NCBI GenBank assembly: GCA_039583515.1
Contig: JAVKST010000001.1
Location: 1 to 55,228, forward strand
Source of the DNA: Gaiellaceae bacterium
Lineage (GTDB): Bacteria > Actinomycetota > Thermoleophilia > Gaiellales > Gaiellaceae
Direction: 5' to 3'
DNA: 55,228 nucleotides
Shown here: piece after piece, positions 1 to 55,228 of the stretch
Numbering within the stretch: position 1 is the first letter of the stretch
Layout of the letters: each line of letters opens with the position of its first letter
Program-made: the position numbers and the translations under genes
The notes under the pieces: generated by a model
Databases searched by the model: none
Told to the model about the DNA's origin: nothing
The model's input: only the letters and a program-made list of their open reading frames with translations

Positions 1-72
1 TCGAGGTCGACGCGAGTGGGACGCAGCGCTCGCGGCCGCAGCAGATGGTCAGGAGGCTCCCGCGTCGGCCGC

Positions 73-336
73 CTATTTCCGAGGATGAGACTGCACACGG
101 GCGAACTGCAGTTGACCGGCGGGGCTACGTCGGGCGCGAGGCTCTCGCGGCAAGAGTTCAGCGCGCTCGCGCTCGAGACGAGCCGCGGCCCGCTCGATCT
201 CGGCGTTTCTGCGCTCGAGCGAGGCCCGCTCGGCGTCGCCGCGCGCGGCCCAACGCCCGGCAGCCTCGTCATGCCGAACTGCGGCTTCTTCGTGAGTTGC
301 TGCCGCATCGCGGTGGTGCCCGGCTCGGTCTGCCAT
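73..336 (-). CDS. hypothetical small coiled-coil protein (87 aa), weakly supported
   Basis: ATG at 336 follows a GAGAGGG Shine-Dalgarno-like motif. The sequence is Glu/Arg/Ala-rich (SLERRNAEIERAAARLERERAEL). Third-position GC is lower than in neighbouring genes. No family recognised. Confidence 0.25.
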   Translation of the reverse strand: MADRAGHHRDAAATHEEAAVRHDEAAGRWAARGDAERASLERRNAEIERAAARLERERAELLPREPRARRSPAGQLQFARVQSHPRK

Positions 337-504
337 GCCCTCTCTCAGCCGTCCGGCGACATTCGTGAACGGGGTCGGGCGCAGTCGGCATCGAGCTGAA
401 CGGCGACCGGGTGACGATCCCGGGCGCGCCGTCGCCAGCTTCGACGGCACGATCCTGGCGGCCGCGGACGCCTGCGGCGGCTGAGTCAGCCGACTCGGCG
501 CGAG

Positions 505-1484
505 CTACGCCGGCAGAGCGTGCTTGCGCAGCAGCTCTCGCTCGCGCTCCCGCGTCAGCGTCGGCCTCTGCTCCGGCACGGTCACCGCCCAGGCGAGCGT
601 GTCGCGCGTCGTCTCCTCCAGCGGTCGGAGCTCCAAGCCTGCCGTCAGCGCGCGCGACACGTCCGTCTCCAGCATCCCGGCGAGTCCGGATCGCCGCCGA
701 GCCAGAGCGGCAGCTCCATCCAGGGATCCACGCCCTCGTCGAGGAGCGTCTTGCTGTCGATCCAGCGGAGCCGGCAGCCGGCACCGACGGCGTCCGCCAT
801 CCGCGGCAGCGCCTCGCCCATCGTCAGCCGCTCCGCGGGCCCGGTCGCGTTGACCGGCCCTGAGAGATCCCCGGCGGCCAGCCGCAGGACGAAGCCGGCG
901 AGGTCGCGCGCATCGATGAACTGCACCGGAGCGTCCGCCTTCCCGGGCGCGAGCACGTCGCCGCCCTCCGCGAGTCGGCGCGCCCAGTAGGTGAAGCGCT
1001 CGGTCGGGTCGTGCGGGCCCACGATCAGGCCCGCGCGGACGTGTGCCGCACGCGACGCCTGGACCTCGTCGAGCACCCTCTCGCAGGCCGCCTTGAGCGC
1101 TCCGTAGTCCGCCTCCACGTCCTCCGAGGCCGGATCCTCGAGCTGCGCCGTCGCCGACGCCTCGTCGGGGCCGCGGCTCTGGTCGGCGTAGACGCTCACG
1201 GAGGAGATGAAGACGTAACGGCCGACGGCATCTCGCAGCAGCTCAGCCGACTGGCGCACGACGCGCGGCACGTAGCCGGAGGTGTCGACGACGGCGTCCC
1301 ACTCGCGGCCGGCGAGCGCGGCGAGGTCGCCGTCCCGGTCGCCGGGGAGATGCTCCGCCTCGGGGAAGAGGCCGGGGTTCGTCTTCCCGCGCGTAAACAG
1401 CGTCACCTCGTGCCCCTGCTCGCGGGCGAGGGCGACGACGTGGCGCCCGAGGAACTTCGTGCCACCGAGAACAAGGAGCCTCAT
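505..1484 (-). pseudogene. NAD-dependent epimerase/dehydratase (extended SDR) family protein, frame broken near the 3' end
   Basis: Rossmann N-terminus MRLLVLGGTKFLGRHVV. ORF 645..1484 ends early. A family-typical C-terminus (MLETDVSRALTAGLELRPLEETTRDTLAWA...RKHALPA*) continues in another frame to TAG at 505-507. The junction is a GGG run (minus strand, 676-678) that appears one G short. Confidence 0.7.
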
Positions 1485-1525
1485 CGGCTCCTTGTTCTAG
1501 CGGTTCGAGGGTCTCGCGCGGAGGG

Positions 1526-1603
1526 TCACGCCGCGAGCCCGGCGGCGGCGAGCAGGACGACGCCGAGCAGGAGCCGCGCCCGCAGCGAGAGCCGAGAGGG
1601 CAC
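1526..1603 (-). pseudogene. sensor histidine kinase remnant (25 codons, N-terminal TM helix only)
   Basis: GTG at 1603 overlaps the response-regulator stop (TAGTG), the usual RR-HK coupling. It encodes VPSRLSLRARLLLGVVLLAAAGLAA and then TGA at 1526. No HAMP, HisKA or ATPase sequence follows. Confidence 0.5.
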
Positions 1604-2293
1604 TACTCCTCCGCGTCGAGCATGTAGCCCGCCTGCCGCACGGTGCGGATCAGCGACGGCGCTCCGTCCTCGTCGACCTTCTTCCGCAGGTAGCTCACGT
1701 ACGTCTCGACGACGTTCGAGTTGCCGCCGAAGTCGTAGCGCCAGACGTTCTGGAGGATCTGGCCCTTCGAGAGCACCCGCCGCGGGTTGAGCAGGAAGTA
1801 GCGCAGCAGTGCGAACTCCGTCGCTGTCAGGTCGATCCGGCGGTCCCCGCGGGCCACCTCGTGGCGCGCCTCGTCGAGCACGAGGTCGCCGTGGCGGAGG
1901 ACGTCCCCCGGCAGGTCCCCGGCGGTGCGGCGCAGGATCGCCTGCACGCGCGCCACGACCTCGGCCAGGCTGAACGGCTTCGTCACGTAGTCGTCGCCGC
2001 CGGCGCGCAGCGCCTCGACCTTGTGCTCGACCGCGTCCCTCGCGGCGAGGAAGAGGATCGCGGTGTTGAACCCCCGCTCGCGGATGCGGCGGCCGACTTC
2101 GATCCCCTCGATGTCGGGGGAGCATCCAGTCCAGCACCGCGAGCTCCGGGTGGAATGCGGCAACCGCGGCCAGCGCCTCGCGGCCGCTCGACGCCTCGCG
2201 CACCTCGAAGCCCTCGTAGCGGAGGGCGGTCGCGACGGCGTCGACGATCGACGGCTCGTCGTCGACGACGAGGACCCTGGCGCCGCTGCTCAC
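1603..2293 (-). pseudogene. OmpR/PhoB-family response regulator, frameshifted
   Basis: The receiver N-terminus (VSSGARVLVVDDEPSIVDAVATALRYEGFEVREA...LAVLDWMLP) is in one frame. The rest (DIEGIEVGRRIRERGFNTAILFLAARD...KPFSLAEVVARV plus winged-helix LTATEFALLRYFLLNP...GYML) is in another. The switch falls in a 5-nt C run (plus-strand GGGGG, 2116-2120) that looks one base too long. Confidence 0.8.
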
Positions 2294-2390
2294 CTGCGAA
2301 GGGTGGCACGCGCAGCTGTGGATCGCCTGTGAAGCGGCGGCCGCGCAGTCCCTCGCACGGCGCGCGACTTCTTTGCCACCATGGTCGGCG

Positions 2391-3035
2391 ATGCGCCTGC
2401 TGCTCGCACTCGTCTTCACCGCCGCCGCCTCGACCGTCGCGGCTCGCGCGCCGTCCGTCGTGATCCGGCCGCTCACGCCGCTGCAGAAGCACGCCGTCGT
2501 CGAGGCGGGCGAGTACCACACGGGCTGCCCGGTGCGGCTGTCGGGCCTGCGCGTCCTCACCGTTCCCTATTACGGCTTCGACCACCGGACGCACGTCGGC
2601 CAGCTCGTCGTCAACGCGCGCGTCGCGAAGCCGCTCGGAACCGTCTTCGTGAAGCTCTACCGGATGAGGTTCCCGATCCGCGACATGCAATTCTGGCACC
2701 AGTACGGGGGGCATCCGACCGACGGAGACCTCACCGCGTCGTTCGAGTGCCGCGACGCCGCCGCTTCCCCGTGCAGCAGCAGCACCACCACGCACAACTG
2801 GTCGATGCACGCCTACGGCGAGGCGGTGGACGTCAACCCGCGCGAGAACCCGTACGTCGGGTGCGGGATGACGCGCGACAAGACCGCCCTCTCGTACCTG
2901 AAGCGGGGCTGGCACCGCCCGGGGATGATCACACCCGCCATCCTGAGTGCATTCGAGTCGATCGGTTGGGGCTGGGGCGGCTCCTGGTACGGATCGACCA
3001 AGGACTACATGCACTTCTCGGTCAACGGACACTAG
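2391..3035 (+). CDS. secreted M15-family zinc metallopeptidase (VanY / D-Ala-D-Ala carboxypeptidase-like)
   Basis: Signal peptide MRLLLALVFTAAASTVAARA. Zinc-binding motifs SMHAYGEAVDVNP and DYMHFS are typical of Peptidase_M15. The ORF track starts at TTG 2373, but ATG 2391 fits the signal peptide better. Confidence 0.7.
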   Translation: MRLLLALVFTAAASTVAARAPSVVIRPLTPLQKHAVVEAGEYHTGCPVRLSGLRVLTVPYYGFDHRTHVGQLVVNARVAKPLGTVFVKLYRMRFPIRDMQFWHQYGGHPTDGDLTASFECRDAAASPCSSSTTTHNWSMHAYGEAVDVNPRENPYVGCGMTRDKTALSYLKRGWHRPGMITPAILSAFESIGWGWGGSWYGSTKDYMHFSVNGH

Positions 3036-3082
3036 GCCGCAGCGGGCGGGCGTCGCAGAACCCGCCCGCCGCGGCCGGACGG

Positions 3083-4672
3083 CTATACCTGGGGCGCGGC
3101 CGGAGCTCCCGGCGCGGCGAAGCCGGCCTCGATGCGCGCCAGCTCCTCCTCCGAGCCCTGCACGACCGGGCCCTTGAACCACTTCCGCGCGGAGACGATC
3201 CACCACAGCCCCACGAGGAAGAGGACGCCGCCGACCGTGATCGGGGCGTAGTTCACGACGTTCCAGTTGAAGTCCGAGTGCCACGGGATTCCCTGCGGCA
3301 CGCTCGGCATCAGGAACAGGATCACGATCAGGATCACCCAGCAGAACGCCAGCGGGTTGATCCACTTGTAATGGCGCCCGAGCGTCCATGCGCCCGGCTG
3401 AAAGGAATCACCTGCGCGCCAGCGCAGGTAGATCGGCACCGCGTACGCGATGTAGAGGCCGATCACGGCGATCGACGTTCCCACGAGGTAGCCGATCGCG
3501 CCGTTCGCGAGCGTCGGGAGCATGAGCGCCCACGAGAGGACGGCGATCGCGCCGACCGCGTACACCGGCACGCGATTCCGGACGGAGATGCGCCGCCAGA
3601 GGTCACGGCCGGGCACGGCCCCGTCGCGGGAGAACGCGAACATCATCCGCGAGGCGGCCGTGACCGACGCCGTACCGCAGTAGAACTGCGCGCAGCACAC
3701 GATGAACAGGAGGAACTCCGCCCAGCGTGTGCTCATCGCGTTCTGCCAGATGTAGGTGATGTCGAAGGCTCCCGCGCTGATCGTCCCCTGGACGTCCGGA
3801 ATCGCGAACGTCACAGCCACGAGCAGGATGAAGCCGAAGATCACCGACATCACGACCGACATGACGACGCCGAGCGCGGCGGCGCGCGACGCCTTCCGCG
3901 TCTCCTCGCTCATGTGGGCGGATGCGTCATAGCCCGTATAGGTGTACTGCGCCATCAGGAGCCCGATCCCGAACACGAACCAGAAGACCGGGGTCGCGAA
4001 GTTGTGCCCGCTGAATCCCGACGCGTTGAGCGTCTTCGTGAACACGAACGAAGCCGACTGGTGGTGGTCGGGCACGATCGCGAGCACGACCACGATCACG
4101 AGGACGCCGGCCATGTGCCACCACGCCGAGATCGAGTTGAGCGCCGCGAGCAGCCGCACGCCGTTGAGGTTGAGGAGCAGCTGCGCCGCCATGATCGCGC
4201 TGAACGTGATGAAGACCGTGTGCGTGTCCGTCCCGACGCTCGGGAACCAGAGGTTCATCAGCGCCGTCCAGAAGATCGCGGCGCCGTAGCTGATGGCAGC
4301 CGTGACGCCGATCTGGCCGATCAGGTTGAACCAGCCGGTGAACCAGCCCCAGGCCGGCGAGCCGAGCTTAGACGACCAGTAGTAGATCGCTCCCGCCGTC
4401 GGCATCGCGGAGGCGACCTCTCCCATGCCGAGCGCGACGAGCGTGACGAACCCTCCGACGATCAGCCAGCCCCAGACGACCGCCACCGGCCCGCCGTCGT
4501 TGAAGCCGATGAAGTACGACGTCAGGCAGCCGGCGAGGATCGAGATGATCGTGAACGAGATGGCGAAGTTCGAGAAGCCGCCCATCTCGCGGTAGAGCAC
4601 CTGGGCATAGCCGAGACGGTGGAGCGTGCTCTCGTCGTCGTCGTGCCCGCGTGCCGACACATCTGAGCTCAA
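3083..4672 (-). CDS. APC-superfamily amino acid/polyamine permease
   Basis: 529 aa with about 12 predicted TM helices. N-terminal APC signature GFSNFAISFTIISILAGCLTSY...GGPVAVVWGW...GEVASAMPTAGAIYYW. Divergent from the gamma-glutamylation operon. Confidence 0.85.
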   Translation of the reverse strand: MSSDVSARGHDDDESTLHRLGYAQVLYREMGGFSNFAISFTIISILAGCLTSYFIGFNDGGPVAVVWGWLIVGGFVTLVALGMGEVASAMPTAGAIYYWSSKLGSPAWGWFTGWFNLIGQIGVTAAISYGAAIFWTALMNLWFPSVGTDTHTVFITFSAIMAAQLLLNLNGVRLLAALNSISAWWHMAGVLVIVVVLAIVPDHHQSASFVFTKTLNASGFSGHNFATPVFWFVFGIGLLMAQYTYTGYDASAHMSEETRKASRAAALGVVMSVVMSVIFGFILLVAVTFAIPDVQGTISAGAFDITYIWQNAMSTRWAEFLLFIVCCAQFYCGTASVTAASRMMFAFSRDGAVPGRDLWRRISVRNRVPVYAVGAIAVLSWALMLPTLANGAIGYLVGTSIAVIGLYIAYAVPIYLRWRAGDSFQPGAWTLGRHYKWINPLAFCWVILIVILFLMPSVPQGIPWHSDFNWNVVNYAPITVGGVLFLVGLWWIVSARKWFKGPVVQGSEEELARIEAGFAAPGAPAAPQV

Positions 4673-4757
4673 GGTTTCCCTCCCTCTCTCTGCCGCGTAG
4701 CGGCAAGCTAACGCCGGGGGCCGGACGTTTCAATGCCCGCCGTGTAGTGTCGCGCCG

Positions 4758-6092
4758 ATGCTGACGCTCGAGGAGCTGCGGGCGGACGTCGAGAGCGGCG
4801 CGGTCGACACCGTGATCGCGTGCTTCACCGACATGCAGGGAAGGCTGATGGGGAAGCGGCTCGACGGCGAGTTCTTCCTCGACGAGCTCGAGTCCGGCCA
4901 CAGCGGCGAGGGCTGCAACTACCTGCTCGCGCTGGAGATGGAGATGGATCCCGTCCCGGGGTACGCGATTGCGAGCTGGGAGCGCGGCTACGGCGACTTC
5001 GGCCTGCGGCCCGACGTCTCGACGCTGCGCCGGATCCCGTGGCACGAGGCGACGGCGATGGTGCAGTGCGACGTCGAGTGGCACGACGGGACGCCGGTCG
5101 GGCCGTCGCCGCGACAGGTGCTGCGCGCGCAGGTGGAGAAGGCGACCGGGCTGGGTTTCGAGCCGATGTTCGGGTCCGAGCTCGAGTTCTTCCTCTTCCG
5201 CGAGAGCTACGCGGAGGCGCACGCGAAGCACTACCACGACCTGACGCCGTCGGTGCCCTACATCCTCGACTACCACATCCTCGGCGCGAGCTTCGACGAG
5301 CCCTTCCTGCGCGCGGCGCGGGCGTCGATGAAGGCGGCCGGGATGGTCGTCGAGTCGTCGAAGGGCGAGGCGTGGGCCGGGCAGCACGAGATCAACTTCA
5401 AGTTCCGGGACGCGCTGCGCGCGGCGGATGACCACGCCGTCTACAAGACGGGCATCAAGGAGATCGCGTTCCAGCGCGGCTGCTCGGTCACGTTCATGGC
5501 GAAGCCGCACCACGACTGGGTCGGCTCCTCCTGTCACATCCACTCGTCGCTCTGGCGGGACGGCGCCAACGCCTTCACGGGCGAGTCGGAGGAGTTCAAG
5601 CACTACCTCGCCGGGCAGATCGCGTGCCTCGCCGACCTGGCCGTCTTCGTGGCGCCGACAATCAACTCGTACAAGCGCTTCGCCGCCGGGAGCTGGGCGC
5701 CGACGACGCTCGCCTGGGGCCACGACAACCGCACGTGCGGCTTCCGCGTCGTCGGGCACGGCTCGTCCGTGCGGCCGGAGACGCGCATCCCCGGCGCCGA
5801 CGCGAATCCTTACCTCGCGTTCGCCGCGCTGCTCGCCGCCGGGCTGTACGGGATCGAGCAGGAGCTCGAGCTCGCGCCGGCGCTCGAGGGCAACGCGTAC
5901 GTCTCCGATGCCGAACGCTTCCCGCACGGGCTGCGCGAGGCGATCGAGCGCCTGGAGCGGAGTGAGGTGGCGCGGGCTCTCCTCGGGGACGAGGTCGTCG
6001 ACCACTACCTCGTCTACGCACGGACGGAGCAGGAGTTGTTCGACAAGACGGTGACGGGCTACGAGCGGGAGAGGATGTTCGAGCGGGGTTGA
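4758..6092 (+). CDS. glutamine synthetase-family gamma-glutamyl ligase (GlnA3/GlnA4/PuuA-like)
   Basis: 444 aa with GS catalytic-domain motifs (GSELEFFLF, KGEAWAGQHEINF, NSYKRF, DNRTCGFRV, ETRIPGADANPYL). First gene of an overlapping operon. Confidence 0.85.
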   Translation: MLTLEELRADVESGAVDTVIACFTDMQGRLMGKRLDGEFFLDELESGHSGEGCNYLLALEMEMDPVPGYAIASWERGYGDFGLRPDVSTLRRIPWHEATAMVQCDVEWHDGTPVGPSPRQVLRAQVEKATGLGFEPMFGSELEFFLFRESYAEAHAKHYHDLTPSVPYILDYHILGASFDEPFLRAARASMKAAGMVVESSKGEAWAGQHEINFKFRDALRAADDHAVYKTGIKEIAFQRGCSVTFMAKPHHDWVGSSCHIHSSLWRDGANAFTGESEEFKHYLAGQIACLADLAVFVAPTINSYKRFAAGSWAPTTLAWGHDNRTCGFRVVGHGSSVRPETRIPGADANPYLAFAALLAAGLYGIEQELELAPALEGNAYVSDAERFPHGLREAIERLERSEVARALLGDEVVDHYLVYARTEQELFDKTVTGYERERMFERG

Positions 6093-6775
6093 GCAAGCCG
6101 CTGATCGGCATCACGACCTACGTCGAGCCGGCGTCGTGGGGGCACTGGCGCCTCGAGGCGGCGCTCGTTCCGTACGACTACGTCCGGGCGGTGGAGCGTG
6201 CGGGAGGTCGCGCCGTGCTCGTGCCGCCGGACCCGGACGGGGCAGAGGAGATCCTCGACGCGGTCCACGGGCTGATCTTCTCCGGGGGCAACGACATGGA
6301 GCCGCGGGAGTACGGCGCCGAGCCGCACCCGGCGACGAACGGCACCAATGCGGCCCGGGACCGCGGCGAGCTCGCGCTGCTCGAGGCGGCGCTGGCGCGC
6401 GACCTGCCGGTGCTCGCCATCTGCCGCGGCTTCGAGGTGCTGAACGTCGCGCGCGGCGGCGACCTCGTCCAGCACCTGCCGGAGATCCTCGGCCACGAAG
6501 AGCACCGCGCGGTCGTAGGGGAGTTCTCCGAGCACCCGGTGCGTGTCGATCCCTCCTCGCGCATCGGCGAGGTCTCGGGCGCCGTCAAGTCGCACCATCA
6601 CCAGGGCATCGGCCGGATCGGAGACGGCCTTCGCGACGTGGCCTGGGCCGAGGACGGGACGGTCGAGGCGATCGAGGATCCCGAGAGGCCGTTCGTCGTC
6701 GGCGTGCTCTGGCATCCGGAGGCCGGGGAGGACCAGCGGCTCTTCGAGCGGCTCGTGGAGGCGGCGAGGAAGTGA
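6089..6775 (+). CDS. gamma-glutamyl-gamma-aminobutyrate hydrolase family protein (PuuD-like, peptidase C26 / class I amidotransferase)
   Basis: TTG start overlaps the upstream stop (TTGA). Motifs PLIGITTY, LAICRGFEVLNVARGG (nucleophile Cys) and LWHPE. Confidence 0.8.
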   Translation: MSKPLIGITTYVEPASWGHWRLEAALVPYDYVRAVERAGGRAVLVPPDPDGAEEILDAVHGLIFSGGNDMEPREYGAEPHPATNGTNAARDRGELALLEAALARDLPVLAICRGFEVLNVARGGDLVQHLPEILGHEEHRAVVGEFSEHPVRVDPSSRIGEVSGAVKSHHHQGIGRIGDGLRDVAWAEDGTVEAIEDPERPFVVGVLWHPEAGEDQRLFERLVEAARK

Positions 6776-8118
6776 CGACCGTCCTGAACCCGGCGACCGA
6801 GGAGGTGATCGCCGAGCTCGACACGGCCGGGGTGGAGGAGACTGACGCTGCGGTCGCCCGCGCGAAGGAGGCGTTCCCCGCGTGGCGCGCGGTGGCGCCG
6901 GCCGATCGGGCGCGGCTGCTGCGCCGGCTCGCGACGCTCGTGGAGGAGCACCACGAGGAGCTCGCGCGGCTCGAGTCCCGCAACGTCGGCAAGCCGATCT
7001 CCGGCGCGCGCGGCGAGGTCGCGATGGTCGCGCAGGTCTTCCACTACTACGCGGGCGCGGTCGACAAGCATCTCGGCGAGACGATCCCGGTCGCCGGCGG
7101 GGTGGACCTGACGTTCCGCGAGCCGCTGGGCGTGGTCGGGCTGATCGTCCCGTGGAACTTCCCGCTCAACATCGCGTCGTGGAAGCTCGGGCCTGCGCTC
7201 GCCTGCGGCAACACCGTCGTGCTCAAGCCGGCCGAGCTGACGCCGCTCTCCGCGCTGCGGCTGGCCGAGCTCGCGCTCGAGGCGGGGATTCCGGTGGGCG
7301 TCCTGAACGTCGTCGCCGGGAAAGGCTCCGTCGCGGGAGCGCGGCTGATCGAGCATCCGGACGTCGCGAAGATCGGCTTCACGGGCTCGACCGAGGTGGG
7401 CCGGCAGGTGATGCGCGGCGCGGCGGGGACGATCAAGCGCGTCACGCTCGAGCTCGGCGGCAAGTCCGCCAACGTCGTCTTCGCCGACGCCGACCTCGAG
7501 CGCGCTGCCGCGGCGGCGCCGTACGCCGTCTTCGACAACGCAGGCCAGGACTGCTGCGCGCGCTCGCGGATCCTCGTCGAGGCGAGCGCGTACGACCGCT
7601 TCGCCGAGCTGCTCGTCGACGCCACGCGCGGGATGAGGGTCGGCGACCCGGAGGACGAGGCGACCGAGATGGGGCCGCTCATCTCCGCCGCGCACCGCCA
7701 GACGGTCGCGTCGTTCGTCGAGAGCGAGCCGCTCTTCCACGGCGACGCGCCGGACGGACGGGGCTTCTGGTTCCCGGCGACGCTCGTCGAGGCGCGGCCC
7801 GGCGACCGGATCGCACGCGAGGAGGTCTTCGGCCCGGTCGCGGCGCTGATCCCATTCACGGATGAAGAAGACGCGATCCGGATCGCGAACGACTCCGACT
7901 ACGGGCTCTCCGGCTCGATCTGGACGGAGAACGGCGGCCGCGCGCTGCGCGTCGCGCGCGCGATCGAGACCGGCGTCGTGTCGATCAACTCGAACTCGTC
8001 GGTGCGCGTCTCGACGCCGTTCGGCGGCTTCAAGCAGAGCGGCTTCGGCCGGGAGCTCGGGATGCACGCGCTCGCGGGCTACAGCGAGATCAAGAACGTG
8101 TTCTACTCGACCGGATGA
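6772..8118 (+). CDS. NAD(P)-dependent aldehyde dehydrogenase
   Basis: GTG start in a GTGA overlap with the puuD-like stop. ALDH motifs VPWNFP, FTGSTEVG, ELGGKS, catalytic Cys in GQDCCARSR, and EEVFGPV. The long ORF from 6136 is upstream read-through. Confidence 0.9.
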   Translation: MTTVLNPATEEVIAELDTAGVEETDAAVARAKEAFPAWRAVAPADRARLLRRLATLVEEHHEELARLESRNVGKPISGARGEVAMVAQVFHYYAGAVDKHLGETIPVAGGVDLTFREPLGVVGLIVPWNFPLNIASWKLGPALACGNTVVLKPAELTPLSALRLAELALEAGIPVGVLNVVAGKGSVAGARLIEHPDVAKIGFTGSTEVGRQVMRGAAGTIKRVTLELGGKSANVVFADADLERAAAAAPYAVFDNAGQDCCARSRILVEASAYDRFAELLVDATRGMRVGDPEDEATEMGPLISAAHRQTVASFVESEPLFHGDAPDGRGFWFPATLVEARPGDRIAREEVFGPVAALIPFTDEEDAIRIANDSDYGLSGSIWTENGGRALRVARAIETGVVSINSNSSVRVSTPFGGFKQSGFGRELGMHALAGYSEIKNVFYSTG

Positions 8119-8882
8119 GCGGCAGGCTCGAGGGCAAGGTCTGCGTGATCACCGGCGCGGGCGGCGGGATGGGCGCCGACGCGGCCGTCCGCTTCGCGGA
8201 GGAGGGCGCGAAGGTCGTCGTCGCGGACGTGGACGGCGACGCCGCGGAGCGGGTGGCGGGCGAGGTGGGCGGGCTGGCCGTGCAGGTCGACGTCGCCGAC
8301 GAGGCGTCCGTGCAGGCGGTGTACGCCTCCGCCGCGGGGCGCTTCGGCGGCATCGACGTCCTCTACAACAACGCCGGCATCTCGCCCGCCGACGACGCAT
8401 CGGTCCTCGAGACGAGCCTCGAGGCGTGGGAGCGCGTCCAGGCGGTCAACACGCGCGGCGTCTTCCTCTGCTGCAAGCACGGGATCCCGCACCTGCTCGG
8501 GCGCGGCGGCGGCTCGGTGATCAACGTCGCGTCGTTCGTCGCGCTCGTCGGCGCCGCGACCTCGCAGATCTCGTACACCGCCTCGAAGGGCGCCGTCCTC
8601 TCGCTGAGCAAGGAGCTCGGCGTCCAGTTCGCGCGGCAGGGCGTGCGCGTCAACGCCCTCTGCCCGGGGCCGGTCGAGACGCCGCTCCTGCTGCGGATCT
8701 GGAGCGAGACCCCGGGGGCGGCCGAGCGGCGGCTCGTGCACGTGCCGATGGGGCGGATGGCGAAGCCGCGCGAGATCGTCAACGCGGCGCTCTTCCTCGC
8801 GAGCGACGAGTCGAGCTACGTCAACGCGGCGACGTTCGTCGTCGACGGCGGGCTCACCGCCGCGTACGTGACGCCCGAGTGA
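8115..8882 (+). CDS. short-chain dehydrogenase/reductase (classical SDR)
   Basis: ATGA overlap with the ALDH stop. TGAGGGMG cofactor motif, NNAG, and the YTASK catalytic Tyr/Lys. Confidence 0.85.
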   Translation: MSGRLEGKVCVITGAGGGMGADAAVRFAEEGAKVVVADVDGDAAERVAGEVGGLAVQVDVADEASVQAVYASAAGRFGGIDVLYNNAGISPADDASVLETSLEAWERVQAVNTRGVFLCCKHGIPHLLGRGGGSVINVASFVALVGAATSQISYTASKGAVLSLSKELGVQFARQGVRVNALCPGPVETPLLLRIWSETPGAAERRLVHVPMGRMAKPREIVNAALFLASDESSYVNAATFVVDGGLTAAYVTPE

Positions 8883-9757
8883 CCGGGCGCGTCGAGGGCA
8901 GCGTCCCGTTCCGCGGCCACGAGACCTGGTACCGGATCGTCGGCGAGGACGGCGGCCTGCCGCTCGTGTTGCTCCACGGCGGCCCCGGCAGCACGCACCT
9001 CGGCCTAGGCGTGCTCGAGCCGCTCGCGGACGAGCGGCGGCTCGTCTTCTACGACCAGCTCGGCTGCGGCAACTCGTCGCAGCCGTCCGATCCTTCTCTC
9101 TGGACGGTCGAGCTCTTCCTCGCCGAGCTCGCCAACCTGCGTGACGAGCTCGGCCTCGGGCGGATCCACCTGCTCGGCCACTCGTGGGGCGGGATGCTCG
9201 CGCTCGAGTACGCGCTCAGCCGGCCTGCGGGTCTCGAGAGCCTCGTGCTCTCCTCGACGCTCTCGAGCGCCGCCCTGTGGGAGGAGGAGGCCCTGCGGCT
9301 GCGGAGGGAGCTGCCGCCGGACGTGCTCGCGGTGCTCGAGCGGCACGAGGCGGACGGCACCGTCCACGACCCGGAGTACGAGGAGGCGACGAAGGAGTAC
9401 TACCGGCGCCACCTCTGCCGGCTCGACCCGTGGCCGCCGGTCGTAGAGGAGATCCTGCGCGTCTCGCGCCAGGAGGTGTACGAGACGATGTGGGGGCCGA
9501 ACGAGATGCGGCCGACCGGCACGCTCGCCGGCTGGGACGTGACGCCGCGGCTGGGCGAGATCACAGTCCCGGCGCTCGTCCTCTGCGGCCGCTACGACGA
9601 GGCCACCCCGCGCCAGGCGGAGACGATCGCAAGCCACCTCGGGGGCGAGGCCGAGCTCACCGTGCTCGAGCACAGCGCGCATCTGAGCCCGGTCGAGGAG
9701 ACGGACCGGTACGTCGAGCTCGTCCGCGGCTTCCTCCGCCGCGTCGAGAACGGCTGA
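8879..9757 (+). CDS. proline iminopeptidase-family alpha/beta hydrolase (S33)
   Basis: GTGA overlap with the SDR stop. Motifs LLHGGPGS and GHSWGG (nucleophile elbow), and a C-terminal SAH. About 292 aa. Confidence 0.8.
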   Translation: MTGRVEGSVPFRGHETWYRIVGEDGGLPLVLLHGGPGSTHLGLGVLEPLADERRLVFYDQLGCGNSSQPSDPSLWTVELFLAELANLRDELGLGRIHLLGHSWGGMLALEYALSRPAGLESLVLSSTLSSAALWEEEALRLRRELPPDVLAVLERHEADGTVHDPEYEEATKEYYRRHLCRLDPWPPVVEEILRVSRQEVYETMWGPNEMRPTGTLAGWDVTPRLGEITVPALVLCGRYDEATPRQAETIASHLGGEAELTVLEHSAHLSPVEETDRYVELVRGFLRRVENG

Positions 9758-9763
9758 CGGAGC

Positions 9764-10228
9764 TCAGGCCCCGACGACCTGGACGAGCCAGCGCCGGTCG
9801 CGCTCGCGGTCGAGCTCGATGAAGAGCACGCGTTGCCAGGTCCCGAGCTGCAGCTCCCCGTCCCGGACGGGAACCGACTCGCCGGCGGTCCCCAGCAACA
9901 TCGCCATGCAGTGCGAGTGGCCGTTGCCCTGGTCCATGTCCTCCGGGCAGATGTTCTCGGTGCGCCGGTCCCAGTCGTCGTGCGCGTAGTAGCTCTCGCT
10001 CGGAACGAGCCGCTTCAGCAGGTCGCAGAAGTCCTCGAGGAAGCCGGTCTCCATCTCGTTCACGCGCACGCAGCACGTCGTGTGCGGCGAGTAGATGCAC
10101 GCGATACCGTCGACGACCCCGCTCTCGCGAACGGCCGACCGGACGTCGTCGGTGATGTCGCTGACCGTGAGCCCACCACTCGTCCGCAGCCGCGTCTCGT
10201 GCTGGAAGACCTTCATCGTCGCCGCCAT
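9764..10228 (-). CDS. YjbQ/UPF0047 family protein (secondary thiamine-phosphate synthase-like)
   Basis: 154 aa. Family pattern ...DITDDVRSAV..SGV.DGIACIYSPHTTCCV.VNE...D...LL..LVP....Y.H........NGHSH....LLG.S..VPV.DG.L.LGTWQ.V.F.ELD. Convergent with the iminopeptidase, 6 nt apart. Confidence 0.8.
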   Translation of the reverse strand: MAATMKVFQHETRLRTSGGLTVSDITDDVRSAVRESGVVDGIACIYSPHTTCCVRVNEMETGFLEDFCDLLKRLVPSESYYAHDDWDRRTENICPEDMDQGNGHSHCMAMLLGTAGESVPVRDGELQLGTWQRVLFIELDRERDRRWLVQVVGA

Positions 10229-10305
10229 TCTGCGGGAACCACTACCCCAAACGGGGGACGAACCACCGCACCCTCAGTGGATCCTGCACCTGCCCGATCG
10301 GCGCC

Positions 10306-10334
10306 TTGACCGGCCTTCCGCCGAGGAGTAGCGT
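10306..10334 (+). promoter_or_regulatory. candidate sigma-70-type promoter of the S53 peptidase gene
   Basis: TTGACC (10306-10311), a 17-nt spacer, then TAGCGT (10329-10334). It lies about 25 nt upstream of TTG 10359, which is preceded by a GGGAGGGG RBS. Confidence 0.4.
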
Positions 10335-10358
10335 CCGGCGGGCCGTGAGGGAGGGGAC

Positions 10359-12431
10359 TTGAGGCTGTTTGCCGCTGCGGCGGCGCTGTCCGCATACGTT
10401 CTGTTGACCGGAGCGGGCACGAACGCGGCCACGACCGGCCACCGGCCGTACTGGCGCGACGAGGGGCGCGGCCCGTGGATCGCGAACGTCTGCTCGCTTC
10501 CGGTCCCGCACGTGGCCGGCTGCTCCGCCGACGTCGTGACGGACTCGGCAGGCACGCCGAGCGCGTCGTCCGCGCCGGCGCCCGGCGCGCTCGGCCCGAG
10601 CCCGTTCCACTCGGCCTACAACCTGCCGACCACGGCTCCGAACAGCGAGACGATCGGCGTCGTCGACGCCTACGACGACCCGTATATCGCCAGCGACCTC
10701 GCGAAGTACGACAGCTTCTACGGGCTGCCCGCGCCGCCGAGCTTCCGGAAGGTGAACGAGACCGGCGGCACGGCGTATCCGCGCTCGAACTCCAGCTGGG
10801 CGCTCGAGATCTCACTCGACGTCGAGGTTGCCCACGCGGTTTGCCAGAACTGCAACATCCTGCTCGTCGAGGCGAGCTCGAACTCCCTCGCCGATCTCGG
10901 TGCGGCGGAGAACGAGGCGGTCAAGCTCGGCGCCGACGTGGTCTCGAACTCGTGGGGCGCCGGCGAGTACTCGAGCGAGACCTCGGACGAGTCGACCTAC
11001 TTCCACCATCCCGGTGTGGCGATCACAGCCTCGGCCGGTGACAGCGGCTACGGCGTCGAGTTTCCGGCCGCCTCGCAGTACGTCACCGCCGTCGGCGGGA
11101 CGACGCTGACCGTGAACGGCGACGGCAGCTACGGCGGCGAGACGGTCTGGAGCGGCACCGGGTCCGGCTGTTCGCAGTACGAGCCGAAGCCGCTGTGGCA
11201 GCACGATTCGTGCGCGCACCGGACGGTGAACGACGTCGCCGCGGACGCCGACCCGAAGACCGGCGCAGCGGTCTTCGACAGCGTCCCGTACCACTACCAG
11301 AGCGGCTGGTTCCAGGTCGGCGGGACGAGCCTCGCCTCGCCGCTGATCGCCGCCGTCTACGCGCTCGCCGGCAACCCTGGGGGCGTCGTCTACGGCTCGG
11401 CTCCCTATGCCGCCGGCTCCGGCCTGCTGCACGACGTGACCTCCGGGAGCGACGGCAGCTGCAGCGGCAGCTATCTCTGCACCGCCGGCCTCGGCTACGA
11501 CGCGCCCACCGGCGTCGGGACGCCCGACGGTATCGGCGCCTTCGGCGGCACGCCGCCACCGCCGCCCGCGCCCCCCGGAACGCCCGGAAACCTCCAGGCG
11601 ACGGCCGGGAACGGCTCCGTCTCGCTCTCCTGGACCGCCGCGAGTGGCGCCACCAGCTACAACATCTACCGCGGGACGAGCTCGAACGGCGAGTCATCGA
11701 CGCCCATCGCGACCGGCGTCACCGGAACGAGCTTCACCGACAGCGGGCTCATGGACGGCACGACGTACTACTACGAGGTGACCGCCGTCAACAGCGCGAA
11801 TCAGGAAGGGTCGAGGTCGACCGAGGTTTCCGGGACCCCCGTGGCCGGCGCTCCCGGCGCGCCGACGGGGCTGCTTGCGGCGGCGGGTAACGGCTCCGTC
11901 TCGCTCACGTGGAGCAAGCCGACCGACGACGGAGGGTCCCCCGTCACGAGCTACGACATCTACCGGGGGACGAGCTCGGGCGGCGAGACGCTGCTGCTGA
12001 GCGGTGTCATGGGAACGAGCTACAGCGATACCGGGCTCGCAAACGGCACCACCTACTACTTCAAGGTGGCCGCCGTAAACAGCACAGGTCCAGGGGCGAA
12101 GTCGAACGAGGCGTCCGCCACGCCGCAGTTGCCGGCCGTCGGCAACTTCTCGATCAGCATCTCTCCGTCGATGCGCTACCTCGGCGGGTTCGGGAGCACG
12201 ACCTACACGGTGACGATCACGCCCAGCAACGGGTTCTCGGGCACGGTGAGCCTGAGCCTCACCGGCTTGCCTTCGCACCTCACCTACTCGTTCTCGCCGA
12301 CTCAGGCCACCACGTCCTCCACGCTGACCCTCACGGCCTCAGGGGCCTCCTTCGGGGGCGTGAGCTTCACCGTCACCGGGACGAGCGGCTCGATCACGCA
12401 CACCGCGACCGCCTCGCTCTTCGTCTTCTGA
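10359..12431 (+). CDS. secreted S53 (sedolisin)-family serine peptidase with two FN3 domains and a C-terminal Ig-like domain
   Basis: Signal peptide MRLFAAAAALSAYVLLTGAGTNA. S53 motifs WALEISLDVEVAH (Glu/Asp), SAGDSGYG and GGTSLASP (Ser). Two FN3 repeats and a Ser/Thr-rich beta C-terminus. Confidence 0.75.
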   Translation: MRLFAAAAALSAYVLLTGAGTNAATTGHRPYWRDEGRGPWIANVCSLPVPHVAGCSADVVTDSAGTPSASSAPAPGALGPSPFHSAYNLPTTAPNSETIGVVDAYDDPYIASDLAKYDSFYGLPAPPSFRKVNETGGTAYPRSNSSWALEISLDVEVAHAVCQNCNILLVEASSNSLADLGAAENEAVKLGADVVSNSWGAGEYSSETSDESTYFHHPGVAITASAGDSGYGVEFPAASQYVTAVGGTTLTVNGDGSYGGETVWSGTGSGCSQYEPKPLWQHDSCAHRTVNDVAADADPKTGAAVFDSVPYHYQSGWFQVGGTSLASPLIAAVYALAGNPGGVVYGSAPYAAGSGLLHDVTSGSDGSCSGSYLCTAGLGYDAPTGVGTPDGIGAFGGTPPPPPAPPGTPGNLQATAGNGSVSLSWTAASGATSYNIYRGTSSNGESSTPIATGVTGTSFTDSGLMDGTTYYYEVTAVNSANQEGSRSTEVSGTPVAGAPGAPTGLLAAAGNGSVSLTWSKPTDDGGSPVTSYDIYRGTSSGGETLLLSGVMGTSYSDTGLANGTTYYFKVAAVNSTGPGAKSNEASATPQLPAVGNFSISISPSMRYLGGFGSTTYTVTITPSNGFSGTVSLSLTGLPSHLTYSFSPTQATTSSTLTLTASGASFGGVSFTVTGTSGSITHTATASLFVF
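11571..12125 (+). repeat. tandem duplication encoding two fibronectin type III domains inside the peptidase gene
   Basis: Repeat 1 is NLQATAGNGSVSLSWTAASGATSYNIYRGTSSNGES...GTTYYYEVTAVNSANQEG. Repeat 2 is GLLAAAGNGSVSLTWSKPTDDGGSPVTSYDIYRGTSSGGET...GTTYYFKVAAVNSTGPG. Confidence 0.8.
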
Positions 12432-12438
12432 GCGTCGG

Positions 12439-12456
12439 CCGCGACTTCAGTCGCGG
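12439..12456 (+). terminator. stem-loop just after the peptidase stop
   Basis: CCGCGAC-TTCA-GTCGCGG (7-bp stem, 4-nt loop), 8 nt after TGA 12429-12431. No U-tract, as is common in high-GC actinobacteria. Confidence 0.4.
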
Positions 12457-12652
12457 TAGAGCCAGACAGACGTCGGTGCTCTTCTGCGTCCGAGGATCCC
12501 TTCGTTCACGTGGCGGTGCTGCTCGTGGCGGGCGAGAGCGACAAGCGCCTCTCCTTCGGCTCGAAACGCGATGCCGGTCCTCTCGCGACATTCAGGCGGC
12601 AGTCGCCTCCTCAGCAGCCGAGGCCGCTGCGACGTAGGATCTCGGCGCTGCA

Positions 12653-13954
12653 ATGGCAGCGTTCGTACGACTTCGAGGCTGGGTCATCCTCGCCGGGTTG
12701 GCGCTGGTGCTAGCGGGCTGCGGCGGCGGTTTGGCAAGTCCGAGCGCGGCTCCGCCGACGGTCTCGCTGCTCTCGCTGTTGCCACGGAACGCCCCTGCGG
12801 ATCGGCGGGATGTGCAGGCGATCGAGACGGGGATCGAGGCGTCGATCCATGCACACGGCGGCCGCGCAGGAGCGTACATGGTGAACCTGGTGCTCGGGAA
12901 CTCGAGCGAACCCAGTCTCGGGTCTGAGTCGTGGCAGAGCTGTCCGGGCATCGGCGCGCGGTACGCGCGAGACCCGCAGATCGTGGGCGTGGTCGGGCCG
13001 CTGACGGATGCGTGCGCGGCCGGCGTCGTGCCGGCGTTCGCGCAGCGCGATGTCATCGTCGTGAGTCCGACGGCGGATGCGCCCGTGTTCACGCACGTGG
13101 TGGCGGTCGGGCGGGGCGGCGGGGTCTGTCAGGTGAGCCAGCAGAACGCCTTCTCTCTCGTTGGCTGCCGGCCCGCGGACTTCTATTCGCGCGGCGTGCG
13201 AACGTACGCGCACGTGGCGGCGTCGGTCGATCAGCAGGGGCCGGTGGCGGCGGCGACGTTCGCGCGGCTGGGCGTGAAGCGTGTCTACGTGCTGGCGGCC
13301 GATGGCGAGGACGACTGGATGCTAGCCCCGTTTCGGGAGGAGGCCCGGCGGCTGGGCATCAGGATCGTCGGCGTCGCCGGGCCGAACGTGTACGAGCCGA
13401 CGAGGAAGGCAATCCGGAAGCAGGTTCGCGCCGTGCTCGCCTCGCATGCGGACGGCCTCTTCTTGGTCGGGCACGAGGCGGACCCTGCCGGGCGCGATCG
13501 CGGGCTAGCGCCGTATCTCCAAGAACTCCGTCGGCGCGGGTTCTCGGGCCGGATCGTAGGCTCGTTCTGGCTGTCGAACGGGCTGCTGACGGAGTTTGCG
13601 CCGCAGGCAACAGAGGGAATGTTCTACACGTCGACCCGGGTAGCCTTGGTCGCGCTGCCGCAACAGGCGACGGCGTTCGCAGCGCGCTTGAACTTGCACG
13701 GCCGCTATGCGCTCGATGCGGTCTACGGTGCCGCGGCGACAAATGTGCTGCTGGATGCGATCTCGGCGTCGAATGGCACGCGCGCGGGCGTACGGGCCGC
13801 GCTGTTCCGGGTGCGCGAGAACGGCCTGCTGGGGGAGCTCGCGATCGACGCGAACGGCGATCCGGAGCCGGCGCGGGTGAGTGTCTTCCAGGTCCGGCGG
13901 GGCGCGCTCGTCTACCGGCGGACGCTGGGCGTCGAAGGCGGTACGGGCGGATGA
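12653..13954 (+). CDS. lipoprotein, type-1 periplasmic binding protein (LivJ/branched-chain amino acid-binding-like)
   Basis: Lipobox LVLAGCGGG. 433 aa with the overall PBP1 pattern (VVGPLTDACA..., YVLAADGEDDW, LFLVGHEAD, YGAAATNVLLDAI). Confidence 0.6.
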   Translation: MAAFVRLRGWVILAGLALVLAGCGGGLASPSAAPPTVSLLSLLPRNAPADRRDVQAIETGIEASIHAHGGRAGAYMVNLVLGNSSEPSLGSESWQSCPGIGARYARDPQIVGVVGPLTDACAAGVVPAFAQRDVIVVSPTADAPVFTHVVAVGRGGGVCQVSQQNAFSLVGCRPADFYSRGVRTYAHVAASVDQQGPVAAATFARLGVKRVYVLAADGEDDWMLAPFREEARRLGIRIVGVAGPNVYEPTRKAIRKQVRAVLASHADGLFLVGHEADPAGRDRGLAPYLQELRRRGFSGRIVGSFWLSNGLLTEFAPQATEGMFYTSTRVALVALPQQATAFAARLNLHGRYALDAVYGAAATNVLLDAISASNGTRAGVRAALFRVRENGLLGELAIDANGDPEPARVSVFQVRRGALVYRRTLGVEGGTGG

Positions 13955-16900
13955 GCGGGGCGATACGGGCAGCGCTGTTCGCGTTGCGGCGGCTTCGCCA
14001 TCAGCCCTTGCAGCTGACGCTGCTCGTGGTCGCGCTGGCCGCGGCCGGTGCGATCGTCGGCACGAGCAGCATCGTCGGCGCGCTCGCGTTGGAGAGCAGC
14101 GTCCACGACCAGATCGCGGCTGCGTCTCCTGCGCAGCGCGCGCTCGAGGTCGAGTACCGCCTCACGCCCGGTGGTGGCATCGGGACAAGCCGGGCTTCCT
14201 CGCGCCTGCTGGCGCGGTTCCGCGCGGTGACGACGGCGCCGGCGGCGGTTCAGGTGTGGGATCCGGTCGCCCCCGCCGACGAACGTGGCACGCACCTGGT
14301 GGTTGCGCCCGCGGGCGCAGTGCGACTGAGCTCGGGTCGTCTCCCGCGCGGCTGCGTGCGTAAGACGTGCCAGGCGCTGGCCCTCTCCGGCGGCTACAAG
14401 CTCGGTCAGCGTGTTCCGCTCGGGCGCGGCGTAAGCCTCTGGATCGTCGGTCTCGGCTCGGCGACGAACGCGGCGCTGCCCGACCAGGCGCTGCTGGCCG
14501 GAAACTCGGCGTTCGTGCCTCGGGTGGGCGGGACGCCGCTCGCGAGGGTCGAGTCGGGCTCGGGCTCGACGGTCTCACAGACGGCACTCCTCATCCCCGG
14601 TTCCGTTCATGGATGGCAGCTTCACCGGCTTGCGCAACAGTTGCGCGTCGCGAGCGTTCGGCTCGAGCGAGGCGACAGTTCGGCCAGCGTCTCGTCTCCT
14701 GCGCCGCTCCTCGATCAGCTCGGGCAGACCGGCTCGACGGCGCGTAACCGGCTGCTGCTCGTCTCGAGCGACGGCGCCGCGCTGCTGCTCGCGTTCGCCG
14801 CCTTCGTTGCCGCGCTTCGCCGGCGCGAGCTGGAGCGGATGCGTCTGCAGCTCGAGACCCTCGGCGGCTCGCGGAGGCAGGTGACACTCGTGCGGGCTGT
14901 CGAGGTCGCCGTTCCGGCTCTGCTGGCTTTGGTGCTCGTGCTCGCGGGTCTGCGGCTCGCCCTCGTGCCGGTCGGAGCGGACCACGATCTCCCCGGCGGC
15001 TTCGTCGGCGAGGCTCTGCCGCTGACGACGCTGCTGTCGGTGATCGGGCTCGAGCTGATCGGCGTCGCGATCCTCTTCGCCGCGGCCGTGCCGCACGTGC
15101 GAAGACGCTTCGGCGTCGGCCCGCTCGAGGTGGCAGCGCTGACGGCGCTCGCGGTCGTGGTCTGGCAGTCGGTTGCCACAGGTGGGCTCGACCCGAGCCA
15201 GATCGCCTCCGGCGCGGGCGGGCTGCCGGTGCTGCTGCTGACACCCGCCCTGACCGTCCTCGCCGCCGGGATCATCCTGCTGCGGCTGCTCCCGCTCATC
15301 TTCCGCCTGGCCGAGCGGCTCGCGCGGCGCGCTCCCATCCCTCTGCGGCTGGCCCTGCTCGCCGCGGCTCGCAGTCCGGGCCCGGCGGCCGCGACCACAA
15401 CCTTCCTAGCCGTCGCGCTCGGGAGCGCGCTCTTCAGCCTCAACTACCGCGCAACCCTCGACCAGCAGGCCCAGAACGCGGCCGCGTTCGCCGTCGGAGC
15501 AGCCGTCCGCATCACGTCTCCAACCACCGATACCGGAGTCCCGCAGTTGCTCGCGTCGCGACCAGTCGCCCTGCCGGCACTGCGCCTGAGCGCCACGGTA
15601 GACGAGGAGGGTGGGAGCAACCAACAGCCGTTGACGCTGCTGGCGCTGCCGGCCGACGAGATCCCCCAGATCTCGGGCTGGAGGGGAAGCTTCTCACCGT
15701 TCTCGCGCGGCAAAATCGCGCGACGGCTGCGCCCGAAACCGCTCAGCCTCAGCGGACCACGGCTCACCCGCGCCACGACCGCGATTCGCCTCTGGGCCCG
15801 GACGAACTCGACCGCACAGCGCGCTGCCGTTTTGCACCTGCTCACGGCAGGCGGCAGCTTCATCTCGCTGCCGCTCGGTCCGCTCGGCCACAGCTGGCGG
15901 CTGCTTTCTGCACCGCTGACGGCGCAGGCGCGCGACAGCGAACTGGTCGGGATCGAGTTCCCGCTCAGCAGCGGCACCGCTGGCGGTGTCGTCCTGCAGC
16001 CGGGCGGGGTGACCGGGAACTTCACCGAGAGCAACGAGACGGTCGACTTCGGCGGCATCGCCGCGGAGCGAGACGGCCGATGGCGGCCTTTGCCTTCACT
16101 CGCCGACTGGACCGGCGCGCAAGCGCCCGACTTTCAGGGCGTTCTCGCCGAGCAGCCGCTGGCCGGCGCGCCCTTCGAGCAAGGTCTTCGCTTTCAGCTC
16201 AACGGCACCTCGGTTCCGCTCGTCCGACCGCCGATCGCGCTCGAGACGCCGGTCAACTCGTCCATCTACCTCCTGCCCGCCCTGCTCGGCGCGAACGCCG
16301 CAGCCCTCGCCGTCGACCGCCAGCTGACCATCGACGTCCTCGGCCAGCAGCTGCGCCTGACCACGGCCGGAACCGCGCAGCTCTTCCCGACCGTCACGAC
16401 CGCGCCCGGCTCCTTCGCCGTCGTCGACTACCAGACGCTCTTCGCTGCGCTCAACGCCGACGATCCAGGACTCGCCCCGCCCAACGAAGCCTGGTTCAAC
16501 AGCCCCCCAGCCAGACCTCTCACTCCCGCGTCAGCACAGGTGCTCCGCCTCTGGCAACAGCGGGCGCAGCTACGCGACGATCCGCTCGCCGCCGGCACGC
16601 GCCGGCTGCTCACCTGGAGCGGCTACGCCGCCGCTGCACTCGCCCTGGTAGGCCTGATCTTCTCGATCCGGCTCGCCCTCGCCGCCGAGCGACAACTGCT
16701 CGCCGAATACGAAGCCCTCGGCGTCGGCCCCCGTACGCTCGGACGCAGCGTCCAGCTACGCCTCGTCGTCCTCTGCCTGCTCGGCTTCGTTGCCGCGCTC
16801 GCAGGTGCTGCGCTCGCGATCCGGGTCGTCGCTGCGCTCGTCGCCGTAACCGCAACCGCCGGTCAGCCGCTGCCGCCGATCCAGACGGCGATCGCCTGGC

Positions 16901-17010
16901 AGGACGGTGGTGCGCTCCTCGCTGCGGTCGCCGCCGTCGCGCTGCTCGCGGCCGCTGCGCTGACCGGCCGGGGCCTGCGCGAAGCGGCAGGAGGAAGGCT
17001 GCGGCGATGA
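13951..17010 (+). CDS. FtsX/MacB-type ABC transporter permease, double module (1019 aa)
   Basis: ATGA overlap with the binding-protein stop. N-terminus MSGAIRAALFALRRLRHQPLQLTLLVVALAAAG. Two large extracytoplasmic regions are each followed by a cluster of TM helices. The ORF-track start at 12931 is off-frame read-through of the upstream gene. Confidence 0.75.
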   Translation: MSGAIRAALFALRRLRHQPLQLTLLVVALAAAGAIVGTSSIVGALALESSVHDQIAAASPAQRALEVEYRLTPGGGIGTSRASSRLLARFRAVTTAPAAVQVWDPVAPADERGTHLVVAPAGAVRLSSGRLPRGCVRKTCQALALSGGYKLGQRVPLGRGVSLWIVGLGSATNAALPDQALLAGNSAFVPRVGGTPLARVESGSGSTVSQTALLIPGSVHGWQLHRLAQQLRVASVRLERGDSSASVSSPAPLLDQLGQTGSTARNRLLLVSSDGAALLLAFAAFVAALRRRELERMRLQLETLGGSRRQVTLVRAVEVAVPALLALVLVLAGLRLALVPVGADHDLPGGFVGEALPLTTLLSVIGLELIGVAILFAAAVPHVRRRFGVGPLEVAALTALAVVVWQSVATGGLDPSQIASGAGGLPVLLLTPALTVLAAGIILLRLLPLIFRLAERLARRAPIPLRLALLAAARSPGPAAATTTFLAVALGSALFSLNYRATLDQQAQNAAAFAVGAAVRITSPTTDTGVPQLLASRPVALPALRLSATVDEEGGSNQQPLTLLALPADEIPQISGWRGSFSPFSRGKIARRLRPKPLSLSGPRLTRATTAIRLWARTNSTAQRAAVLHLLTAGGSFISLPLGPLGHSWRLLSAPLTAQARDSELVGIEFPLSSGTAGGVVLQPGGVTGNFTESNETVDFGGIAAERDGRWRPLPSLADWTGAQAPDFQGVLAEQPLAGAPFEQGLRFQLNGTSVPLVRPPIALETPVNSSIYLLPALLGANAAALAVDRQLTIDVLGQQLRLTTAGTAQLFPTVTTAPGSFAVVDYQTLFAALNADDPGLAPPNEAWFNSPPARPLTPASAQVLRLWQQRAQLRDDPLAAGTRRLLTWSGYAAAALALVGLIFSIRLALAAERQLLAEYEALGVGPRTLGRSVQLRLVVLCLLGFVAALAGAALAIRVVAALVAVTATAGQPLPPIQTAIAWQDGGALLAAVAAVALLAAAALTGRGLREAAGGRLRR

Positions 17011-18608
17011 GCCTGGTCGACGCCCGCGACGTCTTCTACCTCTACAGCGCGAGCTACGGCGAGGTCGCGGCACTCCGCGGGCTCTCGCTCGAGGTCGCCG
17101 AGGGCGAGACGGTTGCAGTGCTCGGCCCCAGCGGGGCCGGCAAGTCGACGCTGCTCGCTCTCTGCGCCGGGCTTATGCGTCCTTCGAGCGGGAGCATGTC
17201 GGTGCTCGGCCTCGAGCTCGAGAAGAGTTCGGTCGCCGCGCGAGACCGCCTCCGCGTCGAACAGATCGGGATCGTTCGTCAGCACTACCACGAGGTGCTC
17301 CCGCCCGAGCTGACGGCCAGCGAGATCGTGGCGCTGCCGTTGCAGCTCCGCGGTCGGCTCGGCACCGAGCAGCGCGGCCACGTCCGGCACCTGCTCGAGA
17401 CGGCCGGACTCGAACACCGGGCGAACGCGCGTCCGGGCGAGCTCTCGGGTGGCGAGCAACAGCGCGTCGCCGTCTGCGCCGCGCTCGCGAAGCGCCCAAG
17501 GCTGCTTCTCGCCGACGAGCCCACCGGAGAGCTGGATGCAGCCTCCTCCGCCCAGACGATCGAGCTTTTGCTCGGCCTCGCGGCCGAGACCGGCTCCACC
17601 TGCCTCATCGTCACCCACGACCCCAACATCGCACTCCGCACCCACCGCACGATCCACATCCGCGACGGGCGGCTGGCGGCCGAGGGCAGCGACAACCCGC
17701 TACTCGTCCTCGACCGGCAGGGCTGGCTGCGGCTCCCCGAACGGCTGCGCCGCCAGGCAGGCCTCGGCGACCGCGTCCGCGCCAGCGCCACCTGGGGCGA
17801 GGTGCGCCTTCGCGCCGAGCAGCTCCGGACGCGCGAGCTGGACGCCGAGCGGGCGGCGCGTCCCACCCCGGCGCAGAAGCGCGGCCAGGCGGAGGTGGCA
17901 CTCGACCGGGTCAGCAAGCGCTACCGCGAAAGCGAACGCGACCTCTTCGACCAACTCTCCTGGACCTTCGACGCCGAGCAGCTGCACGTTCTCGCAGGCC
18001 CCTCGGGCAGCGGCAAGACGACGCTGCTCAACCTGCTCGCAGCCCTCGACCGTCCCGACGGCGGCGCCGTCTGGGTTGCCGGTGAGCGCGTCGACGCTCT
18101 CGACCCCGCCGCCGCGGCCGCCTTCCGCCGCCGCTGCCTCGGCTACCTCAGCCAGCACACCACGCTCGTCGACCACCTCAGCGCCCGCGAAAACGTCGAG
18201 CTCGGCCTCCACCTGCGCGGCCTCCCGCCCGACCAGACCACCGACCGTGCCGCCACCTGGCTCGACTGGGTCGGGCTCGCCGCGCTCGCGGACCGCCGCG
18301 CCGACCAACTCTCCGGCGGCGAACAGCGCCGCGTCGCCCTAGCCCGCGCCATGGCGCCCGACCCGCGCGTTCTGCTCGCCGACGAGCCAACCGCACAACT
18401 CGACCGCTTCTCCGGCAGGCAGATGATCCGCCTCCTCCAGGAGGCCGCCCACGAACGCGGCACGACCGTCGTCGCCGCCAGCCACGACCCCGACCTCATC
18501 GGCGCCGCCGACGAGATCGTCGCCGTCGCCCCCGCCAGAGGGCAAGACGGGGTGGCAGCCGGCAAGGCGGAGGACGTCGGTCGGGAAGAGGTCAGCGGCG
18601 AGGAGTAG
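17007..18608 (+). CDS. ABC transporter ATP-binding protein with two fused MacB/LolD-type NBDs (533 aa)
   Basis: ATGA overlap with the permease stop. NBD1 has GPSGAGKST, LSGGEQQRV, LLLADEPTGELD and THD. NBD2 has GPSGSGKTT, LSGGEQRRV, VLLADEPTAQLD and SHD. A linker of about 65 aa separates them. Confidence 0.85.
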   Translation: MSLVDARDVFYLYSASYGEVAALRGLSLEVAEGETVAVLGPSGAGKSTLLALCAGLMRPSSGSMSVLGLELEKSSVAARDRLRVEQIGIVRQHYHEVLPPELTASEIVALPLQLRGRLGTEQRGHVRHLLETAGLEHRANARPGELSGGEQQRVAVCAALAKRPRLLLADEPTGELDAASSAQTIELLLGLAAETGSTCLIVTHDPNIALRTHRTIHIRDGRLAAEGSDNPLLVLDRQGWLRLPERLRRQAGLGDRVRASATWGEVRLRAEQLRTRELDAERAARPTPAQKRGQAEVALDRVSKRYRESERDLFDQLSWTFDAEQLHVLAGPSGSGKTTLLNLLAALDRPDGGAVWVAGERVDALDPAAAAAFRRRCLGYLSQHTTLVDHLSARENVELGLHLRGLPPDQTTDRAATWLDWVGLAALADRRADQLSGGEQRRVALARAMAPDPRVLLADEPTAQLDRFSGRQMIRLLQEAAHERGTTVVAASHDPDLIGAADEIVAVAPARGQDGVAAGKAEDVGREEVSGEE

Positions 18609-18887
18609 AACCCGCCGGGTCGTCCTGACGGCACGCGGGCGAGGATGCTGCGGACCGTCGAAGGCCACCCTCGGGTCCCGCCGTGCGCCGTGCGGGCCGG
18701 GTTGGGTTGGGGGTTGAGGTTACCCGCGAGGCGGAGGTTCTCGACCGCAGTCCGTGAGCCGACTACGGCGGAGGAATCCCCGGATCTTTCGGCACCCGTG
18801 TGCTTGGAGGTGCCGCTCGACATCCGAACCACGTCGCGACGGTCGCGGGCGAAGCCTTCGGTCTCAGCCGACGCTACGCTAGAAACG

Positions 18888-19113
18888 ATGAGCGAACCGC
18901 TACGCCTCACGATCGCCTACGAGCGGGGAGAGGACGATTGGATCGTCGCCTCGATTCCAGAACCCGGGCGCACACAGCCAGGGTAAGACCCGCGCCGAGG
19001 CACGTGAGAACGTAATTGACGCTTTGCGCGCGATCCTCGAGCTCCGCTTCGGCGACCATCCGAGTCCGGTACCGATCGACAACGAATCGCTCGAGCTCGT
19101 GATCGCTGGTTGA
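18888..19113 (+). pseudogene. hicB: HicB-family antitoxin, frameshifted
   Basis: MSEPLRLTIAYERGEDDWIVASIPEPG runs into TAA at 18984-18986. The canonical continuation PGAHSQGKTRAEARENVIDALRAILELRFGDHP...LVIAG* lies in another frame. The shift is at the CCCGGG at 18963-18968. Confidence 0.7.
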
Positions 19114-19306
19114 AGCGTCGCGAGCTTGGAGCGGCACTTGCGTGCTCACGGAGCGCGGCCGCTGCGAGAGGGGCGGCAACCACAGCGTCTGGGGCTTCGA
19201 CGCGGAGCGCTCGACGGCGATCCCGCGCCATCGCGAAATCGACTTCCGGCTCGTGCGGAAGATCTGCCAAGACCTGCAACTCCCGCCGCCACGCGGCTCG
19301 CGTTGA
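19110..19306 (+). pseudogene. hicA: HicA-family mRNA interferase toxin, two frameshifts
   Basis: TTGA overlap with the hicB stop. MKRREL (frame 0), ERHLRAHGARPLREG (frame +1) and GNHSVWGFDAERSTAIPRHREIDFRLVRKICQDLQLPPP (frame +2) join into a canonical HicA. The extra bases appear to be in a GG (19128-19129) and a GGGG run (19170-19173). Confidence 0.7.
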
Positions 19307-19394
19307 CGCAGCCCCTGCGGGAGCATCGGCGGTTCGACCACCGTGCAGTCGCACCTCGTGCGCGGTGGCGATTTACAGCGTCTTCTTCAACGAG

Positions 19395-19467
19395 TGGGCC
19401 CGCCTGGATTCGAACCAGGGACCTACGGATTATGAGTCCGCTGCTCTGACCGCTGAGCTACGGGCCC
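19395..19467 (-). tRNA. tRNA-Met (anticodon CAT; elongator type, or possibly a tRNA-Ile2 lysidine substrate)
   Basis: The minus-strand sequence GGGCCCGTAGCTCAGCGGTCAGAGCAGCGGACTCATAATCCGTAGGTCCCTGGTTCGAATCCAGGCGGGCCCA folds as a cloverleaf. It has a 7-bp acceptor, GCTC/GAGC D stem, CTCATAA anticodon loop and TTCGAAT T loop. CCA is not encoded. Confidence 0.9.
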
Positions 19468-20951
19468 GGATGCTCGAGTCCGAGCCTATCGCGCTGCGCG
19501 GCGCCGGCCGCCGCCGCCGTCGCGACGTCGGCCGGATACGTCCGCCGCGCCTTGAACAGCAGCCACGCGCTCGCGCCCAGCGGGACGAGCATGACGACGA
19601 ACGTCCACTGCAGCCCCGAGCGGCCGCCGCCGAACACGTTGTCGGAGACCGCGCCGAAGAGGAGCGGCGCGAGCGCCATCGCGACCGAGCGGAGCAACGT
19701 CCGCACCGACTCGGCCCGGCCCCAGAGCGCCGGCGGCATGATGTCGAGCTGCGCCGCCGCCAGGGCGGGGTTCTCGAGCGTGAGCAGCAGGACGGCCACG
19801 ACGAGGTAGGGCAGGGCCGTGAACGCGCTGCGCGTGAGCAGTGCGGGGACGAAGAGGATCGTCGTCCCGACGGCCCCGATCACGGCCGTGGTGACGCGGC
19901 CGCTCAGGCGGCCGCGGCGCAGCAGCATGTCGCCGAGCTGCCCGCCGGCGAGCACGCCGCCGATGGCACCGGCGCCCACGCCGAGCAGGAGGAGGTTCGC
20001 GAGCGGCTGGTCGATCCCGTACTGCTCCTTCGCGAACTCCGAGCCGAACGTCTGGATCCCGGCGAGGAAGTAGTACGCGCAGGCGCTCGCCGCGATCAGG
20101 AGGATGTTCGTGCGCACGCGAAGGACGTAGTGCGCCGCTTGCAGCAGTGACGTCCGTCGCAGGTCGCGGTCGGAGAGGAGCTCGCGGTGCGGGCGGATGC
20201 CGCGCTCCCGCGCGAGCCGCTGCGCGTCCGTCTCGCTGGTCTCTTCCGTCTCCTCCGGCAGCGGCTGCGTCTCGTGCGCGAGAACGCCCCGCCCGCCGCG
20301 GGCGGGCTCGCGCAGTCGCAGCACGAACCACGCGAGGGCGAAGGCGGGCAGCGCGAGGATGATGAACGCCGCGCGCCAGGAGAGGGCCGCGATGTCGCCG
20401 GTCACGGCGAAGCCGAAGCCGGCGCCGAGCAGCTCGCCCGCGAGGATGAAGCCGTAGACGCGGCCGCGCTCGGCGGCCGCGAACCAGTCGCCGACGAGCG
20501 AGGCGACGAGCGGCCCCGCGGCAGCCACGACCGCGCCGAGGAAGAGCCGTGCGACGAGCAGCTGGTGGAAGTTCGAGACGGACGCGCTCCAGAGCATCGC
20601 TCCGCCCCAGAGCACGATCGCGAGCCCGAGCGTCCTCGTCCGCCGCACCTTGTCGGCGAGGACGCCGAACGGGAGCGTCGCGACGGCGCCGACGAGGGCC
20701 GTGACCGTCACGAGCAGCCCGACGTCCGTGTTCGTGATGTGCAGGCCGTGGCGCAGCTCGGTCGCAGAGGCGCCGACCGTTGCCGCGTCCGCGCCCGAAA
20801 GGCCGAGCACGCACGCGAGCACGACGATCACGCGCGTCCGCTCCGCACCGCCGAGCAGGCGCGTGAGGCCGCGCGCGACGGCATTCGCGCCGGCGCCCGT
20901 CACGGCTGCGACGTCCGTGAGGATGCGCGCGCTGCGGCTCCCCTCCGTCAC
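19458..20951 (-). CDS. MFS transporter
   Basis: About 497 aa from GTG 20951 (start uncertain). Two six-helix bundles are separated by a charged loop (EPARGGRGVLAHETQPLPEETEETSETDAQRLARERG). MFS loop motif GVLADKVRRTR. The stop codon (19458-19460) lies inside the tRNA gene. Confidence 0.75.
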   Translation of the reverse strand: MTEGSRSARILTDVAAVTGAGANAVARGLTRLLGGAERTRVIVVLACVLGLSGADAATVGASATELRHGLHITNTDVGLLVTVTALVGAVATLPFGVLADKVRRTRTLGLAIVLWGGAMLWSASVSNFHQLLVARLFLGAVVAAAGPLVASLVGDWFAAAERGRVYGFILAGELLGAGFGFAVTGDIAALSWRAAFIILALPAFALAWFVLRLREPARGGRGVLAHETQPLPEETEETSETDAQRLARERGIRPHRELLSDRDLRRTSLLQAAHYVLRVRTNILLIAASACAYYFLAGIQTFGSEFAKEQYGIDQPLANLLLLGVGAGAIGGVLAGGQLGDMLLRRGRLSGRVTTAVIGAVGTTILFVPALLTRSAFTALPYLVVAVLLLTLENPALAAAQLDIMPPALWGRAESVRTLLRSVAMALAPLLFGAVSDNVFGGGRSGLQWTFVVMLVPLGASAWLLFKARRTYPADVATAAAAGAAQRDRLGLEHPGP

Positions 20952-20989
20952 GCATCCATCGTCGCAGGCGCCGCGGGGGCGCCGGAAGG

Positions 20990-21820
20990 TCAGACGTCCC
21001 GGCGGGCGAGCAGGACGGCGGCGATCGCGACCGCCGCGGCGCAGTAGGCGGCGAAGACGAGGCCGCCGGTAAGCGGCGTGAGCGTGTGAGACGCGTGCCG
21101 GAGCGCGAAGAGCTGGCGCCCCGCGTCGCTCGGCAGCCACTGGCTGATCGCGTTGTTCCAGCTCAGCGGGAGGATGTTCATCAGCGGCGGGATGACGAAG
21201 AAGATCCCCGAGAAGAGGGCGATCCCGCCGGCCGTGTTCCGGACGATCGCGCCGAGGGCGAGCGCGAAGATCCCGACCATCATCACGTACAGGGCGCCTC
21301 CGAGCACCGAGCGCGCGACCCCGGGATGCGTGAACGGGATCTGGAGGATGTCGTGGCGGGCGAGGATCGCCTGGCTCGCGAAGAAGCTCACGATCACCGC
21401 CGGCACCATCAGGACGACCGAGAGCAGGGAGTAGTCGATCAGCTTCGCCCACAGCACCGGAAGGCGCTTCGGCACCGCGGTCAGCGTCGAGCGGATGGAG
21501 CCAGTCGAGTACTCCGCCGTGATCACGAGCACCCCGAGCACCGCGATCGCGAGCTGGGCGACGTTGACCCCGGCGAGCGCGATGTCCAGCGGCGAGCGGC
21601 TCGCGCGGTCCTGGGGCGACATCTGGCCCCAGTGCGAGGAGGTCACGAACGCGAAGATCACGGGGAACGCGATCGTCAGCAGGATCCCGGTGACGAGCGA
21701 CCACCCGGTGGAGCGCACGGAGCGGAGCTTCGTCCACTCCGAGGCGAGCACGCGCGGGAAGGTGACGCGCCCCGTCTCCCCGAGGCGGGGGATACCGACG
21801 GCGGGCGCGACGGCGCTCAC
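20990..21820 (-). CDS. ABC-2 type transporter permease
   Basis: 276 aa, starting at a GTG in a GTGA overlap with the ATPase stop. VLASEWTKLRSVRSTGWSL... is typical of ABC-2 permeases. Six TM helices. Confidence 0.75.
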   Translation of the reverse strand: MSAVAPAVGIPRLGETGRVTFPRVLASEWTKLRSVRSTGWSLVTGILLTIAFPVIFAFVTSSHWGQMSPQDRASRSPLDIALAGVNVAQLAIAVLGVLVITAEYSTGSIRSTLTAVPKRLPVLWAKLIDYSLLSVVLMVPAVIVSFFASQAILARHDILQIPFTHPGVARSVLGGALYVMMVGIFALALGAIVRNTAGGIALFSGIFFVIPPLMNILPLSWNNAISQWLPSDAGRQLFALRHASHTLTPLTGGLVFAAYCAAAVAIAAVLLARRDV

Positions 21821-22743
21821 GCCGGGACCTCCTCCGGCTCGGCCTGATGACCGAACTCGACCTCGTCGCGCGTGAGGTCCATGAACGCGTCCTCGAGGGA
21901 CGCCTGCTGCGGCGTCAGCTCGTGTAGCGCGATGCCGGCGGCGGCGGCTGCCTGGCCGACCTGCTCCGCCGTCAGCCCGTGCACCTCGAGCGCGCCGCGC
22001 TCGATCGCCACGAACGTCACCTCGGGCGCCGACAGCGCCTCGCGCAGCCGGTCGAGCTCGGGCGAGCGGACGAGCACGACCTTCTGCGAGGCCCGCGCCA
22101 CGAAGTCGTCGACGCTCGTGTCGGCGATCAGCTTGCCGCGGCCGATCACGATCAGGTGGTCGGCCGTCAGCGCCATCTCGCTCATCAGGTGCGACGACAC
22201 GAAGACGGTGCGGCCTTCGGCGGCGAGCCCCTTGAGCAGGTTGCGGATCCAGTGGATGCCCTCCGGGTCGAGCCCGTTCACCGGCTCGTCGAGCATGACG
22301 GTCCTCGGGTCGCCGAGCAGCGCCGTCGCGATCCCGAGCCGCTGGCCCATGCCGAGCGAGAACTGTCCGGAGCGCTTGCGCGCGACCTCGTGCAGGCCGA
22401 CGAGGTCGATCAGCTCGTGGACGCGGCGCGTCGGGATCCCGTGCGTCTGCGCGAGCGCGAGCAGGTGGTTGTACGCCGAGCGGCCGGTATGGACGGAGCG
22501 CGCCTCGAGCAGCGCCCCCACCTCGTGGAGCGGCGAGGCGTGGTCGCGGTAGTGCTTCCCGTTCACGGTCACGTCGCCGCCGGTGGGCGCGTCGAGCCCG
22601 AGGATCAGGCGCATCGTCGTCGACTTCCCGGAGCCGTTCGGCCCGAGGAAGCCGGTGACCACGCCGGGTTCGACGGTGAAGCTCAGGCCGTCGACCGCCC
22701 GCTTCTCGCCGTAGTCCTTCGTGAGGTTCCGCGCCTCGATCAC
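21817..22743 (-). CDS. ABC transporter ATP-binding protein (ABC-2/DrrA-like)
   Basis: VIEARNLTKDYGEKRAVDGLSF, Walker A GPNGSGKST, signature FSLGMGQRLG, Walker B VMLDEPVNGLD, and SSH. The start is assigned to GTG 22743; the longer ORF to 23769 is read-through opposite dedA. Confidence 0.85.
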   Translation of the reverse strand: MIEARNLTKDYGEKRAVDGLSFTVEPGVVTGFLGPNGSGKSTTMRLILGLDAPTGGDVTVNGKHYRDHASPLHEVGALLEARSVHTGRSAYNHLLALAQTHGIPTRRVHELIDLVGLHEVARKRSGQFSLGMGQRLGIATALLGDPRTVMLDEPVNGLDPEGIHWIRNLLKGLAAEGRTVFVSSHLMSEMALTADHLIVIGRGKLIADTSVDDFVARASQKVVLVRSPELDRLREALSAPEVTFVAIERGALEVHGLTAEQVGQAAAAAGIALHELTPQQASLEDAFMDLTRDEVEFGHQAEPEEVPA

Positions 22744-22788
22744 GGGATTGAAGGTAGCCGCCCTCGGTGAGGGTGGTATGAGGATCGA

Positions 22789-23475
22789 ATGACCGTCGGC
22801 TTCTTCCTTTCCACGCACACCGTCGACGGCTGGCTGTCGACGTACGGCTACCTCGTCGTGTTCGTGCTCGTGATGGTCGAGAGCCTCGGCATCCCGGTGC
22901 CGGGGGAGACGGCGGTGATCGCGGCGTCTCTCTACGCCGGATCGACACACAAGCTCGAGATCTGGTGGGTGATCGCCGTGGCGGCGGCGGCGGCGATCAT
23001 CGGCGACAACATCGGCTTCGCGATCGGCCGCTACGGCGGCGCGAAGCTCCTGCTGCGCTTCGGCCCGAAGATCCACCTCGACGAGCGGCGGCTGAAGGTC
23101 GGGATCTGGGTCTTCCGCCGCCACGGCGGGAAGGTCGTCTTCTGGGGCCGCTTCGTCTCGATCCTGCGCACCTACGCCGCCTTCCTCGCCGGCACGAACC
23201 GGATGGAGTGGCTGCGCTTTCTCGCCTTCAACGCAGCAGGCGGGATCACGTGGGCGACGATCTACGGGATCGCGTACTACGAGTTCGGGTCCTCGCTCAA
23301 GAAGCTGAACACGACGATCGACATCGTGCTCGGCGCCGCGACGACGCTGATCCTCCTCGGCTTCGCGATCTGGACGAAGCGGAAGGAGGGCGAGCTCGAG
23401 GAGCGCGCCGACGCTGAGATCGAGGGCTCCGTCGAGGAGGAGCTCGGCGAGCGCAAGCCCGCCGGCCGCACGTAA
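22789..23475 (+). CDS. DedA-family membrane protein
   Basis: Motifs VFVLVMVESLGIPVPGETAVI, GDNIGFAIGRYGG and GRFVSILRTYAAFLAG are characteristic of DedA/SNARE-associated proteins. Confidence 0.85.
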   Translation: MTVGFFLSTHTVDGWLSTYGYLVVFVLVMVESLGIPVPGETAVIAASLYAGSTHKLEIWWVIAVAAAAAIIGDNIGFAIGRYGGAKLLLRFGPKIHLDERRLKVGIWVFRRHGGKVVFWGRFVSILRTYAAFLAGTNRMEWLRFLAFNAAGGITWATIYGIAYYEFGSSLKKLNTTIDIVLGAATTLILLGFAIWTKRKEGELEERADAEIEGSVEEELGERKPAGRT

Positions 23476-23484
23476 GCTGGCGGC

Positions 23485-24135
23485 ATGTTCCTCTTCCAGA
23501 AGAGCGTCCGGCAGGTGGCCGCGGAGGACGCGCTGCCGGGCCGCGACGAGCCGATGACCGTTCCCGAGCGGCACGAGGTGCTGGGAACACCGCTCCGGCC
23601 GCCGTTCCCGGAAGGGATGGAGCAGCTCGTCGTGGGCATGGGCTGCTTCTGGGGGGCCGAGCGCGTCTTCTGGCAGGCCGACGGCGTCTACTCGACCGCG
23701 GTCGGCTACGCCGGCGGCTACACGCCGAATCCGGCGTACGAGGAAGTCTGCACCGGCCGGACGGGCCACACCGAGGCCGTTCTCGTCGTCTTCGACCCGG
23801 CGGCGCTGCCGCTCGAGGGGGTCCTACGCCTGTTCTGGGAGAACCACGACCCGACGCAGGGGATGCGGCAGGGCAACGACGTCGGCACGCAGTACCGCTC
23901 GGCGGTGTACTGGGCGAACGATGCGCAGCGCGCGGCGGCCGAGGCGACCCGCGACGCCTTCCAGGCGGAGCTCGCGCGCGCCGGGTACGGCGACATCGCG
24001 ACCGAGCTCGCCGAGGCCGGGCCGTTCTACTACGCCGAGCCCTACCACCAGCAGTACCTCGCGAAGAACCCGAACGGGTACTGCGGCCTCGGCGGCACCG
24101 GCGTCAGCTGCCCCGTCGGGCTGAAGACGGCGTAG
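23485..24135 (+). CDS. msrA: peptide-methionine (S)-S-oxide reductase
   Basis: Active-site motif GMGCFWGAE, then [31 protein letters not shown] and [19 protein letters not shown]. Confidence 0.95.
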
Positions 24136-24145
24136 GCCGGGCGGC

Positions 24146-24562
24146 GTGGCGGAGCCTCCCTATACGGGGCACTGCATGTGCGGCGGCGTGCGCTTCGAGG
24201 TGACGGAGGCGCCGCTCAGCGCCGGCTACTGCCACTGCACGCGCTGCCAGCGGCGGACGGGCACCGCCGCGTCCGCGCAGGCGAGGCTGGCGCCCGACTC
24301 GTTCCGCCTGCTGGCGGGCGAAGAGCTCGTCCGCGAGTACGCGGCCGGGGACGGCTGGCCGAAGTGCTTCTGCTCCGTCTGCGGCAGCGCCCTCTGGAGC
24401 AAGTATCCGGAGACGGGAGAGGTCGCGAGTGTTCGGCTCGGGCTGTTCGATCCCGGCCACGGCATCCGGCCGCAGTGGCACACCTACGTGGACTACGCGT
24501 GCGAGTGGGAGCCGCTCCCCGAGGACGGCCTGGAGCGTTACCCCGAAGGCAAGCCGCGGTAG
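24146..24562 (+). CDS. GFA-family (glutathione-dependent formaldehyde-activating / CENP-V-like) zinc protein
   Basis: Cys pattern GHCMCGGVRFEV...YCHCTRCQRRTG...FCSVCGSALW is typical of GFA domains. Confidence 0.75.
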   Translation: MAEPPYTGHCMCGGVRFEVTEAPLSAGYCHCTRCQRRTGTAASAQARLAPDSFRLLAGEELVREYAAGDGWPKCFCSVCGSALWSKYPETGEVASVRLGLFDPGHGIRPQWHTYVDYACEWEPLPEDGLERYPEGKPR

Positions 24563-24577
24563 ACCACGCGGCCGCGC

Positions 24578-25299
24578 CTACGGCGCGGTGACGGCCCAGG
24601 TGCCGGCGCTCGAGGTGGGCCCCGAGGCCGTCGCGGCCGCGTGCGGCACGGCGCCGTAGGCGGACGCGGCGTCGGCGCAGGCACCGGTCGTGTCGTCGAC
24701 GCAGCGCGACTTGACGTTCGCGGCGGCGCTCTCGTAGATGCAGAGGTATCCCGCGGCGGCTTGCGGGCTCGCGGCGGAGCCGGGGCAGTGCGCGTCCGGA
24801 GCGGTCCCCTTGCCGAGCCACTCGGCGGCGGCCGGCGGCGCGGCGAGCGGGAACGGGAAGGTGATCGCGCCACTGCCGTCGTCTCCCGCGTGTGCCGCGA
24901 CGAACTCGACCGAGTAGACGCCGGTCTCGGTCTTTCCGCTCGCGAGCGCGCCGGCCGAGGAGGCCGTCTGCGCAGAGGTCGCACTGGTCGCACTGGTCGC
25001 ACTGGTCGCGCTCGCGGCGCTCAGCGCCGTGACGGCGGTCGTCGCGTGCATCGCGGTGGCGACGGTGAGGCCCTTGGTGTTGATCTTCGGCGCCGTGACG
25101 GCGCCGGTCTTGAGCTTCGCCGTCGCGATCGAGGCGTCCTTGATCTTGACCCCGGTCACGGCGCCGTTCCGGAGCTGCGGGGTGCCGACGCTGTTCCTCG
25201 GCAGCTTGAGGGCGGCGTAACCGGTTCCGCCGAGCGCCACGAACAGCGCTAGGAGCGCGATGACGAGCGCCGGGCTCGGCGGCCTGAACCTCTTCCTCA
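24578..25299 (-). CDS. secreted/anchored hypothetical protein with short repeats
   Basis: ATG 25299 follows a strong RBS (GAGGAGGGGACA). N-terminal TM/signal [18 protein letters not shown]. Repeated [22 protein letters not shown] motifs, an (ATS)n tract, and a Cys-containing C-terminal domain. Confidence 0.65.
24972..25016. repeat. 9-bp microsatellite (GCACTGGTC, 3 perfect copies plus 2 degenerate) inside the secreted-protein gene
   Basis: gcagaggtc gcactggtc gcactggtc gcactggtc gcgctcgcg. On the minus strand it encodes [14 protein letters not shown]. Confidence 0.85.
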
Positions 25300-25316
25300 T
25301 TGTCCCCTCCTCGATC

Positions 25317-25496
25317 TCATGCCGCGACGACGCGGGCCTGCGCTCCCGTAGGCTCCTCGCCGAAGCGTGATAGAGCCGCCCTTGGCCGCGCGAGTTCGCG
25401 TGCCGCACCGGGTCGTCGCGGATGGTCGCGCTCAGCCACGCCCGGGGCTGCAACGAGACCCGCGGCGAGCACGGCACCGAGGAACGCCCCCTTCAT
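25317..25496 (-). CDS. candidate small secreted protein (59 aa), weakly supported
   Basis: [24 protein letters not shown]... has a signal-peptide-like N-terminus. It sits between the esterase stop and the repeat-protein start. The RBS is weak. Confidence 0.3.
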
Positions 25497-25512
25497 GCGC
25501 CGCAGGGTAGCC

Positions 25513-26535
25513 CTACTGCAGGCGTTCCGCGAGGTAGCGGATCGCACCGGGGTAGCGGTACTCGATGCCGCCGTGGCCCGCCTCGAACAGCTCGAAGAAG
25601 ACGTCCGTGATCCCGAGCGCCTCGAGCTCTCGCCGGAATGCCTCGGCGCCGAGGTCGAGGAAGAACTCGTCCTTCTTGCCGGCGTCGATGTAGATCGCGC
25701 GCAGGCTCCGCAGTGCGTCGGCGTGCTTCGGCGCCATCCGTACCGGATCCCACGCGAGCCAGCGCTCCCAGACGTCGTCGCGGAGCATGCCGGTATCGAC
25801 GTCGAACGGCAGCTCGACCGAGCCGTCGTCGTTGGCGGAGTAGCAGGCGGCCATCGCGTACGTGTTGAGCAGCACGTGGTCGGTGCCGCGCGTGAACGCC
25901 GGACGCGGGCGGAAGTCCTCCCAGAACCGCTCGTACGAGCCGTCGTAGGAGTCGCGGAGCGCGCGCACCGCGTCTCCGATCTCCCGGAGGTAGCAGAGCT
26001 CGAAGAGCGCGTCGCCCGCATGCGTCGCGAGCCCGCCGAACAGGTCGGGCCGCTGCATCGGCGTGACCATCGCCCCGTAGCCGCCGCTCGACTTGCCGCT
26101 GATGCCGCGGTGGGCCGGCCCGGCGAGGGTGCGGTAGCTCGCGTCGACGAAGGGCACGACCTCCTCGCAGATGTAGCTGTGGTAGCGGCCGGTCCCCGGC
26201 GAGTCGATGAACTGCGAGCCGCCGTAGGACGTCCACGCGTCGACGAACACGACGAGCGCCGGCGGGCAGCCGTCCTCGGCGAACAGGCGGTCGACGAGCT
26301 CCGGGACGTTGGGCCGGAAGGCGGTCCGGTTCCGCCACATGTCGATCTGGCCCGTCAACCCCTGGATCAGGTAGACGGAGGGGAAGCGGCGGTCGCCTTC
26401 GGCGTCGTACGTGGGCGGGACGTAGACCCAGAGCGGCCGGACGTGCGGGTCGCCGAGCGGATTGTCGCGCAGCAGCTCGCTCTCGAGCGCGTGCTCCTCG
26501 ACCCGGCCGACAAGCTCGCGCGACCAGGGCTCCAT
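25513..26535 (-). CDS. alpha/beta hydrolase, putative esterase family (esterase D / enterochelin esterase-like)
   Basis: 340 aa. Motifs [20 protein letters not shown] and the nucleophile elbow GKSSGGYGA. Confidence 0.7.
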
Positions 26536-26586
26536 AGGCCGGTTCTATCAGGCTGCGGCCGCGCGAGGCCCGGCTACACTCAACGC

Positions 26587-27471
26587 ATGGCCGAGTACGG
26601 GACGATGCGCGTGAAGAGCGGCCTCGCCGAGATGCTCAAGGGCGGGGTGATCATGGATGTGGTCGACGCCGAGCAGGCGCGGATCGCCGAGGCGTCGGGG
26701 GCCGTCGCCGTGATGGCGCTCGAGCGGGTCCCCGCCGACATCCGGCGCGACGGCGGCGTGGCGCGCATGTCCGACCCGGAGAAGATCCGCGAGATCCAGG
26801 AGGCCGTCTCGATCCCGGTGATGGCGAAGTGCCGCATCGGCCACTTCGCCGAGGCGCAGATCCTCCAGGCGCTCGAGATCGACTACATCGACGAGTCCGA
26901 GGTGCTGACGCCGGCCGACCTCGAGCACCACGTAGACAAGTGGCAGTTCACCGTCCCGTTCGTCTGCGGCGCGACGAACCTCGGCGAGGCGTTGCGGCGC
27001 ATCGCGGAGGGCGCGGCGATGATCCGCACGAAGGGCGAGGCCGGCACCGGGGACATCGTCAACGCGGTCACGCACATGCGCGCCGTCTTCGGCCACATCC
27101 GCAGGCTCGGCGCGCTGCGCGACGAGGAGCTGTACGCCGAGGCGAAGGAGCTGCGCGCGCCGTACGAGCTCGTGAAGTGGGTGGCGGAGAACGGGAAGCT
27201 GCCGGTCGTGACCTTCACCGCGGGCGGGATCGCGACGCCGGCCGACGCGTCCCTCTGCATGCAACTCGGCGCCGACGGCGTCTTCGTCGGCTCCGGGATC
27301 TTCAAGTCGGGCGACCCCGAGCGGCGCGCGAAGGCGATCGTCGAGGCGACGACGCACTACGGAGACCCGGAGATCCTCGCGCGCGTGAGCGCGGGCCTCG
27401 GCGAGCCGATGGTCGGCATCTCGACGGCATCGCTCGATCCGAGCGAGCTGCTCGAGACGCGCGGCTGGTAG
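26587..27471 (+). CDS. pdxS: pyridoxal 5'-phosphate synthase lyase subunit
   Basis: Near-invariant PdxS sequence: [15 protein letters not shown]...[46 protein letters not shown], and TKGEAGTG. Confidence 0.97.
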
Positions 27472-27704
27472 GGCTCGGCCATCTGGAGCACGTCGTCGCG
27501 AGGAGCGGGCTGGACGGGGTATGGCCCGTTGACCAAGGCGCCGATCCCCTCGGCAAACCCTGACGTTCGGGTTCAGGCCCGGCCGGCGATCGTCACCTTC
27601 GCGGTCCTCGGCTTCCTCTACGTCGCCCTCGGCATCCGGTCGAGCCGCGCCGGGCCGCGCGAGGCTTCCGGGCACCCGAATAGGCCTCGTTACCATCCGG
27701 GGCG

Positions 27705-28271
27705 ATGGAGAAGCCGCTCAGGATCGGCGTCCTCGCCGTGCAAGGGAACTTCCGCGAGCACGCGGCGGTGCTGCGGCGGCTCGGCGCGGAGCCGGTCGAG
27801 GTTCGCCTGCCGGAGCAGCTCGACGGCCTGGACGCGCTCATCATCCCCGGCGGGGAATCCACGGCGATCATGCGCCTGATGCGGCTCTACGGCCTCGACG
27901 AGGCGGTGCGCGAGTTCCAGGCGCCGATCTTCGGGACGTGCGCAGGGATGATCGTCCTCGACCGCGACCACCTCGGCGTCGGCGACTTCCGGGCACGGCG
28001 TAACGCGTTCGGCCGCCAGGTGCAGAGCTTCGAGGCAGACCTCGACGTCGGCGACGGCGACGAGCCCGTGCGCGCCGTCTTCATCCGCGCGCCGTGGCTC
28101 GAGGAGCCGGGGCCGGACGTCGAGGTGCTCGCGGAGGTCGAGGGCCATCCGGTGCTGGCGCGCGAGGGACGGCTGCTCGTGGCGGCCTTCCACCCGGAGC
28201 TGACCGACGACACCCGCATCCACGAGGGGTTCCTGAACCTCGTGAGGGAGGAGCAACGTGTCCGGGCATAG
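27705..28271 (+). CDS. pdxT: pyridoxal 5'-phosphate synthase glutaminase subunit
   Basis: [30 protein letters not shown] (nucleophile Cys), FHPELT. Confidence 0.93.
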
Positions 28272-29013
28272 CAAGTGGTCGTCGATCAAGCACAAGAAGG
28301 GCGCCGCCGACGCGAAGCGGGGGAAGCTCTTCTCGAAGCTGACGCGCGCGATCATCGTCGCGGCGAAGGAGGGCGGCCCAGACCCGGCCGGCAACCTCGC
28401 GCTCCAGAACGCGATCGAGAAGGCGCGGGCCAACTCGATGCCGAAGGACAACATCGACCGCGCGATCGCCAAGGGCGCAGGCACCGACGGCGGCGCGGAG
28501 CAGTACGAGACGGTCGTCTACGAGGGGTACGGCCCCGCGGGCGTGGCCGTGATCGTCGAGGCGCTCACCGACAACCGCAATCGAACGGCCGGCGAGGTGC
28601 GGCATACCTTCGCGAAGAACGACGGCAACCTCGGCACCTCCGGCGCGGTCGTGTGGCTGTTCGAGCGGCGTGGCGTCGTCCTCGTCCCGGCGGACGGCAC
28701 GGACGAGGACGAGCTGACGCTGGCGGCCGCCGAGGGAGGCGCCGACGACGTCTCGCTCGACGGCTCGAGCTTCGAGGTGCTGTGCGCCGCCGAGCAGCTC
28801 GCCGCCGTGCGAGAGGCCGTCTCCGCGGCGGGCTTCGAGATCGAGAGCGCCGAGCTGACGATGCTGCCGAAGACGACGGTCGCGGTCGAGGACGAGAGCG
28901 AGGCGAAGAAGATCCTCCGCCTGATCGACCAGCTCGAGGACTCGGACGACGTCCAGGACGTCTACGCGAACTTCGACATCCCCGAGCGCGTGCTCGAGGC
29001 CGTCGCCGGCTGA
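28258..29013 (+). CDS. yebC: YebC/PmpR-family DNA-binding transcriptional regulator
   Basis: [46 protein letters not shown]... is the invariant family N-terminus. Overlaps the pdxT end by 14 nt. Confidence 0.95.
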
Positions 29014-29068
29014 GCAGATCCGAGCTGCAACGGCGGGAGCCGTCCGACCCGGTCTCTAGCCTCCGGCC

Positions 29069-29557
29069 GTGAAGGTCGTAGGCATCGACCCCGGGACGGC
29101 TGCTTGCGGGTACGGGATCGTCCACGAAAGCGGAGGGCGCCTCAGGGGCATAGCCCACGGGTGCTGGTCCACCCCGGCCGGGGAGGACCCGGCGCTTCGC
29201 CTGAAGACGATCTACGACGGCGTGGCGGCGCTCATCGCCGAGCACGCGCCGGTTGCGGTGGCGCTCGAGGAGTCGTACGTCGGCGCAGACGCCCGTATCG
29301 CGCTCTCCGTCGGACAGGCGCGCGGCGCCGTGCTCGTCGCGGCCGCCAACGCGGGAGTCGAGTGCGCCGAGTACGCGCCGGCGCGTGTGAAGCAGGCTGT
29401 CTGCGGTTACGGCCGGGCGGAGAAGGCGCAGGTGCAGCGGATGGTGAAGGCGATCCTCGCCCTGCCGGAGATCCCGACGCCGAACCACGCAGCCGACGCG
29501 CTCGCCGTCGCGATCTGCCACGCGCTCGCGCCGCCGCTGCTACGCCTGACGGGATAG
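29069..29557 (+). CDS. ruvC: crossover junction endodeoxyribonuclease RuvC
   Basis: VVGIDPGTAACGYGIV, VALEESYVG, KQAVCGYGRAEKAQVQ, PNHAADALAVAICH. Confidence 0.93.
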   Translation: MKVVGIDPGTAACGYGIVHESGGRLRGIAHGCWSTPAGEDPALRLKTIYDGVAALIAEHAPVAVALEESYVGADARIALSVGQARGAVLVAAANAGVECAEYAPARVKQAVCGYGRAEKAQVQRMVKAILALPEIPTPNHAADALAVAICHALAPPLLRLTG

Positions 29558-29591
29558 CGGGAACGTCCGTTCCCCTGCGTAACCTCGTGCC

Positions 29592-30158
29592 GTGATCGCG
29601 CGCCTGCGAGGGACGCCCGCCGCCTCGACGCCGGAAGGGCTCGTGCTCGACGTCAACGGCGTCGGCTACCTCGTGCACGCCACGCCGAGCGTCCTGCGCA
29701 AGGGTGAGGGGGGCGGCGAGCTGGCGGTCGAGACGTACCTGCACGTCCGGGAGGACGCGCTTCAGCTCTACGGCTTCGCCGACCGCACGGAGCGGGAGCT
29801 GTTCGTCCAGCTGCTCACGGTGAGCGGGATCGGCCCGAAGGTCGCGCTCGCGGTCGTCTCCGGCTCGCCGGTCGACGAGCTGCGGCGCGCGGTCGCTCGC
29901 GGCGACTCGGCGCGGTTCCAGGCGATACCCGGCATCGGCAAGAAGACGGCCGAACGGATCGTCCTGGAGCTGAAGGAGAAGCTCGCAGTCGGCGTTCCCG
30001 TCGCCGCGGCGCCTTCGGGCGACGCGCACGTCGTCGCGCGGGACGCGCTCGTCGAGCTCGGCTGGTCGCTGCTCGAGGCGGAGCAGGCGCTCGCCGCGGT
30101 CGACGAGGCGCTGCCGCCGGAGGAGCGCGTGCGCCTCGCGTTGAAGAGGGCGGCATGA
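29592..30158 (+). CDS. ruvA: Holliday junction branch migration complex subunit RuvA
   Basis: MIARLRG...[59 protein letters not shown]. Confidence 0.93.
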
Positions 30159-31177
30159 CGATGCAGTTCCTCGCTCCGGATCTGCGCGACGAGGACGAGG
30201 AGGTCGAGCGCAGCCTGCGGCCGCGCCGGCTCGACGACTTCGTCGGACAGGCGCGGGTCAAGGAGCAGCTCGCGATCGCGCTCGATGCGGCGAAGGGCCG
30301 CGGCGAGGCGCTCGACCACGTCCTTCTCGTCGGCCCGCCGGGCCTCGGCAAGACGAGCCTCGCCCATATCGTCCGCGAGGAGCTCGGCGTCGGCATCCGC
30401 TCCGTCGCCGGGCCCGCGCTCGAGCGCAAGGACGTGGCCGCGATCCTCACGGCGGTCGAGCCACGCGACGTCGTCTTCGTCGACGAGATCCACCGGCTGA
30501 GCCGGGCCGCCGAGGAGATCCTCTACCCGGCTCTCGAGGACTTCCGGCTCGACATCGTCATGGGCCAGGGAACCGCCGCGCGCACGCTCACCCTCGACTT
30601 GCCGCCGTTCACGCTCGTCGGCGCGACCACCCGGACGGGGCTGCTCACCTCGCCGCTGCGCGACCGCTTCGGCATGACCTTCCGGCTCGACTACTACGAG
30701 TACGGCGAGCTGGCGGCGATCGTCGTCCGCTCGGCGCGGATCCTCGGCGTCGAGATCGCCGGCGACGCGGCGGATGAGATCGCCGGCCGCGCCCGCGGGA
30801 CGCCGCGGATCGCGAACCGCATCCTCCGGCGGGTGCGCGACGTCGCCGAGGTGCGCCACGAGGGCTCGATCACGACCGCGATCGCCCGGGAGGCGCTCGA
30901 GCTGCTCGAGGTCGACGAGGCCGGCCTGGAGAAGCTCGACCGCGACCTCCTGCGCGCGATCGCCGACAAGTACGACGGCGGCCCCGTCGGCTTGAACACG
31001 CTCGCTGCGTCGCTCGGCGAGGAGCCGGACACGATCGAGTACGTGTACGAGCCATTCCTGCTGCAGCTCGGCTTCCTCCAGCGGACTCCGCGCGGGCGGA
31101 CGATTACCGCGCTCGGTCGCGCGCACCTCGGGGCTGCGCCCGCGGCCGACGACGAGAGGGGCGCGCGCCTCTTCTAG
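30155..31177 (+). CDS. ruvB: Holliday junction DNA helicase RuvB
   Basis: ATGA overlap with ruvA. Motifs [50 protein letters not shown] and [16 protein letters not shown]. Confidence 0.97.
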
Positions 31178-31207
31178 CTCGGCCAGCTCCGAAACGTCGA
31201 GCCGCTG

Positions 31208-31951
31208 CTACACGCCACCTGCACGCACGAGGTCGACGCGAGCCTCCCGCTCACCGCGGGTGTCGAGCGGCTCGCGGCGATCGGGGGTGTGGATGCGAGC
31301 TGGGGCGGAGACGAGCCACGGCGCGACGAGCAGCGCCATCACGTCGAACCACACGTAGCCGCTGGCGACGCCGCTCGGCGGGTTCCCGTCCGGGATGCCG
31401 AGTCCCGGCAGATCGCGGGCCCAGCGCCACGTCCCGATCGAGGTGCCGTACAGCTCGAGCGCAGCCACCACGAGGAAGACGCCGGCGTACGTCGCGCGCC
31501 AGCGGGAACGCCAGAGGAAGACGAGCAGCAGCGGCACGCCGAGCGCGCCGGCGATGTCGAGTCGCGGCAAGACCGTCAGTCCCGCGATTCCCCACGCGGC
31601 GGAGATCGTCGCCGCCGCCCACACGAGCGGCCGCTCGCGGACGAAGCGGCTCAGCGCGAGGCCGCTCAGGTAGACGAGGCCGTGCGCAGGCGGGATGAAG
31701 AGCGGCAGGTTATGGAGCCGGTAGCGGTAGACGCCCCAGACGAGCGACCCCGTCGCCTCGCCGACCGTGGCGAACAGGACGACGCCGACGGCCTGGGCGC
31801 GGACGAGCGCGGGCAGCGGACGCAGCGCGGCCGCGAGCACGAGCCAGGTGACGGCGCCGAGCACGAGCTGACCGTCCAGCGACACCTGCGTGTCGACCGC
31901 GAGCAGCGCCGCGAGGTACGCCGGCAGCGCCACGTACCGGCCTACGCTCAC
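31208..31951 (-). CDS. hypothetical polytopic membrane protein
   Basis: 247 aa with about 6-7 hydrophobic helices and high GC3. 4-nt overlap with the upstream ORF. No family recognised. Confidence 0.6.
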   Translation of the reverse strand: MSVGRYVALPAYLAALLAVDTQVSLDGQLVLGAVTWLVLAAALRPLPALVRAQAVGVVLFATVGEATGSLVWGVYRYRLHNLPLFIPPAHGLVYLSGLALSRFVRERPLVWAAATISAAWGIAGLTVLPRLDIAGALGVPLLLVFLWRSRWRATYAGVFLVVAALELYGTSIGTWRWARDLPGLGIPDGNPPSGVASGYVWFDVMALLVAPWLVSAPARIHTPDRREPLDTRGEREARVDLVRAGGV

Positions 31952-32445
31952 CGGCGGTACTGGAGCTCGTGCCAGCTCGGCGTGGGGAGGAGCTCGAGCA
32001 GCGCGCGGCCGCCGCTAGTGTCGGCGTACGTGAACTCCTGCCGCTCCTCGTCCCATCCGACCTCGAGCAGCCCTTCCTTCACGCGGTGGTCGAGCCAGGC
32101 GCCGCGGAAGACGAGCTTCTTCAGCCAGTAGACGAGCGATTCGCCCCCGACGAGGGCGACCGCGTCCCAGTGGCGCACGACGTACTCGCCGAGCGCGCTT
32201 CTGGGCAGCTCGATCCCGTCGCGCTCGACGAGCTCGACGAGATCCGAGGTCTCGTCCTCGTCCAGCTCCGGGTCGGCGACGAGCCCCAGCTTCACGGCCG
32301 CGGCCGTGACTCGCTGCTCGAAGTCGACGGTGCTGAAGGAGAAGTGGTAGCCGAGGAACTCGACGACGTAGTCGTCGCCCGAGCGATAGTTCGCGGCCGC
32401 ATCCACGGAGAAATCGTACCCTGGTGCCGTGCGCGTACTCCGCAT
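31948..32445 (-). CDS. hypothetical acidic cytoplasmic protein
   Basis: 165 aa with high GC3. Translationally coupled to the downstream membrane protein. No family recognised. Confidence 0.55.
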   Translation of the reverse strand: MRSTRTAPGYDFSVDAAANYRSGDDYVVEFLGYHFSFSTVDFEQRVTAAAVKLGLVADPELDEDETSDLVELVERDGIELPRSALGEYVVRHWDAVALVGGESLVYWLKKLVFRGAWLDHRVKEGLLEVGWDEERQEFTYADTSGGRALLELLPTPSWHELQYRR

Positions 32446-32716
32446 TCCGGCGGCGGTCGCAGTGGTGCTCGCGCTCGTCGCCCTGACCGCCTGGGTGATG
32501 GCGTGGCCGCTCGAGAAGGCGATCTACCTGGCGCCCGTGATCGTCGTCGGTTTCGCGGCGCTGGCCGCTCTCGTCCTCCTCTGGGCGAAGGTGGCGTGGC
32601 AGCAGCTGCGCGAGGCGCGCCGGCCGCGTCTCGTGCTCGGGCTCTGGCTACTGGGGATCGGGCTGCTCGTGCTTCTCACCTTCCTCGGCGTCAAACTCCC
32701 GAACGAGGGCGGCTAG
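32429..32716 (+). CDS. hypothetical small membrane protein (95 aa, 3 TM)
   Basis: GTG start and high GC3. Three hydrophobic helices (AAVAVVLALVALTAWVMAW, LAPVIVVGFAALAALVLLWA, LGLWLLGIGLLVLLTFLGV). Confidence 0.55.
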   Translation: MRVLRIPAAVAVVLALVALTAWVMAWPLEKAIYLAPVIVVGFAALAALVLLWAKVAWQQLREARRPRLVLGLWLLGIGLLVLLTFLGVKLPNEGG

Positions 32717-33823
32717 CAGCCGCTCGACCTCTTCCGTCGTCGTGTACGCGGCGATCGAGACGCGCAGGCGCGAGTCGGCCGGACGCATCGTCGGCACCTC
32801 GACGCGGTGCTCCCGGAACAGCCGCTCGGAGAGCGTCGGCGCCGGCCGGGGCAGCACGACGGTGGCCATCTGGCCGAGCATCTTCTCGGGGGCGAGCGGC
32901 TCCGTCCCGAGCAGCTCGCAAAGCGCGCGGCGCGCTTCGCAGACGAGCTCGTGGCAGCGGGCTCGGACGCCGTCCCAGTCGCATTCGGCCTGGTAGCGGA
33001 TCGCGTCGGGAACGGCGAGCCAGGCGGAGCAGTCGCGCGTCCCCTGCCGCTCGATCCGCTCGCTGAACGTGCTGCCGGGCTCGTAGCCCCAGCTGGCGAT
33101 CGGCGCGTCGACCCGCTCCTGCCACTCGGGCCGCACGTGCAGGAAGCCCGCGCCCTTGGGCGAGCACAGCCATTTGTGGCAGTTGCCGGAGTAGAAATCG
33201 GCGCCGAGCCGGTCGACGTGCAGCGCGACGTGCGCGGGCGCGTGCGCTCCGTCGACGATCGTCGTCAAGCCGAGCCCGCAAGCCCGCGCGACGATCTCCT
33301 CGACCGGCAGCACGAGGGCTGCCTCCGAGGTGACGTGGCTGACGTAGACGACGCGAGTGCGGTCGGTCGCGGCCGCGAAGAGCGCCTCGAGGACCGTCGC
33401 CGGCCCTTCGATCGGCAGCGGAATCGCCGCCCGGACATAGCGCGCGCCGGTGCGGCGGCACAGCCATTCCCAGGCGAGGTCGCAGGCGCCGTACTCGAGG
33501 TCGGTGCTCAGCACCTCGTCGCCCGGTTGCAGCTCGAGCGCGCGGGCCGCGAGGTTGACGCCGGTCGTGGCGTTGGCGACGAACGCGAGGTCGGCGGGGG
33601 AGGCGCCGACGTAGTCGGCCAGCCCGGCGCGCGCCTCGGCCAGGAGGCCCGGCAGGCGGCGGGAGATGAAGTCGACGGGCTCGCGCTCGAGCTCCCGCTG
33701 CCAGTGCTGGTACCGCTCGAACACCGGCCGCGGGCACGCGCCGAAGGAGCCGTGGTTCAGGAACGCGACCTGCGGGTCGAGCAGGAAGTCGCGGCGGAGC
33801 TCGGCGGGAGCGGGAGCGGGCAT
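32648..33823 (-). CDS. class V aminotransferase-fold PLP enzyme (isopenicillin-N epimerase / cysteine desulfurase-like)
   Basis: FLNHGSFGACP, VSHVTSEAALVLP, DGAHAP, and SGNCHKWLCSPKGAGFL (PLP Lys). The 3' tail overlaps the convergent small membrane ORF by 69 nt. Confidence 0.8.
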   Translation of the reverse strand: MPAPAPAELRRDFLLDPQVAFLNHGSFGACPRPVFERYQHWQRELEREPVDFISRRLPGLLAEARAGLADYVGASPADLAFVANATTGVNLAARALELQPGDEVLSTDLEYGACDLAWEWLCRRTGARYVRAAIPLPIEGPATVLEALFAAATDRTRVVYVSHVTSEAALVLPVEEIVARACGLGLTTIVDGAHAPAHVALHVDRLGADFYSGNCHKWLCSPKGAGFLHVRPEWQERVDAPIASWGYEPGSTFSERIERQGTRDCSAWLAVPDAIRYQAECDWDGVRARCHELVCEARRALCELLGTEPLAPEKMLGQMATVVLPRPAPTLSERLFREHRVEVPTMRPADSRLRVSIAAYTTTEEVERLLAALVREFDAEEGEKHEQPDPQ

Positions 33824-34005
33824 CGGCTACCTCTTCTACTCCATCCCAAACCCCCACCCACCCGGGGAACCGCCAGCTTGCACCGGGACGCGTGGCGCAG
33901 GTGTCGCAGCTTCCGCGCGAGAGGCCGGAGATCGTTCAACAGCCGTCCGCTCCGGACGAGGGGTTGAACCAGCTCCGTCCGCCGCCGCCCGTAGCGTCAA
34001 TCGCC

Positions 34006-35883
34006 ATGGACGACGGCTCCTGGACGCTCGCCGACTGCCCGCCCGCCGCGCAGGCGGAGCTCGCGCGTGCCCTTGGGATCTCCGGCGTTACCGCCGCCGT
34101 CCTCGTCCGCCGCGGCTACGTCGAGCCCGACGACGCGCGCCGCTTCGTCTCCGGCGAGCAGCCCCCGCACGACCCGTTCCGCCTGGGCGCGATGGCGGAC
34201 GCCTGCGAGCGGATCCGGGCCGCCGTCGCGGCGGGCCGGCGTATCTGCGTCCACGGCGACTACGACGTGGACGGAATCGCGGCGACCGCCCTCGCCGTGC
34301 TCCTCCTGCGCCAGCTCGGCGCCGACGTGGCATGGCACCTGCCGAGCCGCTTCGACGAGGGCTACGGCGTCCGAGGCGAGACGCTCGCCCGCCTCGCCGA
34401 CGAGGGCTGCGGGCTCGTCCTCACCGTCGACTGCGGGATCACGGCCGTCGAGGAGGTCGGAGAGGCGCAGGCACGCGGGCTCGAGGTGATCGTCACCGAC
34501 CACCATCGTCCCGGGGACGCGCTTCCGGAATGTCCGGTCGTCGCGACGAGGCCGTCCGACTACCCGTTCCAGGAGCTGTGCGGCACCGGCGTCGTCTACA
34601 AGCTCGGACAGGCGTTGTTCGGTACCGAATCCGACATCCCGCGCCGCCACCTCGACCTCGTCGCCCTCGCGACCATCGCCGACGTCGTGCCGCTCGTCGA
34701 CGAGAACCGCTCCCTCGCGATCGGCGGCCTTCGCGCCCTGGCGCGAACGACGCGACCGGGCCTGCAGGCGCTCATGCGTGCGGCGGCCGTCGATCCCGCC
34801 ACGGTCGACGCCGGAGCGGTCGGATTCCGGCTGGCCCCCCGCATCAACGCCGCCGGCCGGCTCGGCCACCCTCGCGCGGCGCTCGAGCTTCTCCTGACGG
34901 AGGACGAAGCGGAGGCGCGCCGCCTCGCCGAGTCCCTCGAAGATCTGAACCGGGAGCGGCAGGCGGTCGAGGCGCGCATCCTGCGCGAGGCGATCGAACA
35001 GGTCGAGTCGTTGCCGGACGAGCAGCGCAGCCGCCGGGCCTACGCGCTCGCCGGCGCCGACTGGCACGAGGGAGTGATCGGCATCGTCGCCTCCCGCCTC
35101 GTGGAGCGCTACCACCGCCCGGTCGTGCTCATCGCCGGCACCGAGGGCGGCTGGAAGGGTTCGGGCCGGTCGATCGCAGCCTTCGACCTGCACGCCGCCC
35201 TCGGCGACTGCTCGGCCCTGCTCGAGCGCTGGGGCGGCCACCGTGCCGCCGCCGGCCTCTCGATCCGGCCGGAGAACGTCGAGGCCTTCGCAGACGCGTT
35301 CGCCCTCCACGCCGCCGGGGTGCTCGACGAGCACGATCTCGAGCCGCTGACGCCGATCGACGCCGTGGTCCCGCGCGGCACGCAGCTCTCGCTGGACCTC
35401 TGCAACGAGCTGGCCCAGCTCGCTCCGTTCGGGCTCGGAAACCCGTCCGTCACCCTCCTCGCCCCGGGTTGCCTCGTCACCGGACCCACCACCGTCGGCG
35501 ACGGCAAGCACCTCCGCTTCCGCGTCAGCCGCGACGGCACCGACGCAGGCAGCGCGATCGCATTCGGGCAAGGCTCGCGGCTCCGGTCGCTACGCGCCGA
35601 CGGCAGCTACGACGTCGCGTTTCGACTCGAGGAGAACCGCTGGAACGGAACCGTGGCGCCGCAGCTCGTCGTCCGGCGCATCTTCGCGACGGCGCCGCGC
35701 TACCTCGAGCTGCGCGCGTGGCTCGCACAGGAGTGGCGAAAGCCCGCCGCCGGCCGCGACCCCGAAGCGAGCGCGATCTTCGCCGAGCTCGAACTCGAGG
35801 ACGGCGCTCGGCGCGACCTGCTCGAGTCGCCGCGCTTTCGCGCGCTGCTCGCGGCCGGGCCGCCGCTCGCACGCGCCGCGTGA
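34006..35883 (+). CDS. recJ: single-stranded-DNA-specific exonuclease RecJ
   Basis: DHH motifs ICVHGDYDVDGIAATA, LTVDCGI and VIVTDHH. DHHA1 motif GGHRAAAG. The start is assigned to ATG 34006 (MDDGSWTLADCPP); the ORF track starts at 33892. Confidence 0.9.
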   Translation: MDDGSWTLADCPPAAQAELARALGISGVTAAVLVRRGYVEPDDARRFVSGEQPPHDPFRLGAMADACERIRAAVAAGRRICVHGDYDVDGIAATALAVLLLRQLGADVAWHLPSRFDEGYGVRGETLARLADEGCGLVLTVDCGITAVEEVGEAQARGLEVIVTDHHRPGDALPECPVVATRPSDYPFQELCGTGVVYKLGQALFGTESDIPRRHLDLVALATIADVVPLVDENRSLAIGGLRALARTTRPGLQALMRAAAVDPATVDAGAVGFRLAPRINAAGRLGHPRAALELLLTEDEAEARRLAESLEDLNRERQAVEARILREAIEQVESLPDEQRSRRAYALAGADWHEGVIGIVASRLVERYHRPVVLIAGTEGGWKGSGRSIAAFDLHAALGDCSALLERWGGHRAAAGLSIRPENVEAFADAFALHAAGVLDEHDLEPLTPIDAVVPRGTQLSLDLCNELAQLAPFGLGNPSVTLLAPGCLVTGPTTVGDGKHLRFRVSRDGTDAGSAIAFGQGSRLRSLRADGSYDVAFRLEENRWNGTVAPQLVVRRIFATAPRYLELRAWLAQEWRKPAAGRDPEASAIFAELELEDGARRDLLESPRFRALLAAGPPLARAA

Positions 35884-36248
35884 TCCGCCGCGAACGGCGA
35901 CGAGGACGCGATCCGGGCCGTCGAGACCGCAGCCTTCGGCCGCGAGCCGGAGGCGCGAATGGTCGACGAGGTGCGCGCGAGCGAGGCCTTCATCCCCGAG
36001 TTATCGCTCGTCTGGGAAGAGGACGGAGCCGTCCTGGGGCTGTCCTCGTCAGCCGCGGGCACGTCGAGCCCGGGCGCTAGTTGGGAGCTCCGGCCTACTA
36101 CGAGCGCTTCGGCTTCGTCCACGCCGAGCCGCTAGGGCTGCTGCCGCCGGCCGGCTGGCCCTCACGGCCGTTCCAGGTGGCGATCCTCAACCCGGATGCG
36201 CAGCTGCCGCAGGGTCGCGTCGTCTATTCGGAGCCGTTCAGGCAGTGA
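35880..36248 (+). pseudogene. GNAT-family N-acetyltransferase remnant (frameshifts, in-frame stop, internal deletion)
   Basis: GTGA overlap with the recJ stop. The pieces lie in different frames: VIRR / NGDEDAIRAVETAAFGREPEARMVDEVRASEAFIPELSLVWEEDGAVLG / VLVSRGHVEPGR*LGAPAYYERFGFVHAEPLGLLPPAGWPSRPFQVAILNP...EPFRQ*. The acetyl-CoA-binding core between HVEPG and LGAPAYY is missing. Confidence 0.7.
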
Positions 36249-36380
36249 GCGAGCGCGAGCGCGAGCCGCAGGGCGGCGCGATAGCGGCGGTATGCGGCCA
36301 TCGAACCCGTCACTTCGTTGCTGTAACGGCCGTTCCTCCCGCAGAGGTTCGCCGCCGGAGGGCGGGAGTACACTGGGAAA

Positions 36381-38594
36381 ATGGCGACGCTCGAGACAGG
36401 GGAGAAGCACGAGGAACTGCTCGAGGGTCTGCTCGCCAGCGTCGTCGCCTACGACGCCGACGCCGACCTCGACCTCGTCACCCGCGCCTTCCGCTTCGCC
36501 TCTGCCGCCCACGAGGGGCAGCAACGCCGCTCGGGCGAGCCGTTCATCACCCATCCGGTCGGCGTCGCGAGGATCTGCGCGGAGCTGCGCCTCGACGAGC
36601 CGACGATCGCAGCCGCGCTTCTCCACGACGTCGTCGAGGACACGAGCGCCGAGCTCGACACGCTGCGCGAGGAGTTCGGCGACGAGGTCGCCCACCTCGT
36701 CGACGGCGTCACCAAGCTGACCCGGGTCCAGTTCCAAAGCCGCGAACAGGCGGAGGCCGAGAACTACCGGAAGATGGTCGTGGCGATGGCGGAGGACGTC
36801 CGCGTCATCCTCGTCAAGCTCGCCGACCGCCTCCACAACCTCCGCACGATCGAGTACCTCGGCAAGCAGAAGCAGATCCAGAAGTCGAAGGAGGCGCTCG
36901 AGGTCTACGCGCCGCTCGCGCACCGCCTCGGCATCCACGCGCTCAAATGGGAGCTCGAGGACCTCGCCTTCCAGACGCTCCACCCCCGCAAGTACACGGA
37001 GATCAAGACGATGGTGGCCGAGCGCCGCGCCGACCGCGAGCGGCACGTGAACGAGGCGGCCGAGGTGCTGCTGCACGAGCTGGAGAAGGTCGACATCCCC
37101 GTCGACATCGCCGGGCGCGCGAAGCACTTCTACTCGATCTACGACAAGATGACGAAGAAGGGCCGCGAGTTCAACGAGATCTACGACCTCACGGCCATGC
37201 GCGTCATCGTCGAGCGGGACGCCGAGGAGGGGACGCGCGACTGCTACGGCGCCCTCGGTCTCATCCACTCGCTCTGGAAGCCGATGCCCGGCCGCTTCAA
37301 GGACTACATCGCGATGCCCAAGTTCAACGCGTACCGGTCCCTCCACACGACCGTGATCGGGCCGGAGGGCCGGCCGCTCGAGATCCAGGTGCGAACGCGC
37401 GAGATGCACGAGACCGCCGACCTCGGCGTCGCGGCGCACTGGGCGTACAAGCGCGGCGGCGACCGCTCGAAGGGCGCGGACGAGGAGTGGAGCGCCTGGG
37501 TTCGCTCGCTGATGGACATCCACGCCGACGAGACGGACGCGCGCGAGTTCGTCAAGAGCTTCCGCACCGATCTGTTCGACGAGGAGGTCTTCGTCTTCAC
37601 GCCGAAGGGCGAGGTCAAGACGCTGCCGGCCGGCGCGACGCCGATCGACTTCGCCTACGCCGTCCACACCGACGTCGGCCACCGCACCGTCGGGGCGAAG
37701 GTGAACGGCCGGATCGTCCCGCTCCACTACCGGCTGCACAGCGGCGACCGCGTCGAGATCCTCATCGGCAAGTCGGCTTCCCGCGGCCCGTCGCGCGACT
37801 GGCTCGGGCTCGTCGCCTCGTCCCGCGCTCGGAACAAGATCCGCCAGTTCTTCTCGCGCGAGCAGAAGGAGGACCTGGAGGCGAAGGGCCGCGAGTCGCT
37901 GGAGAGATCGCTCAAGGCCCAGAACCTGCCGTACAAGAAGCTCGCGGGCTCTGCGGTGCTCGCCGGCGTGATCCGCGAGTCCGGCTACAAGAAGGCCGAG
38001 GACTTCTACCTCGCCCTGGGGTCCGGCAAGCTCACGGCCTCGAAGATCGTCGACAAGGTCCTGCAACAGCTGAAGGTCGACGAGGTCGCGGCCGAGGAGC
38101 CGGTCCAGCTCAAGAAGCCGCGCGCGCGCGAGGCGGCCGGCAGCGACAGCTACGGCATCAAGGTCGTCGGGGTCGAGGACGTCCTCGTCCGGCTCGCGAA
38201 GTGCTGCACACCGGTTCCGGGCGACCAGATCGTCGGCTACATCTCGCTCGGCAAGGGCATCACGATCCACCGCGAGGACTGCCCGAACGTCCGCGCGCTC
38301 CGCCGCAACCCCGAGCGGTTCACGCCGGTGGACTGGGAGGGAGACGGCTCGCAGAGCTTCCGCGTCCAGATCGCCGTCGACTCCTGGGACCGCCCGCGGC
38401 TGCTCGAGGACGTCGCCCGCACGTTCGCCGAGCACGGCGCGAACATCGTCTCCTACGGCGGCACCGTCGAGGACCAGATGGCGCGCAACTGGTACGTCGT
38501 CGAGGTCGGCGACGTGCAGGGGCTCCGCGCGCTGCTCGCGGCGCTACGGAACGTCGACGCCGTCTTCGACGCCTACCGCGTCACGCCGTCCTAG
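36381..38594 (+). CDS. rel: bifunctional (p)ppGpp synthetase/hydrolase (RelA/SpoT homologue)
   Basis: HD domain (HEGQQRRSGEPFITHPVGVA, LLHDVVEDT). Synthetase domain (GRAKHFYSIYDKM, DLTAMRVIV, YRSLHTTV). TGS (VFTPKGEVKTLPAGATPIDFAYAVHTDVG) and a C-terminal ACT-like domain. Confidence 0.97.
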   Translation: MATLETGEKHEELLEGLLASVVAYDADADLDLVTRAFRFASAAHEGQQRRSGEPFITHPVGVARICAELRLDEPTIAAALLHDVVEDTSAELDTLREEFGDEVAHLVDGVTKLTRVQFQSREQAEAENYRKMVVAMAEDVRVILVKLADRLHNLRTIEYLGKQKQIQKSKEALEVYAPLAHRLGIHALKWELEDLAFQTLHPRKYTEIKTMVAERRADRERHVNEAAEVLLHELEKVDIPVDIAGRAKHFYSIYDKMTKKGREFNEIYDLTAMRVIVERDAEEGTRDCYGALGLIHSLWKPMPGRFKDYIAMPKFNAYRSLHTTVIGPEGRPLEIQVRTREMHETADLGVAAHWAYKRGGDRSKGADEEWSAWVRSLMDIHADETDAREFVKSFRTDLFDEEVFVFTPKGEVKTLPAGATPIDFAYAVHTDVGHRTVGAKVNGRIVPLHYRLHSGDRVEILIGKSASRGPSRDWLGLVASSRARNKIRQFFSREQKEDLEAKGRESLERSLKAQNLPYKKLAGSAVLAGVIRESGYKKAEDFYLALGSGKLTASKIVDKVLQQLKVDEVAAEEPVQLKKPRAREAAGSDSYGIKVVGVEDVLVRLAKCCTPVPGDQIVGYISLGKGITIHREDCPNVRALRRNPERFTPVDWEGDGSQSFRVQIAVDSWDRPRLLEDVARTFAEHGANIVSYGGTVEDQMARNWYVVEVGDVQGLRALLAALRNVDAVFDAYRVTPS

Positions 38595-38603
38595 GCCGGC
38601 CGC

Positions 38604-38619
38604 TCCCTCGGCCGAGGGA
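38604..38619. terminator. perfect 16-bp palindrome between convergent rel and the GAF gene
   Basis: TCCCTCGGCCGAGGGA, 10 nt after the rel stop. A further inverted pair GAGCGGCG (38622-38629) / CGCCGCTC (38658-38665) follows. Confidence 0.35.
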
Positions 38620-38700
38620 TCGAGCGGCGCAGCGGCGGGGTACCTCCTTCGAGGGATCGCCGCTCAACCATGCGGCGCCGGTACCTCTTCCGGGGGATGT

Positions 38701-39054
38701 TCAGGACTCCCACGCCTCGCCGCCGACGTCCCAGCCGACGAGGCAGTGGCCGGAGATCAGGACGGCCACGCGCTCGAGGAACGGCGTGTCCGCGTCCGAC
38801 GCGCCGTCGAGCGCGAGCTCCGCGACCCGCGCCCCCTGCCAGAGCACCGGCACGGTGCGGCGGCGCCCCTCGTCCGCCTCGCCCGCCTCGGGGCCGAGGG
38901 CGAGCTCGCCGTCCTCGACGAAGAAGATGCCGGCCCACGCGTAGCCGCCGCGCTCGTGGAGGACGTGCACGACCTCACGCAGGACGTCGTCGGCGTCTCC
39001 GCCGCGGTTCAAGACGCGGTCGACGGCCTCGAGCGCCGCGCTACCGCTCGACAT
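38701..39054 (-). CDS. small GAF-domain protein
   Basis: 117 aa. The pattern YAWAGIFFVEDGELALGPEAG...VPVLWQGARVAELALDG...FLERVAVLIS resembles single-domain GAF proteins. Overlaps the upstream thioesterase by 14 nt. Confidence 0.5.
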   Translation of the reverse strand: MSSGSAALEAVDRVLNRGGDADDVLREVVHVLHERGGYAWAGIFFVEDGELALGPEAGEADEGRRRTVPVLWQGARVAELALDGASDADTPFLERVAVLISGHCLVGWDVGGEAWES

Positions 39055-39469
39055 CGTCGCCCTCGAACTCGAGCACCGCGTCTCCGAACGCCGCCGGCAC
39101 CGCCTGGCCGCGCCGCTGCGCGAGGTCGACGTAGACCAGCGTCTGGTGTGCGGTGACCATCAGCACGTCGTCGGCCACGCGGTAGGCGGCGAAGGCGAAC
39201 GTCACGCTCGTCCTGCCGAGGCGCGACACGCGTGTCCAGACCTCGATCTCGTCGTCGAAGACGGCCGGCGCGAAGTACTCGACGTCGTTTGCGCGCATCA
39301 CGAAGTCGCCGGCCTCTCCGCGCCGCTGCAGCAGCCCTAGCTTGCGCAGGTACTCGACGCGCGCCAGGTCGAAGTACGGGTTGTAGCGGCCGTAGTAGAC
39401 GATCCCCTGGGCGTCGGTGTCGGAGAAGCCGACCCGCGTCCGGGCCGAGAACTTGAACGGCGGCTTCAT
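39041..39469 (-). CDS. acyl-CoA thioesterase, 4HBT/YbgC hotdog family
   Basis: RVGFSDTDAQGIVYYGRYNPYFDLARVEYLR with the catalytic Asp region, and a hotdog-fold pattern. 142 aa. Confidence 0.8.
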   Translation of the reverse strand: MKPPFKFSARTRVGFSDTDAQGIVYYGRYNPYFDLARVEYLRKLGLLQRRGEAGDFVMRANDVEYFAPAVFDDEIEVWTRVSRLGRTSVTFAFAAYRVADDVLMVTAHQTLVYVDLAQRRGQAVPAAFGDAVLEFEGDDVER

Positions 39470-40821
39470 CCCCGGATGAGCGCGAGCACCTCGTCCCGCT
39501 TCCGCTCCATCAGCTCCTGCGACATCGCTTCGAGGTTCAACCGCAGCAGCGGCTCCGTATTCGACGGCCGCACGTTGAAGTGCCAGTCGTCGAAGTCGAC
39601 GGAGACCCCGTCGCGATGCGAGACCCGCCCGTCGGCGTAGCGCTCCTTCAGCTCCTGCAGCTTGAGTGGCACGTCCGCGACCGGCGTGTTGACCTCGCCG
39701 GTGAGGAAGTAGCGCCCGCGCAGCGGCGCCAGGATCTCCGACAGCTTGCGGCCCTTCTTCGAGATCAGCTCGAGCATGAGCAGGAAGGGGACGACGCCCG
39801 TGTCGGCCTGGCTGAAGTCGCGGAAGTAGTAGTGGCCGGAAACCTCCCCGGCGAAGGCCGCCTCCTCCTTTCGCATGCGCGCCTTGATGAACGCATGCCC
39901 GACGCGCTCGACGAGCGGGGTGCCGCCGAGCCGTTCGACCGTGTCGGCGACGGCGCGGCTGGCGCGCACGTCGTAGATGACCTTCGCGCCCGGCTCCTTC
40001 TCCAGCACGCTCTCGGCGAAGAGCGCCGTGACGAAGTCGCCGGGGACGAACTCGCCCGTGTCGTCGACGAAGAAGCAGCGGTCGGCGTCGCCGTCGAACG
40101 CGACGCCGAGGTCGGCCCTCTCCTCGAGCGTCTTGCGCACGATGAACTCGCGGTTCTCCGGCAGGAGCGGGTTCGGCTCGTGGTTGGGGAACGTGCCGTC
40201 CGGGTCGAAGTAGCAGCGGACGGCGTCGACCGGGAGCCGCTCCAGGACCGGCGGCAGCATCGCTCCCGCCATTCCGTTCGCGGCGTCGATCACGACCCGC
40301 AACGGCCCGATCGCGGCCGTGTCCACGAACGACATCACCCGGTCGACGTAGGCCGGCCAGATGTCGTGCGGCTGGACCGTCCCTTCGGGACGTGACCGGT
40401 AGCTGCTACCGGTCGTGTCCGCTTCGGCCAGGGCGCGGTCGCGAACCTCGAGCAGGCCGGACTCGCCGCCGACGGGCAGCGCGCCGCGGCGGACGATCTT
40501 CATGCCGGTGTACTCCTTCGGGTTGTGCGAGGCCGTGACCATCACGCCGCCCTCGAGCTCGAGCGAGCCGACGGCGAAGTAGAGCATCTCGGTCCCTACG
40601 AGCCCGAGGTCGAGCACGTCGGCGCCCGCCCCCGCCGCTCCGCGCACGAGCGCCTCCTGCATCGCCGGCGACGAGACGCGCATGTCGCGGCCGACCGCGA
40701 TCCGGCGCGGCTCGAACTCGTCGACGTAGGCGCGGCCGATCGCCTCCGCACCGGCCTCGTCGAGCTCGGACTGGTAGATGCCGCGGACGTCGTACGCCTT
40801 GAAGACCTTCGGGTCGAGCAC
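39466..40821 (-). CDS. phosphomannomutase/phosphoglucomutase
   Basis: FKAYDVRG, active-site TASHNP, metal loop FDGDADR, GEVSGHYYF, RPSNTEP. Confidence 0.92.
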   Translation of the reverse strand: MLDPKVFKAYDVRGIYQSELDEAGAEAIGRAYVDEFEPRRIAVGRDMRVSSPAMQEALVRGAAGAGADVLDLGLVGTEMLYFAVGSLELEGGVMVTASHNPKEYTGMKIVRRGALPVGGESGLLEVRDRALAEADTTGSSYRSRPEGTVQPHDIWPAYVDRVMSFVDTAAIGPLRVVIDAANGMAGAMLPPVLERLPVDAVRCYFDPDGTFPNHEPNPLLPENREFIVRKTLEERADLGVAFDGDADRCFFVDDTGEFVPGDFVTALFAESVLEKEPGAKVIYDVRASRAVADTVERLGGTPLVERVGHAFIKARMRKEEAAFAGEVSGHYYFRDFSQADTGVVPFLLMLELISKKGRKLSEILAPLRGRYFLTGEVNTPVADVPLKLQELKERYADGRVSHRDGVSVDFDDWHFNVRPSNTEPLLRLNLEAMSQELMERKRDEVLALIRG

Positions 40822-40865
40822 GGGCGCGATCGTAACCGGGCGGCGCCTGAAACTACGATTGCGAG

Positions 40866-43802
40866 ATGGTGGAGCGGAAGCTCGCGACCGTCCTCTTCGT
40901 CGACCTCGTCGACTCGACAGGCCTGCTGACGGACGCCGACCCCGAGGTCGTGCGGCGGCGGGTGGGACGCTTCTTCGACCAGGTCTCGCACTGCATCGTC
41001 ACGCACGGCGGCACGGTCGAGAAGTTCGCGGGCGACGCGGTGATGGCAGCCTTCGGCGTGCCCCTCCAGCACGAGGACGACGCCGAGCGCGCCGTCCGTG
41101 CGGCGCTCGCGACACTCGACCGCGTGCACGAGCTCGGTCTCGAGGCGCGGATCGGCATCGAGTCGGGCGAGGTCGTCGCAGACGAATCCGACTCGACGTT
41201 CGCGACCGGCGAGGCGGTGAACCTCGCGGCGCGCCTCGAGCAGCGGGCCGGCCCGAACGAGATCCTCGTCGGCCCCACGACCGCGCGCCTCGTCCGCGAC
41301 CTCGTCGACCTCGAGCCGCTCGAGCCGCTCGAGGTGCGCGGCTGGCGGGAGCCGCTGGACGTGAGCCGGGTCCTCCGCGTGCGCGACCCGGGCCGGCCGC
41401 TCCGGCACCTCTCGGCGCCCCTCGTCGGGCGCGACTCCGAGCTCGAGCTGCTCGACAACGCGTTCGCGCGCACGGTGCGCGACCGCCGCGCGACGCTCGT
41501 CACGCTCTACGGCGAGCCCGGCGTCGGCAAGAGCCGCCTGGCCCGCGAGTTCGTGGAGGCGATCGAGGGCGCCACGGTGCTCAAGGGGCGCTGCCTGCCG
41601 TACGGCGAGGGCGTCACGTACTGGCCGATCGCAGAGATGGTGAAGGCCTCGGCGGGGATCTCGGACGACGACCCGCTCGACCGCGCGTTCGAGAAGCTCC
41701 GCGACACGTGCGAGGACGAGGCCGTCGCCGACCTGCTCGGTCTCGCCGCCGGTGTGCTGGAGGCGGTCGAGGGGGAGCGGAGCCAGCAGGAGATCGCCTG
41801 GGCCGTCCGCTCGTGGGCCGAGCAGCTGGCCGATGCGCAGCCGCTCGTCCTCGTATTCGAGGACGTCCACTGGGGCGAGGAGCCGCTGCTCGAGCTGGTC
41901 GAGCACCTGGCCGGCTTCGTCAGGACGGCGCCGCTCCTGCTCGTTTGCCTCGCGCGGCCCGAGCTGCTCGACGTCCGCCCCGGCTGGGGCGGCGGGCGCG
42001 TCCGCGCGGTCACGCTCGAGCTGGAGGCGCTGCCCGACGAGGAGAGCGGTCAGCTGGTGGCGGCGCTGGCGGACGAGGTCGGAGTCTCCGTCGACGCGGC
42101 GGCGGTGCTGGCGAAGGCGGAGGGGAACCCACTCTTCGTCGAGGAGACGATCCGCGCGCTGGCCGAGCGCCCGGACGCCCGGCAGGACCGCATCCCCGAC
42201 ACGGTGCAGGCGCTGATCGCGGCGCGCATCGACCGGCTCGCGCCGGAGCAGCGCCGCCTTTTGCAGCGCGCGTCGATCATGGGGCGCGTGTTCGTCCGCG
42301 GCGCGCTCGCACACCTCTCGACGGACGTCGAGGACGTGGACGCCGCGCTCGAGGAGCTCCTGCTGCGCGACTTCGTGCTGCCCGAGGAGCGGTCGAGCAT
42401 CAGCGGCGAGCAGGCGTACAAGTTCAAGCACGTGCTGATCCGGGAGGTCGCGTACGGCGGGCTGTCGAAGGGCTCGCGGGCCGACCTCCACCTGCTCTTC
42501 GCGGACTGGCTCGGCCGGCGCGCCGGCGAGGAGCTCGTCGAGATCCGCGCCTTCCACCTCGACCAGGCCGCCCGGCTGCTCGCCGAGCTCGACGGCGCCG
42601 CTCCGGCAGAGCTCGCGGAAGAGGCGGCGGGGGCACTCGAGCGGGCCGGCCGTAGAGCGCTGTCGCGCGAGTCGTTCCGCAGCGCGCGCAAGCTCCTCGT
42701 CCGGGCGGTCGAGCTCGCGCCGACGCTCGAGCGCCGCTACTTCGCGGCCCGTGCTGCGTGGCGGCTCGGGGACATGCCCGCGGTGATCGTCGAGATGGAG
42801 GTCGTCGCCTCGACGGCCGAGCGGGAGGGCGAGCACCGGCTGCAGGGCCGCGCGCTCACGGCGCTGGCGGAGGCCGTCCTCAACCAGCGCGCCGACGCGC
42901 CGGCTGCGGGCGAGCTCGCCGAGCGGGCCGTCGAGGTGCTGGCGGACGACGAGCCGGAGGTCCGCTTCGAGGCGTTCCGCGCCGCCGCCGGCGTCGCGTC
43001 GTGGTTGAGCGACGACGCCGCCTTCGAGCGCTGGGCGAAGCTCGCGCTCGAGGCTGCTCGCCTTGCGAACCGGAAGGACCAGGAGATCCAGATCACGATG
43101 GCGCTCGCCGAGAGCTACACCCACCGCCTCGACCTCGCCGACGCCGAGCCGCTCGTCGACCGCGTCGCCGAGCTCGCCCACGAGAGCGGCAGCATCGTCG
43201 GCCGCGCGCTCGCCGCGATGGCACGCGGCGGGCTCGAGAACTGGCGTGGGAACGACGCCGAGGCGGAGGCGGCCTATGTCGTCGCGCGCGACCTCTACCG
43301 CGAGATCGGGAACACCCAGTCGGAGGCGTACTCGACGCTGATGATCGGTCGCCTCGCGGCCGCCCAGGGAGGCATCGCGCGGGCCGAGAACGTGCTCCTC
43401 GACGCGGTGCGGATGATGAAGGGGATCAACGACCGCGCCCACCTCGCCGAGGCGCAGCGCTCGCTTGCCGACCTCTACGTCGACCTCGGCCGCCTCGAGG
43501 AGGCCGAGCGCTACGCCCTCGAGGCGCGAGAGTCGGTCGGCCCGGAAGACCGCGTCTCGACCTCGACGACGAAGCTCTCGCTCGCGCTCGTTCGCGCCGC
43601 GCAGGGCCGCGACGCCGAGGCGGACGAGCTCATGGGCGACGCGGTGGAGGATCTGCGTCTCTTCGGTCTCCGCGCGGTGGAGCGCTGGGCGCTCCGGCGC
43701 GTCATCGAGTTCCACCGCTCGCGCGCACGCGACGAAGACGTCGCCCGCTACGAGGCGCGGCTCGCGGAGCTCGCGCCGAGCAGCACCGTGCCGATCGCCT
43801 GA
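40866..43802 (+). CDS. class III adenylate/guanylate cyclase fused to a STAND-type P-loop NTPase and TPR-like repeats (978 aa)
   Basis: Cyclase motifs ATVLFVDLVDSTG, VEKFAGDAVMAAFG, RIGIESGEVV and GEAVNLAARLE. Walker A GEPGVGKSRL and Walker B LVLVFEDVHW. Long helical repeat C-terminus with no HTH recognised. Confidence 0.85.
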   Translation: MVERKLATVLFVDLVDSTGLLTDADPEVVRRRVGRFFDQVSHCIVTHGGTVEKFAGDAVMAAFGVPLQHEDDAERAVRAALATLDRVHELGLEARIGIESGEVVADESDSTFATGEAVNLAARLEQRAGPNEILVGPTTARLVRDLVDLEPLEPLEVRGWREPLDVSRVLRVRDPGRPLRHLSAPLVGRDSELELLDNAFARTVRDRRATLVTLYGEPGVGKSRLAREFVEAIEGATVLKGRCLPYGEGVTYWPIAEMVKASAGISDDDPLDRAFEKLRDTCEDEAVADLLGLAAGVLEAVEGERSQQEIAWAVRSWAEQLADAQPLVLVFEDVHWGEEPLLELVEHLAGFVRTAPLLLVCLARPELLDVRPGWGGGRVRAVTLELEALPDEESGQLVAALADEVGVSVDAAAVLAKAEGNPLFVEETIRALAERPDARQDRIPDTVQALIAARIDRLAPEQRRLLQRASIMGRVFVRGALAHLSTDVEDVDAALEELLLRDFVLPEERSSISGEQAYKFKHVLIREVAYGGLSKGSRADLHLLFADWLGRRAGEELVEIRAFHLDQAARLLAELDGAAPAELAEEAAGALERAGRRALSRESFRSARKLLVRAVELAPTLERRYFAARAAWRLGDMPAVIVEMEVVASTAEREGEHRLQGRALTALAEAVLNQRADAPAAGELAERAVEVLADDEPEVRFEAFRAAAGVASWLSDDAAFERWAKLALEAARLANRKDQEIQITMALAESYTHRLDLADAEPLVDRVAELAHESGSIVGRALAAMARGGLENWRGNDAEAEAAYVVARDLYREIGNTQSEAYSTLMIGRLAAAQGGIARAENVLLDAVRMMKGINDRAHLAEAQRSLADLYVDLGRLEEAERYALEARESVGPEDRVSTSTTKLSLALVRAAQGRDAEADELMGDAVEDLRLFGLRAVERWALRRVIEFHRSRARDEDVARYEARLAELAPSSTVPIA

Positions 43803-44584
43803 GTCGACGCGGCGTCCGGCGCCTCGCTGATCACGGTCGCGGGGCGTTCGAACCGCTCGAGCGCCTCGCGCAGCGGCTCCGCGCGCAGCGTGCCCTCGCC
43901 GTACGGCAGGTGCTTCGTCTCGTTCCGGTTCGCGTAGGCGATGTCGCTGAAGTGGATGTGGAACGGCGCCCCCGGGTCGAGGATCGCGTCGGCGGCGGCG
44001 AGCGGCGCGGCGAACGCGTCGGCGTCGAGGAACGCGCCGTCGCTCGTCGCATGCATGTGCGCGAAGTCGAGCACGGGACGCACGAAGTCGACCTGCGCGC
44101 CGATCGCGAGCACGTCCTCCACCGTCCCGAGCTCGCGCACGCGGCCCATCACCTCGACACCGAACGGGACGAGCCGGTCCTTCGCCTCGAGCCGCGCGCG
44201 CAGGTCGCCGAGCTGGTCGACGACGTCCGCGATCGCACGCTCCCGCTCTCGCCCGAGCAGGAAACCCGGATGGAAGACGACCAGCCTCGCTCCGCACGCC
44301 TTCGCGAGCCCGGCGGTGTGGTCGAGCATCCCGAGCGCCATCGAGAACTTCTTGCCGCGCTCCGCGTGCCCCATGAACGCGGCCAGCGGCGCGTGGACGG
44401 AGAGCGCGACGTCGGCCGCCTCGGCCGCCGCGCCGAGCGCGGGCGCGGTCTCGTAGTCGAGCCAGAAGCCGCCGGCGAAGCCGAACTCGCAGGCCGGGTA
44501 GCCGGCGGACGCGAGGAGCGCGAATGCCTCCTCGAAGGACGCTGCGTCGGGAAGACCGGCGGGGCCGAAGCGGATCTCTCCCAC
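43748..44584 (-). CDS. xylose isomerase-like TIM-barrel protein (sugar phosphate isomerase/epimerase or AP endonuclease 2 family)
   Basis: 278 aa. Pattern SVHAP, VVFHPG, GVEVMG, DFAH and the overall TIM-barrel periodicity. The 3' end overlaps the convergent cyclase gene by 55 nt. Confidence 0.6.
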   Translation of the reverse strand: MGEIRFGPAGLPDAASFEEAFALLASAGYPACEFGFAGGFWLDYETAPALGAAAEAADVALSVHAPLAAFMGHAERGKKFSMALGMLDHTAGLAKACGARLVVFHPGFLLGRERERAIADVVDQLGDLRARLEAKDRLVPFGVEVMGRVRELGTVEDVLAIGAQVDFVRPVLDFAHMHATSDGAFLDADAFAAPLAAADAILDPGAPFHIHFSDIAYANRNETKHLPYGEGTLRAEPLREALERFERPATVISEAPDAASTQAIGTVLLGASSASRAS

Positions 44585-44628
44585 CGGCTCAGCCTATGCC
44601 GTCCGACCCCGCTTCTACGTTGTCGGGC

Positions 44629-44871
44629 ATGGCCAAGCGACCTTCGCGGATCGACCTCCTGGAGCTCGACATCGACCTCCGGCTCGCCGACCTCTGGCGC
44701 GAGGCGGGCGACATCTCCGACTGGAACCTCGACGTCGTCGCGGCCTTCATCCGGGCCGCCTACGGCAAGGGGTACTGCGACGCGCTCACCGAGGACTCGC
44801 CGGGGTCGCTCTGCAACGACCACGGCTACCGGATTCCCGCGCGCAACGCCGCACCTGCCTCAGAGCGCTAG
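44629..44871 (+). CDS. hypothetical protein (80 aa)
   Basis: ATG 44629 and very high GC3 across the ORF (MAKRPSRIDLLELDIDLRLADLWREAGDISDWNLD...). No family recognised. Confidence 0.5.
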   Translation: MAKRPSRIDLLELDIDLRLADLWREAGDISDWNLDVVAAFIRAAYGKGYCDALTEDSPGSLCNDHGYRIPARNAAPASER

Positions 44872-44893
44872 CAGAGCGGGCTAACATCCCGGC

Positions 44894-45301
44894 GTGGGAG
44901 CCAGTCCTGCGCGGCTCGTGATCGCGCTGTCGGTGGCGGCGGCGCTGGCGGTCTTCGTCGTCTACACCGCGCTCGCCGGCAACGGCATCGCGCAGCTCAC
45001 GCCGAGCACCGTCGCCGGCCACGCGGGGGACGTGTCGCTCGTCGGCGCCGTCGTCGGCCCGGTCTCGGGCGACGCGTACACGAAGCACGGCTTGCGGTTC
45101 CGGCTGCAGGACATCGGCGCCAAGAGCTCCGAGCGCGTCCTCGTCGACTACACCGGCGGCGTCCCCGACCTGTTCAAGGTCGGGCGGCACGTCGTGATCG
45201 AGGGGACGATGCGCAACGGCGTCTTCGTCGCGAAGCCCGGCTCGCTCGTGACGAAGTGCCCGTCGAAGTACGCGCCGGCCAAGAGCTCCTCGAACGCCTG
45301 A
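44894..45301 (+). CDS. ccmE: cytochrome c maturation heme chaperone CcmE, Cys-type (CxxxY) variant
   Basis: N-terminal anchor LVIALSVAAALAVFVVYTAL. OB-fold core RFRLQD...VLVDYTGGVPDLFKVGRHVVIEGTM. The heme-binding segment reads LVTKCPSKYAP where canonical CcmE has LAKHDENYxP. Confidence 0.8.
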   Translation: MGASPARLVIALSVAAALAVFVVYTALAGNGIAQLTPSTVAGHAGDVSLVGAVVGPVSGDAYTKHGLRFRLQDIGAKSSERVLVDYTGGVPDLFKVGRHVVIEGTMRNGVFVAKPGSLVTKCPSKYAPAKSSSNA

Positions 45302-47256
45302 TGGCTCCGCTCGGGCGCGCCGCGCTCATTCTCGCGTTCGGCCTCGTCGTATACGCTCTCGCCGCCGGCTCGTATGCGGCGTGGAAGCGCCGCCGCCGCC
45401 TCGCGCTCTCGGCGCAGAACGCGCTGCTCGCCGCGTTCCCGGCGACGGTGGTGGCTGCCATCGTCCTGTTCGTCGCGCTTGGGCGCCGCGACATGACGTT
45501 CGCCTACGTCGCGCAGCACACGAGCCACAAGCTCCCGCTCGGTTACGCGCTCTCCGCCTTCTGGGGAGGCCAGGAGGGCTCCCTCCTGCTCTGGCTCCTG
45601 ATCCTCACCGGCTATGCCGCGCTCGCCGTCTGGCTCAACCGGCGCTCCCGCGAGCTGATGGCGTGGGTGGTGCCCGTCTTCGGTCTCGTCGCCTGCTTCT
45701 TCGCCTTCATGCTCTGCTTCGTCTCGAGCCCGTTCAACGTCCAGCCGGCCCCGGCGGACGGCGCCGGGATGGTGCCGAGCCTCCAGAACCCGTACATGCT
45801 CGCGCACCCGCCGATGCTCTATCTCGGCTACGTCGGCCTGACCGTGCCGTTCGCGTTCGCGATGGGCGCGCTCCTCTCCGGCCGCACCGACGAGCGCTGG
45901 ATCGTCGCCACGCGCCGCTGGACGCTCGCCGCGTGGATGTTCCTCGGCGTCGGCCAGCTGATCGGCTCCCACTGGGCGTACGTCGAGATCGGCTGGGGCG
46001 GCTACTACGCGTGGGATCCGGTGGAGAACGCGGCGCTCATGCCGTGGCTCGCGGCGACGGCGTTCCTGCACTCGGTGATGATCCAGGAGAAGCGCGGGAT
46101 GCTGAAGGTCTGGAACATGGTGCTCGTCGCGCTTGCGTTCAACCTCTCGCTCTTCGGCACCTTCATCACGCGCTCGGGCGTCATCGACTCGATCCACTCG
46201 TTCGCGCAGAGCCCGATCGGGGGCTGGTTCCTCGGCTTCCTCGGGCTGATGGTCGGCTTCTCGGTCGCGCTCATCTACCTGCGGCTGCCGCTCCTGCGGA
46301 CGAAGACGCGGCTCGAGTCGCTCGTCTCGCGCGAGGCGACCTTCCTCTACAACAACCTCCTCCTCGTCGCGCTCGCGCTGACGATCCTCTGGGGCGTCCT
46401 CTATCCGATCCTCTCCCAGGCCGTGCGCGGGGAGACGCGCTCGGTCTCGAAGCCCTACTACGACTTCTTCCTCCACACCTTCGGACTGCCGCTCTTGCTC
46501 CTGATGGGGCTCGGGCCGCTCGTCGCCTGGCGGCGCGCCTCGCTGCGTTCGCTCGGGAAGACGTTCCTGATCCCATTCGCAGTCGCGATCGTCACGGGAG
46601 GCGTGCTCCTCGGCCTAGGCTTCGGCAGCTCGAGGCCGGGCCTGCTCGCGTACACGTTCTCGGCGTTCGTCGGCGCCTCGATCGTGCTCGAGTTCGTGCG
46701 CGGACGCGCCGCGGCGGGCGGGATCCTCCGCCTCGTCTCCCGCAACCGCCGCCGCTACGGCGGCTACGTCGTCCATGCGGCGGTCGTCCTCCTCGCGATC
46801 GGGATCGCCGGCTCGAGCGCGTATCAGACGGTGCGCGAACGGGTGCTCCGGCCAGGGCAGTCGATCGAGGCGGCGGGCTACACGGCGACCTATCGGACGT
46901 CGACCGCGGTGAAAGGGCCGAACTACACCGGCGTCCGCGCGCTCGTCACCGTCTCCGGCCACGGTGAGCGGTTCAACCTCAATCCGGGGCTGGACGACTA
47001 CACGATCGAGGGCACCCAGCACGTCGCCTCGATCTACCACGATCCGCGCTCGCTCGGCGACGTGTTCACGCGCGTGGACCTTGCAGGAGGAGACAAGGTC
47101 GACCTGCAGGTATTCGTGAAGCCGCTGATCAACCTCATCTGGGCCGGCGGCTTCGTCTTCGTCTTCGGCGCCCTGATCGCGATGTGGCCGGACGCGGTCG
47201 AGCAGCGCCGGCTCGCCGCGCGCTACGCCGCCGGGGCGGCGCCGGTCGGGATCTAG
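45301..47256 (+). CDS. ccmF: cytochrome c heme lyase subunit CcmF
   Basis: TGATG junction with ccmE. FWGGQEGSLLLW, WWD-type motif WGGYYAWDPVENAALMPW, and about 15 TM helices. 651 aa. Confidence 0.9.
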   Translation: MAPLGRAALILAFGLVVYALAAGSYAAWKRRRRLALSAQNALLAAFPATVVAAIVLFVALGRRDMTFAYVAQHTSHKLPLGYALSAFWGGQEGSLLLWLLILTGYAALAVWLNRRSRELMAWVVPVFGLVACFFAFMLCFVSSPFNVQPAPADGAGMVPSLQNPYMLAHPPMLYLGYVGLTVPFAFAMGALLSGRTDERWIVATRRWTLAAWMFLGVGQLIGSHWAYVEIGWGGYYAWDPVENAALMPWLAATAFLHSVMIQEKRGMLKVWNMVLVALAFNLSLFGTFITRSGVIDSIHSFAQSPIGGWFLGFLGLMVGFSVALIYLRLPLLRTKTRLESLVSREATFLYNNLLLVALALTILWGVLYPILSQAVRGETRSVSKPYYDFFLHTFGLPLLLLMGLGPLVAWRRASLRSLGKTFLIPFAVAIVTGGVLLGLGFGSSRPGLLAYTFSAFVGASIVLEFVRGRAAAGGILRLVSRNRRRYGGYVVHAAVVLLAIGIAGSSAYQTVRERVLRPGQSIEAAGYTATYRTSTAVKGPNYTGVRALVTVSGHGERFNLNPGLDDYTIEGTQHVASIYHDPRSLGDVFTRVDLAGGDKVDLQVFVKPLINLIWAGGFVFVFGALIAMWPDAVEQRRLAARYAAGAAPVGI

Positions 47257-47258
47257 CC

Positions 47259-47597
47259 GTGGAGTGGGCGCTCGCGCTGGCGGCGGTGCTCGCCGTCGTG
47301 GCGGTCGTCTTCGTAGCGCGGCCGTTCCTGCTCGACCCGGCGCCGATGAGCGACCGGCTGGACGAGCTCGATCCCGCCGCCCGGCGGCACCTGCAGCTGG
47401 CGGAGGAGCGGGATCGCGCGCTCGCCGCGCTGAAGGAGCTCGAGTTCGACCACCGCACCGGCAAGGTGTCGGACGAGGACTACCGCGCGCAGGTCGGGCC
47501 GCTGCGGCGGCGTGCGGCCGAGGCGTTACGAGCCCTCGACCGGAGGGAACCATCCCAGCGTGAGCGCGTCGCCGCTGCCCGGGACCTTCTGCCCTAG
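47259..47597 (+). CDS. single-TM protein with a CcmI N-terminal-like motif
   Basis: GTG 47259, 3 nt after the ccmF stop. TM helix WALALAAVLAVVAVVFVA, then LAALKELEFDHRTGKVSDEDYRAQ, which resembles the CcmI/CycH N-terminal module. Contains no Cys. Confidence 0.45.
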   Translation: MEWALALAAVLAVVAVVFVARPFLLDPAPMSDRLDELDPAARRHLQLAEERDRALAALKELEFDHRTGKVSDEDYRAQVGPLRRRAAEALRALDRREPSQRERVAAARDLLP

Positions 47598-48357
47598 CTG
47601 CGGCGAAGAGCTGCCCGTCCGTGCGCGCTTCTGCCCGGCGTGCGGCGCGTCCGCGGGGAGCGCTCCGCTCGAGACGGCGCGCGTGCCGGTCGTCAACGAC
47701 CGGGTCGAGCCGCGCTGGTTCGGCCTGCCGGCGCCCTTCGTCCTGCTCTGCCTCGCTTTCGCAGCCGTCGGCGCGGCGATCGGGCTGTTCGCGACGGGCC
47801 ACTGGGCGTGGGGCGTCGTGGCGATCTTCGTCGCGGTCGTGTTCTTCGCGGCGCTGGCCGAGATGAGGCGAGGCGCCGCGCGCGGCCGGTGGGGCGACCG
47901 GCCGACGCGCCTGGCAGCCGACGGTCGCGCGCAGGCTGCGACGGCGGCCGAGGTGTGGCGGACCCGGCTGGAGACCGCCGTCACGCGCTGGCGCTCGCGC
48001 TCGGAGCTCGACCGGCTCGAGCTCGACCGCAGGCCGGCGCTGCAGGCGCTGGGCGCCGCCGTGTGGAATCGGGACGCCGTCGCCGAGCAGGAGGCTCGTT
48101 CGCGCCTGCGGGAGCTCGAGCGCGAGCGGGAGCGGGTCGAGGCCGAGCTCGCGGCGCGGCTCGCGGGGGCGGAGGAGCGGATTCGCCGTGCTCGCCTGCC
48201 GGTACAGGAGACGCTGATGGTCACACCGAACGAGCCCAATCCTCCCTACCCTCCGCCGGGCGAGGCAGATCCGCCGCAACCTGCTCGGATCCCGGAGCCG
48301 TACCCGCCGCCGGACGAGGGAACGCCGCCGACGCCCGCGCCCGACCCCGACGAATAA
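47560..48357 (+). CDS. zinc-ribbon membrane protein with coiled-coil and Pro-rich tail
   Basis: GTG 47560 follows a GGAGGGA RBS. CPSCGEELPVRARFCPACG zinc ribbon, two TM helices, a coiled-coil (ELERERERVEAELAARL), and a PPYPPPGEADPPQP tail. The ORF-track start at 47512 is an alternative. Confidence 0.6.
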   Translation: MSASPLPGTFCPSCGEELPVRARFCPACGASAGSAPLETARVPVVNDRVEPRWFGLPAPFVLLCLAFAAVGAAIGLFATGHWAWGVVAIFVAVVFFAALAEMRRGAARGRWGDRPTRLAADGRAQAATAAEVWRTRLETAVTRWRSRSELDRLELDRRPALQALGAAVWNRDAVAEQEARSRLRELERERERVEAELAARLAGAEERIRRARLPVQETLMVTPNEPNPPYPPPGEADPPQPARIPEPYPPPDEGTPPTPAPDPDE

Positions 48358-48370
48358 CTCCCGAAAAACG

Positions 48371-48414
48371 GCCGGCCGCCCCGGGGGAGGCGGCCGGCGT
48401 CGTCGGGAGACGAC
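48371..48414. terminator. two consecutive GC-rich hairpins between convergent genes (bidirectional terminator candidate)
   Basis: GCCGGCCGCC-ccggggga-GGCGGCCGGC (10-bp stem, 48371-48398). It is followed at once by GTCGTC-ggga-GACGAC (48399-48414) and then CTTTGT. Confidence 0.55.
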
Positions 48415-48528
48415 CTTTGTGCGGGACCCCTGAGTGCGGTGTCCCCCGAGATCTTCCGCGCGTGGCTCTTTGCGACTTACAACGCATAAACGCCCCTGCG
48501 GCGCGAACGGTTACGGGTCGCCGCGAAG

Positions 48529-49080
48529 TTATTCGCCGGACGCGCGCAGGTCGACGAGCCGCAGGTCCGGCAGCTCCCGGTACCGCTCGTCGAGGTCGAA
48601 GCCGTACCCCACGTAGAGCTCGTCCGGCACCACGAAGCCGACGTAGCGGACGGGCAGGTCGTCGACGAGCCGCCGGTAGGGCCGGTCGAGGAGCGTGACG
48701 GCCGCGACCGACGTAGGGTCGCGCATCTCGAGCGTCCGGACGAGGTAGTTGAGCGTCAGCCCGGTGTCGACAACGTCCTCGACGACCAGCACGTCGCGGC
48801 CCCGCACGTCCAGGTCGAGGTCCTTGAGCACGCGAATCTGCTGGTGGCCGCCCATCCCCGCGCTGCCGTACCCCGCGAGCTCGACGAAGTCGAGTGCGTG
48901 GAGGATCGGCAGCGCCCGCGAGAGGTCGGCGACGAAGACGAGGCTGGCCTTGAGCGACGCGACGAGCACCGGCTCCAGGCCGACGTAGTCGCGGGCGATC
49001 TCCGTCCCCAGCTCCCGAACGCGCGCGGCGAGCTCCGCCGCGGAGAGGTAGATCCCCCCGATGCGCTCGTCCGCCGGCAG
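48529..49080 (-). CDS. hpt: hypoxanthine phosphoribosyltransferase (start codon uncertain)
   Basis: PRPP motif DVLVVEDVVDTGLTL, plus VGYGFDLDERYRELP. The conserved N-terminal helix IYLSAAELAARVRELGTEIARDY lies in frame upstream of the first canonical start (GTG 48969). The 5' end is set provisionally at CTG 49080. Confidence 0.8.
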   Translation of the reverse strand: MPADERIGGIYLSAAELAARVRELGTEIARDYVGLEPVLVASLKASLVFVADLSRALPILHALDFVELAGYGSAGMGGHQQIRVLKDLDLDVRGRDVLVVEDVVDTGLTLNYLVRTLEMRDPTSVAAVTLLDRPYRRLVDDLPVRYVGFVVPDELYVGYGFDLDERYRELPDLRLVDLRASGE

Positions 49081-49084
49081 ACGG

Positions 49085-49453
49085 TCAGCTGGCGAGGTCG
49101 AGGTGGAAATGCTGGGCCAGGCGCTCCAGGTCGCGCCGGTAGAAGAGCTTGATCCGCACGTCGGGATAGCGCTCGCGGAGCTTGCGCAGCTTCCGGTTCT
49201 TCCGGGTGACGAGCGACTGCTTCATGACCGTGATCTCGACGTAGAGGTCCTGCTCGGGGAGGTAGAAGTCGGGCGTAAACGCCTCGCACACGCGCCCGCT
49301 CTCGTCCTGCTCGAGCACGAACGTCCGCGGCTCGTATTCCCATGGGACGCCGTAGTAGTCCAGCACCTTCGCGCACTCGAGCTCCGCGGGGCTGGCGAAG
49401 CGCGGCGGCTCCGACCCGCGATATGCCCGGAACACCGGGAGACCCAGCTCCAT
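49085..49453 (-). CDS. hypothetical protein with a possible PD-(D/E)XK-like nuclease motif
   Basis: 122 aa from ATG 49453 (alternative ATG 49477). FTPDFYLPEQDLYVEITVMK resembles a PD...(D/E)xK core. Basic C-terminus KNRKLRKLRERY. High GC3. Confidence 0.45.
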   Translation of the reverse strand: MELGLPVFRAYRGSEPPRFASPAELECAKVLDYYGVPWEYEPRTFVLEQDESGRVCEAFTPDFYLPEQDLYVEITVMKQSLVTRKNRKLRKLRERYPDVRIKLFYRRDLERLAQHFHLDLAS

Positions 49454-49519
49454 CGCCGGTGACGGTACCGGGCGCATCGGACGCCGAAACGCGGGCTGCG
49501 ATCTTCTAGGGTCCACGGC

Positions 49520-50305
49520 ATGTTCCGGATCGTGCAGCTGTCCGACCTGCACTGCGGGCAGCAGTTCTTCCTGCCGCAGCTGCTCGAGCGCGCGATCGCC
49601 GAGGTGAACGAGCTCTCTCCGGACGTCGTGATCGTCTCGGGCGACCTCACCTCCAACGGCTTCAAGGACGAGTACGTGCTGGCCCGCGACTACCTGAACC
49701 GCGTCGAATGCGACTCGATCGTCGTCATCCCGGGGAACCACGACTCGCGCAACGTCGGCTACGTCCACTTCGAGGAGCTGTTCGGGGCGCGCAACTCGGT
49801 GCTGCGCAGGGACGGCGTCACCATCGTCGCGGTCGACTCGAGCGAGCCCGACCTGGACAACGGCCAGATCGGCCGCGGCCGCTACCGCTGGATCGAGGAG
49901 CAGTTCCAGGAGGAGCGCGCGGACCTTCGCGTCTTCGTGCTCCACCATCACCTGCTGCCGGTGCCCGGGACCGGCCGCGAGCGGAACATCGTCCACGACG
50001 CAGGCGACACGCTCGAGTGCCTGCAGCGGGCGGACGTCGACCTCGTCCTCTCCGGTCACAAGCACGTCCCCTACGCGTGGCGGCTCGAGAACCTCTTCGT
50101 CGTCAACGCCGGCACGGTGTCGTCGTCGCGGCTGCGCGGCAACGGCCGCCCCTGCTACAACGTCGTCGAGGTCGAGGGGACGCACGTCGACGTCTGGCGC
50201 CGGTACCCGTTCCACGGGCAGGAGCGGATCATCCAGTTCTCGACCGACACGAAGACCTACGAGAAGTACACCGCGCGCATCGAGGACGAGGTGCGGCCGG
50301 CGTGA
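49520..50305 (+). CDS. calcineurin-like metallophosphoesterase
   Basis: All five motifs are present: SDLHCG, SGDLT, PGNHDS, LHHHL and SGHKH. 261 aa. First gene of the four-gene overlapping operon. Confidence 0.85.
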   Translation: MFRIVQLSDLHCGQQFFLPQLLERAIAEVNELSPDVVIVSGDLTSNGFKDEYVLARDYLNRVECDSIVVIPGNHDSRNVGYVHFEELFGARNSVLRRDGVTIVAVDSSEPDLDNGQIGRGRYRWIEEQFQEERADLRVFVLHHHLLPVPGTGRERNIVHDAGDTLECLQRADVDLVLSGHKHVPYAWRLENLFVVNAGTVSSSRLRGNGRPCYNVVEVEGTHVDVWRRYPFHGQERIIQFSTDTKTYEKYTARIEDEVRPA

Positions 50306-51477
50306 GAGCCGTCGTGCTCATCGACGGCGAGCACCACCCGCCGGTGGTGCGCGACGCGCTCGCCGCGCTGCCGTACGAGGTCGTCGGGGCGCTGCTCGCC
50401 GGCGGCACGGAGAAGCTCACGGGCGACGCGGACTACGGCGTGCCGCTCGTGGACAGGCTGGACGGAGTCGAGGCGGAGGTCGTCGTCGACCTCTCGGACG
50501 AGCCGGTGCTCGGGCCGCGCGAGCGGTTCCTCTGGGCCTCGCGCGCGCTCGCGCTCGGCCTCCCCTACGTCGGGGCCGACTTCCGCTTCGACCCGCCGCC
50601 GCTCCATCCCGTCGAGGTTCCGTCGCTGGCGGTGATCGGCACCGGCAAGCGAGTCGGCAAGACGGCCGTGGCCGGGCACGTCGCGCGCCTGCTCGCCGAG
50701 GATAGGCGGGTCGTCGTGGTGGCGATGGGCCGCGGCGGCCCTGGCGAGCCGGAGCTCGTGGCGTCGCCGCCGTCACTCGACGACCTGCTCGCGCTCGCGC
50801 GCGCGGGACGCCACGCCGCCTCCGACCATCTCGAGACGGCGGCGCTCGCCGGGGTCCCGACCGTCGGCTGCCGCCGCGCGGGCGGCGGCCTCGCCGGCGC
50901 GACCTTCCACTCCAACGTGCTCGAGGGAGCTGCGGTCGCCGGCGAGCTCGATCCCGAGCTCCTGCTCTTCGACGGCAGCGGCGCGGCCGTGCCTCCCGTC
51001 GCGGCCGATGCGCGGATCCTCGTCACGAACGGCGCGCACGACATCCGCGCCGGCCTCAACGCCTACCGCGTCCTCGTCTCCGACCTCGTCGTCGACACCG
51101 GCGGCGCCGACCGCGACGCCATTGCCGCTGTCGCGGACATCCCGGTCGTGAGCGCCGAGCTGCGGCTGCGCCCGGCAGCGGCCCTGCGCGGCCGCCGCAC
51201 CGCCGTCTTCACGACCGGCCCGGCGCCGACCGGGCATCTCGACGCGGAGGTCGTCCACGTCTCGCGCAACCTCGCCCGGCGCGACGCCGTGCGCGAGGAG
51301 CTCGAGCATGTCGAGGCGGACGTCTATCTCGTGGAGCTCAAGGCGGCCGCGATCGACGTCGTCGCCGAGGCCGCCCTCTCGCGGGGCGCGCAGCTGGTGC
51401 TCGCTGCCAACGACGTCGTCTCCGACGAGCTCGACGACCGGGTGCGCGACCTCGTGGCGGCGAGGAGTCTCCGGTGA
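50302..51477 (+). CDS. cpgS: cyclic 2,3-diphosphoglycerate synthetase-like P-loop protein
   Basis: GTGA overlap with the upstream stop. N-terminal VVLIDGEHHPPVVRDAL and P-loop IGTGKRVGKTAV match my recollection of the archaeal cDPG synthetase family. Its adjacency to 2-PG kinase supports the call. 391 aa. Confidence 0.6.
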   Translation: MRAVVLIDGEHHPPVVRDALAALPYEVVGALLAGGTEKLTGDADYGVPLVDRLDGVEAEVVVDLSDEPVLGPRERFLWASRALALGLPYVGADFRFDPPPLHPVEVPSLAVIGTGKRVGKTAVAGHVARLLAEDRRVVVVAMGRGGPGEPELVASPPSLDDLLALARAGRHAASDHLETAALAGVPTVGCRRAGGGLAGATFHSNVLEGAAVAGELDPELLLFDGSGAAVPPVAADARILVTNGAHDIRAGLNAYRVLVSDLVVDTGGADRDAIAAVADIPVVSAELRLRPAAALRGRRTAVFTTGPAPTGHLDAEVVHVSRNLARRDAVREELEHVEADVYLVELKAAAIDVVAEAALSRGAQLVLAANDVVSDELDDRVRDLVAARSLR

Positions 51478-52379
51478 GCAGCTCGCCGCGCAGGATCATG
51501 CCGCTGCCGCTCGGGGGCGGCGAGCTCGGGCTTCCGTACTCGCGCGGCCTGATGGCGCGGTCGCTGATGGCGGCCGGGGTCCCCGGGCACCGCGCCTACG
51601 CGCTCGCGAGCAGAGTCGGAGACGAGCTGCTCCGGCGCGGCCGCCGCGAGATCGAGCTCGAGCGCCTCGAGACGCTCGCCGTCGAGGTGCTCGGGGAGGA
51701 GCAGGGGAGCGAGACGATCCTCCGCCTGCGGCGCTACCAGCAGCTGCGCGAGCTCGACCTCCCGATCCTCGTGTTCATCGGCGGCGCGACCGGCACGGGC
51801 AAGTCGACCGTCGCGAGCGAGCTCGCATACCGCTTCGGCATCACGCGCGTCACGTCCACCGACTTCATCCGCCAGACGATGCGCGCGCTCTTCTCGGAGA
51901 TGTTCATGCCCTCGATCCACCACTCGAGCTTCGAGGCCGGCGATGCCTTCCCCGACGCCGACGACCCGCTCGAGTTCGGCTTCCTGCAACAGGCGCGGAA
52001 CGTGCTCGTCGGCGTCCGTGCGTCGTCGGAGCGCGCGCTCGAGGAGGACTGGTCGATGGTGCTCGAAGGCGTCCACCTCGTGCCCGGGATGGTCGAGCTG
52101 CCGCCGCCGGAGCTCGCGGCCTCCGCCTTCGTCGTCCTGGCGATCGGGGACGAGGAGGAGCACGCACGCCACTTCCACGCGCGGGACGAGGACTCCGAGC
52201 GGCGCGAGTCCCGCTACCTCGAGCGCTTCGGCGACATCCGCCGCCTGCAGGAGCTGCTCGTCGAGCGTGCGGTGCGGGCGGGGATGCCGGTGATCGAGAA
52301 CGACGACGCCGACGCCGCCGCGCGCACGGTCGCCGACCTCGTGCTCGACGCCGCCGACCGGGTCGGCGAGAACGCATGA
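51474..52379 (+). CDS. 2-phosphoglycerate kinase
   Basis: GTGA overlap. Full-length family pattern: LPYSRGLMARSLMAAGV..AY.LA, P-loop IGGATGTGKSTVASELAYRFGITRVTSTDFIRQTMR, HHSSFEAG, GFLQQARNV, LEGVHLVPG and YLERFGDIRRLQELL. Confidence 0.75.
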   Translation: MSSSPRRIMPLPLGGGELGLPYSRGLMARSLMAAGVPGHRAYALASRVGDELLRRGRREIELERLETLAVEVLGEEQGSETILRLRRYQQLRELDLPILVFIGGATGTGKSTVASELAYRFGITRVTSTDFIRQTMRALFSEMFMPSIHHSSFEAGDAFPDADDPLEFGFLQQARNVLVGVRASSERALEEDWSMVLEGVHLVPGMVELPPPELAASAFVVLAIGDEEEHARHFHARDEDSERRESRYLERFGDIRRLQELLVERAVRAGMPVIENDDADAAARTVADLVLDAADRVGENA

Positions 52380-53368
52380 GCGAAGACGAAGTCGCCGGGC
52401 AGGAGCGGCCGTGCCAGTGCCAGGCGTACCTGCGCGCGACCGAACGCGCCGCGCTCGTCTCCGCCCGGTGGCTGGGGCGGGCCGACGAGGACGCGGCGGA
52501 GGCGGAGGCGGCGACGGGCATGCGCGCGACCCTCGACCTCCTGCCGATCCGCGGCCGGATCGTCTTCGGCTCGCCGGAAGACTCGGGAGGGCTCACGCCG
52601 GGCGCGACCGTAGGCGCCGGCGGGACGGAGGTCGACCTCGCGCTCGACCCGCTCGAGGGCCGCGGCGTCGTCGCTCGCGGCGGCAACGGGGCGATGTCGA
52701 TGATCGCCGTCGGCGAGCCGGGCCGCTTCACGACGCTGCCCGACATCTACATGCGGAAGATGGCGGTCGGCCCCCGTGCGCGGGGCTCGATCGACCTCCT
52801 GCGTCCGGTGGGGGAGAACATCGAGGCGATCGCCGAGGCCTTCGGCCGCCGCGTGAACGACGTGACGACGATCGTGCTCGACCGGCCGCGGCATCACGAC
52901 CTGATCGAGGAGATCCGGAACGCCGGCGCGCGGATCAAGCTGATCCAGGACGGCGATGTCACGGCCGCGATCTCCGCCTCGATCCGCGGCACGAACGACC
53001 ACCTCGCGATCGGCATCGGCGGCACGCGGCAGGCGGTGCTCTCGGCGGCGGCACTGCGCTGCCTCGGCGGCGAGCTGCAGGCGCAGTTCTGGCCGACGTC
53101 GCGGCGGGAGATCGACGAGCTCCGCGAGGCGGGAATCGAGGACTACGACCGCGTCTTCCGGACCGAGGATCTCGCTCCGGGCGAGGTGATCGTCGCGGCG
53201 ACCGGCGTCTCGAACGGCGACCTGTTGCGCGGCGTCCGCTTCCTCGCCGACAGCGCCCGGACGCATTCCCTCGTCATGTGCACGCGCTGCAACTGGGTGC
53301 GCTTCGTCGACGGCATCCACTTCTTCGCGCGCGAGCGGCGCGAGGAAGTGCGGCTGCTCGGCTACTGA
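52376..53368 (+). CDS. GlpX-family (class II fructose-1,6-bisphosphatase fold) protein with atypical active-site motifs
   Basis: ATGA overlap. GlpX backbone motifs are conserved (ATERAALVSARWLGR, YMRKMAVGP, VLDRPRH, LIQDGDVTAAI, AATGVSNGDLLRGV). However GEGEKD.APML is replaced by GSPEDSGGLT, DPxEGT by DPLEGR, and GGxPEG by GGTRQA. Confidence 0.7.
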   Translation: MSEDEVAGQERPCQCQAYLRATERAALVSARWLGRADEDAAEAEAATGMRATLDLLPIRGRIVFGSPEDSGGLTPGATVGAGGTEVDLALDPLEGRGVVARGGNGAMSMIAVGEPGRFTTLPDIYMRKMAVGPRARGSIDLLRPVGENIEAIAEAFGRRVNDVTTIVLDRPRHHDLIEEIRNAGARIKLIQDGDVTAAISASIRGTNDHLAIGIGGTRQAVLSAAALRCLGGELQAQFWPTSRREIDELREAGIEDYDRVFRTEDLAPGEVIVAATGVSNGDLLRGVRFLADSARTHSLVMCTRCNWVRFVDGIHFFARERREEVRLLGY

Positions 53369-53449
53369 GCGCCACGACCCGGCCCCGGCCTTCCAATCCC
53401 CGGCAATGCGTCGTAGCATCGGGCGCAAATCGATCAGGAGAGTGAACCG

Positions 53450-54820
53450 ATGGCCGTTTCGGTGGAAGGTCTGGCAGGTGTCGTCGAAGGTCGCGTCGTC
53501 GAGGCTGGGCATGCCGAGTACGACTCCGCGCGCGGTCTCTACAACGCGATGATCGACCGGCGGCCCGCCGCGATCGCGTACTGCGCCGACGAGGCCGACG
53601 TCGCCGCGGCCGTCCTCTGGGCGAAGGAGCGCGGGATGCGGATCGCGGTGCGCTGCGGCGGGCACAACGGCGGCGGCCTCGGCAGCGTCGACGACGGGCT
53701 CGTGATCGACCTCTCCGTGCTGGACGCGGTGACGGTGGAGCCGGAGGCCAAGCTGGTCCGCGTCGGCGGCGGCGCGACGCTGAACAAGCTCGTCTCCGCG
53801 ACGCACGAGCACGGCCTGACCGTCCCCGTGGGGATCATCGGCACGACCGGCGTGGGGGGCCTCACGCTCGGCGGTGGGATGGGCCACCTCACCCGGGCGC
53901 TCGGCCTCACGATCGACAATCTCGTCGCGGCCACGGTCGTCCTCGCCGACGGATCGATCGTCCAGACCGACTCCGAGCGGGAGCCCGATCTCTTCTGGGC
54001 CCTCCGCGGCGGCGGCGGCAACTTCGGCGTCGTCACGTCGTTCTCGTTCCGCTGCCACCCCTGCACCACCGTGCTCGCCGGGCCGGTGCTCTACGACCTC
54101 GACGACGCCGGTGACCTGCTGCGCTGGTACCGCGACTTCCTGCCCGCGGCACCCGACGGGCTCAGCGGCTTCTTCGCGTTCATGACGATCCCGCCCGGGC
54201 CGCCGTTCCCGGAGGAGCTCCATCTCCGCAAGGTCTGCGGCGTGGCGTGGACGCAGATCGGCGAGGAGGAGTCGGAGGCGTTGCGCGAGGCGCGCGCCTT
54301 CGGGAGCCCGCTGCTCGACGGCGTCGCGCCGATGCCGCTTCCCGTCTGGAACTCCGCATTCGACGGCCTCTACCCGCCGGGCGACCAGTGGTACTGGCGC
54401 GGCGAGTTCGTCCGCGACATCCCGGATGAGGCCGTCGAGCGGCACGTCGAGTTCGGCAACGCGCTGCCGACGTGGAAGTCGACGATGCACCTGTATCCGG
54501 TCGACGGCGCCGCCTCACGCGTCGCAAGCGACGCGACGGCGTGGGGCTACCGCGACGCGGTCTGGTCGACGGTGTACGCCGGCGTCGACCCCGACCCGGC
54601 GAACGCCTCCAAGATCCGCGACTGGTCGATCGGCTACTCCGAGACGATCCGGCCCTACGGGCTCGGCGGCGGCTATCTGAACTTCGCGATGGAGGAGCCG
54701 GGCGACCGGGTGCGGGCGATGTACGGCCCCAACTACGACCGGCTCGCGCAGGTGAAGGCGGCGTACGACCCGGACAACGTCTTCCGCGTCAACCAGAACA
54801 TCGAGCCTGCCGCCGGGTAA
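53450..54820 (+). CDS. FAD-linked oxidase with C-terminal BBE (berberine-bridge-enzyme-like) domain
   Basis: FAD-binding PCMH pattern (IAVRCGGHNGGGLGSVDDGLVIDLS, GIIGTTGVGGLTLGGGMG). BBE tail YLNFA...YGPNYDRLAQVKAAYDPDNVFRVNQNI. AGGAGAG RBS. Confidence 0.85.
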   Translation: MAVSVEGLAGVVEGRVVEAGHAEYDSARGLYNAMIDRRPAAIAYCADEADVAAAVLWAKERGMRIAVRCGGHNGGGLGSVDDGLVIDLSVLDAVTVEPEAKLVRVGGGATLNKLVSATHEHGLTVPVGIIGTTGVGGLTLGGGMGHLTRALGLTIDNLVAATVVLADGSIVQTDSEREPDLFWALRGGGGNFGVVTSFSFRCHPCTTVLAGPVLYDLDDAGDLLRWYRDFLPAAPDGLSGFFAFMTIPPGPPFPEELHLRKVCGVAWTQIGEEESEALREARAFGSPLLDGVAPMPLPVWNSAFDGLYPPGDQWYWRGEFVRDIPDEAVERHVEFGNALPTWKSTMHLYPVDGAASRVASDATAWGYRDAVWSTVYAGVDPDPANASKIRDWSIGYSETIRPYGLGGGYLNFAMEEPGDRVRAMYGPNYDRLAQVKAAYDPDNVFRVNQNIEPAAG

Positions 54821-54848
54821 TCCGGCGGCAGGCGTCTACACTGGCGCC

Positions 54849-55148
54849 GTGGCGACGAAGGACGAGGTGCTCGAGGTGCTCCGGCAGGTGGAGGACCCCG
54901 AGCTGGGGATGGACATCGTCGACCTTGGCCTGCTCTACGAGGTCGAGGTCGAGGACGCGACGGTGAAGGTGACGTACAGCCTCACCTCGATGGGCTGCCC
55001 CGCCGGGCCGCTGATCGCGCAGGACATCGACGGCGCCGTGCGGCAGGTCGACGGCGTCGAGGACGTCCAGCTCGAGCTCACCTTCGACCCGCCCTGGACG
55101 CCGGACCGGATGTCCGACGACGCCAAGTTCATCCTCGGCTTCGGCTAG
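54849..55148 (+). CDS. DUF59/MIP18-family metal-sulfur cluster assembly factor
   Basis: VLEVLRQVEDPELGMDIVDLGLLY...TSMGCPAG...DPPWTPDRMS is the family signature. 99 aa. Confidence 0.85.
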   Translation: MATKDEVLEVLRQVEDPELGMDIVDLGLLYEVEVEDATVKVTYSLTSMGCPAGPLIAQDIDGAVRQVDGVEDVQLELTFDPPWTPDRMSDDAKFILGFG

Positions 55149-55151
55149 GCC

Positions 55152-55228
55152 CTAGATCGTCAGCACGATCTTGCCGAGCTGCTCGCCGGCCTCGAGGCGC
55201 TCGTGCGCGGCGCGGATCTCCTCCAGCG
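55152..55228 (-). CDS. 3' end of a medium-chain (zinc-type) dehydrogenase/quinone oxidoreductase, truncated by the window edge
   Basis: The minus strand reads ...LEEIRAAHERLEAGEQLGKIVLTI* with TAG at 55152-55154, a typical MDR C-terminus. Confidence 0.4.
   Translation of the reverse strand, partial: LEEIRAAHERLEAGEQLGKIVLTI

Follow-up and report, generated by a model that had tools for sequence, protein, structure and literature searches.

We identify, in a Gaiellaceae bacterium (Thermoleophilia, Actinomycetota), a translationally coupled operon of four genes (g1-g4), with a conserved core cassette of three genes that codes for a metallophosphoesterase (g1), a homologue of the synthetase of cyclic 2,3-diphosphoglycerate, or cDPG (g2; gene cpgS) and a 2-phosphoglycerate kinase (2PGK) family protein (g3). 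In our favored explanation, to which we assign a probability of roughly 0.6, g3 and g2 would together make cDPG, g1 would break down the resulting pool and g4, a GlpX-like protein, would act as an accessory. The operon lies in the 55,228-nucleotide stretch of DNA analyzed here (contig JAVKST010000001.1; hereafter the window), which has a G+C content of 69-74% and whose closest relatives are Gaiellaceae MAGs; the high-GC actinobacterium guessed from the sequence alone is of a soil type.

The operon and its gene-neighborhoods

The four genes occupy positions 49520-53368 of the plus strand: g1 (49520..50305; 261 residues), g2 (50302..51477; 391 residues) and g3 (51474..52379; 301 residues), the latter two with GTG starts, and g4 (52376..53368; 330 residues), whose GlpX-fold product has a degenerate catalytic center. 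As an earlier sequence-only reading had described, they are chained by start/stop overlaps, namely GTGA at 50302..50305 and 51474..51477 and ATGA at 52376..52379; a Shine-Dalgarno-like GAGGAG run (51462-51467) lies by the g2-g3 junction. In a sample of 80 related Gaiellales loci and L001, the -4 overlap was recovered at 60 of 79 g1-g2 junctions, 66 of 77 g2-g3 junctions and, among the loci with g4, 40 of 59 g3-g4 junctions, where seven further loci display a -1 overlap (-4 or -1 in 47/59). With a chance expectation for a -4 start of about 0.12-0.15, a rough estimate to be read with the fact that the start-calling procedure favored such starts where available, the three four-nucleotide overlaps are beyond chance.

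Across the 80 Gaiellales species genomes retrieved, which were examined along with loci from other bacterial lineages, g1 adjoins cpgS in every locus and g3 is adjacent in 77, i.e. in all those long enough to show it. The order phosphoesterase-cpgS-2PGK is also seen in loci L084 and L086; the triad was present in all three loci reached via the phosphoesterase alone (Ca. Aquicultor, a 'Firmicutes' MAG and a Coriobacteriales MAG) and recurs in further Actinomycetota MAGs. A Bacteroidota-like contig displays a rearranged version, in which a fused, double g1-like phosphoesterase comes after cpgS-2PGK-CBS, and the linkage of g1 with cpgS spans at least three deep lineages and two different gene orders. 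In contrast, g4 adjoins g3 in 57 of 70 Gaiellales loci, is missing from the remaining 13 and is likewise lacking in each of the seven non-Gaiellales bacterial lineages that were examined. In 11 of those 13 loci g3 is directly followed by an ORF of about 99 residues, whose identity as a DUF59 gene was confirmed for two of them, L027 and L060. What is conserved is the phosphoesterase-cDPGS-2PGK triad, not the four genes: of the self-contained four-gene module proposed earlier, the neighborhoods in related Actinobacteria bear out the triad as recurrent, but g4 is a variable neighbor.

The synthetase-kinase pair is also more widespread than its earlier presentation as a rarity implied, the species genomes that encode relatives numbering at least 573; in JGI and NCBI these already carry the name cDPG synthetase, an automatic annotation found in thousands of MAGs. 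The tree bearing on transfer from archaea branches without resolution.

In the non-Gaiellales loci the slot of g4 is often taken by a transaldolase/FSA gene: Ca. Aquicultor, the 'Firmicutes' MAG and L084 have phosphoesterase-cpgS-2PGK-TAL_FSA-rho, with rpmE next in the first two, and in the Coriobacteriales MAG TAL_FSA is followed by rpmE, rho not being called there. The TAL gene beside the cassette is a normal TIGR00875 equivalog. These arrangements favor a possible, if tentative, alternative, in which g4 and perhaps g1 are neighbors by history, the cassette having been inserted by an old tal-glpX-rho-rpmE housekeeping block, as in Bacillus subtilis, with the Gaiellales GlpX decaying or neofunctionalized and with no link to cDPG. 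The dispensability of g4 in 13 loci fits this explanation, as does the reported presence in G. occulta of an FBPase gene beside an aldolase at another locus (Gocc_1033/1034; PMC6741124). However, for g1 it fails in the face of the deep linkage to cpgS in two gene orders, and for g4 a median identity of 77%, together with the conserved translational coupling, speaks against decay.

Predicted cDPG synthetase and 2-phosphoglycerate kinase

The g2 product contains the LIDGEHHPPV and GTGKRVGKT motifs that had suggested a cDPG-synthetase-like protein, and wider comparisons sustain this assignment. A phmmer search of PDB recovered 9sxb_A (E 1e-63) and 8oru/8ork (E 2.4e-62), and the precomputed Pfam family is CpgS_N (PF27272). 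A Foldseek search with its AF2 model (pLDDT 95.3, pTM 0.92) recovered the substrate-bound form, 8ORU, as the best match (TMq 0.89), the next fold being LpxK (0.46). With the cDPGS of M. fervidus (PDB 8ORK/8ORU; De Rose 2023, PMC10690619) and that of 9SXB, g2 has in common the two-domain fold, the Walker A GTGKRxGKT with its substrate-binding Lys-Arg, the GGTEK element of the N-terminal domain, the Mg ligand Asp and the ELKAAA motif. Ten of the 12 M. fervidus residues named in that study as binding 2,3-DPG, Mg2+ or ADP are identical in g2 (E45, K46, K145, R146, K149, T150, D208, T353, E404 and K406), among them all the 2,3-DPG contacts (E45 and K46, contributed by the partner subunit, together with K145 and R146), and the ten are conserved across the family. 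The protein differs from its archaeal counterparts, to which it is 34-35% identical in structural alignment, in being a compact form, about 45-70 residues shorter (391 versus 436-460), with shortened loops and without the E305-bearing loop; it occurs in a bacterium from a mesophile-type lineage, and its gene adjoins a phosphoesterase and is translationally coupled to 2PGK. Both the alignment and the model place g2 in the cDPG-synthetase family with its active site intact, cDPGS activity being predicted.

The g3 product matches the 2PGK model over its full length, as previously claimed (PRK04220, E 3.5e-69, 233.5 bits; residues 17-294 on model positions 12-292 of 306), though below the NCBI equivalog cut-off of 343 bits; PRK12337 is likewise matched full-length. 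Like M. fervidus 2PGK (PRK04220, COG2074), it combines a weak N-terminal ATP-cone with a P-loop kinase domain (P-loop GGATGTGKST). The scores of cpgS-adjacent kinases against PRK04220 are graded, from Thermococcus (401 bits, above the cut-off) through other bacteria (309-341) to g3 (233), and g3 is 34-42% identical to these kinases, with 34% to the Thermococcus protein; in Thermococcus paralvinellae, as here, 2PGK adjoins cpgS. The family also holds kinases with other substrates, e.g. mevalonate-3-phosphate 5-kinase. Thus, g3 is by its full-length alignment a predicted 2PGK-family kinase. In three other lineages a gene for phosphoglycerate mutase, the enzyme that supplies 2-PG, is found with cpgS, as an immediate neighbor in Bipolaricaulota (iPGM) and L092 (apgM) and about 3 kb upstream in L084, which points to 2-PG/3-PG as the feedstock.

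The phosphoesterase and the GlpX-like protein

The reading of g1 as a complete metallophosphoesterase is corroborated by its match to Metallophos (PF00149, E 3.4e-21) and by a family alignment in which the metal-binding motifs DxH, GD, GNHD, HHH and GHKH are all invariant, as are eight Arg/Lys residues besides the metal ligands. Its sequence matches in PDB (E ~5e-9) are GpdQ, the glycerophosphodiesterase of Enterobacter aerogenes, and Rv0805, a cyclic-nucleotide phosphodiesterase; these class III PDE-type metallophosphoesterases are also the best Foldseek matches of its AF2 model (pLDDT 82.8; TM 0.60-0.69, 18-21% identity). It shares with them the binuclear-metal calcineurin-like fold and all metal-ligand motifs, but is set apart by the family-specific invariant blocks SEPDLDxGxxGR, PVPGTGRER, DAGD and RxRG and by its strict linkage to cpgS and 2PGK; it forms a distinct subfamily to which GpdQ and Rv0805 are nearest. 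As no characterised relative is close (best TM 0.69), the substrate of g1 is a guess. We infer a candidate cDPG or 2,3-DPG hydrolase, against which counts that the archaeal cDPG hydrolase activity, as described, is membrane-bound (PMC1224877). Orthologues from low-GC lineages are 52-54% identical to g1, and its median identity of 76%, versus 64% and 57% for the two synthetic enzymes, makes it the more conserved protein.

This conservation and the position of the phosphoesterase at the head of the operon would also suit a cassette for a different metabolite, in which 2,3-DPG is the end product, as a regulator or a cofactor of 2,3-BPG-dependent mutase, or another hydroxy-acid phosphate is phosphorylated and cyclized, the phosphoesterase being biosynthetic. 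Synthase/phosphatase pairs do exist for other compatible solutes, the sub-cut-off score of g3 in a family of more than one substrate and the shortened Gaiellales cDPGS lacking the E305 loop leave room for such a shift, and cDPG has been reported from no bacterium. Nevertheless, we consider it unlikely, given the identity of all 2,3-DPG contacts in g2, the fit of its fold to the substrate-bound form and the phosphoglycerate mutase genes found with cpgS.

The g4 product was recovered with PF03320 (E 3.2e-104) and 5A5L (E 6e-70), and scored 257.7 bits against TIGR00330, slightly below the 259.3 cut-off. Along with class II FBPase GlpX (E. coli, M. tuberculosis, F. tularensis) and cyanobacterial F/SBPase, with which it shares its fold family, it retains the RPRH and DGD motifs, the DPxE metal site and the PDxYMxK tyrosine. 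It differs in the features that had been read as a remodelled active site: the catalytic T84 of M. tuberculosis GlpX (DPxEGT) is R96 in g4, and two metal-ligand glutamates, the first of GEGEKDHAP (GEGExDEAP in class II GlpX) and that of GGTPEG (GGxPEG), are S66 and Q219; a second new arginine, R218, replaces a proline of real GlpX. None of 61 syntenic g4 orthologues or 120 nearest homologues has Thr at the catalytic site. Among the orthologues this position may be R, A, S, V, G or H and is thus not a new catalytic residue; the metal loop of GEGExDEAP, two residues shorter, is hypervariable, and in place of the second-site Glu there is always Gln. In M. tuberculosis the T84A mutation abolishes FBPase activity (PMC5485559). 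Given the loss of the nucleophile-positioning Thr and the two metal-ligand Glu, g4, a GlpX-fold protein with a degenerate active site, is probably not a fructose-bisphosphatase, the label that JGI and NCBI give its orthologues.

The same losses in every orthologue, together with the patchy distribution of g4, make unlikely the proposal of a single self-contained synthesis/turnover module of all four genes, with g4 as an active phosphatase retargeted to 2,3-DPG/cDPG, or as a tie to gluconeogenesis, even though the g3-g4 coupling, the high identity, the retained phosphate pocket and metal site, and two arginines that could suit a polyanionic ligand speak for it. Rather, g4 is possibly a ligand-binding or regulatory protein, a co-expressed accessory confined to Gaiellales loci in this sample; its conservation and its coupling to g3 in most loci argue for some role in the operon that our favored explanation leaves unexplained.

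A predicted pathway and its probable role

In the pathway that we favor, g3 would convert 2-phosphoglycerate and ATP to 2,3-diphosphoglycerate, and g2 would consume another ATP in closing the intramolecular pyrophosphate ring to yield cDPG. Both steps are predicted from the intact active site and because the two proteins are homologous to characterised enzymes of M. fervidus, said to have been described by Lehmacher and Hensel in 1994 (2-phosphoglycerate kinase) and Matussek in 1998 (cyclic 2,3-diphosphoglycerate synthetase). As the obligate bacterial partner, g1 would most likely reopen the ring (cDPG to 2,3-DPG) or dephosphorylate 2,3-DPG, a step suggested by gene linkage, such that the pool might be drawn on for phosphate and carbon, and possibly for energy. 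The paralogous GlpX fold of g4, with its phosphate-binding RPR and DGD, would remain an accessory outside this core. Unless regulated, co-expression of synthase and hydrolase would be futile, which counts against our favored explanation, and no regulator was identified. The E. coli ppk-ppx operon, with polyphosphate kinase and exopolyphosphatase, is a maker and breaker pair for a phosphate store; by analogy, g1-g3 may encode together the maker and putative breaker of a phosphoanhydride-containing reserve, although in protein families and product the two operons have nothing in common.

In the literature cDPG is confined to hyperthermophilic methanogens (PMC10690619), and our searches recovered no paper on a bacterial cDPG system, in agreement with the earlier statement that none had been characterised. 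The thermoprotective role raised at the same time does not fit, since the sole relative in culture is a mesophile with a growth optimum of 35-37 C (PMC6741124), making a phosphate/carbon reserve or a general stress protectant likelier. The operon would represent a variant form of the known archaeal cDPG pathway, bacterial and paired with a conserved phosphoesterase, in which cDPG would most likely be made to serve a mesophile-type lineage as a reserve of phosphate and carbon or as a protectant.

Operon layout and the predicted activities of its first three products

The sequence-only reading had placed four chained plus-strand genes at 49520-53368 of the window, and all four open reading frames are found there: 1) a metallophosphoesterase of 261 aa (g1; 49520-50305); 2) a homologue of the synthetase that makes cyclic 2,3-diphosphoglycerate (cDPG), of 391 aa with a GTG start (g2 or cpgS; 50302-51477); 3) a kinase of the 2-phosphoglycerate kinase (2PGK) family of 301 aa, also with a GTG start (g3; 51474-52379); and 4) a GlpX-fold protein of 330 aa (g4; 52376-53368). 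The start/stop overlaps ascribed to them, GTGA at 50302-50305, GTGA at 51474-51477 and ATGA at 52376-52379 on the plus strand, agree in both sequence and position. The operon is divergent from an ORF of 124 aa without a Pfam match (49085-49459, minus strand) and a phosphoribosyltransferase gene; this ORF lies between the latter gene and g1 and shares with the operon a divergent intergenic region of about 60 nt. In L001, the locus most closely related to the window, gene calling placed a comparable gene (122 aa) at this position. The G+C content of the window is 69-74% throughout; a scan of 49000-53700 for consensus promoters and terminators found none, which says little at 72% G+C. Rfam searches of the whole window at gathering thresholds recovered one tRNA only and no riboswitch near the operon, this tRNA-Met (CAT; 19394-19467, minus strand) being the sole Rfam/ARAGORN match in the 55 kb.

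Downstream of g4, in both the window and L001, a gene for a FAD_binding_4/BBE oxidase (53450-54820) precedes a DUF59 Fe-S assembly gene (54849-55148 in the window). The oxidase gene looks like a recent insertion, because tblastn searches showed it to be absent from the other 80 Gaiellales loci. Further genes of note lie upstream of the operon (36381-38594; 39466-40821, minus strand; 40866-43802; 44894-47256), among them those for a (p)ppGpp synthetase-hydrolase of the RelA/SpoT type, for a phosphoglucomutase/phosphomannomutase, for an adenylate-cyclase/AAA/TPR signalling protein of 978 aa, and for CcmE and CcmF of cytochrome c maturation.

The g2 protein matched nothing in the Pfam and NCBIfam libraries, the Pfam library being used without PF27272 (CpgS_N), which is the precomputed Pfam family of g2; its membership was therefore established from PDB sequences and from the fold. 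Searches against PDB sequences recovered 9sxb_A (e-value = 1e-63; query residues 4-375) and the Methanothermus fervidus synthetase structures 8ORU and 8ORK (e-value = 2.4e-62), with 8ORU aligned in two stretches (residues 3-40 and 57-383). Likewise, an AlphaFold (AF2) model computed from 31 diverse relatives (pLDDT 95.3, pTM 0.92) recovered the substrate-bound 8ORU in a Foldseek search with a TMq of 0.89 and 8ORK with 0.81, the next fold being LpxK at 0.46, and the proposed kinship of g2 with cDPG synthetase is thus upheld. The fold has both domains of the synthetase, the unique N-terminal one among them.

The residues that bind 2,3-diphosphoglycerate (2,3-DPG), Mg2+ and ADP in the M. fervidus enzyme have been named (PMC10690619), and 10 of these 12 ligand residues are identical in g2 in our alignment. 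These are E37/K38 (M. fervidus E45/K46, which contact 2,3-DPG from the partner subunit), K116/R117 and K120/T121 in the Walker A sequence GTGKRVGKT (the substrate-contacting K145/R146, and K149/T150), D175 (the Mg ligand D208), T305 (T353) and E345/K347 (E404/K406). The adenosine-contacting E305 falls within a loop deleted from g2, and the adenosine contact P335 has no proline at the mapped position, the nearly invariant P291 of g2 lying two residues off. The motifs GGTEK, AASD[HY] and ELKAA dominate among 72 full-length representatives of the CpgS family.

The identification of g3 as a 2-phosphoglycerate kinase stands in part: its alignment with PRK04220 spans the entire protein (e-value = 3.5e-69), but the score of 233.5 bits is under the equivalog cut-off of 343, and its match to PRK12337 (e-value = 4.6e-72, 243.1 bits) likewise does not reach the cut-off of 603. 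The P-loop is clear (AAA_33, residues 99-137) and the ATP-cone domain PF03477 is matched weakly, under its cut-off (e-value = 0.0025). Among kinases encoded beside cpgS elsewhere, to which g3 is 34-42% identical, the ATP-cone signal is weak in the bacterial neighbors and clear in Thermococcus, and PRK04220 scores are 309-341 bits in bacteria and 401 bits, passing the cut-off, in Thermococcus. By this gradation of scores, g3 represents the divergent end of a single orthologous series of kinases.

The g1 protein is a strong match to PF00149 (77 bits against a gathering score of 21.5; e-value = 3.4e-21) and contains all the metal-ligand motifs of these enzymes (DxH, GD, GNHD/E, H and GHxH). In the family alignment D9, H11, D42, N73, H74, H142-144, H180 and H182 are invariant, as are eight further basic residues, R77, R91, R119, R153, R155, K181, R204 and R206. 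Among solved structures, those of GpdQ, a glycerophosphodiesterase, and Rv0805, which acts on cyclic nucleotides as a phosphodiesterase, come closest to it. It constitutes a metallophosphoesterase subfamily of its own, because this resemblance is remote both in sequence (e-value ~5e-9) and in the fold of the g1 model (pLDDT 82.8; TM 0.60-0.69 at 18-21% identity). An assignment as an anti-phage phosphoesterase, the top NCBIfam match, was rejected, the match being partial and its 81 bits far under the cut-off of 420. Model confidence inside the protein is lowest (pLDDT ~54) in the invariant loop PVPGTGRERN (residues 150-159; window 49967-49996), which may act as a flexible, arginine-rich substrate lid.

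Conservation of the cassette in Gaiellales and beyond

The nearest homologues of g2 are proteins from metagenome-assembled genomes (MAGs) of Gaiellaceae, a family within the Gaiellales, Thermoleophilia and Actinomycetota, with 81-88% identity. Relatives at an e-value of 1e-30 or better form 254 clusters among 1.84 billion cluster representatives. A scan in which a single genome stood for each species gave at least 573 genomes with a relative, the best 80 of which are all Gaiellales/Thermoleophilia MAGs. Bacterial members are already named '(cyclic) 2,3-diphosphoglycerate synthetase' by NCBI and JGI, in hosts that include Gaiellales, Acidimicrobiales, other Actinomycetota and Bipolaricaulota. 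A neighbor-joining tree of the synthetases was star-like, without support values, and bears neither way on a transfer from archaea.

We then collected the gene-neighborhoods of 80 Gaiellales loci, about 13 kb each. The phosphoesterase gene is immediately upstream of g2 in 80/80 of them, the kinase gene is immediately downstream in 77/80, which is every locus long enough, and g4 follows the kinase in 57/70. The 4-nt start/stop overlaps recur at the g1-g2 (60/79 loci), g2-g3 (66/77) and g3-g4 (40/59) junctions. Compared with the proteins of the window, the median identity is 76% for g1, 64% for g2, 57% for g3 and 77% for g4, the phosphoesterase being better conserved than the synthetic enzymes g2 and g3. 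Eleven of the 13 loci without g4 have an ORF of about 99 aa right after g3, which in L027 and L060 proved to be the DUF59 gene for Fe-S assembly; L047 has one additional ORF ahead of the DUF59 gene, L039 a gene with a cyclic-nucleotide-binding domain in that position, and in L042 no candidate ORF was seen 3' of g3.

Outside the Gaiellales, two low-GC bacterial contigs (L084 and L086) carry the phosphoesterase-cpgS-2PGK cassette with g1 orthologues of 52-54% identity. The top homologues of the L084 phosphoesterase come from Actinomycetota MAGs (Ca. Aquicultor, Coriobacteriia, Oleimmundimicrobium and others), and no archaeal host occurs among the named matches in its best 120. All three loci reached through this protein have the order phosphoesterase-cpgS-2PGK-TAL_FSA, followed by rho and then rpmE in Ca. 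Aquicultor and a 'Firmicutes' MAG, and by rpmE, with no rho called, in a Coriobacteriales MAG. Short genes of this transaldolase (TAL)/fructose-6-phosphate-aldolase family stand 3' of 2PGK in five non-Gaiellales lineages (L084:10325-10972, L087:3033-3701, L088:8225-8896, L089:8294-8956 and L090:8115-8777), the gap to 2PGK being sometimes 6-11 nt and once a 4-nt overlap; this proximity may be functional or may be a housekeeping synteny of long standing. A further contig (L091:3260-9232; GCA_018334695.1), which is Bacteroidota-like with 35% G+C and a Por-secretion-tail (Por_Secre_tail) neighbor, has the order 5'-nucleotidase-type phosphoesterase, cpgS, 2PGK, CBS protein and a protein of 499 aa in which two g1-like domains (34% and 29% identity) are fused, and is an independent, rearranged form of the same association. 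Linkage of the phosphoesterase to cpgS-2PGK thus recurs in three or more deep lineages of bacteria, with two different gene orders and, in one case, a fused duplicate of the phosphoesterase. The conserved functional unit is this triad of phosphoesterase, cDPG synthetase and 2PGK.

Linkage of cpgS to phosphoglycerate mutase genes was also observed, namely iPGM in Bipolaricaulota and apgM in L092; in L084 apgM lies about 3 kb upstream. At the two Candidatus Bipolaricaulota loci (L082:8001-12235 and L083) cpgS overlaps the iPGM gene, and the next gene encodes a 304-aa protein, which matches no Pfam or NCBIfam family and, having no similarity to g3, was rejected as a homologue of it. Another kinase may serve the first step in these bacteria, because no recognisable 2PGK is encoded near cpgS at either locus. 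A Thermococcus paralvinellae MAG, from a non-methanogenic archaeon, has adjacent cpgS and 2PGK genes (L085:4467-8171). A glycosyltransferase gene with the Pfam domain MGS_GT lies about 0.4 kb upstream of the pair, which has no adjoining phosphoesterase, and the locus possibly represents a gene cluster for a compatible solute.

A degenerate GlpX protein at the end of the operon

The last gene product matches PF03320 with 348.6 bits (e-value = 3.2e-104) and, with 257.7 bits, falls slightly short of the 259.3 cut-off of TIGR00330. Comparison with M. tuberculosis (Mtb) GlpX and the cyanobacterial F/SBPase, using the published roles of metal and catalytic residues (PMC10289334), bears out the remodelled active site that had been proposed for it, with the catalytic threonine and two metal-ligand glutamates replaced. 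The catalytic threonine of DPxEGT (Mtb T84; T89 in F. tularensis (Ft) numbering) is Arg-96, in the motif DPLEGRG; Ser-66 stands for the first glutamate of the metal loop GEGExDEAP (Ft E57), in a loop, GSPEDSGG, that is two residues shorter; and the second-site glutamate of GGxPEG (Ft E214) is Gln-219, in GGTRQAV. Retained are the phosphate pocket RPRH, DGD, the DPxE metal site and the tyrosine of PDxYMxK.

Among 61 syntenic orthologues the threonine position is occupied by arginine in 48 and by A, S, V or G in the rest, and threonine itself was found in 0/61 of these and in 0/120 of the nearest homologues. The glutamine in place of the second-site glutamate is universal in the orthologues and the loop equivalent to GEGExDEAP is hypervariable; the 6-phosphate pocket RPRH is kept in 59/61 and the sugar-hydroxyl motif DGD in 49/60. 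The 120 nearest homologues have DPLEGRG in 110/120 and GGTRQ in 120/120. The substitution T84A kills the activity of M. tuberculosis GlpX (PMC5485559), and judging from these residues g4 is unlikely to be a fructose-1,6-bisphosphatase (FBPase). The nearest homologues of g4 are labelled fructose-1,6-bisphosphatase II or class II fructose-bisphosphatase by JGI and NCBI. A search at E<=1e-10 gave 7,850 homologues, of which the best 120 (P0450-P0569) are all without the catalytic threonine and one metal-ligand glutamate, and the FBPase names on these Gaiellaceae proteins are probably a systematic over-annotation, which would affect thousands of Gaiellales proteins. Reconstructions of gluconeogenesis or the Calvin cycle that lean on FBPase-named Gaiellales proteins may accordingly be wrong. 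The one hint of a second, canonical glpX is the FBPase reported beside aldolase at another locus of the G. occulta genome (PMC6741124).

The strong conservation of g4 and its conserved coupling to g3 suggest one explanation of its presence in the operon, namely that it may be a neofunctionalised accessory protein without catalysis. Equally, it may have been left over from an ancient neighborhood tal-glpX-rho-rpmE, the gene order of B. subtilis; the TAL_FSA-rho genes found 3' of 2PGK in several other lineages are consistent with this.

Predicted pathway and its physiological meaning

From homology, the intact active site and the mutase neighbors that supply 2-phosphoglycerate (2-PG), we infer that g3 would convert 2-PG and ATP to 2,3-DPG and that g2 would then convert 2,3-DPG and ATP to cDPG, ADP and Pi. 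By virtue of its gene linkage g1 is a candidate for the hydrolysis of cDPG or 2,3-DPG, and E. coli ppk-ppx is an earlier example of an operon that encodes both maker and breaker. One possibility is that cDPG is made at moderate temperature by the Gaiellales and by several further deep-branching Actinomycetota, that the g1-type phosphoesterase is the cDPG hydrolase, and that the degenerate GlpX is a pseudo-enzyme binding 2,3-DPG or cDPG via two new active-site arginines, sensing or buffering the pool against gluconeogenesis; to this combined reading we give odds of only about one in eight. Gaiellales and other deep-branching Actinomycetota are abundant in soil and the subsurface. Hydrolysis of cDPG has so far been described just as an activity, membrane-bound, of M. 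thermautotrophicus (PMC1224877), and no gene for it is named in the papers that we consulted. A thermoprotective role in this lineage is unlikely, because the only cultured Gaiellales species has its optimum at 35-37 C (PMC6741124); the G. occulta genome paper makes no mention of phosphoglycerate-derived solutes (PMC6741124). We conjecture that cDPG would here more plausibly serve as a phosphate/carbon reserve or as a general protectant than as a thermoprotectant.

Thus far cDPG has been held to be exclusive to hyperthermophilic methanogens (PMC10690619; PMC12136491), and cpgS has been taken as a trait or marker of thermophily in archaea and in ancestral-state reconstructions (PMC10690619; PMC7554672; 10.1101/240879). 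The enzyme families, and the labelling of bacterial genes by annotation pipelines, are already known. Our literature searches on cDPG, its synthetase, 2PGK and Gaiella found no paper on a bacterial cDPG system, and no description of how widely the cassette occurs in mesophile-type Actinomycetota, of its obligate phosphoesterase partner or of the degenerate GlpX. The production of cDPG is under development for biotechnology (PMC12136491), for which the compact bacterial synthetases are candidate catalysts. The strictly linked phosphoesterase offers a concrete candidate for the cDPG-degrading enzyme. The wide conservation of an intact cpgS-2PGK pair in mesophile-type soil Actinomycetota means either that cDPG has a broader role, which would be that of a phosphate, carbon or energy reserve or of protection against desiccation or oxidation, or that cpgS is an unreliable marker of thermophily.
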